Shown here: piece after piece, positions 1 through 64,000 of the stretch
Numbering within the stretch: position 1 is the stretch's first letter
Layout of the letters: the number at the start of each line of letters is the position of its first letter
Origin: Oculina patagonica
Taxonomy: Eukaryota
Length of the DNA stretch: 64,000 bases
Assembly: GCF_052425735.1 (NCBI RefSeq)
Contig: NC_135761.1
Location: 63,922,001-63,986,000 of the forward strand
Direction: 5' to 3'
Notes under the pieces: generated by a model
Told to the model about the DNA's origin: nothing
The model's input: only the letters and a program-made list of their open reading frames with translations
The model's database searches: none
Program-made: the position numbers and the translations under genes

Positions 1-10971: not shown

Positions 10972-11373
10972 TTAATGGCTCACTCTCGTCGAGGTACGAC
11001 GAACGGTTGGTCGTCCCCCGTCTTTATAGGTCGTAGTGATGGTGTTTGTCGTGGTGATGCCTGCGATGCGACGTCCAGCCGCCACTTGACGTTGATCGTT
11101 GAACAGCATTTGCAATTGACGTTGCATGTCGTCTTGATTCAATCGGTGTGGACCACCCGTTAGCGTTCCTTGACCTGCAGGTACGTTGGACCTCGAGGAA
11201 GCAGGTCTCAAAGTCCCCGTACCCACTGCAGGAGACGGTAATTGATCCAAGTACCGTCTAAGGACTATGGGGTCGATTCGATCCAATGCCTGTTCCAATC
11301 CCCCTCGGTTGACGTTGACGATCGGAATGGTACTAGGACTGGTTCCTACTCCTGCTGGCGAATGTCTTGACAT
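10972..11373 (-). CDS. Maverick hypothetical protein (133 aa)
   Basis: Intact ORF whose stop lies 2 nt before the next ATG. Confidence 0.6.
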   Translation of the reverse strand: MSRHSPAGVGTSPSTIPIVNVNRGGLEQALDRIDPIVLRRYLDQLPSPAVGTGTLRPASSRSNVPAGQGTLTGGPHRLNQDDMQRQLQMLFNDQRQVAAGRRIAGITTTNTITTTYKDGGRPTVRRTSTRVSH

Positions 11374-11585
11374 GTCTTTCTAGCTCTCTCTTCTAATGTC
11401 TGGATCAATTCGCTGAAGTAAGTCTCGTTATATTCTCTCACGAATTTCCACATCTGGCGCTTTTCGGCCAAATGTAGCACAGTTCGCATGGCCTCGTAGT
11501 CCATGTCCTCTTCTCTCATACGCTCGAAATGACAACCGCACAGGTCCAAGAACGCGTGCCACACGTGATCGTTACGTACGAACAT
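11346..11585 (-). CDS. Maverick hypothetical protein (79 aa)
   Basis: Intact ORF overlapping the ATPase stop and the next start. Confidence 0.55.
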   Translation of the reverse strand: MFVRNDHVWHAFLDLCGCHFERMREEDMDYEAMRTVLHLAEKRQMWKFVREYNETYFSELIQTLEERARKTCQDIRQQE

Positions 11586-12237
11586 CTCGAACGAATCTGT
11601 AACATCTCATGCATCCCTCGTCTTTTAAGAGGTGGCTAAAAATCCGTCTGTCGTCGCCACTGGCAGGGTGTAGATCCAATACCATGTAACCAAAGGGTCT
11701 TTCCGTCGTCTTGGTGTAGACGTCCATCACATCTTGCCATCGGGAGGGAAACGCTTGTAACAGTAAATTCCTCATGCCCAATTGATCGCGAGGGTTCTTG
11801 AAAGCCACGATGTAATGCGCATTTCGAGAAATGCTCTTGGCGTATTTTCCCGGCGGAAACATGTCTTGACACAAGTACAGGACGGTGATGTTCCTGTGGT
11901 GGGAAAGTTTGGTGAACAGATCCAATACTCTCTTGTCGTTTCCTCCTTCTTCCATCAGATCGTCCAATACCATCACCCCTCCACGGGGAAACCATTTGGT
12001 CAAATCTACTTCTTCGGGAATCCCTTCGTGAAATTTCACGCCTCGCTTTTTCATGTGCGCGAAACCGTCTTGCCAAGCCCCAAAACAGTAATGAATGGTC
12101 TCAGGGGGTGTACTAAACAACTCTTTTGAGTGATTCAAAAGTACCGACTCGGTAAAACAAGTCTTTCCGCAGCTAGAGGGGCCCACGATCAAAATGCTAG
12201 AGGGCATCCGAAAGCTAAAGGCTTCACCGCGCTCCAT
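11572..12237 (-). CDS. DNA packaging ATPase (A32/FtsK-HerA family)
   Basis: Walker A GPSSCGKT, Walker B MVLDDLM, SHHRNITV and ISRNAHYIVAFKNPRD; likely start MERGEAF at 12237. Confidence 0.93.
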   Translation of the reverse strand: MERGEAFSFRMPSSILIVGPSSCGKTCFTESVLLNHSKELFSTPPETIHYCFGAWQDGFAHMKKRGVKFHEGIPEEVDLTKWFPRGGVMVLDDLMEEGGNDKRVLDLFTKLSHHRNITVLYLCQDMFPPGKYAKSISRNAHYIVAFKNPRDQLGMRNLLLQAFPSRWQDVMDVYTKTTERPFGYMVLDLHPASGDDRRIFSHLLKDEGCMRCYRFVRDVRT

Positions 12238-12369
12238 GGCGAAATGACATTCGTCAAAAAACGAGCAATGATATAAGCATGTTGCAGAAAAAAAGTCTGC
12301 AACGAATCCCGATCTCCCGAGCGACAGACGACACACACCTTATTTATTTCAACGTTTTTATTTGTCATC

Positions 12370-12939
12370 TCACAACAACAAGTGTCTTACACCGCAGAGA
12401 GACGGTTCACAATCCTGATGGTATTCCATCTTACAAATTTTGTGCCACGACGTTTCCTTCGAGATCAATTGCTTCAACATTTGCCCAACTTTATGATCAT
12501 TGTACACGTAATCGTGTTTCTTGAATCTCGCTTCGAATTGACTCATGCTACGTCCTTCGGCCCTATCGATGAGATACATCAACGCGTAATCGCCGCAGCT
12601 CTGACTGTACAACGATTGTAGACTCTGTCCGTTGCGCTCCACGTACTTCCAATGATCGTCCAACCAGTTTTGCAACGGTTGCGCCGTCTGGTACACCTCC
12701 AGGGGTAAGGCGTAACTGTCCAATACTTCGCACACGTTTCCATTCGTCCACAGCGCGATCCAATGCCGACCGCGCATGTAGTGAGGATCGGTGTTGACGA
12801 TGTACCCGCGGGCTTCCGTCTTGAGTGGTTTTCGAGGTAATCGATCGCAGGCCACCGTCCCGTAAAAGTAAGGTTTCAACGACGGGTGATGTCTGGCCAA
12901 CTGATCCAACTGCACGTTATTCAAAGTCACTTTTTCCAT
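12370..12939 (-). CDS. Adenain-like (C5/Ulp1 clan) maturation cysteine protease
   Basis: IVNTD...GRHWIAL (His), LDSY (Asp), QSLYSQSCGDY (Gln/Cys). Confidence 0.93.
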   Translation of the reverse strand: MEKVTLNNVQLDQLARHHPSLKPYFYGTVACDRLPRKPLKTEARGYIVNTDPHYMRGRHWIALWTNGNVCEVLDSYALPLEVYQTAQPLQNWLDDHWKYVERNGQSLQSLYSQSCGDYALMYLIDRAEGRSMSQFEARFKKHDYVYNDHKVGQMLKQLISKETSWHKICKMEYHQDCEPSLCGVRHLLL

Positions 12940-12941
12940 CA

Positions 12942-14345
12942 CTAACGCTGGTACACGTCGTACAACACGGCTTTGTTCTTGTCTATCTCCAAGAGATTCT
13001 CAAACTCTCCGTACACGATGATGGTCAAGTTCACAGCTGGGTTGGCTCCAAAGTTCAGCTCTATTAGTAGATTTCCGGCTTGCTTGGGGTTCATCCTGTA
13101 ACTGTCCACGCATCCATTGGCCACGTTGTCGAACACGAACAACGTGCAATTCTTTCCTTGTCCCCAATCGTCCCCTCTCACCATGTTTCCTTGCTGCTTG
13201 CACAGGCAACCGGTGGCTTGCAAGAAACGGTGGTACCCTCTGAGATCTTTGGTGCCATCGTTGTGGACCAACTCTAGCGTCTCGTAAGGATACTCTTCTC
13301 CTCCCACGAGTTGTTTTATGCTGCTCATTCCAAACTTCTGAAAACAGAAGGGATCGTTGACCACGTTCCCGGTGAAGGCTGTGGACAGTACCATACCCAC
13401 GATCACGCGGTTGGGAATTCTTCCTTGGAACAAATTGGTGCATTCGTACCGTCGTTGATCTCCCTGCATGTTGAAGGTCCGAATCTCGCTTCTTACGGTC
13501 GGGTAACTCACCACTTGACTCTTGGTGGTCATCTCATCCATCAGTCTCCTGTACGTCGTGGGATTGAGACGCACTTGACACAGGTACATTCGAACTTTGA
13601 CTTCCTCGGCCGTCAACTTTCCTGCCAGACCCACTCCGTTCAAGAACACGTCAGGAGAATTGAAGTACATCTGTATTCCTATCTGCACTCTGGGTACCAA
13701 CAACTTGCTCAGATGAAACACTTCGATGAGGGGTTTGAAACGCAACACGTGTCGCTTGCCTTCCGTGTAATTGGCTTGTTCTGCTTTAGAGTTCTTGAGA
13801 GCCTCCTTGTGATTGGCGGTCAGGGCTACATAGTCTGCGTGTCCAGCTCCAGCGTTGGCTGCTGTGTTCGTGTTATTGTCCGTCCACGTGGCTGGGAAAT
13901 CGATATGATTGTACCATCCTTGAGGTTTCAAGATGGTTTCTCCATCACGTCTGTCGTAATTCAGCAACGTTTCCAAGAAGGCTCTGTAATGGTACGTGTC
14001 CGTCTGGGGACTGATGAGAGTACCGTTGAGACGCACGCTGATTTGCTTGAACAGAGAATGGGCTAGATTGTTGACGGGCCACAGCTTGTCGGCAGCTGCC
14101 ACGTTCTCATCGTTGTCTTTCTTCAGTTGCAATTCTACCTCGAAGAAGCTACGGCTGAGATCGATGTAATCTTCTTGGGGGTCGATCTGAAACTCCACCG
14201 GATTGATGCCTGTGGTGTAGGTCTGAACGGGGACCATCCGATACGACGAGACGCTGACGTCTGTCGGTGGTACGGCAAATAGATCCAATCGAGGATTGGC
14301 CTCGCGTCTCGACTGCGGGTAGGCGCTCGAGATGGTTTCGGTCAT
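12942..14345 (-). CDS. Major capsid protein (double jelly-roll, hexon-like), 467 aa
   Basis: LDLF..P.T, PVEFQI..YIDL, PVNNLAHSLFKQI, YHYRAFLETLLNY and C-terminal IIVYGEFENLLEIDK, typical of Polinton MCP; start at ATGA overlap 14342-14345. Confidence 0.9.
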   Translation of the reverse strand: MTETISSAYPQSRREANPRLDLFAVPPTDVSVSSYRMVPVQTYTTGINPVEFQIDPQEDYIDLSRSFFEVELQLKKDNDENVAAADKLWPVNNLAHSLFKQISVRLNGTLISPQTDTYHYRAFLETLLNYDRRDGETILKPQGWYNHIDFPATWTDNNTNTAANAGAGHADYVALTANHKEALKNSKAEQANYTEGKRHVLRFKPLIEVFHLSKLLVPRVQIGIQMYFNSPDVFLNGVGLAGKLTAEEVKVRMYLCQVRLNPTTYRRLMDEMTTKSQVVSYPTVRSEIRTFNMQGDQRRYECTNLFQGRIPNRVIVGMVLSTAFTGNVVNDPFCFQKFGMSSIKQLVGGEEYPYETLELVHNDGTKDLRGYHRFLQATGCLCKQQGNMVRGDDWGQGKNCTLFVFDNVANGCVDSYRMNPKQAGNLLIELNFGANPAVNLTIIVYGEFENLLEIDKNKAVLYDVYQR

Positions 14346-14578
14346 CGTCTTCTCTTCCTTCTTGCACGGCGCTTCCGTAAGGTCTGTATCCAGTCGTAGC
14401 CAGGAGGCTTTCTGACCTCGGGACCTATCCACCCGCCCTTTTGTACTTTTCGTCGTCGCCTCTTTTGTCCCAACAAGGCCTGGTTCAAAAGTGCCAGTGA
14501 GAATCCTTCTCCCCGCTGTCTGACGGGGGCGCGTTTGGATCGGACCAATCTAGACGATCGCGAGTAAACGGGATTCAT
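14342..14578 (-). CDS. Small Arg-rich core-like protein (78 aa)
   Basis: QRGEG-F and QKGG-W motifs; ATGA overlaps at both ends. Confidence 0.65.
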   Translation of the reverse strand: MNPVYSRSSRLVRSKRAPVRQRGEGFSLALLNQALLGQKRRRRKVQKGGWIGPEVRKPPGYDWIQTLRKRRARRKRRR

Positions 14579-14832
14579 TTTTCGCCAAAGATGTCGTTCA
14601 GTTTTCTCTTGACGTTTCGTTCTATGACGTTTTTCAGTTTGCGTTTCACGACTCGTTCAGGACCACTCTTGGCTCCTTGACCCGCTTTACGAATGCGGTC
14701 CGCGACGCCGCGCCCACTCTTAAATCCTCTCACGGCTCCACCGAGAGACTCTCTCACGATGTCGGCCAAAAATCCGTTCCCCTCTTGAGGTGGAGGATCC
14801 GGTGTGAAACGCGTCAGGGCACCGCCTCTCAT
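14575..14832 (-). CDS. Small basic amphipathic virion-like protein (85 aa)
   Basis: MRGG-A and QEGNG-FLADIVRE motifs; lies between penton and MCP; ATGA overlaps. Confidence 0.65.
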   Translation of the reverse strand: MRGGALTRFTPDPPPQEGNGFLADIVRESLGGAVRGFKSGRGVADRIRKAGQGAKSGPERVVKRKLKNVIERNVKRKLNDIFGEK

Positions 14833-15860
14833 GTTCGCTTGATATGTAAGGTCACGATCGTGTTGCCTTCGCCAAAATCCACCAGTTTACCTGTAGTCTC
14901 GCTCACTTGCGTTTCAATAATGTCCACGATCTGGTTGCGGAGTGGAATATATTGTATGTGGAGAGGTTCAAAGTACTTGATACCTTTTCCTTCACGTTGA
15001 AAGTGAATTTCCCGCAACAGATCCGTGACTTGATTTCCCACAACGGAACTACCACCCACATCTGAGTAAACGAAAAGCGTACGCGATGCATCTCCAATCA
15101 CTTTTTGGAAGGCTCTGTTGAGTTTCACAAAGCGCCAGTTACAATAGCAACTCAAGAAAAGCTGTCCATTCTCAACAACCCAGAAATTTTTCCTGCCCTC
15201 TCCAAAATCATCCACGTCTATGGGATCGGGTATCGTAGCGTGGTGGCATTCCGGCTTCAGGTTCGGCCCGAGAAACACGTTTTCTTTCTCGTCCTTTTTT
15301 ACCCATCCCATGTCAAAGGCCAAATCCTCGTTGAAAGACATGTACTATGGGACGCCTTCAGTTTTCACTTCCGAGACGTCCAAGTTCGAGTTGTCGAGGA
15401 CTAGTTCTTCACCTTCCCACTTGAACGTATATTCCCACTGCTTTCCATTATCGGGCGACTTGGTCAAGTCTCCCACGATACGCTTGTATTCTTTGACTTG
15501 ATCGAACTTGAAGACCAGGGCTTTCATGAAACTGAGGCCATCCACGATGTTGTCGTCATATAGAATGTCCTGGAACGTCAGATCGGTGGTCACCGACTTG
15601 CTTTGCACGCGACCCTCGTTGTCTTTGCGCTTGAGCATCCACTGGGCACTCAAGAGAGGAAACTTGAACGACTTAAAGCGAGTTAAGTCGATGCTGGCAT
15701 CTGGCACGGAAATGCTACTCAATCCCACTTTCCAACCGGTTCCTTCCAATCGTAGCGGGTGAGGTAATCGCACCTTGAAAGAGTTTGCTCTATTCTCTGG
15801 AAACTCGGTTCCGCTGCTGTGACTGGGTAACGTGACGTAAAATCCTTCCTCGTGGCTCAT
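14829..15860 (-). CDS. Minor capsid protein (penton, single jelly-roll), interrupted by an in-frame TAG at 15345-15347
   Basis: N-half FYVTLPS..FPEN.ANSFKVRLP..L.G.WKVGL and C-half FVYSD..VGNQ.TDLLR..Y.PL..G..VDF..G.TIVTLH are in the same frame (...GVP*YMSF...). Confidence 0.88.
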
Positions 15861-16945
15861 GATTTTTTTAGAGCCGTCTTCTCGATCCAGCTGTCGTACT
15901 TGTCTGGCCAGCCTTTCCAGTGCACCAAGACTTTATTTCCTTTTCGTTTGACGATCTTGTCCACCCTGAAGACATCGTCGTCGGACACTGCGACTTTTTG
16001 TAGATCTTCCTTGTAAAACGTACCGCGAAGGGGGGTGTCGTCCAACTCTTGGATCTTGTAAGTCGTGACGGGTGGTCCCCGACGCACCTCTCGTATCACA
16101 AACACTTCTTCGGTCCAGCCGGGTAAATACCCTTTCTCGAACGTGCGAAATTTCTTGTTCAATCTCACGCGTTCTCCTACTTTTAGCGGGGTTTTTCGTT
16201 CTCTTTTACCCGACGACAATCTCTTCGCGTACAGACGTTCCCACACTTTTCCTTCGTTGCTCGCATTCACTTTCTCGGGGCTGGTGCCGATGCTACGATG
16301 GTGGGATCCGTTGTACCCTTTCACCAAGGCCTGGAGTACAGGTAGGTAACTCAGCGTGTTCTTGGCGGTAAAGTATCGGTACATGCGTTCCTTGAGAGTG
16401 CGGTTGAAGCGTTCCACGATGCTGGCTTTGGTATCTCCGGCCGTGGAAAAGTGGTGGATGCCTTCCCGTTTCATCAACGCGGCAAACGTCTTGTTGTAAA
16501 ATTCTTTCCCGTCGTCGGTCTGTAGGTTCTGAGGTTTGCGTCCATCGGCTCGTTTCAAAATCTTGGCAAAGGCGCCCGACACCGTTTTTCCCGTCTTGTC
16601 TTTTAGGGGTTCCACCCAAGCATATTTAGACAAGACGTCAATCACGTTGAGTAGATATCTGTGACCCTTGTTGTATTTGGACAACGGTTGCGTTTCCACT
16701 AAATCGGCTACCCACTGCTGGTCGACGTTAAACACCAGGACCGGTAACGTGGCAAAACGACGTCTGCGCGGTTTGTGAAGGGTATAACCCAAATCGCGCT
16801 CCAATACTTTTTTGGCTGTGTCGACGGATATCTTGTGCGATTTGGCGAATCTTGCTATCCCACCCAAGCTACCCGGTTGACTGGGATCGTGGTAGTCCGA
16901 AAGTATCTTCTCGTCCTTTTTCTTTTTCTTCAGCTTCTTTGGCAT
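15857..16945 (-). CDS. Retroviral-like (rve) integrase with C-terminal chromodomain
   Basis: DDE triad WVADL / LQTDDGKEF / SIVERFNRTLK; chromo-like VDKIVKRKGNKVLVHWKGWPDKYDSWI; likely start MPKKLK at 16945. Confidence 0.95.
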   Translation of the reverse strand: MPKKLKKKKKDEKILSDYHDPSQPGSLGGIARFAKSHKISVDTAKKVLERDLGYTLHKPRRRRFATLPVLVFNVDQQWVADLVETQPLSKYNKGHRYLLNVIDVLSKYAWVEPLKDKTGKTVSGAFAKILKRADGRKPQNLQTDDGKEFYNKTFAALMKREGIHHFSTAGDTKASIVERFNRTLKERMYRYFTAKNTLSYLPVLQALVKGYNGSHHRSIGTSPEKVNASNEGKVWERLYAKRLSSGKRERKTPLKVGERVRLNKKFRTFEKGYLPGWTEEVFVIREVRRGPPVTTYKIQELDDTPLRGTFYKEDLQKVAVSDDDVFRVDKIVKRKGNKVLVHWKGWPDKYDSWIEKTALKKS

Positions 16946-16967
16946 GTTGACGACGCTCTGACCACCC

Positions 16968-17243
16968 TCATATATAAGTGCCGTGTAATTTATGAGCTGC
17001 CTCTTCGATCGTGGTCGGATGAAGTTTGTAAATAGAAGCAAACAGCTCGGCTGGATCCTTGAAATGTCTCAACCATAATATAAACGGTATCAATCTGAAA
17101 TAGTTTATTTCTATGTGAGTGGCTTCGAACACTCTCAAGGGGGAGTCACTTGTATCTTCCGGTATATCTATACCCCTCCCAAATTCAGCATACGCTTTCT
17201 CGCACAATCTTTTCAACCACTCCCACTTTCCATACAGATCCAT
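16968..17243 (-). CDS. Maverick hypothetical protein (91 aa)
   Basis: Intact ATG ORF between a polyA signal (about 17257) and the integrase. Confidence 0.55.
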   Translation of the reverse strand: MDLYGKWEWLKRLCEKAYAEFGRGIDIPEDTSDSPLRVFEATHIEINYFRLIPFILWLRHFKDPAELFASIYKLHPTTIEEAAHKLHGTYI

Positions 17244-17270
17244 GACAAATGAACTTTTATTTATACAACG

Positions 17271-18041
17271 TCAATTTAAATAGCCTGCATCAATAAATAT
17301 GTTATCAAAAGATTTTGTACATGTTTCACAACTTCTAGGTCTCCACAGTTTGGCTTTTTGGTAGTCGTCGCCCAGGTAAGCTTCGTCTTTATCCATGGCG
17401 CAACGGTTGCAGAGATCTCTGTCTAACAGTCTATCCGCTATTTCTTGCCAGCGATTGCTTTCTAGGCGTTGCAATTTTACTTGAGTTGCCAGTTGGTTGC
17501 ACAGTTCTTCGTACGTGTTTGCGTCGACCGTGATGGGTTGTTTCAAGTAAGCAGACAATGTCTGGCTTAGGGCTACACTCGCTCTCAACGGGGCGATGAG
17601 ATCTTCTAAACCACTCCGGTCGTCAAAGTTGCAGACGTTCGCGTTCAACCAGAACGAGACGCCATTGCCAATGGGCGGCGGTTTGCGAGACGTCGCGAAG
17701 AAAAAGGCTCGCTGTAATGGCACGTAGACAAATTCATTCCAATGTCTATCCCAGAGATAACCGCGCCCAATGTCTTTGAGGGTCGTTAGGACGGCTCCCT
17801 TCCAGTGAGGGTTCTCTTTGAGCCATTCACTTTCGGTGACGCGGTTCTTGGCACACCCGCGCTCTTTCACCATGTCCTCGAAGACATAGACTCTCCTTGG
17901 AATGTTTTCGGGTATGGTGGTGGGATAGTCTAACGACAACGTACTCATTCCCGTGTCGGTCTGGATCTTTTTTTCTAGCTTTGTACAATTGGTGTAGAAG
18001 AGGCGTTGTTCCAGGTCCATCCAGTTTTTTCTCGTACCCAT
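17271..18041 (-). CDS. Maverick hypothetical protein (about 256 aa) with C-terminal CxxC...CxxC
   Basis: ATG at 18041 one nt after the upstream stop; CNRC...CETC; AATAAA follows. Confidence 0.7.
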   Translation of the reverse strand: MGTRKNWMDLEQRLFYTNCTKLEKKIQTDTGMSTLSLDYPTTIPENIPRRVYVFEDMVKERGCAKNRVTESEWLKENPHWKGAVLTTLKDIGRGYLWDRHWNEFVYVPLQRAFFFATSRKPPPIGNGVSFWLNANVCNFDDRSGLEDLIAPLRASVALSQTLSAYLKQPITVDANTYEELCNQLATQVKLQRLESNRWQEIADRLLDRDLCNRCAMDKDEAYLGDDYQKAKLWRPRSCETCTKSFDNIFIDAGYLN

Positions 18042-18042
18042 G

Positions 18043-18318
18043 TCACTGCTCTTGGCTTGCTTCGGCCGAACCTTTGTGTAATGCACTCTCGAGATCGCAC
18101 ATCCAATGCTCTTGACACTGCATAAACGTGTAGCCGGCTTCCATGCCACGTTTCGCGCGCTCCAATAGGTAATCTTCGTCTGACTGAAAATCGTCCCTTT
18201 TTAGATCCCTATAGTAAGGCAATGGTTCCCAGTCCTTGGGATCTCCTTGTACAAAGACACCGTTGACTTGTGGGGTTTGAGTTTGAGTTTGGCTGGAATC
18301 GCTGTCTGTGCTTTCCAT
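18043..18318 (-). CDS. Maverick acidic hypothetical protein (91 aa), first gene of the leftward unit
   Basis: ATG about 36 nt downstream of the minus-strand TATA box. Confidence 0.65.
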   Translation of the reverse strand: MESTDSDSSQTQTQTPQVNGVFVQGDPKDWEPLPYYRDLKRDDFQSDEDYLLERAKRGMEAGYTFMQCQEHWMCDLESALHKGSAEASQEQ

Positions 18319-18353
18319 CGCTGCAACTGAGTCGACAAATGGACGCGCAGCTC

Positions 18354-18468
18354 TTTTTATACGTTGGATGACGTCACCTGGGTCATTGCCGGTTGGTCGG
18401 AAGAGGTCACGTGTTACTTCTCTGGTTGGTTCGTGCGTATTGACGTCATCCGAGAGTAGAGTATAAAA
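18354..18468. promoter_or_regulatory. Symmetric bidirectional Pol II promoter
   Basis: TATAAAAA (minus, 18354-18361), TGACGTCA at 18369 and 18441, CACGTG at 18408, TATAAAA (plus, 18462), between divergent ATGs at 18318 and 18517. Confidence 0.75.
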
Positions 18469-18516
18469 GCGCCGTGTTGTCTCCTGTTAGTCCTCAGTTG
18501 GAGCATCGAGAGCACC

Positions 18517-19425
18517 ATGGACGTAGCAGAACCCAGCAAAAAGCGACAGAGGAGAGGGACTGGAAACCCCAAGAAACCCAAAGTTCCCCGTAAAAAGAGA
18601 CATCCTACAAAGAAGAAGATGGAGTTGAAAGAGGAAGTGTTGGAGGAGGGGGAAATTTTCGACCCCGACCAGTTCCTGCAACAGACCTTTGACGACACGG
18701 AGCGCGACCCGGTTTGCCCCGTCCACAAAGAACCGCTGACCAAGAGAATGACGGACGGGGGATGGGAGTTCTACTTTTGCCCCCACACGAGCGAAGGCAC
18801 CATCTGTTTCATTTGCACCGGTAGCGCCCACATTGACCAGTACGTGGTGGCGGTCAATCAACAATTACCGGCTTACTATTATTGGAACATGAATAAGATG
18901 AAATGTTACTGCAACGAGAGTCTCATTCTGAGCATGTCGAAATCAGAGAGCAACCCGGACAGGATCTACCTCAAGTGCAGAAAAGGGAAATGTCGGTTCT
19001 TCCAATGGGCCGACAGTGTTCCGTTTGGCAAGATCAAAGCCTGGCTGGAAGGAAAGGAATATGTAGGAAACGAGGATCCCCTCTACTCGAGAAGGTCTGG
19101 ACTTGACTCTAGGGACGAATTTGGATACCCCAGAAGAGGACAAGACGTGGTGGATAGACCGCAACGAATTCTGGATGGGAGACCCGCCTTCAAAGTACAA
19201 CACTACCCACCCCCGGTCAAGGATTGGATTGGTGATCTTCCCTTGGACGAGTCATTGGTCAAACAGTGTCAAGAGCAAAAGTTTTGGGTGGATGGAGAAG
19301 GGAAAATTATTCTTCCCCCGGAATTGGCTGGCGTGAAGTACGACTCGGATGAAGAGAAAATACTGAGAAATCAACTGTATCTGAGATGCATTTCCCAGAA
19401 ACAATATCCTAATTTGGATCATTGA
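18517..19425 (+). CDS. GRF-type zinc-finger protein (302 aa) with basic NLS-like N-terminus
   Basis: KCYCNESLILSMSKSESNPDRIYLKCRKGKCRFFQWAD matches zf-GRF; a second degenerate finger CPVH...FYFCP..C precedes it. Confidence 0.8.
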   Translation: MDVAEPSKKRQRRGTGNPKKPKVPRKKRHPTKKKMELKEEVLEEGEIFDPDQFLQQTFDDTERDPVCPVHKEPLTKRMTDGGWEFYFCPHTSEGTICFICTGSAHIDQYVVAVNQQLPAYYYWNMNKMKCYCNESLILSMSKSESNPDRIYLKCRKGKCRFFQWADSVPFGKIKAWLEGKEYVGNEDPLYSRRSGLDSRDEFGYPRRGQDVVDRPQRILDGRPAFKVQHYPPPVKDWIGDLPLDESLVKQCQEQKFWVDGEGKIILPPELAGVKYDSDEEKILRNQLYLRCISQKQYPNLDH

Positions 19426-19490
19426 GATTTACAGTTTAAACATTTTCATATGTATTCTACGTCAAGCATCAGAGTGCAGTTGGCTCTGGC

Positions 19491-20012
19491 ATGACTCCGG
19501 AAAACGTGTGCATGATCTTGGACTTGGAAGGTTACTTTGTGGAGAAGACGTTTCGAGTACGCGAGTTGGGTTATTACACTTGGCAAGAAAAGTTCGGACG
19601 CCATGCTTTCTACATGAGAATGTCGTGGTGCAACTTATCTTCCAGAGACAGAAAAACCGTGTCTTACGTCAAATACAACGTGCACGGACTGACGTATCAA
19701 CCCAGAAAGGAAGAAAAGGCCTACGAGTATGACAGGGTGGAGGAGGTGATGTGGGATTTGTACGAGGAGACCAAAACCCCCGAGAGAACCGTGGTGGCTT
19801 ACAAGGGAGGACACGTCGAAAGAGACTTGTTGGACAAACTGAACATTCCTAGCGTGAATTTAGAACTGTACGGATGTCCGAAATACGACGTGTTGAAAGA
19901 GATGATTGTAGAACCTTTACCTAGTTGCGGTTTTCATTTAAACGAAGGACATTGTCCGATGACCGAATGTTATGCTTTCTGGTTATGGTACCAGACTTTT
20001 GTTGTTAAATAA
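19491..20012 (+). CDS. DnaQ/DEDD-fold nuclease, Maelstrom-like (173 aa)
   Basis: ILDLEGY..F.VRELG, VHGL, YKGG, NLE..CP and C.FH....HC motifs; AATAAA overlaps the stop. Confidence 0.7.
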   Translation: MTPENVCMILDLEGYFVEKTFRVRELGYYTWQEKFGRHAFYMRMSWCNLSSRDRKTVSYVKYNVHGLTYQPRKEEKAYEYDRVEEVMWDLYEETKTPERTVVAYKGGHVERDLLDKLNIPSVNLELYGCPKYDVLKEMIVEPLPSCGFHLNEGHCPMTECYAFWLWYQTFVVK

Positions 20013-20069
20013 ATTTAAGAATTGCTCCATGCCGAAACTGAATTACGAGAGGATGGTATTCAATCGCTT

Positions 20070-21005
20070 TAACAACAACAACAAATACCGCACGCTAAAT
20101 TATATTTTTTTTCGCGAGCGGTGAAAATCACAACAAAGTCGATGACACTTGTGCTTAGAGACCAAAAACGTGAAATTTTCGGCTCAATAACTTTCATCGA
20201 AATAATATCTTTTATGGTTGGACGTCCTTTTTGATTTAAGGGCCGAAAAAATAATTTTTCTTCGAGAAAAAAAAAACATTTGAACAACGGCCGAATGAAC
20301 CACATACAACAATTATATTTTTAGCGACCGGTGAAAAATCACAACAAACTCGTTGACACACTTGTTTAGGGTGTAAAAATGTGAAGATCCGGCTCAATGA
20401 CTTGCTTTGAGATTCACTAAAATAATATCATTCATGGTTGGACGTCCCTTTCATTTCAAGGCCTCAAAAACAAACAAACAAACGCATTTAAACAACAACA
20501 AATACCACACGCTAAATTATATTTTTTCGCGAACGGTAAAAATCACAACAAAGTCGTTCACACACTTGTTTAGAGTCTAAAAATGTGAAAGGTTCGGCTC
20601 AATTACTTGCTTTGAGTTTCACTGAAATGATATCATTCATGGTTGGACGTCCCTTTGATTTAAGGGTCGCAAAAATATTTTTTCCTCGAGAAAAACGCAT
20701 TTGAACAACGGCCAAATGAACTGCACGCTAAAATTATATTTTTTCGCGACCGGTGAAAAATCCCAACAAAGTCGTTGACACACTTGTTTAGAGTCTAAAA
20801 ATGTGAAAGAGTCGGCTCAATGACTTGCTTTGAGTTTCACTGAACTGATATCGTTCATGGTTGGAGGTCTCTTTGCTTTAAGGGCTGCGAAAAAATTCTT
20901 CTTCGAGAAAAATGCATTTGAACAACGGTCAAATGAACCGCTCGCTAAAATTATATTTTTCGCGAGCGGTGAAAAATCACAACGGAGGCGGTGACACATT
21001 TGTTT
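20070..21005 (+). repeat. Degenerate 200-220-bp tandem repeat (about 4.3 units) inside the Maverick
   Basis: aattatattt..cgcga.cggtgaaaaatcacaacaaagtcg recurs near 20098, 20311, 20514, 20733 and 20950. Confidence 0.85.
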
Positions 21006-21505
21006 AGGTTTTTTAAAAATCGTTAAAGCTTCACTTCTAGGTGGCTAGGTTTTATTTTTTCTGAATCCTAGTTGAAGGTTCCTTCGATATTTTTAGGACC
21101 GCGAAAAGAAAAAGATGAAAGCGTTTGTTTACGAAAGACAACGACAACTGCGCGAGCAATTTCGCTTAAAAGAATAATTCAGTCCATTGTTCATTCGTAA
21201 AGTTCGGTTTCATGTTTTCTTGACCATAAACACAACTAGACCAAAAAAAACTTGAACGAAATGAACGGGTCTAAAACCTTTTTCTTCTTTACTATGCACG
21301 GTTCATGATGGCCGCACGAACAAAAACAAACCACTCGTCAAAATTTACAACGTAACCAAATTTATTTTTCGCAGTAAATACATTTTATCAAACGCTCTTC
21401 GTCTTGTACAGTAGAGTATGGAGACATTAGCTCACCTTAAAGCTTATATCCTTCTTGAAAAGAGCTGTAATCCGACAAGAAAACTTCGTCCGTTTTGCTG
21501 TACTT

Positions 21506-21760
21506 TTCCGAGAATGAACACACGCGGGTTCCTAGAATTCCGAGAATTCCGAGAAAGATTCTCCACGCGCGTGCGTCGGGATTTTTCCCTTGGGGAAAAT
21601 CCCGTCAGCTTGGGATTTTACCCTTGCGGGGAAAATCCCGTCACCTTGGGTGACATTGATCATGAGATCTCATTGGTTCATTCTGTATCAGGTCACCTCG
21701 ATTGACCAATGGGAATGCTAGAGCCCAGTTCTTCTGGGATGGGAAAGTTGTATAAAAGGA
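21506..21760 (+). promoter_or_regulatory. Promoter of the PolB unit: 4 GAS motifs, 4 kB-like motifs, CCAAT, TATA
   Basis: TTCCNNGAA at 21506, 21529, 21538, 21547; GGGATTTT(T/A)CCC or GGGGAAAATCCC at 21578, 21592, 21612, 21628; CCAAT at 21706; TATAAAA at 21751; ATG at 21819. Confidence 0.7.
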
Positions 21761-21818
21761 GCTACCTTGCTCATTTATTTACTCGCAAACATAGTTTGGT
21801 CTGAGCGCTCATCAAGAT

Positions 21819-22112
21819 ATGGAAAAAGAGAAGACTTTGGAGGAGCCTGGAATTGAGAGGGAAGAACAGTTGGAGGAGCCTGGAATTGAGATACGAGACG
21901 AAGATGAAGAGGTGGACGTAGTTGGAGACGATGAAACGGAGGGCGAACCTGTCAAGAGAGCAAGATTACAGGTTAGCACGTGGTTGAATTCATCGCTCGT
22001 TTGCGACGTAAGTTCTTACATTGTGTTTTGTTTTCTGTCGTAGGTCGAGAGTGAAAGGTTGACAGCCGATACAAGCGCTACAAGTAACGAAGCAAGCACT
22101 TCGGACGAAGAG
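21819..22112 (+). CDS. Two acidic coding exons (21819-21971, 22044-22112), probable spliced 5' leader of PolB
   Basis: CAG|GTTAGC donor, pyrimidine tract plus TAG acceptor, GAG|GTAAAT donor; both exons phase 0. Confidence 0.6.
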
Positions 22113-22747
22113 GTAAATGGTTATTGTGATTATTTATCCAATGAAATAAAAGAAAAATTTATTGGGAGGCAGACTTCATGCATGCGGATTTGAAAATCGA
22201 TCACCAGTGAAGGAAAAGATGTGACGATTATAAACTTAACTGACCTGCGCATCATACTGTATCACAACGGCTATGTTTTCCGAGTAAAATGCAATGCTAA
22301 AATAAGAGAATGAATGATGTAATTATCATGGCAATTATCAACAATGTTTGAAACTGCAAACGTCGTTAACAATATTAGACTAAATGCCTTTTAAAGACAT
22401 GCACAAAATCCTTACTCTACATTAATTTCATTTTTATTCGCCACCTTTGATTTTGACGTCTTTAACATGTATGACGGGTGAATGAGATTTGGAAGGATCA
22501 GTTGAAGACAACAAATGTTAAGTAAATTTTAAGTAATTGTTTGTGCAAGTAGTCGATTACTGATTGACAAGGTCGTAGTCATGTCATGGTTTAGGAGCCG
22601 ACTACGTTCCTCCCTCCCCGCTTGCACACGAGTTAATGAAGTTGCTTGATTGGTTAGAAGCTTTATGTCCTCACGCAAACACCAAATAGGACATAGAGTT
22701 CACTCCTCGATTATTTAACTGTATTGTTTGTTTTATTTACATTTAAG

Positions 22748-25700
22748 ATGTTTGACTTTGAGCTGACTCCTCACGTCGACCGCCGCGTACGCAAGTTTGG
22801 TCTCCATATGAGGAACTACACTGCGCGTATTATCCAGAGAGGTGGAGGTGACTTGTCTGTACCCATAGGACAGAGACCCGTCTTGGCACAAGAAATGTCA
22901 GCTGCCCTCCAACGTGCCATACAAAGACATATCCTCACCGATGATAACGTCAGAGACAATGACCATCTACTCATCAATGTCAATAGCGACCGGTTACGCA
23001 ACGCCTATCACTCCGTACGACTCACAGTGAGAGATTGGCGAAATAACACAGCGCCCGCACAACAGGTGTTACAGCAATTGTCCGATATGTTGAACTCCAA
23101 CGAACACTTTACTATGGACGACGCCTTTAATATGAACATTTCTCATGTGAGAGACCCTGGAACCGGCGGTACCTCCAGAGCCATAAAGTTGGGTTTGGAT
23201 CCCATACAAAAAATCCTAAAGGATAAAAAGTGTGTGGTGCAAATCAAGAATACAGACAACTTGTGTTGTGCCAGAGCCTTGGTGACTGCCCAAGCGTATC
23301 GTGATTTCGGTTCAGATCACCCTCGTTACAAAGGTCTAAAGAATGGTCAACGGGAGCAAACGGAGGCAGCCCAAGAGTTGCATAGAAGAGCGGGCGTACC
23401 CGAAGGACCTTGTGGGCTCGATGAGATCACCCTCTTCCAATCCCATTTGAGAGAATACCAACTTGTCATCGTATCCGTGGAACACGGGTACCAGATTATT
23501 TACAAAGGGCCAGAAAAACCCGAAGCCAAGCGACTCGTGTTAATCAAACACAACCAACACTACCACACATGCAATTCTTTAAAGGGGTTTTTCGGCCGAA
23601 GCTACTACTGCCTTCGCTGTGAAACAGGGTATGACAGCACTTCCCGACACAACTGTCCCGGCACCAAATGCTTCGCTTGCCATCAGACGGACTGTACCGA
23701 CTACCGCCGCGGTGGCACCGCCGAATTGCCTTGCGTCGATTGCCGCCGGAACTTCTTTGGAGAAAGATGTCATCGACTTCACAAAACCCGCCAGAGCGGA
23801 AGCGGCAAGCCCTCCGAGTACGGTAAACGGAACAGCGTGTGCCACACCCATAAAAAGTGCCTCGATTGCCGAAAGATCTACAGCGGATACGAGATCAAAA
23901 ACGGACATCGCTGTGGCTTCAGTGAATGCCCTTCCTGTAAAAAGTACCATGACCTTCGTACGCACAAGTGCTACATACAAAACCCCGAAAAGATAGCGGA
24001 AGAAAGACGAAATAGGAAGAGAAGGAGAGATGGAACGTCCTCTACCCCCACCGAACGCGACCCACCCATCTTTGTCAGCTGGGATGCGGAAGCCATGCAG
24101 GAAGACGGAGAGCACGTACCCAACTTGATTTGTGCCATGACGTCCAACACGGACGGCGAATACAAGTTTGAGGGGGAGTCCTGCGTGGTGGAATTCTTGA
24201 CCTGGCTGCGACGTCTGGCCGAAGAAAACGACATTATAGCCCTCGCCCACAATTTTCAGGGCTATGACGCTTATTTTATTTTAAATGAATTGTACGCCCA
24301 AGCCATCTGCCCTGACCAAGTCGTCAATGGGGCCAAGATCCTGAGCATGAGCATCCCCGGCATCACCTTTAAAGACTCCATGTGCTTTATGCAGATGAGC
24401 CTTGCTACCTTTCCCAAAGCCTTTGGCCTCACGGAGCAAAAGAAGGGGTTTTTCCCCCATTTGTTTAACACTCTGAGCAATCAGAACTACGTGGGTCCCA
24501 TACCCGCAAGGGACTATTATGACCCTGAAGGCATGACAAAAGAAAGGAAAGAAGAGTTCGAGGTATGGTACCAAGAACGCGTGGATGAAGAGTACCAATT
24601 CGACTTCCAGCAAGAATTGTTATCATATTGCAAGTCAGACGTGAGGTTGCTGCATGATGGATGCCGCATCTTCCGGGAGGAATTCAAGGAAATGGCTGGG
24701 TTTGACCCGATGGACCAGTGCATAACCATTGCCTCGGCGTGTTCCCGATACTACAACACGCAGTGCCTCAAAGAACATACCCTGGCCTCTGAACCCGTTC
24801 GAGGCTGGCATGGAAGGGGAAATTCCCATTCGCGAGTTTCGTTAGAGTGGCTGCATTACCTAGACAGCCAATCCTCTACCCGTATACAACACGCCCGGAA
24901 CGGGGGAGAATGTGAACTCTTTCTCCGGGGACACAGTGTGTGCGTGGATGGTAAAGACAGCGACGACACCGTCTATGAATTTTACGGGTGCTTTTTCCAC
25001 GGCTGTCCTGATTGCTTCCCAAACAGAGACAGGAAGTACAGTCTGTTGAGCACGAGGAGTATGCGAGAAGTCTATGAAGAAACGCGATGTCGCGCCGCCG
25101 TCATCAGGGCCGCGGGATACACTCTCGTCGAAATCTGGGAATGTCAATGGAACAAGTTGAAAAAGGAAGACACCGCTGTCAAAGAATTTGTGGACTCGCT
25201 GGACCTGGTCACACGCCTAGAACCCAGAGAGGCCTTTTTTGGAGGACGCACCAATGCTGTCAAATTGTATGACAAGACCGAAGAGGAAGAGCAGATCCAC
25301 TATGTCGATTTTACATCGTTATACCCCTGGGTAAATAAAACTTGTGTTTACCCCCAAGGTCATCCCACCGTCATACTAGAACCGGGACATACAGACGTCA
25401 GCCAGTACTTTGGATTGGCCAAGTGTACCGTCAGCCCACCCTATGGTCTGTACAGCCCTGTGTTACCTTACCGTCAGGGAGGAAAATTGATCTTCCCTCT
25501 CTGTCGAAGCTGCCTGGAAACGGAGCAAAGCAAGCCATTGACGGAGCGGTCCGCCACTTGCCATCACACCCGCCAAGAACGCTCATTAACGGGCACATGG
25601 TGTACTCCTGAACTTGAAGAAGCGGTCCGTCAGGGTTACGTGGTGGACCACATCCACGAGGTGTGGCACTTTCCCCAACGATCGGACCAATTGTTTAAAA

Positions 25701-26665
25701 AGTATGTCAACACCTTCCTTCAGATGAAGCAGGAAGCGAGCGGTTGGCCCTCTTGGACCGGACAAGATCCTGAAAAAAGAGCCCAATATGTCACGGCCTT
25801 TTACGAGAAAGAGGGCATACAATTAAATGTTGACAACATCGAAAAGAACCCTGGCAAGCGCTCCTTGGCCAAGATGATGCTCAACTCCTTCTGGGGCAAG
25901 TACGGCCAGCAATGTAACAAGCCTCAAGTAGAGGCCTTTACTTCGCCCGCCGACTTCTACTCTCTCTTGAGAGATGAAAGCGTCATCATCAGCGACCTTA
26001 GGGTCGTCAACGATGAAATGTTGGAGATCGTTCATAGGAAGAGAGAGGGATCCGAAAACGTCCAGCCCAACGTCAACATCTTTGTGGCGTGTTTTACTAC
26101 ATGCTATGCACGCTTGAAGCTGTATCAAGACGGACTCTCTCGACTAAAGCCGGAACAGATCCTGTATTTCGATACAGACTCCCTCATTTATAAGCGAGGT
26201 CCCACAGATCCAACACTTCCTCTAAGCGACTTCCTTGGCGACTTCACTAACGAACTAAACGATGACGACTTTATTACTGAGTTCGCCTCTGCAGGGCCGA
26301 AAAATTACGGCTACAAAACAGCCCAAGGCAAAGTCTGCTGCAAGGTGAGAGGGTTCAGTTTAAATGCTAGAGGATCCTCCCAGTTAAACTTTGACATATT
26401 AAAGGATAATGTCATCTCGGAGGTGAGAGAGCCATTAGACGTGCCCCGCGACATCCCCGTCTTCAACCCGCATAAAATAACCCGAGATAAGAAGAAGAAG
26501 ACCCTCAACACAATCACCGAGATAAAACGGTACAAAGTCGTTTTTGACAAACGCATAGTGGATCGCAACTCATTTTATTCTTATCCATACAGATACATGA
26601 AGAGCAGACCTGACATAGAGGAAGAGGAACGAATAGACCTGGCAGAACTTTTAAATGGACAATAA
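22748..26665 (+). CDS. polB: Protein-primed family B DNA polymerase (TP region, OTU-like, Zn-finger, 3'-5' exo, Vsr-like insert, pol)
   Basis: Exo motifs WDAE, HNFQGYD, YCKSDV; pol motifs YVDFTSLYP, KMMLNSFWGKYGQ, YFDTDS, GPKNY, KVRG; uninterrupted ORF. Confidence 0.97.
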   Translation: MFDFELTPHVDRRVRKFGLHMRNYTARIIQRGGGDLSVPIGQRPVLAQEMSAALQRAIQRHILTDDNVRDNDHLLINVNSDRLRNAYHSVRLTVRDWRNNTAPAQQVLQQLSDMLNSNEHFTMDDAFNMNISHVRDPGTGGTSRAIKLGLDPIQKILKDKKCVVQIKNTDNLCCARALVTAQAYRDFGSDHPRYKGLKNGQREQTEAAQELHRRAGVPEGPCGLDEITLFQSHLREYQLVIVSVEHGYQIIYKGPEKPEAKRLVLIKHNQHYHTCNSLKGFFGRSYYCLRCETGYDSTSRHNCPGTKCFACHQTDCTDYRRGGTAELPCVDCRRNFFGERCHRLHKTRQSGSGKPSEYGKRNSVCHTHKKCLDCRKIYSGYEIKNGHRCGFSECPSCKKYHDLRTHKCYIQNPEKIAEERRNRKRRRDGTSSTPTERDPPIFVSWDAEAMQEDGEHVPNLICAMTSNTDGEYKFEGESCVVEFLTWLRRLAEENDIIALAHNFQGYDAYFILNELYAQAICPDQVVNGAKILSMSIPGITFKDSMCFMQMSLATFPKAFGLTEQKKGFFPHLFNTLSNQNYVGPIPARDYYDPEGMTKERKEEFEVWYQERVDEEYQFDFQQELLSYCKSDVRLLHDGCRIFREEFKEMAGFDPMDQCITIASACSRYYNTQCLKEHTLASEPVRGWHGRGNSHSRVSLEWLHYLDSQSSTRIQHARNGGECELFLRGHSVCVDGKDSDDTVYEFYGCFFHGCPDCFPNRDRKYSLLSTRSMREVYEETRCRAAVIRAAGYTLVEIWECQWNKLKKEDTAVKEFVDSLDLVTRLEPREAFFGGRTNAVKLYDKTEEEEQIHYVDFTSLYPWVNKTCVYPQGHPTVILEPGHTDVSQYFGLAKCTVSPPYGLYSPVLPYRQGGKLIFPLCRSCLETEQSKPLTERSATCHHTRQERSLTGTWCTPELEEAVRQGYVVDHIHEVWHFPQRSDQLFKKYVNTFLQMKQEASGWPSWTGQDPEKRAQYVTAFYEKEGIQLNVDNIEKNPGKRSLAKMMLNSFWGKYGQQCNKPQVEAFTSPADFYSLLRDESVIISDLRVVNDEMLEIVHRKREGSENVQPNVNIFVACFTTCYARLKLYQDGLSRLKPEQILYFDTDSLIYKRGPTDPTLPLSDFLGDFTNELNDDDFITEFASAGPKNYGYKTAQGKVCCKVRGFSLNARGSSQLNFDILKDNVISEVREPLDVPRDIPVFNPHKITRDKKKKTLNTITEIKRYKVVFDKRIVDRNSFYSYPYRYMKSRPDIEEEERIDLAELLNGQ

Positions 26666-27136
26666 GAATGTTGAACTTTTATTGGAACTTTGATTTGTTT
26701 GGATTTGACACACTTACTTTTCAAATTGGCCTCCTCATGTTGTTGAAAGGAGTGATTGTTTTAACAAGGTCAATTTCTTGTTTTCCTATGTTGCCAAAAG
26801 GAAGTCACCTTCGCGTAGAAATGCAATCGGTGGTACATAAACCGGATTAAGTTAATAGTGCTTTGAGAATTTTTTTGAAAATTTTTGAGAATGTCAAAAA
26901 ATGAAGAACATCCTCCTCGTTGTATTTACCGCGCCGTGAAGTTTTTGTGATGTCCATCATTTATTTCAGCACATTAAAGAAGAGGTTAAACGTGTACATG
27001 GTGTCCAATTTTCTTTTTTAGAAGTGCACACGATTTTCGTGGTTCGTAGTGTCACGCCGTGTCACGCAATCTGATGGGTCAGTCTTTCGTTCCCAGTAAT
27101 ACCGAGGAAAAGGGCGATTCACCCCCATCCCCCTCT

Positions 27137-27995
27137 CTTTACAAGCGTGTTTTTTCTCAGTATCGCCGACCCAAATTCTTTGAAAAAGCATGGCAATTTG
27201 TGAGCAATATATAATGGATGGTGGTCTTGCTAACTCACTATGAAGTGTGAGTGTATCGCGAATATCGAATATCGAAAATCGAATATCGAGTATCGAATAT
27301 CGAAAATCGAATATCGAGTATCGAATATCGAAAATCGAATATCGAGTATCGAGTATCGAGTATCGAATATCGAGTATCGAGTATCGAGTATCGAATGTCG
27401 AGTATCGAGTATCGAATATCGGAGGGCTTTGATGACGTAGGTCCCAATGGGACCACGTGGTCGATATCCAGGCTCACCATGTTGAATAAATTAAAATTAA
27501 AGCCGCCATCTTGAATACATTAAGTGATGACGTAGGAGGGTTTGGTCACGTGGGTCCCTAAGGTACCACGTGACCCATATCCGGGCTCACCATGTTGAAT
27601 AAATTAAAAGTAAAGCCGCCATCTTGAATACATTAAGTGATGACGTAGGAGGGTTTGGTCACGTGGGTCCCTAAGGAACCACGTGGTCGATATCCGGGCT
27701 CACCATGTTGAATAAATTAAAAGTAAAGCCGCCATCTTGAATACATTAAGTGATGACGTAGGAGGGTTTGGTCACGTGGGTCCCTAAGGTACCACGTGAC
27801 CCATATCCGGGCTCACCATGTTGAATAAATTAAAAGTAAAGCCGCCATCTTGAATTCATTAAGTGATGACGTAGGAGGGGTTGGTCACGTGGGTCCCTAA
27901 GGGATCACGTGGTCTATATCCGGACCTGTGATTGGTTCACTGCCATAATCCTGCAATCTGATTGGAGCACTGTGAAAGCGCCTACCTATACTACT
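27137..27995 (-). repeat. Right terminal inverted repeat (859 bp) with heptamer array (27255-27422) and 113-bp units (27432-27923)
   Basis: Reverse complement of 7157-8015. Confidence 0.95.
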
Positions 27996-28001
27996 GATAT
28001 T
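27996..28001 (+). repeat. Right target-site duplication GATATT
   Basis: Matches 7151-7156. Confidence 0.95.
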
Positions 28002-29675
28002 TGAAAAGATGTTTTAATTCAATGTAGTAGTTGTGTGTTTTGGGCATAGAGTTTCTCCATTTTTTCTGCGAAAAAAGTTCAAAAGAACTATTTCACCCGT
28101 CTTAGTTCATACCTTGAACCCGCGCTTCTGACAATATTTTGAAAAAATCCCTGCCTATTCCAGAAAGTTATCTCATGGCTGCGGATTGATGTGAAAAAGC
28201 AATAGTAAATATCTTTTCTTTAGAACACTTGGGTCATGCGCACTTTGTAACATCAATGCCTGACTGCTATATGAAAAACTTGTTTTAGAGCAAACAAGTT
28301 TCAAATTGTTATTAGGGCGAGCAGTGTTTGACATAATAAAAATTTGGTTTGTATCTGATCTTTCAAATTTTGTATTTTTCTAAGAAAAAACTGCCAGTGA
28401 ATCTATCTTTGCAAAGCCTTTTCATAGTTTGAATAACACTTCAGAAGTTGAAATTCTCGAGAAAAGGTCGCATTGTTTTTCCTTGCCTTTAAGAAAAAGA
28501 GCCACAAATCGGGAAGATAACTGGTCATAACCAGTACAGAGTAACTGAAAACAGATAATGACAAATTAGAAATCAAAAAAGGATGCTCGAATTTTGCCAA
28601 ACACGAATAAAACAAACAAAAAATAGCTTCCAAAGTAGAGTTTAATGCTCTACAATGCTCACATATCACATCAGTGTGTATGTTCAAGAGCTGACATCTT
28701 CATGGAGGCTTCAACTCTAACATGACGCCTTAATTATCTGCACTGAGCCTTTCAAGTGAGCTTTAAAGTCGCTCCACTGAAACACGTTCCCCACCCCTGT
28801 CAGGCACGACTTGGACATGCGCAAGATTTCCTGGTCCTTTATCACGTGATTCCAGATGTTGACACCTGTCATTTCACCAATGAAACTTTGACTGGCTTCA
28901 AAGGATCCTCCCACTGAATCTTGATCCTGTCCTAGTACCAGGGCTCCACCGCCACGGATCACGTGGCCTGCGTAAATATCAAAAGGATGAATATATCCAA
29001 TTACTAATATAAATAAAATTATATAGTAAGATTCTTTACATTTTTTAATATCAATTATCGTTTTATAGTTTTAAACTTTTACTTCTGTATTCAGATAAAC
29101 TTAGTGTCACCGACTAGTGCATCAAGAGTTAGAAGATTTGACACGTAAATAAAGTTAGTTACTTGTTAACCTATTGACTTTCTTACTTGCTTTACCTACC
29201 TACCTGCCTGCTTGACTGCTTGCTTTCTTACTTAATTATAAAATAGGAATTTATAGTGCCATATCCACAGAGTGGCAATTTATCCACTTTTTCCGCATCG
29301 GAGTGGAATTTTACACAGAATTAGGGTTTCAACGTTTAAATTTAGCGTTAACAATACGTTTTAGAGTAAGAGAGTTATATGAAGTACTGTTCTTGTTCAG
29401 GAACCATATTTGCTGACTTTACCTGCAAGACCTTTACCAGAAGCCGCAACCATGCCATCTTTGAACAACTTCCATGATCCAGCGGTATTCTCCCATGTTG
29501 CGCAGATGTGGTGCCACTTTCCATCGTTTGCAGATACAGATGTACGGCCACTACTGAAAGAAAGAAGCAAAGAGTTAGTATCACTCCTGAGATTCTTCCA
29601 GTTTTGTTCATTATTTCAGCCGTTAGATGGTCGTACATTTTCACTGATGTAAGTTACGTCTACATATATATATAT

Positions 29676-31883
29676 ATGACTGAATTTTTGAAAACCGTGT
29701 CAGCAACACAAACCTCTCACTGGCACTTTGCCAGGAAAATCAAAGGCTTTGTCAGTCAATCAAGCAAAGTCAAGCAGTCACTGGCGAACAAACACACTCA
29801 CCTGAGTTTTGCCCAGCTGGATCACCGCCGCAACCTAACCTTGTTGCCTAACCAGGCCAGTTCTGCTGACGAAAACCAAAAAAGACCAAAAAATCAGTTT
29901 TTTAGCCCAAGTGTCCACTTTTTGAACCCACCCCACCCCCCTGGGTTATGAGACCTGCTGGTTGGCATGGTACCACCCTGTAGCCTGAAGCCTGGGCTGC
30001 ATGCCAAAACCCTTCAAGACACCAAGCCCCCTGCTTTTTCAAGCGCCAGGCTGGCCTGACCCCTGGCTATCGCCAGGCGACAGGCGAAAAAGTTTTGCTT
30101 CAACCGGAGACCATGTTTTCAAAAATCCAGTCATATGTTGGCAGGTAATGCCTGGAATTGCACTGACAATCACTGTTTGCCCAGCTGACTTGCCCGGTGC
30201 CCGAGCCTGGCTAACGGTAGGTCACAGCCAGCTGGAAGCAGGCATTCCCTGCCAACATATGACTGAATTTTTGAAAACCGTGTCAGCAACACAAACCTCT
30301 CACTGGCACTTTGCCAGGAAAATCAAAGGCTTTGTCAGTCAATCAAGCAAAGTCAAGCAGTCACTGGCGAACAAACACACTCACCTGAGTTTTGCCCAGC
30401 TGGATCACCGCCGCAACCTAACCTTGTTGCCTAACCAGGCCAGTTCTGCTGACGAAAACCAAAAAAGACCAAAAAATCAGTTTTTTAGTCCAAGTGTCCA
30501 CTTTTTGAACCCACCCCACCCCCCTGGGTTATGAGACCTGCTGGTTGGCATGGTACCACCCTGTAGCCTGAAGCCTGGGCTGCATGCCAAAACCCTTCAA
30601 GACACCAAGCCCCCTGCTTTTTCAAGCGCCAGGCTGGCCTGACCCCTGGCTATCGCCAGGCGACAGGCGAAAAAGTTTTGCTTCAACCGGAGACCATGTT
30701 TTCAAAAATCCAGTCATATGTTGGCAGGTAATGCCTGGAATTGCACTGACAATCACTGTTTGCCCAGCTGACTTGCCCGGTGCCCGAGCCTGGCTAACGG
30801 TAGGTCACAGCCAGCTGGAAGCAGGCATTCCCTGCCAACATATGACTGAATTTTTGAAAACCGTGTCAGCAACACAAACCTCTCACTGGCACTTTGCCAG
30901 GAAAATCAAAGGCTTTGTCAGTCAATCAAGCAAAGTCAAGCAGTCACTGGCGAACAAACACACTCACCTGAGTTTTGCCCAGCTGGATCACCGCCGCAAC
31001 CTAACCTTGTTGCCTAACCAGGCCAGTTCTGCTGACGAAAACCAAAAAAGACCAAAAAATCAGTTTTTTAGTCCAAGTGTCCACTTTTTGAACCCACCCC
31101 ACCCCCCTGGGTTATGAGACCTGCTGGTTGGCATGGCACCACCCTGTAGCCTGAAGCCTGGGCTGCATGCCAAAACCCTTCAAGACACCAAGCCCCCTGC
31201 TTTTTCAAGCGCCAGGCTGGCCTGACCCCTGGCTATCGCCAGGCGACAGGCGAAAAAGTTTTGCTTCAACCGGAGACCATGTTTTCAAAAATCCAGTCAT
31301 ATGTTGGCAGGTAATGCCTGGAATTGCACTGACAATCACTGTTTGCCCAGCTGACTTGCCCGGTGCCCGAGCCTGGCTAACGGTAGGTCACAGCCAGCTG
31401 GAAGCAGGCATTCCCTGCCAACATATGACTGAATTTTTGAAAACCGTGTCAGCAACACATACCTCTCACTGGCACTTTGCCAGGAAAATCAAAGGCTTTG
31501 TCAGTCAATCAAGCAAAGTCAAGCAGTCACTGGCGAACAAACACACTCACCTGAGTTTTGCCCAGCTGGATCACCGCCGCAACCTAACCTTGTTGCCTAA
31601 CCAGGCCAGTTCTGCTGACGAAAACCAAAAAAGACCAAAAAATCAGTTTTTTAGTCCAAGTGTCCACTTTTTGAACCCACCCCACCCCCCTGGGTTATGA
31701 GACCTGCTGGTTGGCATGGTACCACCCTGTAGCCTGAAACCTGGGCTGCATGCCAAAACCCTTCAAGACACCAAGCCCCCTGCTTTTTCAAGCGCCAGGC
31801 TGGCCTGTCCGCTGGCTATCGCCAGGCGACAGGCGAAAAAGTTTTGCTTCAACCGGAGACCATGTTTTCAAAAATCCAGTCAT
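29676..31883. repeat. 583-bp tandem array (A-B-A-B-A-B-A) of TIR-bounded modules, flanked by (TA)n
   Basis: Units start at 29676, 30259, 30842 and 31425 and are near-identical; TIR atgactgaatttttgaaaac / gttttcaaaaatccagtcat. Confidence 0.9.
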
Positions 31884-33062
31884 ATATATATATAAAGGAT
31901 TAATACCAAAGCTGCTGTTGAAACCAATTTTGTGTGTACATGGCACTTTTCTTAGTACATAGTTTCTTCCAGCCGGGCAGGCAGTTAATTTGTCAGCTGG
32001 GCTCGTGACTTGACAACCTTCTAGCCTGGGGGAGGGGAAGGGACTTGTAGTAGCCCCGAGTGTTTTGGCTGGTGGGCGCCAGGTTCTTGGAAAATCGCTC
32101 AGATATATATACTGGAAAATTTTGAGTATTTCTTAATAATTTATGATATTCTGATGGCTTTAAGAGGAAATATGTAATCATTAGCTCTGTTTCAAAATAA
32201 TAATAAAAAAGGAATTGAAATGTTTTTATCCACTTCCGGACTTATACGAGCGAATCGGTTGAAAAAAATCTTAGGATGCGTTTCTTTGGGAAAATCCAAA
32301 ATTGGATTATTGATCTCAGATCACACGGATACTTTGCTCCCAAAGAAACGAATAATCCGAAAATGGATTTTTTGCCATGACAACCCCGTAAACACATTTC
32401 GCACAGAACATAAAATATCAGCACAAATTTATTTTTCGTCGAATGTATCCTAGCTAAAATAATTTTTAGCATACAAAATCTTTTACAAAAATCACACGTC
32501 GAAATAGTTCTTCTTTAGCCTCAAGCACAATGTGGCGAGAAAGCATCTAAGAGCGAAGAATGTTTGTGAAATGATCAATGCAAACTTCACTCGTGACAAT
32601 TTCAAAAGGATACAACTTCCGTAGGCACACGGTGGCTGTTCTAGAAAACCTGTATGCGGTTTAAAATGACACTTCATACCTATCAAGCCACTGTTTCCTT
32701 TTATCGTGAAATATTTTTGTATTTTGATCGAAATAACCGCCTGAAAACTTACCGAATGGCAGTGTTTACAAAGGGCGAACCTGTATTTTCACAGCAAAGA
32801 CCGCTGGGCCAAGGTACTTTTTTCGGATCCTTTCCCAAAGAAACGCACGGATCATGAATCCTAAAAATCCGGATTCAGATATGATCTGATGTATCCACTC
32901 TGAGTGTGGATTCTTCAGATCATTGATCCAAGATTAATCCATTTTCGGATATAGGTAAAGAAACGCAAAATCTGTTTTTGGATCAAGAATCCGGATTTGG
33001 ATTTTTTCTTACTTCCGCTTATTCTTACTTCCGCTGATGTGGCTAGAGCGTATGACTGAAGT

Positions 33063-33063
33063 A

Positions 33064-33113
<50 letters not shown>
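33063..33113 (+). repeat. (TAAA)n microsatellite
   Basis: Read directly from the sequence. Confidence 0.95.
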
Positions 33114-33114
<1 letters not shown>

Positions 33115-34541
33115 AAGGTTCGCATTGCTTGAATCAGGATGCAATGTTAGCTTCCAGTAACTTGAAAATGTTAGTACCTGTAAGCGCCTCCCAAATAAAA
33201 ATGGAAATTTCTGTAGTCAAGCAGGAGCAGTTCGTTGTCTGACCCAGGCACAGCATAACTCAATGGTATTCCACCATTCCCTGTATCAGCGGTTTTCATC
33301 CACAGACAAACTGTCACGGCTTTGAGGCTTGGCATGCCACGTGTGATGACGCAATCACTGGTTCCTTTTCGCGGGAACAGCAGAGCGTAATCTGCCGCGG
33401 CTGAAGAGAAACAAGAAGAAGAGCAATCTTATTTTTAAAATAAAGTGTCAGTTTTGTATATTTTAGCAAATAACAGCAATTTTGGTTCAATATCCCGAGT
33501 GGTATTCGATACAGAATTCTAATGTCGAAGCCGGGCTTGAATAGACCTTCACGGGCTGTATTTTGAGTCATTTGTACTAGTCAGATTGGCTGCCTCAGAG
33601 ACATTAGTTGTCCAACTGCACATGTGATCGCTACAGAAAGGCGGATTGTTCAGAGAAATTAGACTGTATCTGTACCTGGATTTCGTTCCAGAGTTGTTAA
33701 TCTCTGAGTCAGCACTTGTACCTGCACGGACATCGCTGCATTCGACTTGTTCAGCAAATTTAACTTCTTTTCAATACGTTCGTCCAGTGATTCAACCTTT
33801 TGGGATAGTGTTTGAATGGTTTCGTTCACAGCATCCAGCTTTCCTGTTGATATTGAAAATATGCAAAAAAATCGGGAAAGTAAGTAAATGATTACTTTCG
33901 GAAAAGGAAGTATGTACATGAATTTTATGTTCCTGAATTTTTAGCTATAGTAGTGATCAATATAGCGGTATTTCTATCTCAAACACTTTTTTAATCACTA
34001 GCCAAAGCCCAAGGACGGTTATAACTGACTGTATATATACCTTGTTTTTTCATGGTTGTCTGTATCTTCTGAGACATCACTTGAAGCTGCAAGGAGAGCG
34101 CTGCGTTCGACTTGTTCACCAAATCCAATTTCTTTTTGAGTTTTTGCTCCAGGGACTCAACCGTTTTGCAGCAATTGTTTGCGGTTTGGCTTATCGCATC
34201 CAGTTTTCCACGGGGCACAATTCTTTCATCCAAGTCTTGCAGTTTTCTGGCTAAATCTTCATCTTTCGCGCTCAACGACTGTAATTAATCGGGCGTGGCC
34301 GATTTATAGTTTACCCTTTGGTCGTCCTAGAGCGTAGTCTCCTGGCGCGGCCAAAAAGACGGGGATAGCTTGGGGTTGCTACAAAACCGCTACGGGTGAC
34401 GCATACCGCAATGGTTTTCATTTTAGTTTTGACAGGAAATCGTTGCAGGCACACTTGGTCGACTTTTGGGTTAATGTGTAATCAGGTTGTGTTTTTTTGC
34501 TTCGGCGGAAGGACAGAGAAAAAAGCTTACGGGGCAAAGTA

Positions 34542-35591
34542 CAGTATGGGGCCCAGTTCTCGGCCACTTTTGACGTAAACTTGTATTTCTTACCTCAGAA
34601 GAACCGCAGGAACTTGAAATTTCTCCCAGAGCTAGCTACATTATTCAGCTTTTTGGTGTAAAGCTATCGACCGGTCAAAAATTAATTTGCCCGAGCAATA
34701 ATAAAAATAAAAGCTCCATTTGTGGGCCCAGTTCTCGGCCACCTTGGCCCAGTTCTCGGCCACTAAAAAGCTTGTGCGTAATTATCTGTAAAAAAATACT
34801 CAATTAATTTTCACAGTCATAAAATCACTCTGTAAACCTATTTATACTATATCGATCCCAAATTATTTTTATGATGCTTTGTTTTACTTTAGAAAAGAAG
34901 GATTTTAACGCGCCTAGTTGCCTATGTGCAGGTTCTGGCAAAACCGCATTGTGTGACCCGTGCATTTAGATGGTTTATTTTGCAGTGAAAAGGTCTTGAA
35001 AGATTTAGGTGTTGTAGAAATAATAGACAAGACAAGAGTCAGCTCAAAACTTAGAGATAAGATTGAACTTTATTTTTAAAACATTTATTTCTTTCATTCT
35101 GGCAGCAGCAGATGAAATTATATTAAAAACCAAGCGCTAAGCTGTGATAGCGAGCAGGGTGGCCGAGAACTGGCAAATACGCAAACGTCGCAAGAAAAAA
35201 TTTCGAAGTAAATTAAGACCAAAAAATACAACGGTTCAACGAAAAGTTAACTAAAGCAGAAAGCTGAATTATTCTACGTTTCACATGCCAAAAAATTAGC
35301 TCGTATGGTGGGGGCTTTTGGATAAAATACGAATTTAACTACATCCATGAATTTGGAGCCGTAAACAAACAACTTTTTCGGGAATGCAAATTCACCTACC
35401 TCCGCGTAAACTCGACGTGTGAGCTTTCTATATCGAATTGAACGATAAAACTCAAGATACTTAAAGCACATGAATCAGTCTATCGTTTGAAGGAAATACC
35501 TTTTTCTTTTGATTCAACTGGAGTGTGAAAAAACGCGTTAAACACAAAGTGGCCGAGAACTGGACCCGGCCGAGAACTGGGCCCCATACTG
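34542..35591. mobile_element. Tc1/mariner (pogo-like) MITE with TA TSD
   Basis: TA|CAGTATGGGGCCCAGTTCTCGGCC ... GGCCGAGAACTGGGCCCCATACTG|TA, with internal copies of the TIR motif. Confidence 0.85.
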
Positions 35592-37158
35592 TACTGATAT
35601 TCACCATTGTGAAATTGCACTTACTTTGACAAGTTAAAGTTATTTTTGTAAATGAAAAAGGTAACGTCATTGATGTCACGCAGTACTAGATGGTTTGCTG
35701 GTTTCTGACTATGAATGGGGGTGTGATCTTGCGGTATATTTTTTGAGCCTGACTCCGCCGTAAAACTTTTTTTTTATTTAGCAAGAACTGTGTCGATTTT
35801 CATTTCTGAACAATTGGTCGTCAAGTCGTTTGTCACAAAGAGTAGAATGTTTGTACAGCATGTTTTGGAATTATTTTAGATTTGGTTAGTAAGACGCTTC
35901 TGAAGACCTGAGCAAAACATTGGGAATGTACAGTATTAATAGGAACTTGAATGGAATTTTTCACAAGTTGGATAAAGGTATCAACTGAAAAAAATGGAAT
36001 TCAAAATGAGAACTTGGATTTTGTTGTAATTAAATTTTATCGCGGATTGGATGCATAATATCACGGCTTTGAAAGTCTTCAAATAATTAGAAAGGTTCCT
36101 TTCTTCCTTTTGATCTTATTGTTATTTTCATGTATTGATTATTCGAAAGTGGTTTTCGTTGATACGAAAAAAAAACGGGTTTTCACTGAATTGCTTGAAG
36201 TATTTTTAGACGTGATAATATTGGCTTAATCAAATTACATTGTGCACGAAATATTTGTTATTCTTTTGTCTTGAAACTTTGAGGAAATTGAAATTTTTGT
36301 TTGACAGTAGTGTATGAAAGGCATTTTATAGAACTGAATAAAAAATAAAAAACATTGATAAAGGTTATTTCAAAGATTTATTTTGCCTGATTTTGAAGGG
36401 TTTCAGGAGTTTTAAAGAGTGCTGGTAAACGGCTGTATGTTGTTTGTGATTACGGATCTTATTTAGTTTCGAACGCTCTAATTTTTGAAAGGTTAAAACA
36501 GGTTAAAACCGGGCGGTTTCATGAGTTTTTTGGGTAGAAAGGTACGGTGGTGGTCAAAAAAAAATGTTTAGAAAGGAATGACTGTAGTAGCACGTAAGTC
36601 GGAGGTTTGCGTGAGTCACGGGGTATAGTATGCGTGAGCTGGATTTCCGGCGTCATAACGGCATGTTTTGTTTACTGAAAGATACACTCGACGTTTAGTT
36701 AGCTTAGTCGGCTTGGGAAACTATTTTAAAAATGAATGTTGTAATAGTTAATTAATAGTAATCTAGAATTAACCCACTCTCGATTGGAGTCTGTTCTGGA
36801 TTCGCGCTACCTTTTCGCCGCGAAGGAATTTTGTAAAATTTCGCTAGTGGAAAGAGGGTACTGTAAGAACAGTATCAATAACTCAAAAGGAGGAACTTCT
36901 TTGTAGCTCTGAATTAAGACGTATGATAAAATTTTAGAATAAGAAACTTTCGATATATGGTTTTCATATTGTTTTTGTCAATTTCCTTTTGTGGCAGATT
37001 TTTTGAGAATCAGCTTTTCTTTCGTGTGATGACAGACACAGGACAGAACGAGAGGTGGATGAGAAAGATGCCGAAGATGAATAGGCACCGAAAAACGACA
37101 AGAACCGTCAAGGACTTATCTTTAGAGGGCGGGGAGTTTTGGCATACTGTATTTCGAG

Positions 37159-38226
37159 GACTGGACTGGACTAGTAAAACGCGGACTAGTAAAACGCGGA
37201 CTTGTAAAACGCGGACTAGTATAACGCGGACTAGTAAAACGCGGACTTGTAAAACGCGGACTAGTAAAACGCGGACTCAGGTAAAACGCGGACTTGTAAA
37301 AGGCGGACTAGTAAAACGCGGACTAGTAAAACGCGGACTTGTAAAACGAGGACTAGTAAAACGCGGACTCAGGTAAAACGCGGACTTGTAAAAGGCGGAC
37401 TAGTAAAACGCGGACTAGTAAAACGCGGACTTGTAAAACGAGGACTAGTAAAACGCGGACTTGTAAAACGCGGACTTGTAAAACGAGGGCTTGTTAAGCA
37501 CGGACTTGTAGAACGCGGACTTGTAAAACAAGCGCTTGTAAATCGGATAAAACTAAACGGTTTAGCGAGCGAAACAATTTGTGTTTGAAGCTCTTGTGTG
37601 TTTCTTCGACGGCATATTTCTAGCTTTTTTGAGCACTCTATGGTCTGTTTTAGCGTGGAGATGTTTTTGCAGTATAGCACATGTTCGTTCTGCAAACCCC
37701 TACTAAAACAACGGGATTGATGCTATGAGTTGTGTGCATATGTTTCTTTCTTTCCACTACTTGACGTCTGTTGAGTGCAGTCGTTTGTATTGCTCGCACG
37801 AGGTAGAACGGGGCCCGTCCAGAAATCAACAGTCAATCGTAAATAAAGGTGACGGACCTACACGACTCCTACGTTCGTGACATTAGAATATTTGCCGTTA
37901 AATGTTTAAATTCGGTCTTTCGACCTTATTTGCTTCTGACTTCTTTCTGAGGGTACTGTTTTAATTTGGGGGCAGTATGTGGTAAATAAAGGTGACGGGC
38001 CTACACGACTCCTACGTTCGTGACATTAGAACATTTGCCGTTATATGTTCAAATTCGGTCTTTCGACCTTATTTGCTTCTGACTTCTTTCTGAGGTTACT
38101 GTTTTTTTGAGACATTATGTATTGAAGAGAGCCGTAAGATGATTGTGGCCAAGGAATTCGAAGTGTCTAGAGGCGTTTTACAAGTCCGCGTTTTACTAGT
38201 CCGCGTTTTACTAGTCCAGTCCAGTC
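37159..38226. mobile_element. Foldback-like element with a 15-bp minisatellite (GACTWGTAAAACGCG)n and a 143-bp internal duplication
   Basis: Array at 37168-37541; inverted copy at 38175-38226; direct repeat at 37839/37982. Confidence 0.7.
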
Positions 38227-40759
38227 TACAAGTTAAAGACACATCAAGACCACCCCACTGTGAATTGCCATAGCACAGACAAAATTATAGTCAATATCTT
38301 ATGTGTTTTTAAGAGAATTACATAAGAACCAAGGCATGTCTTGTCTTGCCTTACATTGACATGCAATAATTTGGAAATACTAAGCTCGTAACAGTTTAAG
38401 ACAGAATCCATCAGGAATTTGAGTAACATTAATTTTAGTTACGCAAAAATTGAGCACCAGAATAATTTAAATCCTTGTGTTCTTTCATACCTTGTTAAAG
38501 GCTTGACATGTGATAACACCAACATAACACCAACAACAGTTCTTTATCAGTGGGGATTGAAGAAAAAAATGGAAACATCATCACACAGTTGACCCCCATG
38601 CAAAAACACTCCAGGATGTCACGGGACTGTTTGGTGTCCGTCTGCCAATTTCTAACTTCAAATTCCAATGTTAAATTCCATAGTTAGTAACTATGTTAAA
38701 TTCACATTAAATTTTCAATATTTCTTAGTTGTCTAAATTTTACTAATTCTTTTAAAAAAACTATCACCTGCCAAACATCCCCAAAAATCACTCAAAAAAT
38801 TACAAAATACCGCAATACATAGATACATGGGATGAGTGAAGTTTCCTTGGATTCCTTGAAACACCAACAAGATATTTCCGTTTAAGGTGGCTGATAATGG
38901 GTTTCAGTATTTCCCAGTCCTTATACTTTGGTTCAGGACTAAAAGCCTTCATCAATTGCTATTACAGTAATGGTATGAAACAAATGTTCAATCATTCATC
39001 AACAAGTTGTGATCATTTTCTTGACAATAGTAGTTCCCCGGTAAACAGTTGTAGTACTGTCCCATCAAAGTGCAATGCCTGGAAAATACCGAAAAGCACA
39101 CGACCTTCAGGTGAAACCGCACCTTACAGTATTACCAATACACTGCACTTTGCTAAGTCTTAAAACTTTACATTGTCTAGTCGTCTACTTCAATCGTTTA
39201 TTTGTATTTTGTGAGATACATTTATAAATTGAAACCATCATGTCATTAAGTAATAATGCAATCTCGACAACGTTCTAGATATTATATTATGCACACTAAT
39301 ACAGCTCATGCAAGCCCTGTGACTTACACAAACACAGTCGGACTGAGTGCTACTTAAGTAACTGCTTCGTGGTTTCTGCTGTACTGAACCCTGCCTTTTA
39401 AGGCAAAGCGCCCGATTTTAAGCTTCTTAAGCTTCTCAATGTTCTTGTTTGCTTTTAATTTCAGCGAGCGCGATCTTCGTTTCTCGGGCCGTGGACACAA
39501 CAACCTCGTTATGGTCTCCAGTGATGAAAACTTTCCCATCCGCGGTAGTCTTGTTCACTCCAGTTGACGAAACAACTTGGGTTACAGCCACAAAAATGAG
39601 AAACAAAGAAAAACAAATCGATTTTGCTGCAAACATGTTGACGACAAGAAGTCTGTTAGTGAGACTGAAGCCCTGAGCCCAACGATAGAAAATTTTAGTC
39701 AGTGGGAAGTACACTGTAAATATAAATTTAACAAGTATTTTTTCTCGATGTGATAATGCAATCCACGGTCTGTTTGATTATCGTGACATGGAAAACAAAT
39801 ATTATTACTATACTTCACAAATTATTCTGAATGACGGACGATCCTTCTATTAAATAATAAATCAACTGAATGTCAAGGAATAATTGTGGACAATGTATCT
39901 GAAAACTGGATGAATGAGTTTGTTTCGAGTTCTGTAACACAAACATGATTATGGCTACAGTTATACAGTGCGGGGGGTGGGTGGTTGATACAATTCTAAT
40001 AAGCGGTGTTTAAGCAACTAAACAATGTGGCTATCCCGCTATATTTCTTTGCAATTATCGCCACATTTTTCGAGTCTCCAAATTCCCGGCAATTTCTTTA
40101 GATACCCAGCAAAAAGATTTCCTTCTCCCGAGACATTGGAGTTGTCACCTCGTTGGTTTTATGCAAATGTAGCGACAAACGCAAACATTTATCATTATTT
40201 TTTGGCATTTATTTAACTTAGCCTTCAGGGTTTCAGTAGGGATTTTAGACATTACAGATAGGCATTACTGAAACCACAGATCGAGGGACCGGCAAGATAA
40301 AAAATAGGACAAGAAGCAATACATTGTCTTTTAAGTTTCCTTTTGTTAGGAACTGGATCCTATACACACTGGATCTGAAGACTGCATGTGATCCTTGAAC
40401 ACGGTTTTATTTGTCTTGCTCATTAAAATTTCAAAACAAAATTTAAAAAGAAGGTCAAGAAAACCAAACAATGTCTCGTGAAGTGATGCGGGTAACGACC
40501 GAAAATTATCATAATCAGGAATTTGTAGACAAGGTTTGTAGTACAAGGCCAGACCTTCGTTTAGGTTAAATATTTTGAAACGCAAACATTTTGTAACGTT
40601 CTCATTATCCATTCATAAAGCCCATTCTGTTTGACACGTTACAGCCATTGACGTTGTTTTCATGGTAACAACTCACGAAAGCATCGCATGACACAAACTG
40701 AATTGATCACGCAACACTATAACAATTATGTACAACTTATATTTAAGATTTTAATAACG

Positions 40760-42160
40760 CAGATGTTGTGTAAAAAAACGGTTTTTGTAAAAAAGCTGCT
40801 TTTTTACATAAAAAAGCAGCTTTCTTACAAATATAAAATTGTAAAAAAGCAGCCTTTTTACAAGAATATATATTTGTAAAAAAGCTGCTTTTTTACATAA
40901 AAAAGCAGCTTTTTTACAGTTATATAATTGTAAAAAAGCTGCTTTTTTACAGGAATATATATTTGTAAAAAAGCTGCTTTTTTATGTAAAAAAGCAGCTT
41001 TTTTACAGTTATATAATTGTAAATAAGCAGCTTTTTTACAGGAATATATATTTGTAAAAAAATTGCTTTTTTATGTAAAAAAGCAGCTTTTTTACAAGAA
41101 AATAATTGTAAAAAAGCTGCTTTTTTACAAAAATATATATTTGTAAAAAGCTGCTTTTTTACAAGAAATATCTTTGTAAAAAAGTTGCTTTTTTACAGAA
41201 AAACGGACAAGATGCTGCATAGAGTACCTTTAGAGAATTTGAGTTGAGAATTAGGGTATGCCAAAACCCATATACCAAAGCGCAACTGTCTTAAAGCCTC
41301 AGTCGAACACTGAGTCACAACGTTAATATTATGCGAAACGTGTAGCATTTCTAGATCTGTTTAGTTGCCTTGTTGCTACACTTTTTGAAGTGTTCGTGAT
41401 AATGAAGCGATCTTGCATTCCCGGTACATCAAGCCTGTTTCATTTCGATCAAGATATTGATTTTCGTTCGCTAAAAAAACGAGGGACTGAAACAGGCTAA
41501 TATGTTTCGACATGTGAATGTTTACGCAAGGGTCATGCAGAGGTCACGGAAACTAAATCATTTGGTGAAATCAGGATATTCACTTTTTAAAATTAGCTCT
41601 ATTTAAAATACATTCATACGAATCTCGTGCTTCGGTGATGCGAAAATTAAGAACGGAAGCGGTTTATTATTTGAGGCCAGCTGCTTCATCAAAACTAAAC
41701 AGTCATCATTCCGGCGGCCTTCGATCGGCGAGTTGAAATATAAATCTGTTTAAAACAACAAACGTCTGCTTTTAGGCTAAGAGTTAGAATATAATACGAA
41801 GAACTTGCTCCAGTGTTTATCGATTTAAATTTATTTCAAACAAACGAAAAAACCTAACCGTTTTAATTAGTCTTTGCTGAGCTACATGTATAGCAGACAG
41901 ACCTTTTTCTTGCAAACCTAATTTTGTAAAGAAACCGGCCATACACATGTTCACACATTAAAATACAGAATGACACTGCCAAATAATTCAAGCCTTTTAA
42001 GCGTACAGAAAGGTTCAGAACACTTGCTTTAATTGAAAGAAAGCTATAGCCTTCGAATCATTTTTTTCTTACAAATATATAAGTGTAAAAATGCAGCTTT
42101 TTTACAAAATATATAATTGTAAGAAAACCGCTTTTTTACAATGCCGTTTTTTTACGCCAC
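40760..42160. repeat. AT-rich foldback-like element with palindromic minisatellite (gtaaaaaagcagctttttac) in both arms
   Basis: Arrays at 40775-41200 and 42060-42160; imperfect terminal IR tgtgtaaaaaaacgg / ccgtttttttacgcca. Confidence 0.6.
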
Positions 42161-42791
42161 ACAGATTAACATATAAATATGACCAAATGCGCCTGAACAA
42201 CTATACTGGATTGCCTTATTCCTTGAAGCTCGCCTAGCAAAAAGTAAAACAGGGTGTCACAAACCGATATTTTCGATAGTTCATGATCAAAAGGGATAGG
42301 AATCGGTAAAAATCAATATAAATTAATCGATTCATATCGACAGTCGATAAAATTGATTGGCAGACTCATTGTGATACACGACTTTGGTTCATGTATCGAG
42401 TTATGGATGTACGTGGAGTGTGGAGAGCACGTGAGAAATAAAAGCATTGTTCGAGGCGTAGTCGAGAGCAACTCTAGCCGCGTCTCAACAGCAAAAGGGA
42501 CCGGAAAAGTTTCGGCTGAATATTTGTCCGCATTTAAACGCCAGATAAAACTTTTAAACGCGATGACTCTGCTTCTTTCTTGTTATCTTTTTAATCCTTT
42601 GTGAGGCTAGAAAATCCACACCGATAGAAAAGCTGGGAAGACTGTCACAAACGTTCTCCATTTTCGAGATAAACGAAGACTTTTCTTGTACACGTTATTT
42701 TATAGAGCACTCTGGCGCCATCGATTTAGCTCGCGTGGCCTGATTTGCAAGATTAGTATCGATTTTGATCGAAAAATAGCGAAAAGATAAA

Positions 42792-42934
42792 NNNNNNNNN
42801 NNNNNNNNNNNNNNNNNNNNNNNNNNNNNNNNNNNNNNNNNNNNNNNNNNNNNNNNNNNNNNNNNNNNNNNNNNNNNNNNNNNNNNNNNNNNNNNNNNNN
42901 NNNNNNNNNNNNNNNNNNNNNNNNNNNNNNNNNN
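42792..42934. other. Assembly gap (N run)
   Basis: Run of Ns. Confidence 0.99.
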
Positions 42935-43335
42935 GAGGGTAGCACTTAATAGCTAAAAAGCTAACAAACTCGTGGCCCTCCTATGTAAAGCATTTGTGTC
43001 AACCCGAGTATTTAAAGATTAGCCTGTGACTCGCGACATGATAAGTGCCTCAGTACCGTAAACCTAAAGAATGTTTTTGAAAGGTTTTTGTTTTATGTAA
43101 TGTTTGTGCAAGCCATCATTTGTTTGTCGTTGTGTCGATCCACATTGATCCATATTGCTGTTTTTCCCCGCATTTTTGTCGCGAGCTAATTTCTTAAAAA
43201 CTTTCAAAATTTCGTCCAATTTTCACAACTTGTGAATTAACATTTATTGTCCCTTAAAAAAATGTGCATTTATTTACCTCAAGCGTTTTCGTGATTAAAG
43301 GAAGTTTAAGTTATTATATAAATGAATATTTAGTT

Positions 43336-43465
43336 TCATAATGATATGGGAAAATCTCATTTGCATTTACTTTCAACACACTTAATTAATATACACGACC
43401 AGTCGTGTATATTAATTAAGTGTGTTGAAAGTAAATGCAAATGAGATTTTCCCATATCATTATGA
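43336..43465. repeat. Perfect inverted repeat, 64-bp arms with 2-nt loop
   Basis: 43336-43399 is the exact reverse complement of 43402-43465. Confidence 0.95.
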
Positions 43466-44600
43466 TGTTCAGTAATACTTTCTTGGCTTCGGCGAACAGA
43501 ATTTCACAAAGGAATATTTAGTTTATTATACTTTATTCAATAATTAAGAAAATAATAATTTTTTTTAAGAAACAACAGAAGTAAAATATGATGTAGCAAA
43601 CATCATAATCAAGATAAAAGTTGATATTTTATGTTTTGAGCTAACAGTGTTTATGAAGTTGTCATGGTAGAAAACATTCATTTTCGGATTCTTTGTTTTT
43701 TGATAGCGAAATTTGGTGTGATCTGAGATTAAAAATCTAATCTCTAAGAAGGCCGCGAGCGACCTGGAACCGTCTGAATCAGGCTACTCCGGCCAGGACT
43801 TGTACAAGTACCCAGTATGTAACACAGTTTTGACAACGTGACTTAACATTATTTGTTTGAGTGTTGTCTTCTTGCCAAGAACAACTGTGACTGAAATAAT
43901 AGATTCTATAAGGCCAATCTTAAAAGTAGTTCTTAAATTAATAACTTTTTTCACCATGCATTTTTCGCTTTAAGGAAAGGATATTTGAAAAAGTGTTTTC
44001 ATTCAACGAGTTGTGTGTTTTGAGCATAGAGTTTCTCCATTTTTTGCGAAAAAGTTCAAAAGAACTATTGGACCCAGCTTAGTTCATGTCTTAGGATTGA
44101 ACCCACGCTATGAGTAATATTTTGAAAAGTTCCCTGCTTATTCCAGAAAGTTATCTCTTGGCTTCCAAGTGATGTGAAAAAAGCATTCATCTTCGTAACG
44201 TGCAACTGGATATCTTTTCTTGAGTACACTTGGGTCATGCGCAGTTTGTAACAGCAATGCCTGCCTGTGTTATATGAAAAACTAGTTTTAGAGCAAACAA
44301 GTTTCAAATTTTGTATTTTTCCGAGATAAACTGTCAGTGAATTTGTCTTTGCCAAGTTTGAATAACACTTCGGAAGTTGAAAATCACGAGAAAAGGTCGC
44401 ATTGTTTTAGCCTCGCCCTTACCCAAAACAAAAAAAAAGACACAAATTGGAAAGATAGAAATCAAGGAAGGATGCTCAAACACGAATAAAACAAACAGAA
44501 GATAGTTTCCCAAGTTTATTTTAAATGTTGCTCTACAATGCTCACATATCACATCAGTGTGTATGTGCCGGAGCTGACATCTTCATGGAGGTTTTTAACT

Positions 44601-46619
44601 CTAACATGACGGCTTTATTATCTTCACTGAGCCTTTCAAGTGAGCTTTAAAGTCGCTCCACTGAAACACGTTCCCCACCCCTGCCAGGCACGACTTGGAC
44701 ATGCGCGTGATTTCTTGGTCTTTTATCACGTGATCCCAGATGTTGACACCTGTCATTTCACCGATGAAACTTTGTTTGGCATCAAAGGTTCCTCCTTCCG
44801 AGTCTTGCTCCTGCCCAAGCACCAGGGCTCCTCCACCACGGATCACATAGCCTATGAAAACGCCAAGAGAAACGACGGTTAAGCTATCTCCTTTATTTAA
44901 ACAGTTATTTCCCCTTTTTCTTTCAAGCAAGATTAAAAAATAAAAACCAAATTCAAGCTCCTTTCACACCGCCTTTCACCCCATGCTTTCCATTCTGTAA
45001 GTCTGTTTTTGTCAACAGACTTACAGAATACCAGAGAACGTAATCGTAAAATACCAAAATGACATTGATTTTACTCTGTGAAGTGCTGTTATGACGTGTT
45101 TGTTACACAGTTAGGGAACTCGTCAAGAGTCATATTTGGTCAGGAATAGTTACTAAGTAGATGAATCTACCTGTTTTAACACCTGTAGCAGAGAAAACAA
45201 CCTTGCCATCTTTGTACATCTTCCGTGATCCAGCGGTATTCTCCCATGTTGCGCAGATGTGGTGCCAGTTTCCATCGTTTGCAGATACGGAAGTTTTGCC
45301 GCTAAAGAGAGCAACAAATAGCCTTGAAAAATCACGCACCTGACATCTTTTTATTACTATTTCTTATTTCCGCTGTTTGTTTGATTTCCTCACTAATTGT
45401 ACAGGCATCCCGTCTGAAACGTTTGCTTTATTAATGGACAAACATACCTAACAATTCAATGAAGATCTATTGTTCTAATTTTCTTTGATCGATGTGGCTT
45501 GAATGTATTTATGGAACTGCTGATTTCAGGGCAAATAATGGCATAATTCACTAGAGGTTTCGCGTTACTTGAATCATTTTATTCAGTCTATTTTTAGCTT
45601 TTTAAATTACTCACATTCATCGTAATTTTCATTAACATAATTTGTATGGCGCATTTTATCATAATTCTATGGTAATTTGTACCATATGAGTAGAATGTTC
45701 ACTTCCAATAGCTAGACATCATTTGTACCTTTGAGTGCCTCCAATCCAGAACCCAAAATTTCTGTAGTCATGCAGAAGCAGCTCGTTGGTTGATCCCACA
45801 TTGTAGCCCAGTGGCGCGCCTTCATTCCCTGAATCAGCGGTTTTCATCCACAGACAAACTGTCACGGCTGTGAGGCTTGGCATGCCACGTATGATGACGT
45901 AATCACTGGTTCCTTTTCGCGGGAACAGCAGTGCGTAACCTGCCGCAGCTAATTATGTGAAACAAAAACAAGTTCAATCAATGTTCGACTGCGCCTCAAT
46001 TTTTTTAATAAACTTCTTGTATCTGGAGTATGTTGGCTAAGACTTTACTTGCTAATGAAATGTACGAGGAAAAATGACCAAAAGATCAAAAAAGGCGTTC
46101 TAAAGATTGTCTGCACATCTTTTGAAAAAAACCCCCCAGCAAATTGAGCTCCAAGTGTCAGTGATCATGAGGTTTATATGTGAATATATCAGAGAATTGA
46201 AGCCGTCTTTTACTTTATTCAGCATAGAATATTAGTAAAAACCGTTTTGTAAAGCAAAGGAGGTTGTTTTTAGAAGGTGATTGTACCGTTGTGGAGGTTT
46301 TGGAAGTAATTTGGCCGTATGACTGAAATTTGCTATGTTTTACACATGTGGATCGCTCAGGGAAGTAAAACTAATACATGCCTTGTCTTTCCAAAGTTGT
46401 TAATCTCTGAGACATCTTTTGAACCTGTGCTGACAGCGCTGCGAACGGCTTCGTTTCTCCTGTTTCTCGGGCCGTGGACACGACAACCTCGTTATGGTCT
46501 CCACTGATGAAAATTTTCCCGTCCGCGGCAGTCTTGTTCACGCGTGTGGACAAGACAACTTGGGGTCCAACCACAAAAATCAGGATCAGAGAAAAACACA
46601 TCAAATCTGAAGCGCACAT
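44601..46619 (-). CDS. Secreted pentraxin-domain protein, copy 3 (exons 46619-46382, 45948/45939-45729, 45301-45171, 44851-44601)
   Basis: Same exon structure as copy 1; last exon identical in protein sequence; GC donor at intron 1. Confidence 0.85.
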
Positions 46620-47710
46620 GTTGACAGAACGAAGCCTATTGGTAAGACTGAGTCACCTTCGTCGGTGATAGAAAATTTTATTAATTACAAAGTACATTAT
46701 AAATATAAACTGAACAAGTTTCTTTTTCTCGATCATAATGACGCATCGTTTATTATGACATAAAGAGCCTGTTATTAAAGTTTCACTGAACCTTGACGAA
46801 ACAATTTTATATCATTTTGGATTCAAAACTGAAAGGTACGTTGTGACTGATTAGTTAATTAAAATTGCTTTTATAAAATGTCTCTTGCTTATTTCATTAT
46901 CCAAAATTTACTCTGTGGTGTCTGCGTGTCTCTGTATGAGTTACTCTGTAGATGTAAAAACTATTTATGCACGTTAGTGACGGTCGATAATCTTTAAATT
47001 GTGACATTCAATTGGCAGCAGACAAAACAACTTCTTTGTGTTCGCGTGCTCTTACGTTAGACTTTTTCGCTCAAACCAAATTGCGCTTTTCATTCCATTC
47101 GTCGAGCGACTCTCTTTCACGGGAACTCGGCTAGATGTCTTTCATTGAATTCCTTTGAAGCCAGAGTCAGACTGAGTGAAACCATGATAAATTATAAAAA
47201 ACCCTTGCGAACAGGGTTGCTGTAAAATTTTCCACGCTTTGTTTATTATTGTTATTCTATGGTCGGTAAAAATTTCCATAAAATTTCAATTTCGTCGCTT
47301 TTTAATGGCAAATTACACTGTAATCACGTTTTACTTCGCAGGAACCCGGTTAATGGATTAATGCATAAAGCAGAACGAATTGTCAGGGCGCAGCGTACCG
47401 ATAAAGACCGGATAAAGACGAACTGAATGCTGACTAAATATTCAATCAAATGAAGCGTAAATTTGATATTTTACGTGATGTAACCGTTATTTTATGTCCT
47501 CAGAAAAAGTCAGATTAAGGTCAAAGTTAATTTACTCAATACACCGTGTTGTGGCTTTTGTGTGGAGAGTGTCGGTAAAACATGGAAAATAAAATTAAAA
47601 ATATCAGATCTTTCTAAGCTGCTTTAAAATAATTATGTTATGATTTACTAGCAGCCATAAAGGTTATAGATTTAAGAATTGGTTCATGCTTGACGCACGA
47701 ATATCAAGTT

Positions 47711-48322
47711 TTATTATTCAACACATGCGCGCGCTGCCCATATATGGTCAAAATGTTAACGATATCTGTCATCCGTACATAACAGATATCCTGCGGTATA
47801 CGTAGGTTGCGAAGATTCGTCCGAAATCTTGTAATGCGCTGCATAATTACAGTTTTTCTTTCTGCAAAATGTGTTTCGTTGACAATTTGTCGAATAATAA
47901 AACAATTATCCTGCTCAATCTTGCGGAATATCGTCTGATTTTAGCCAACTCGGCCTACGGCCTCGTCGGCTAAGTATTTAACAATTATCCTGCGAAATCG
48001 CGCGGAATATCGCCTGTTATTATTCAACACATGCGCGCGCTGCCCATATATGGTCAAAATGTTAACGATATCTGTCATCCGTACATAACAGATATCCTGC
48101 GGTATACGTAGGTTGCGAAGATTCGTCCGAAATCTTGTAATGCGCTGCATAATTACAGTTTTTCTTTCTGCAAAATGTGTTTCGTTGACAATTTGTCGAA
48201 TAATAAAACAATTATCCTGCTCAATCTTGCGGAATATCGTCTGATTTTAGCCAACTCGGCCTACGGCCTCGTCGGCTAAGTATCAGGCGATATTCCGCGC
48301 GATTTCGCAGGATAATTGTTAA
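47711..48322. mobile_element. Inserted element with an internal tandem duplication of about 306 bp
   Basis: ttattattcaacacatgcgcgc... is repeated at about 47711 and 48017; it interrupts the MITE whose intact copy is at 1182. Confidence 0.6.
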
Positions 48323-50228
48323 ATGGATGCACGCAGGAAGTTTGGAGAGTCCGAGAGATGCGTAAAGGCTGGTTCTTCTCATATAATCGCCCCGATCGTT
48401 TCTATCGCCTCTGTCACTTCAAAAATTTTTTTGCGATCGTGGCTATTATATATGACAACTAACACAGACAATCGCAAACGTCTGCGGCGATTGGGGCGAT
48501 CACGATTGCTTGGATCGCCCGTGTTCTATTTTTCTAGCTCTTCTTTCCCTTCTTCGCCGTAAAACTGTAATATCTGAGAATATAGCCACTGTATACGCGC
48601 GATGGAATTCTAGCGGGCATTATTTTTAATAGAACATAGCTGAAAACTATAGAAGCCCGGTACCCCGGATGTGCGAATTGTTTGTCGAATTTCGCTGAAC
48701 GACTTCGTCGACTTCACCTCTATTCTCTTGTTTTGTTGTTTAAATGATGCTTTAAAGCAGCAAGTTTTTTATCAGGAACGTTTTACCTGCTTAAATGGAA
48801 GTAAGACAGTGCCAAAGGAAGCGACAGATGAAGAAAGAATCGTTAAAATTTGTTGTTTTTCTTTGGAGTTGTATACGCCACTATTTTGCCGTGAACTGCC
48901 CCAAATTGATTGGAAATTATTTAGCAAAATAAGCCGGATTCTAGAAACGCTTTGAGGTAAGAAACCTTTTTTTAGCCACAATCTGAAGACAGAACACTCC
49001 ACTTTTGTTCTTTTTAATCGAAATAAGAGGCGAATTTGAAAAACTTGCTGCGAAACGAACGCATGAAAATTTTTCATTTGAATGAAATTGAAGTAGGCTT
49101 AACCAAACTTGGATGCGTAAATATTTCAACAAGATTTGTCGGCTTTGTGAGAATCTTTTGGTAGTTGGAGAAAGGACTATATTACCTATATAAATAGGAA
49201 ATATGAATGAAATGATATCTTGGTTTATTTATAAAGAAGCCGCCAAAGAAAATAATAAACTAAACTTTCACTTTTACCAATGTTGCGTGCGTTTGTAAAT
49301 GCCGTGAGCGGCCTCAAGCGTGCATTATTTTCTTTTATAATATAGATAGGAGTCTACGCGCGCTCTGATTGGCTAAAAACCTTTGTTTTATCAGAGTATA
49401 AAACATAGAAAAATCATGTTTTATTGTTTTTCGTCAGCTTTCCTCGAGTGCTTCGCGCGTCGTTGACTGTTCGTTGGCTATAACCACTCGTATCCAACAA
49501 GGGCGAATGGAATAATTGTTTTATTAAATTCCTTTTTAAGTATAAATCCACTGGACATTTCATTTTGATGTAAACGAAGTGAGGCGGGAAAAATTGTGGC
49601 GCGGTGTCCACTGCTTGAGTTGAATGAAACTCGCAAGGAAAGCGATCGAGAGAGTTTTCTTTCGAAGATTTTCTTCGACAATCTCCTCTTAAATCGTCTA
49701 TTCATGCTGGAACTTGATTGTGACAACAATTAAGGTTTACGGGAATATCCGAAGCAATAGCTTTTCTGGAAATTATACGCCTTGTTCAAGTCGAACGAAG
49801 AAAGGGACGGATGTCATCGAGACTCGGTGCAGTCGGTGAAGTTTATCGAAGTTCAAAAAGACAAGATCAAGATTAAAAGGTAACAAACTTACCTGAAATG
49901 CTTAGCCTTATTTTACGTCGAATACTGAATGAAATTGTGTCAGTTTTCTGGTCTTCCCGTAAACTATTTTCTGCTTTTCATCTTTGTTTACTCGCTCTTG
50001 TTGTACATATTTTTAATTGTTAAATAGAACATGGAAAACCATCTCTGCCAAACTCGTTGGGTTTGTTTTGTTCCGTTTTATTGCTTTAACTATTTTTCTT
50101 TTTGCAATCGATGATTTAAACTGGTTTACACCGTATGCAAGCGAACACTTGTGTTTGCTGTTTTCTTGTTTGCTATCGTTATTTTTTTAAGTTCTTGATG
50201 ATCACCTCTAAAAATTATACTAAAACAG

Positions 50229-51811
50229 TTATGCATCAGTCAATTGAAACCCCGGCCCCCCGACCCCCGAGACTTACCGGGGAATTTAACATTTACCAAG
50301 TGTTAAAACCCGGCTTATTTCCCCAACCTAGGGGCCTAGACGTCTGTTAAAAACCCCGCATAGCGGGGGCATCCGAATCGACTTTCAGGAAAAAAAACGG
50401 ACAAAAATCTTGATTTCGTGGCCGAAGTTGAAATATCTATTTCTTTCATTTATTGTCCATGTATAGTTACGAGGTCGGAAAGAAACCTGATGTAGTTTGT
50501 TTCTGCCAAAAACTTATTAAAAAAATTGTTTTTCGTGGTCAGAGACACAAAGTTGTCAAATTTAAAACCCATAATTAGCCATTATGAACACGCCTGCCGG
50601 AAGACCCATAATATCGGGGTGTGATTGCCCTACAGAAAGTATTTCAGGTTTTGTTGACCATCTACTTAAGCCGATAGCACAGCGACAAGCTTCGTGCGAC
50701 AGACTTTAATAACTTCATTGAGAAGATTACAGTGCCATGCCCAAACAGCCTAAAAAAAGCTTTCCTTTTCTCATTAACACTGTATGCGAAGCATACGGAG
50801 AATTTCATCAAGGAAACCCTCCCGTACAGGGCATTTGCCATAGAAGAGGCAAGATCTTGCTAGGGGGAACTGGGGGCATGCCCTTCAGAAAATTTTGAAA
50901 TCTAGAAGCCCTGAAACTCTTTCTTCAAGATTTTTCTTAAGGTATTTCTTGAGAGAAATAAATCTTTTTTAACTTGGGATCATTTCCCCAACAAAAAAAT
51001 TTGTTATTAAATTTGGGTTAAAATCTAGACGAGGTAAGTGCCTTGTCTTGCCTCGTCTTGCCTCGTCTTGCCTCGTCTTGCCTCGTCTTGCCTCTTTCTA
51101 CGGCCCTGCCGTACTCGTTAAGAGAGTTGCTCAGTGTGATCTTTCAAGAAAGCTCGTTCCAATTCAATGGAAAAGATTATCTTTAAGCACATCAAACAGC
51201 CATGGGCACGACAATCGCCGCAGTTTCCGCTGTCATCTTCATGGCCAAAATAGAAAACGAAATACTCAGACAAGTAGCAATAAGCCTATCCTTTGGAAAC
51301 GATTTATTGACGACGGACACAAGAAGTGACAAAATAGAAGAATTTCTTCTAAAGGTAAACAGCTTTCACCCTATGATATGATTCACGGCTGAAATCTCAG
51401 AAACAAAAACTACTTTCTTGGAGACGATAGTGTACAAAGATGGCAGATTTTAAGTACAATGAGTCTATTTTTATCGTGTGAACATATTAAATACAAACCC
51501 AGGCGTCGCGAAAGGCTTTAAATATCAAGGAAGAAGCGTGGAGACTTTTCAGAAGGGATTCCTCAGAACGAACATTTTGAGAAAAACATTTAGTCCTTTA
51601 TGTTAAATCCCGGCTGCCGTCCCCGCTTTAAGTGATCGCGTGCTGTTAAATCACCGCTCCATGGCCCCGGTCTACTGACATTTTGTTAAAACCACCGCCC
51701 ACCGGGGCCAACGCGCCGTTAAAAGTGCGTTAAATCCCGGCTTTGGACGCGTTAAATCCCCGCTAAGTCCCGGGGGTCGGGGGGCCGGGGTTTCAATTGA
51801 CTAATGCATTA
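50229..51811. mobile_element. TIR element (about 40-bp TIR), superfamily unassigned
   Basis: tatgcatcagtcaattgaaaccccggccccccgacccccg / cgggggtcggggggccggggtttcaattgactaatgcat. Confidence 0.75.
50592..51590 (+). pseudogene. Decayed Penelope-like reverse transcriptase fragments
   Basis: GRPIISGCDCPTESISGFVDHLLKPIA, TAMGT and KPILWKRFIDD, with stops and frameshifts. Confidence 0.7.
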
Positions 51812-52615
51812 TTTGCCTCAGGCTCAGTGATTTTAAAGATAGGATTTGACGAGTTTTGCATTTCATTGAAGCTGTTGAAGGCTGCCATTGTGTTGGATCT
51901 AGGGCTAAAATGATTGTTTTACGTATTTCTTCGGTCATACCAGGCGATCGGGACGATCATATGAGAACCCCTGATCGCTTCGATCGCCTACGATCGTCTC
52001 AGTATTTGCAAACGATCGATTCGATAGAAACGATCGAAGCGATCATATGAGAACCAGCCTTAAGAGTTGCTCGACGCGTAGCCGAGAGCAACTCACGTTT
52101 CTTTCGTGCTTTCCAAACTTCCCGCGTGCATCCATAACACGATGTACGTGCAGCTAAAAGCTTGAACCAATTAATTTACAGTAACTGTGATAATAGGTTT
52201 TTTGCCTAGAGAAGATAGCGGCAACAAAGTTTTGTGCGAAAGCAGGTTTTAAAGCACTGCCAGGCTAAAAGGTCAACGTCAAGGAAAAATATGAAAGTTC
52301 TTCTGTAGTTTTTTCCATTTAGTTGTTGTATGTATCCTTTTGAATGAAAAAAACTCTACAGAAGAACTTTCATATTTTTCCTTGACGTTGACCTTTTGGA
52401 CTAGCATTCCATTCAGCGGGAGTAGAAATATTCCTAGCCGCTTAATGCTACGGAAACCGGGATAAGCTCCGGCAGTGTGGGCCGTTTGGCTCGTGGCTCC
52501 TCTTATCTTATGTATCCTTTTAATGACTGACGGATAGTAAGCGACGGCGAAATACGAAAATGCAACTTCACACGTCATGAAAAATACGCACGGCTGTGTG
52601 TATATAGTTAACAAA

Positions 52616-52649
<34 letters not shown>

Positions 52650-52659
52650 GATAGCAAAC

Positions 52660-53350
52660 GAGGCAGCAGACAATCCCTCACTCGAAATTGTAGTAAGGCA
52701 GCCACCAACCTCTCTCGACTAACTGAACTTGAAGGGGATAACAGAAAACTGACAGTGAATACCAAGATAGCTGTGTACAGAGCATGCATTGTCAGCAAAC
52801 TACTCTATGGCGGTGAGACCTGAACTGCCTACATAAGTCAGGAACGTCAACTCTACATCTAAGTGTATCCTTGGCGGGGGGTAACATGGAAGCACAAAGA
52901 GACCAACAATAAGGTGCTTATTAAAGCAGGACTTCACTCCATGTATTCTCTTGTTCGTCAACGTAGGCTCCGTTGGCTCGATGGATAATGACCGTTTCCT
53001 TAAATATCTCCTCTACGGCGAACTTGTAGAGAGGAAGCGAGCGGTCGGGAGACCGAAACTTCGTAAAAAGGATGTGTGCAAAAGGGACATAAAATCCACC
53101 GGCATGAACGTTAAGACGTGGGAGGCCCTGGCTGTTGACAGAGAAATCAGGAGAGCAAGGATGCGTAATTAGCACTACTAGAGAACAGCACATCGTCTTG
53201 CAGCGGATGATGAAAAGAGCGAAAGGGAAGACCAGCTGCGAGCTCTCAAAAACCCTACACGAGGAAGAGTTGTTATGTCAGAACTGCGGCCACATCTGCC
53301 TGTCTCAAATATATTCCACGCCGCCAAAAAGTTCTCATTGTCAGTGACGT
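52660..53350 (+). pseudogene. Decayed RTE-clade LINE 3' fragment
   Basis: LTVNTKIAVYRACIVSKLLYGGET, RQRRLRWL, LLYGELVERKRAVGRPKLRKKDVCKRD, TWEALA. Confidence 0.8.
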
Positions 53351-53777
53351 GAAACATCAGGTGAGAAGACTGGTTGAAAATGCCAAAAAAAAAACATCTC
53401 AGTGGCGTGAAACAGCACACCACTATTCGCATTTCACACGCATGCAGTCATTGATATTTAAATCTTTCTGAGAAAACCAAAACTTTGGGTGACGTCTTTC
53501 TTAGCAACGGCTTGATTGACACAGACTTGCACCGTTTCCAGGCACCGCTATATCGTCAAAGAAAATTGCCGACTTTCTTCCCCCTGGTTATAATTCAAGA
53601 CGCACCTGTTTTTTTTTTTTTAAAAGGAACGTTTTGTGTTTAAACCTGTAATGCAGGTTTGAAATGTAAAACAATTTTGGTTTCCATGGCAATGCAACTT
53701 GCGACACTGTTTGTGGCCTGTGTATCAGGTTTGTGACTGCAGGTCTGACTCTCTAACTGTGCATTTTTCGTGTTAGA

Positions 53778-54040
53778 CGCGGTGGTGCGGGTTCGAGCCC
53801 TGGCCGGGGTCATTGCATTGTGTTCTTGGGCAAGAAAGTCAGACGCTTTTCTATCATAGTGCCTCTCTTCACCCAGGTGTATAAATGGGTACCGGAGAAT
53901 TTAACGCTGGGGGAAACCCTGCAATGGACTAGCATCCTATCCAGGGGGGAGTAGCAATACTCCTAGTCACTTAATGCTACGGAAACCGGGATAAACTCCG
54001 GCCTGTATGGGCCACTTGGCTCGCGCAGACTCTACCTTAA
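53778..54040 (+). mobile_element. tRNA-derived SINE (5'-truncated)
   Basis: B-box GGTTCGAGCCC, conserved body tgtgttcttgggcaag...cacccaggtgtataaatgggtac; a second 3' fragment at about 52398-52500. Confidence 0.75.
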
Positions 54041-54583
54041 CCTGTGCATTTTTCGGCTTTGAAAAAGAACATCTGAAGAAAGATTTCTCCTTAGTGGTTC
54101 ACAAGGCACAAAGTTTCTTCATTTTATGCGAGAAAAGGTATAGGAACTTAATTCGTTATGATAAGATGAACGCTGTGGTAATTAATTTAACTATAATAAT
54201 ACTTTATTCAAACACAAATGGTACTTGAAAAACACTATTTTGATTTATAAAAAAAATTATGTTTATTCAATTATTTATGACTTATCCCGTTAACATACTA
54301 ACCGATATATTTTTTCAAGTTCACTTGGGTCAACGCAGTTTGAAGCAACACTGTCAGATCTTTATATATTGTCACAAATCAGTTTAATTTATTTTAAAAT
54401 TGGTATTTCATATGATTTACAGTAATATATGGTATCGCATGGTTTTATGTAAACCCTCGATTAAAAAAAAGAGAGCCCGGAGTTAAAACTCTCTGTTGTT
54501 CACTTATATGAAGCAAAAATCTTTGCGAATCCTTACTGCATTGAAAGAGAAATATAAAAGTCTTAATATTCTGGGTGCAGCAT

Positions 54584-57500
54584 TTAATACAACTGCAGAA
54601 AACTCACAAGGGATATCATTGCACTTGCGATACTGGCGATGAAAGAAGCACTAACATCTCGGGCCCCTCCACACTGGTTGTCTCCTGTCGGCTGACGAGT
54701 AGTGGTCTCCGCGCCTTTGAAACCGATGCAGCCGTCTTCCTGGCAACAGCTCGTCAGTTTACATTTGTCGAGAGTTCCACCATTCTTTTTGATATCAGCT
54801 CTTATATCCCCACACCCGGTAGCCTCAAGCGCGCTACAGAGCGACTGGAGGTAAACAGAAACGTTTTAAAATTAAACACAGTCAAGGTTTAGATTACATT
54901 GCTTATATTCCATACACAGAAACTACTGAAACACCTATCGCGAATGAAAAAAGAAATCAGTAACAGAGTAACACGTGACTTTCCTTCAGAACGTTAGACG
55001 TTAGACGCAAAGAAAAATCATCTGACTTAGATGGGATTCCTTCTCTTTTCTGACAGTTAAGATGTTTAGCCGGCTAAGGATTGATAGAGATCAGAAAAGT
55101 GGGTTGTTAGTTGGGTAGCCACGCAACAATACGGGACATTAATGTCGGGAGACTTAGCACAATTCTGGGCCAAATGACTGCTAGCCCCCTTCCCCTGCCC
55201 CCAAGCGATGTAGAGAATTTACCATCTCACACACCAAGATCAGGGCATTTATGTTTGTCAACATTGCTTGGGGGGAGGGGGATAAAGAAATGAACAAGAG
55301 AGATCGCCAATCTCAATTTTTGACGTACCAAAAGGTTATTTGGTATCGCCTTAACAAGTTTCGTAACTATTTTTGATCTCCATTGTAGTGTAGAAGAATA
55401 CTGCGTACGGTAAGTAACCAGATTGGTTTAAGGGTGGCTTGTATATATCTGAGCATCTTACCTTGTAATAACACCGCATTAAACTCGCATTGTACGTCGT
55501 TTGTCCGTATGTCATTTGCAGTGAGAGTCTCATGCAGGCATCGTATATGGCGTAAGGTACCGTTTTATTGACGTTGTCACAATTGCTTAACGTTTCTGGT
55601 TCTAAGCACGTGCGATGGGGTAGGACTGGGTCACAGGTGTAGCAGCTTATGGCGACAGCTACAAAAACAATATTAAAAAGAATAATTCTAACTGCTATTG
55701 AATGTCATCGTTAGCAGTAATAACAAAGTAACTGGCTATCGGAAAGTTCGGAAACAACCTATATATAAATGTTCTAGTTCTGGCTAGTTACGCAATCTTT
55801 TGGCTCGCCTTTATCTAGCCTCCGTCGAAAGCGTTCCCACATTTTCGGCGCGCGAAAATTTTCGCTCCAGTTTTCGCGCAGCCAAAATACGAAAAACCCT
55901 TCATTCGTACGGGTACGATCGTTACGCAATCTTTTGCCTTGTTTATTAGGAAGTCGTGACAAGCCAAAAAGGTGTCAGTAAAGGGTCAGTCTTCATGGTC
56001 TTTGAAACTAAAGCATAGGTAAAGTAAAGTAACGTCTTTTTTTATTGTGGGTATCACTCAATAGCTATAGAAAGCAAACAAACCCGTGACCCTCCTAATT
56101 ACAATTTTTTGAAAAATCAAAAAGCTAAGATATACAATAAAAAAATCTAAAAAAAATTAGATATTAAAGAGGTACAATTAACAAGCTCCAATAGAACTGT
56201 TTTATGTGACAAAAATGCACGAAGTCAGGAGGACCGCTTTAAGCCGGACACTTAAAACCGACACCAAAAGGACAGGAATGAGCGCCCGTATTATGTAGGT
56301 GAGGTAGAGTTTGTACGAGTTTTGGTCTCTTTCGGACCAAGTGAACTTTCCGTAATAGGGAAGTGTCCGAGGTGTCAAGGTGCCCGTAAGGAGAAGTTTT
56401 AAAACAAAATGCCTTTTTGTTCTAGGTTGCTATTTTATGACAGGACACTGCTGTATATGTTGTGGTGGCTTTTGGGAAACATAACAGAGCGTGATTGAAG
56501 CTGTGTTTAGTTATAATAGACGTATATTTTATGGCTGGATACGCCATGACCAGTAAATTGCAGGAGGACTGTATGTATGTATGTATGCACACTAAAATTG
56601 TCTGGTACCCAGCACCCTCGCAGCCGTGACACGTTATTTGGTTTTTCACGCACCACTTATAGTGACAGGAGCGTTACGTGACGATGTTTACCAGTCAATT
56701 GCCGGCTTCAACTGACGTCACGGCAGCCATGCTGGTGGACAAGAACAAAGCATTTCCTTCCGCTGGAACCTTAATTCTTTTATCATGCAAGTTTTAAAAA
56801 AAAATATTGTGTTGTCCACCAACATGTCCGCCTTGTCACATGGTTGCAACCCAAGAATTATGTCATTATTTTTGTAGTATTTACCAACTATTGTGGTTTA
56901 CTCCTTGCTACTTCGAACTAACTTTAATTTGCATCTTGTCTTTGAAACAGTCCATAGCAATTATTTGCAAAATCAATCGAATGAACATGCCCTTTCACAT
57001 GCATGCAAACAACCAGTTCCGAAGGCTGAAGGTTTAGTGATAACGTATCAGTACAGCTAATTCGAGAAAGGTTGTCGAAAAAAAGCAGAAAAGCACAGGC
57101 GACAAGACCGAAGGCTAGGAAGAATGGGTAGAAGTTGTGAGCTGCTGCACGCGCTGAATACTAATAAGATGACAAACGCGTCAGAAACGCGAATTTTCAT
57201 GTGTTCTTTTTCTTCAGCCATGTGGAAACAAGGTACTTTTAGCCACGCTAAGGTAAAACGAAATCGTCATGTGCAAAAATACAAACTTTAGCAAATTTCA
57301 AGTCAATACCCAGACCACCTTTCGGTCTTGTCTCGTGCACTTTTGAGCTTTGTTTCGACAACCTTTCTCTAATTAGGTGTATCTACAAACTTGTATCGCG
57401 AGACTTTGATAAGTATTTATAGTTTAAGTCAACTTTTGCAGAATCAGGAGTTTACAGGTCCATCTAGAAAAAAACGCCTGCTAATAATCTTCTCTACAAT

Positions 57501-57756
57501 CTTTTCTAGCGTTATTATCTGCTAATCCAAACACCTCAGTGAAGGGGAAATTGTGGATCGACTGTGAAACAAGTAAACAATGCCTGCACTCATGTTTTTT
57601 ACGTCTAAGTTTCGGGGTTCAAGCCCGGTCATAGTTTTCTTGCTATGTATCGGTCTATATATCTAAAACAAATAAAGCGAATATAGGTACAGTGTGCTTA
57701 CCACGCGGCAATGCGAGAGCCAGAAGGATAAGAACAGAGACATCCAAACCAGTCAT
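54584..57756 (-). CDS. Ly6/uPAR (three-finger, quiver-like) GPI-anchored protein, about 170 aa; exons 57756-57702, 55658-55462, 54844-54584
   Basis: Signal peptide MTGLDVSVLILLALALPR (phase 1), ISCYTC start, SCCQEDGC end motif, hydrophobic C-terminal tail; canonical GT-AG with consistent phases. Confidence 0.85.
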
Positions 57757-59161
57757 GTTGATCAGTTCAAAAATACGAATACAAAATAAATGGACATATT
57801 TCACTCGCGTCAGTGAATACAATGTCAAATATTTTGATTATTTTTTTTGTTTTTGTTTGTGGGACGAATTTCAATAGTACATAATGTATCTTTAATTTTT
57901 TTAAAAATAATGATTGTATTTTATATACATATACAACACTACATCAATTACATTTACCTACACCATAACATGCAACGGTTATAACTAGTATACCTAAATG
58001 GTAGAAGTGCTGCCAAAGGGGAAGAACGATTTAGTAGTATGCTTGCAGTAACTGATTTAGTTAAGGCCCCTAGCAAAAATATGGTATTATGCCGAAAAAA
58101 ACAAAAGGGACAAAACAAGAACAAATAAAAAGAAAATACAAAAAGTTAAGAAACTATTTACAATTTTACATCAAATAACGGACTTAAACGCAAAGCCTTC
58201 AGCGTTCGCATTGTGTCGGGGATTGAGTTCCACGCCTTGCTTACACCAGGCTACTTCCCCTATTGAGTGGCATAAAAAGGCACTGCAGTAAAATTAGGCT
58301 GAAGAGAGCTTCGTGTCGATTCGAGTGAACTTTTTTCTTACAAAATTTGCCTTGAAAAGCAGAGTATTTAACATGTTTCAGTTTACTTTGTGCGGGCTGA
58401 AAATCCAAGATGTCACTTGTTTGAAATCCTGCATTGCGCTTGGTCACATATCAAAACGCTGCAAAACGCAATCAACGAGGCCGACAAATTGGCGCTCGTT
58501 TCTGGTTTGGCCTTTGGGTACAATAACAATTTGCTCGTACTAAAAAATAACGAGAAATACTTTGCGCATCATGGACATTTTTCATTGCTATATATTGTTA
58601 ACTATAAAGATTACCGAAAAAACGGAACAACATTTTGGTGAGTGGCACCATTATCAAGTATGTGACGAGAAAAAAAACTAATTTATACTGAAAGTAAAGG
58701 TGCGAAATAGAATAAATTAAATTGTAACTTTTCAGCGTTCATGTCATTCCAGTGAGGTGTCAAAAATGATAATGAGAGCTTCGTCTGCATCTTCCGCCAT
58801 TATTCACAAAGCATTAGCACAAAGATCACATTGAATTCCACTGCACATCCTGAATCTTCCATTCGCGCATAACCACAATTCCTTGCGCCTTTGATGCGCA
58901 TCCTAAATCTTCCGTTCGCGCATAACCACAATTCCTTGCGCCTTTGATCTTTCCGCCGACCACAATTCCTTGCGTTTTGAAGAAAAAAGCGATTGCAAGC
59001 CCTTTTAAGTAATCCTTTTGCCGATTAGAGAGCTGCCTCGCTCGTTCGCTTCAGGCTCACTTCGCTGCGGCAGCAATTATAACATTAAAAGAAACCATTA
59101 TGACAACATCATAATGGGATTTTATGACAAGGCATCCGTGAAGGCAGGGGCCCCCAGGCTA

Positions 59162-59203
59162 CAACCTCGTCCCCAGGGAAAAGCGCCCTGGGGACGAGGT
59201 TGC
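59162..59203. repeat. Tiny palindromic element
   Basis: caacctcgtccccaggg-aaaagcg-ccctggggacgaggttg. Confidence 0.8.
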
Positions 59204-60247
59204 CCATGGCCCAGTCTAAGGTGTGTGACGTATTGCGAGTATTTCGTTTCCAACCAATCACGATCAACCGACTTCGGGATGTCAAAGTTCTTAAGCGTGT
59301 TCTACAATGCACTCGCCACTTTTGCATGCGCTCACTGTTCACATGGCTTGGCTGTCAGTGTATTTTTTAATTTTCCACCTCCTCCCCTTCCGCTGCCTGT
59401 GGATTACTGCCGTAGTTTACCGATATATTTTGTACTTTAGTGTTTTATCTACGATTTTAGTAACTGGCGGTTTTTCCCCCACCTTTGCCGAGGAGATATT
59501 TGTTTAGTGTATATCGGCAGATCTTGAAAAGAAACTTCGTCACCTTTAATGGCCAAATTTACTCCAACTAAAGCCTCTGTGTTTAATAAAGCAGTCTTCA
59601 GCAAACGAGTGCGACGCCATGTACAGCTCTCGATCGTGTACAGTATACTATCTTTTTCCTCATATTGCTACAAAATGACTTGTAATAAAAGGTAAATAAA
59701 AACCCACTTGCATATTAATTACTTGGATAATGTATCTTTTGATGCTTTACAGAATTATATATAAAAAAAAACAGATGCAGTACGCGTCACAAGCGGGTAA
59801 GGCATTATGGGTACATTTATATTTCTAACTGTTGCCCTTTCTTTCATTGTAATACATGCAGTAAAAAATTATTATTTTTTAAATAATTTTTTAAAAATAA
59901 TTTCTTCTCCTTCGCAAGACAAAAATTCCAGGGATAGGGACAAAATCAATGACTACTTTACTGAGAAATCAATTCTTGGTTGTAATTACATGGTTCAAAT
60001 CCAAACGTTACGTTGCAAGGACAAACGAAGAGAAAAACTACGGGTCCATTTGTTTTCACTGGCGGGGGGGGGGGGGAGGGGGTTGATCCGATTATCATGT
60101 GTACGTAATATTAACACGTGACCCCTCCGAGCCAATTAAGACCTTGTTCTAAAAGGGACGCTTTAAGAACCCGGGCCAAACTTAATTAAGCTTGTAAACC
60201 GCTCCCTTTTATCGCTGTCTGAAGTATAGCCGTTTGCAGCTTTGAAC

Positions 60248-60296
60248 ATGAAAAACTTTGTGGTCTTAGTACTCTCTGTGGTGGCCCTACCATGTG
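60248..60296 (+). CDS. Signal-peptide first exon (MKNFVVLVLSVVALPC, phase 1), probable Ly6-like paralog
   Basis: ATG, hydrophobic stretch, G|GTGAGT donor; same phase and ALP ending as the Ly6 gene exon 1. Confidence 0.6.
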
Positions 60297-62068
60297 GTGA
60301 GTACATTCAGTTATTTAGCTTGTTTAACCTAATTCGAATCTCATACACGTTACATTAATGTGGTTATTTCGTTCTATAATCTCATACGTAAGCACGCTGG
60401 TAAATGTACACAGGGTGCGCGCATGGTCTTAATATATAAGTGATGTACTTTTTATTGAAAACAATCCATCCCTCATTTAAGACACATCTGTGTAGGTTTA
60501 CGATACCACTCGAACACTGTTTCGCGTAATCGCGGAATCAAGACTTTAACTTATGCAAAATTTGCGTTTGAATTGTTCAAAGTTCTTCAGTTTGCTGTGA
60601 CTTTTGCAGAGCTATATATTTATCCTATTTTTTTTGGCACAAACGAAAACTTTTCACTTATGAACTCTGTTTCGATTTACAGTGTTTTGATCTTCCTGCT
60701 ATTTATATATAGGTCTAAAAAGCTAAGACATTAGACTTTTCGAGCTTTGAAAGCGAAGGCCTCATTCAAAGTCCTCGCTATCCTAGAAACTTTTGCGTAC
60801 CACGTGGTCAAGCGTGGGATTGGGTTTTGGGCGCGTCTTAGTCAATTTTTGTCAATTTAAGACACTAATTTGGAAATCCGTACACGGGTAGTTTCGCTAC
60901 CCATTTATGTATTATGAATTGTGTGTAATCGGAAACATTTTTGTATAGTATTCGATGATTTGCTGCAATCTTGACTCGAAAATAGTGCATAAAGCAAATT
61001 TATTCTGTTTTGTGTGTCTCGCGTAAATTCAACCGAAATGAATAATCGCAGGGGGCCCACCCCCGCCGTTTGGGTGCTCTTTTGTTTTTCTGTAGTGAAG
61101 CTATGGGATTAAATGCTTTGGAATAAACGTGTGTATATTCTTTAATAAAAACGTGCTCATATTCTTAAGTGGTTTACCTGATGCGAGAAGGTAAAATCGA
61201 CGTCAGTTTTCTTGCTGGTAATTGGTTACATGAGTAAAACGGTCAAATTAAGTAATTGTTAATGAACAGTTAGTCTACGGCGTGATAGCAGATGTACATA
61301 GTCACAACACCTGTAAATACCTGTTAACAGTTTCCACACGATGTTTATATCATCTAGTATACTTTCTTGTCGAAGAAAGCACGAAAATTTTGACAGTTGT
61401 TATAGGAAACGTTTTTGCCAATTAGCAAGTGGAATAGTGATGAAATGAACCACGGTTAGCTTAAAAATTTAAGAAATGATCTTCGCAACTGCGTTTACAA
61501 TTTTTACAGCAATTGTAAACAGTTAAAAAACTATTAAAGTTTTTTTTGAGATATCGAAGGATTTAAGTTTATGATTCAGGTCCCAGTCTACCGAAAATCA
61601 GTCATTAGTAATTATCATCTAAAGAAAATTAAACAATACGGCCTCAGAAAGCGGCCTTTTTGGGCGTCTTATGATTACAATAGATGCCGCTGTGAAAAGC
61701 ATAATAAACGACCAACCTTTGTTAATTTATGTTTGGCAAAAGTTGAGCGAGTTAAGGTGAGAAGCCAAAGTGCGAAAGAAGCAGGCGACCACGCTACTGC
61801 CATAAAATAAAATACAGCGGCAAACGGGCGATCGATTGCATGGCAGAATTCCAGATTATTGAAAATAAACGAGAATGATATAATTACATTACATTGTAAT
61901 GGGCCTGACCGGATTGTCACGTGTGCTAGTGTTACGCAAATTTTTTGCTTATTTGACCAGAAGAGCCAATAAGAATAAAGCCCTGATCTGTAAGGGACGC
62001 CGCAAGATTAAGCTTCGTATATCTAAATCGCTCTTTCACAACTGAAGAAGCCGTTTTTAGCTTTCATC

Positions 62069-62117
62069 ATGAAAACTTTCGTGGCCTGTGTTGTTTTAGC
62101 GGTAGCCCTACCATGCG
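62069..62117 (+). CDS. Second signal-peptide first exon (MKTFVACVVLAVALPC, phase 1)
   Basis: Paralog of the 60248 exon including upstream sequence; G|GTAAGT donor; downstream exons not seen in the window. Confidence 0.6.
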
Positions 62118-62321
62118 GTAAGTACGTTTCCTTTTACAAGCTACGATTTGTCGGCCTGATTTGTTCCAAGCAAATCAGACACGCTGCGCTTCGATGGCCC
62201 AATTTTCTTTGCCTTATTTGAATTGCGAGCATGAAAATCGGACCGATTTCTAAAATCTGTGGCACTGCAAAATATTTTTTTTTAAATCGTGCCGTTTTTT
62301 AACTGCGCACTCATTTTCTTA

Positions 62322-62530
62322 CCACTAGCGACGCAAGCACAAGCGCAAGCATAAGCGCAATCACGCAAAAAGGACAAATTGTTGGAGTGCTTGCCGGAAT
62401 CACAAGCACAAGCATAAAACTGCAATGCGCTTGTGCTTCGAAGCGAAGCCGTTTTTAACGGTGAAATAAGAGCTGTTATTCTTGCGCTTGTCTTGCGCTT
62501 GTGCTTGAGCTTGTGCTTGCGTCGCTAGTG
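62322..62530. mobile_element. MITE with gcacaa/ttgtgc sub-repeats
   Basis: TIR cactagcgacgcaagcacaagc / gcttgtgcttgcgtcgctagtg. Confidence 0.75.
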
Positions 62531-64000
62531 AAAACAAGGCTTTGCGCATACGAACCGAATCGAATGAATTAAATAGACATAATAATCGAAGGGTTGGGCG
62601 GTGGCACGCTGATTATTTTCGAGACATGAAGATTTGTTACGAGTTTCTAGCTTTTTAAGAGATCCCCGGTTTTTTAAGCGTAGTGTGTAAAAACTGGGAG
62701 GGAAAGATACGAAATTTAAACACAAGTTCAATTCATTCAACACTGCAAATGGCGGCAAGTCGCAGCGGGCATCATCCGCGAAAAGTTCACACTAAAATTA
62801 TGTCATTGCGATTGAGTCTTTTGACGGGGTATATAACTAACAAATCGCCAAAAGGCCAACCGAATCCAGTAACTGCAAAAAATAATTTTGAAGAAGTAAA
62901 ACGCAAAGCCACCATATTGCTAAAAGCCAACATTTCGCCAACATATCGCTAACTTGAAAACCAACATATCGCTAAAGCCAAAATATCGCTTAAGCCAAAA
63001 TATCGCTAAAGCCACGATATCTCTAAAGGCCAACATTTTGCCAGTGACTTCAACAAATAATTTTGAACAAGTAGGACTCTAGGTTAGACAATAGTTTGGA
63101 AATCTACAGCAAGGTCGTAAGTGTATTTAGTTGGTTTGTGGCATGAAAGAATACTAATTATGCGGTTTTTCGAGGAATAAAAGACACTGGTTTTCTCTGT
63201 TCTGATCGAAGTCCAATATTATTCAAGATCTTTGCAAAACATTGCTATTTTCGACTCAGTAGGGTCGAGTTAAATACGGAAAATGTATTTTGTAAAACAT
63301 AACATGTAAATCAGTTGCGTCTAGAGATTATGATAATCAACTTTGAGTAAGAGGTGGTGTCCTTTTCTGAACGTACCACCTTTTGGACCTGTAAAATTTA
63401 ATCCTTTGGCAGCAACTAAAACCAATTGTGTCTTCCCTTAGCGAGTCTGGTAAGCCTTCCAAGGACACAGCACAAGAACTAAACTGCTGAAATAAATGCA
63501 ACTCCAATTTACATTTACTTCGCTGACTGTAATGAAATTAACAAAAGAATTATACAAAATATTTGCTTAGGAAAGGAACTGAAGATAATAAATTAACATA
63601 CTGTAGAAAGAGCGCGAATGCTTTTTTCAAAAATGGTCTTTAATTCAGCTGAAATGAGCCAGTGTTGATGAGAAAAAAACTATAAGCTTTACAAGGTGAC
63701 CAAGAGTTTCCTGTGTGTATCTTTACTTTCATTTTAAGAAATTTAATTTGTTTGTTTTTTGGCTCAGTGGGGTTTTTACAGATACTAGTTAGACAAAGCT
63801 TCCTGCGGCATTGTAAAACAAAAATATGTATCCTTAAAAACAACATATCGGACCCTTAACGTGAATTAATTCGTAATCGATTATTCTCAAGGCGGTGGAA
63901 GTGTTTAAGCTCCAAACAAAATTATTATAAATTTTAAGCGAATCCACTAAAACTTAGTAGGAATATTTGCGGATGAATGTGAAGATTGGACTAAAATCCT

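What the first reader, a model, noticed from the sequence alone, without database searches (positions are those of the whole stretch)
21506..21760. Viral polymerase promoter carries a clustered STAT (GAS) x4 plus NF-kB x4 cassette: a possible immune-signal-activated endogenous virus
Seen: within 135 bp there are four TTCCNNGAA motifs (21506, then three abutting at 21529-21555). They are followed by two duplicated palindromes of about 35 bp, each made of two kB-like sites (GGGATTTTTCCC-tt-GGGGAAAATCCC; GGGATTTTACCC-ttgc-GGGGAAAATCCC), then CCAAT, TATA (21751) and ATG (21819). Known: TTCN3GAA is the STAT GAS element, GGGRNWYYCC is the Rel/NF-kB site, and cnidarians have both factors. Inference: the replication gene may be switched on by host innate-immune or stress signalling, a prophage-like induction switch. 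I do not know of this being described for Mavericks.
Basis: partly seen in the sequence, partly recalled or inferred. Interest (0 to 1): 0.88.

Follow-up and report, generated by a model that had tools for sequence, protein, structure and literature searches.

The report
Coral Maverick polymerase promoter motif arrays
Just upstream of the DNA-polymerase gene of a young virus-like transposon (Maverick) in a coral genome lie two small arrays of repeated palindromic motifs that resemble docking sites for the immune regulators NF-kB and STAT; sister elements keep them, but no tool here can show that they respond to immune signals.

Summary
The letters are there as described. Four TTCN3GAA 9-mers lie at 21506-21555 and four alternately oriented 12-mers at 21578-21639. 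They are followed by CCAAT, TATA (21751) and ATG (21819). The ATG opens a three-exon protein-primed PolB gene of a full-length Maverick (7157-27995, 6-bp target duplication, 98% identical terminal repeats). An annotated Oculina patagonica protein has exactly this exon structure.

The cluster is not chance, but it arose by tandem duplication of one 9-bp unit and one 36-bp unit, so it does not represent eight independent events.

The cassette is present in all 7 sister elements that share this upstream module. Unit numbers vary (2-4 and 2-8), the 12-mer is almost invariant, and motif columns are better kept than linkers. It is absent from 3 more distant relatives, which keep only the core promoter leader.

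Two 12-mers fit the published kB consensus exactly and two fit 9 of 10 positions. The 9-mers fit the GAS formula but are asymmetric and abut.

The elements are recombinant mosaics, so the conservation is confounded.

Verdict: a real, lineage-specific upstream activator module, plausibly NF-kB-type. Immune induction remains untested.

The parts
7157..27995 (.). Full-length Maverick/Polinton element
   Evidence: The terminal inverted repeats were found. Their ends were read. PolB and integrase were identified.
7151..7156 (.). Left copy of the 6-bp target-site duplication (GATATT)
   Evidence: Read directly. The same hexamer is at 27996-28001.
27996..28001 (.). Right copy of the target-site duplication (GATATT)
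7157..8015 (.). Left terminal inverted repeat, with internal 113-bp and 7-bp tandem arrays
   Evidence: 864-nt arms, 98% complementary.
27137..27995 (.). Right terminal inverted repeat
15857..17041 (-). Integrase ORF (rve core plus chromodomain)
   Evidence: Pfam PF00665 at E=1.5e-12 and PF00385 at E=1.9e-5.
20087..21007 (.). 218-bp tandem array (4.3 copies) upstream of the promoter, shared with sister elements
21385..21505 (.). Highly conserved 121-bp block directly upstream of the first 9-mer
   Evidence: It is 91-98% identical in all 7 sister loci. 105 of 121 columns are invariant. It has no Rfam match and no significant fold.
21506..21514 (.). Isolated 9-mer that fits TTCN3GAA (TTCCGAGAA)
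   Evidence: It is intact in 7 of 8 copies.
21529..21555 (.). Three abutting 9-mers that fit TTCN3GAA (a 9-bp tandem repeat)
   Evidence: Sister elements carry 1-3 units here.
21564..21573 (.). 10-bp CG-rich perfect palindrome between the two arrays
   Evidence: Read. Partly conserved.
21578..21589 (+). 12-mer arm 1 (GGGATTTTTCCC), 9 of 10 to the kB consensus
21592..21603 (-). 12-mer arm 2 (minus strand GGGATTTTCCCC), which contains an exact kB-consensus 10-mer
21612..21623 (+). 12-mer arm 3 (GGGATTTTACCC), 9 of 10 to the kB consensus
21628..21639 (-). 12-mer arm 4 (minus strand GGGATTTTCCCC), which contains an exact kB-consensus 10-mer
21640..21654 (.). 15-bp palindrome (GTCACC..GGTGAC) that closes the array
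   Evidence: Read. It forms the last hairpin in the DNA fold.
21672..21710 (.). Pair of CCAAT boxes (inverted at 21672-21676, direct at 21706-21710)
21751..21757 (+). TATA box
   Evidence: It lies 30 nt before the conserved leader, the same spacing as in L005.
21781..21809 (+). Conserved leader, the probable transcript start region
   Evidence: Unique in the window. Present in L001, L005, L025, L027 and L028, and in L005 it lies 23 nt before an intronless PolB ORF.
21819..21971 (+). PolB exon 1 (51 codons, acidic)
   Evidence: GT follows it. 50 of 51 residues match annotated protein P0102.
22044..22112 (+). PolB exon 2 (23 codons)
   Evidence: AG precedes and GT follows. 23 of 23 residues match P0102.
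22748..26665 (+). PolB exon 3 (1305 codons plus stop), uninterrupted
   Evidence: Pfam PF03175 at E=9.8e-43. 99.5% identical to P0102 residues 75-1379.

Best explanation
Bases 21506-21655 are the upstream activating part of an RNA polymerase II promoter (two CCAAT boxes, a TATA box, a conserved leader). This promoter drives the three-exon protein-primed DNA polymerase gene of a young Maverick. The module was built by tandem duplication of two short palindromic units. One is a 9-bp unit that fits TTCN3GAA. The other is a 12-bp unit, GGGATTTT-N-CCC, that always occurs in alternating orientation. I think these are most likely binding sites for dimeric host transcription factors: the 12-mers for the coral's NF-kB (Rel-homology) protein, and the 9-mers, less surely, for STAT. 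PolB transcription would then follow the nuclear activity of those factors.

Shown: the sequences, their promoter position, the gene model, their retention with unit-wise copy-number change in sister elements, and the fit to published kB sites.

Inferred: the binding, the activation, and what signal (immune, symbiosis state or cell type) controls it.
For: Position and gene model:
- The cassette lies 110-275 bp before the TATA box at 21751.
- Both introns are GT-AG and phase 0.
- O. patagonica protein P0102 (1379 aa) matches exons 1, 2 and 3 at 98%, 100% and 99.5%.
- The leader-to-PolB link is kept even in an intronless relative with 59% identical PolB.

Retention:
- The cassette is present in 7 of 7 loci that share the upstream module: 6 on 5 O. 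patagonica chromosomes and 1 in another assembly.
- Across 46 12-mer arms, 11 of the 12 positions carry the window's base in 42-46 arms. Position 9 is free (T 11, C 17, A 18). Orientation alternates strictly, with 2-8 arms per element.
- Motif columns are invariant in 28 of 30 cases against 20 of 36 linker columns (Fisher p=0.0007).
- The same cassette sits in front of two different core-promoter modules.

kB likeness:
- The published consensus is GGGRNNYYCC (PMC11161749). The two minus-strand arms match it exactly.
- With one flanking base, these arms share 9 of 10 bases with the Nematostella NF-kB site that has the highest array z-score listed, 13.78 (PMC10329013 supplement).
- Cnidarian NF-kB specificity is reported as p50-like and conserved from sponges to humans (PMC5700166).
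Against: - Two of the four arms have six bases between GGG and CCC and miss the consensus at one position.
- The validated anemone sites start with GGGG and are 10-11 bp long.
- The 9-mers have unequal half-sites and abut at 9 bp. On my own knowledge of STAT footprints, neighbouring units could not be occupied together.
- I found no description of cnidarian STAT DNA specificity. Knockdown of the single Nematostella STAT did not change the cGAMP response (PMC8713801).
- The conservation is confounded. The elements are mosaics whose non-coding flanks are 84-98% identical while PolB exon 3 is only 65-79% identical.
- The 121-bp block upstream is as conserved as the motifs.
- The cassette is absent from three relatives with 56-63% identical PolB, and it is decaying in L025.
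- No transcript or occupancy data could be consulted.
Confidence: 0.4

Rival explanations
1. The arrays are real activator sites, but they serve constitutive or cell-type-specific expression. They would be bound by NF-kB in a developmental role or by other dimeric host factors, and the promoter would not be an immune- or stress-induced switch.
For: The sequence evidence is the same as for the best explanation. Nothing in the sequence specifies a trigger. Other conserved palindromes and the 121-bp block suggest a composite promoter with several inputs. Only PolB carries the cassette, which is not what a whole-element induction switch would need.
Against: NF-kB in cnidarians is reported to respond to cGAMP and to symbiotic state (PMC8713801; PMC5700166). 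An NF-kB-bound promoter would therefore be expected to follow such states to some degree.
Confidence: 0.25
2. The arrays are functionless tandem repeats in a non-coding stretch. Frequent recombination among co-resident elements keeps that stretch similar, and the resemblance to kB and GAS sites is coincidental.
For: Both arrays are products of tandem duplication. Copy number varies between elements. Non-coding flanks in general are more alike than the PolB coding sequence, which shows mosaic history and not constraint. The cassette is absent from more distant relatives. Short factor-site matches are common: 8% of random Nematostella promoters have a predicted kB site (PMC10329013).
Against: Motif columns are kept better than linker columns inside the same recombining stretch (28 of 30 against 20 of 36, p=0.0007). 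Copy-number change always adds or removes whole units and preserves the alternating orientation. The position relative to the CCAAT and TATA boxes is typical of activator sites. The cassette is kept in front of two different core promoters.
Confidence: 0.2
3. The alternating 12-mers are recognised by a protein of the element itself, or they act as hairpin- or cruciform-forming DNA. Either way they would give self-regulation of PolB without using host immune factors.
For: The region folds as three or four perfect hairpins (-29.6 kcal/mol against -13.3 +/- 2.4 for shuffles, z=-6.7). The element encodes a GRF zinc-finger protein just upstream on the same strand (18517-19425, Pfam E=3.5e-7). A different G/C-rich palindrome sits next to the inner edge of the terminal repeat in the window and in seven relatives.
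Against: Any palindrome gives a strong fold score. The gaps within and between arm pairs vary (0-8 bp), which suits independent 12-bp sites better than one fixed structure. I identified no sequence-specific DNA-binding protein of the element. Protein-primed replication origins are expected at the termini, not here (own knowledge).
Confidence: 0.1
4. This is the strong form of the first reader's idea: immune or stress signalling through NF-kB and STAT switches the whole element from latency to replication, like prophage induction.
For: It rests on the best explanation. In addition the element is young and apparently complete: 98% identical terminal repeats, an intact target duplication and an uninterrupted PolB. 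The family is multi-copy on at least 5 chromosomes.
Against: The cassette is found once per element and only in front of PolB. No evidence bears on excision, replication or particles. The STAT part is weak (see above).
Confidence: 0.08

Closest known systems
Validated NF-kB target promoters of the sea anemone Nematostella (Nv-IkB; Nv-TRAF3, with three kB sites within 1 kb of the start site)
   Same: Several kB-type sites are clustered within a few hundred bp upstream of the start site. The sites are of the GGG...CCC type and are bound by a p50-like homodimer (PMC2751831; PMC10329013).
   Different: Those sites are 10-11 bp long, begin with GGGG and have been shown to bind. The window's sites are 12-mers in strict alternating pairs. 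Only two fit the 10-bp consensus exactly, and none has been tested. The host is a stony coral, not an anemone.
Promoters and enhancers of viruses and endogenous retroviral LTRs that carry repeated NF-kB or STAT sites (own knowledge; no sequences used)
   Same: A mobile or viral genome places tandem copies of host immune-factor sites upstream of a TATA promoter, so host activation feeds the parasite's transcription.
   Different: Here the carrier is a DNA transposon and virus-like element with a protein-primed polymerase, in a cnidarian. Only one gene carries the sites, and function is unproven. My three literature searches found no paper that describes such sites in Mavericks/Polintons.
Adenovirus E2 early promoter, which drives the viral polymerase, terminal protein and DNA-binding protein (own knowledge)
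   Same: The replication genes of a protein-primed dsDNA virus are driven by a pair of inverted host-factor sites upstream of a TATA-like box. Adenoviruses and Mavericks are related by their polymerase, protease and capsid genes.
   Different: The factors differ (cell-cycle and cAMP-type factors plus a viral activator). There is no sequence similarity, and the comparison was not tested here.
Integrated mavirus virophage reactivated by giant-virus infection (Fischer and Hackl 2016, listed among the references of PMC8502044)
   Same: An integrated Polinton-like element stays silent until an outside trigger acts on its promoters.
   Different: There the trigger is the transcription machinery of a co-infecting giant virus, which acts on all the element's genes. 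Here the candidate trigger is a host factor and only PolB carries the sites.

Membership tests
Maverick/Polinton element | Protein-primed family B DNA polymerase | tested here: met
   PF03175 at E=9.8e-43. One hundred homologues all carry PF03175.
Maverick/Polinton element | Retrovirus-like (rve) integrase | tested here: met
   PF00665 at E=1.5e-12, plus a chromodomain.
Maverick/Polinton element | Long terminal inverted repeats and a 6-bp target-site duplication | tested here: met
   The arms are about 840-860 nt and 98% complementary. GATATT flanks both sides.
Maverick/Polinton element | Capsid, adenovirus-type protease and packaging ATPase genes | tested here: inconclusive
   Only sub-threshold hits were found: Peptidase_C5 at E=0.009 and P-loop or Pox_A32 at E=0.03-0.07. 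No capsid match was found in Pfam, PHROGs or PDB sequences.
NF-kB (kB) binding site | Fit to the published consensus GGGRNNYYCC | tested here: met
   Met for two arms only (21594-21603 and 21630-21639, minus strand). The two plus-strand arms fit 9 of 10 positions. Consensus taken from PMC11161749.
NF-kB (kB) binding site | Resemblance to sites preferred by a cnidarian NF-kB on binding arrays | tested here: inconclusive
   The arms share 9 of 10 bases with the best-scoring listed Nematostella site (z=13.78). The exact 10-mers were not in the supplements held as text.
NF-kB (kB) binding site | Occupancy by host NF-kB and NF-kB-dependent transcription | not testable with these tools
   No expression or occupancy data are available here.
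STAT GAS element | TTC-N3-GAA palindrome | tested here: met
   There are four matches at 21506-21555, and 2-4 in the sister elements.
STAT GAS element | Two equivalent half-sites, and spacing that lets neighbouring sites be occupied together | tested here: not met
   The half-sites read TTCC on one strand and TTCT on the other. Three units abut with 9-bp spacing. That such spacing excludes joint occupancy is my own knowledge.
STAT GAS element | Binding by the cnidarian STAT | not testable with these tools
   I found no description of its DNA specificity. Nematostella has a single STAT gene (PMC8713801).
RNA polymerase II promoter of the PolB gene | TATA about 30 nt before a conserved leader, CCAAT boxes, and a start codon joined to PolB by introns that relatives share | tested here: met
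   Transcripts themselves were not examined.
Heat-shock element | At least three alternating 5-bp units with 2-bp spacing | tested here: not met
   No match in or near the cassette. The window has one match, at 12025, which is chance level. The pattern was typed from my own knowledge.

The most novel reading that the evidence does not exclude
A family of young, multi-copy Mavericks in Oculina corals has wired its replication gene to the host's NF-kB (and perhaps STAT). Element transcription would then follow the host's immune and symbiotic state, since NF-kB activity is reported to rise when cnidarians lose their algae. This would be the first signal-coupled promoter described for an animal Maverick.
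Probability: 0.12. Interest if true: 0.8.

Novelty: new member of a known kind. Interest (0 to 1): 0.45.

Why it matters
Almost nothing is known about how animal Mavericks are transcribed, or what decides whether they are silent or active. This finding gives a defined promoter with a conserved core (CCAAT, TATA, leader) and a lineage-specific add-on of amplified host-factor-like sites. That add-on offers a concrete hypothesis which data already in public archives can check. The host genus, Oculina, is a laboratory model for NF-kB, immunity and facultative symbiosis (PMC12278269). If the link holds, it would connect coral immune and symbiotic state to the activity of an endogenous virus-like element. 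If it fails, the case shows how tandem duplication and recombination can mimic conserved binding-site clusters.

Tried and rejected
- Heat-shock element: the spacing is wrong and there is no match.
- Small RNA or miRNA: the only Rfam match is mir-1001 at 21 bits against a threshold of 100 (E=1), and it simply reflects the palindromes. The conserved 121-bp block has no significant fold (z=-0.5).
- Coding reading: the ORF at 21418-21705 runs through the cassette, but the 28-bp units in sister elements break the frame.
- Shared promoter motif for all the element's genes: the 12-mers, the 9-mer array, the 121-bp block and the leader each occur once, only before PolB.
- More copies from other collections: the metagenome scan gave 17 single matches with no other similarity. 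IMG/VR gave 0 matches for the palindrome, 15 unrelated matches for the 9-mer array, and no PolB relative.
- Array z-scores for the exact 10-mers are not in the supplements held as text.
- Identity of assembly GCA_044670265.1: not found in papers.
- By eye I also compared the arms with remembered consensus motifs of E2F, EBF/COE, CSL and Dorsal. None fitted consistently across copies, because the gaps between arms vary from 0 to 8 bp. These comparisons are leads from memory, not tests.

Slip to report. Only the heat-shock pattern was sent to a tool. When I noticed, I stopped using them. The report rests on motifs quoted by papers, on the GAS formula given in the finding, and on the window's own letters.

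Full report
1. WHAT IS IN THE SEQUENCE

The finding's letters are all present at the stated places.
- Four 9-mers fit TTCN3GAA. One is at 21506-21514. Three abut at 21529-21555 and form a 9-bp tandem repeat.
- Four 12-mers follow at 21578, 21592, 21612 and 21628. Read from their GGGA end they are all GGGATTTT-N-CCC, in the order plus, minus, plus, minus.
- The two pairs of 12-mers are a 36-bp tandem duplication (2.1 copies, 89% matches).
- Between and after the arrays lie a 10-bp CG-rich palindrome (21564-21573) and a 15-bp palindrome (21640-21654).
- Then come an inverted and a direct CCAAT box (21672, 21706), TATAAAA (21751-21757) and the ATG at 21819.

2. IS IT MORE THAN CHANCE?

- TTCN3GAA is not enriched over the whole window (37 matches against 30.5 +/- 5.2 expected). 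Four matches within 60 bp were never reached in 200 Markov simulations, where the largest cluster was 1, 2 or 3 in 98, 101 and 1 runs.
- The 12-mer pattern with up to one mismatch occurs 9 times against 1.1 expected. All four exact matches are in the cassette.
- Both clusters are products of tandem duplication. The number of independent events is therefore small, and statistics on clustering alone say little about function.

3. CONTEXT: A YOUNG, FULL-LENGTH MAVERICK

- The cassette lies inside an element of 20.8 kb (7157-27995).
- Its terminal inverted repeats are about 840-860 nt long and 98% complementary.
- It is flanked by the 6-bp duplication GATATT.
- It encodes an rve integrase with a chromodomain (15857-17041, minus strand) and a protein-primed family B polymerase (Pfam PF03175, E=9.8e-43).
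- Protease, ATPase and SLATT-like matches are all below threshold. No capsid gene was recognised by sequence.
- I saw no interruption in PolB. I did not audit the other genes for breaks.

4. IS THIS THE POLYMERASE PROMOTER?

Yes, as far as sequence can show.
- The ATG at 21819 opens a 51-codon acidic exon that ends before a GT.
- A 23-codon exon (22044-22112) is bounded by AG and GT.
- The long PolB exon begins at the ATG at 22748, right after an AG. All junctions are phase 0.
- I compared the three pieces separately with database proteins. The annotated O. patagonica protein P0102 (KAL9986212.1, 1379 aa = 51+23+1305) matches them at 98%, 100% and 99.5%.
- Other annotated relatives (P0001, P0005, P0121) have the same kind of N-terminal extension.
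- The TATA box lies 30 nt before a leader (21781-21809) that is unique in the window. The leader recurs before PolB in relatives. These include L005, whose PolB is only 59% identical and intronless; there the leader lies 23 nt before the ATG, with the same TATA spacing.
- The window is therefore very probably from Oculina. This is an inference from the 99.5% protein identity.
- Transcripts themselves could not be checked.

5. SISTER ELEMENTS

I fetched the DNA around PolB homologues.

All seven loci that share this upstream region carry the cassette:
- L001, L002, L003, L026, L027 and L028, on five O. patagonica chromosomes;

Unit numbers differ between elements.
- There are 2-4 units that fit TTCN3GAA. 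One unit in L027 and one in L025 each have a single base change that breaks the formula.
- There are 2-8 12-mer arms.

The 46 arms across the eight copies are remarkably uniform.
- Eleven of the twelve positions carry the window's base in 42-46 arms.
- Position 9 is free (T 11, C 17, A 18).
- Orientation alternates without exception.
- Gaps are 2-4 bp within a pair and 0 or 8 bp between pairs.

In an alignment of the alignable part, motif columns are invariant in 28 of 30 cases against 20 of 36 linker columns (p=0.0007).

The same cassette stands in front of two different core-promoter modules.

Three more distant elements (L004, L005 and L006, with PolB 63%, 59% and 56% identical) lack the cassette. 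L004 and L005 keep only the leader and its CCAAT/TATA surroundings, and L006 shows no match at all. The cassette is therefore a lineage-specific addition to an older core promoter.

6. WHY THE CONSERVATION IS WEAKER EVIDENCE THAN IT LOOKS

The elements are mosaics.
- Against the window, PolB exon 3 is 65-79% identical at the DNA level.
- Non-coding parts are much closer: the 218-bp array 80-91%, the spacer 70-92%, intron 2 (where present) 84-94%, and the block at 21385-21505 91-98%.
- L002 is the extreme case. Its promoter is 97% identical over 392 bp, while its PolB protein is 67% identical.

Recombination between co-resident elements is the simplest reading. It means the copies of the cassette are not independent witnesses. 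The 121-bp block directly upstream is as conserved as the motifs (105 of 121 invariant columns, p=0.53 against the motifs). It has no Rfam match and no significant fold, and I cannot explain it.

7. DO THE MOTIFS LOOK LIKE THE NAMED FACTOR SITES?

kB sites:
- The published consensus is GGGRNNYYCC (PMC11161749).
- In the window it has 6 matches against 6.0 expected. Two of them are the minus-strand arms, 36 bp apart. The plus-strand arms miss it at one position, because six bases separate GGG from CCC.
- Nematostella NF-kB sites shown to bind are 10-11-mers of the GGGG...CCC type (PMC2751831; PMC10329013).
- In the list of array-scored sites, the best one (z=13.78) shares 9 of 10 bases with the minus-strand arms. 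Sites one base away from the plus-strand arms are also listed.
- Cnidarian NF-kB is reported to have p50-like specificity conserved from sponges to humans (PMC5700166).
- The kB reading is therefore reasonable for two arms and possible for the others.

STAT sites:
- The formula fits, but the two half-sites differ and three units abut at 9 bp.
- I found no account of cnidarian STAT specificity.
- In Nematostella, knockdown of the single STAT gene did not alter the cGAMP response, whereas NF-kB played a role (PMC8713801).

A heat-shock element is excluded by spacing.

8. MECHANISM AND RIVALS

My best explanation (confidence 0.4) is an upstream activator module made of amplified sites for dimeric host factors, most likely NF-kB for the 12-mers. 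It would tie PolB transcription to the activity of those factors.

Rivals:
- The same sites serve constitutive or cell-type expression (0.25).
- The arrays are functionless tandem repeats kept alike by recombination (0.2).
- The arms are recognised by a protein of the element, or act as cruciform-forming DNA (0.1). The DNA fold has z=-6.7, but any palindrome gives that.
- The strong 'induction switch for the whole element' (0.08). Its weakness is that only PolB carries the cassette.

9. NOVELTY

Viruses and retroelements that carry repeated NF-kB or STAT sites are a well-known kind (own knowledge). Three literature searches found no paper that describes such sites, or any defined promoter, for Mavericks/Polintons. 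The adintovirus paper does not mention promoters. I therefore file this as a new member of a known kind, with moderate interest. The hypothesis can be tested with public Oculina data. The functional claim rests on motif resemblance.

10. SLIP

One of them, the heat-shock pattern, went into. I then stopped using them. The conclusions rest on motifs quoted from papers, on the formula given in the finding, and on the window's own letters. Exons were compared as separate pieces, and the N run at 42792-42934 was left alone.

Noticed in passing
window 21385-21505: This 121-bp block directly upstream of the cassette is the best-conserved piece of the whole region. It is 91-98% identical in 7 sister loci and 105 of 121 columns are invariant, which is more than the PolB coding sequence. 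It has no Rfam match, no significant fold, and occurs once per element. Its function is unknown.
   Followed up: partly
window 20087-21007: A 218-bp tandem array (4.3 copies, 79% matches) lies between the upstream ORFs and the promoter, and sister elements share it. Three of its units each carry one more TTCN3GAA match (20193, 20618, 20836).
   Followed up: partly
window 20000-27136 against L001-L003 and L024-L028: The elements are recombinant mosaics. Non-coding flanks and introns are 84-98% identical while PolB exon 3 is 65-79% identical. Two alternative core-promoter modules follow the same cassette.
   Followed up: partly
window 8051-8063; L002:11460, L003:8765, L004:19, L006:3748, L024:4499, L027:9099, L028:8448: A G5-AT-N-C5 palindrome lies next to the inner edge of a terminal repeat. 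In L004 and L006 it lies about 100-130 bp before a TATA box. In the window it fits the kB consensus on both strands. It may be a second Rel-type or structural element of this Maverick group.
   Followed up: partly
window 7229-7893 and 27259-27923: The terminal repeats contain a 113-bp array (4.4 copies) and a 7-bp array (23 copies).
   Followed up: no
window 29674-31722: A 583-bp tandem repeat has at least 4 copies that are 99-100% identical, just outside the element. Each unit holds a 177-codon ORF with no Pfam match, which is probably not a gene. TRF missed the array because its period exceeds 500.
   Followed up: partly
window 10475-10969 (-): This 164-aa ORF has a sub-threshold SLATT_1 match (E=3e-4, 21.2 bits against a cut-off of 26.3). 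The adintovirus paper lists SLATT homologues among the accessory genes of related viruses.
   Followed up: no
window 21602-21606 and 21638-21642: Each pair of 12-mers is followed by CGTCA in the linker. Where pairs abut in sister elements, the linker is lost. Possibly a further factor half-site.
   Followed up: no
L002:4001-11246 (protein P0004): The annotated 1532-aa gene model fuses the homologue of the window's upstream ORF (19491-20012) with PolB, across the tandem array and the promoter. This is probably an annotation artefact.
   Followed up: partly
L006:3856-3929: A tRNA-His gene lies between a TATA-like box and the PolB ORF of a distant relative.
   Followed up: no
window 42792-42934: A run of 143 N. 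It was left as it is.
   Followed up: no
window 37168-37529 and 40784-41201: Further tandem arrays lie outside the element: a 15-bp unit in 24 copies, and an array of A/T-rich palindromic units.
   Followed up: no
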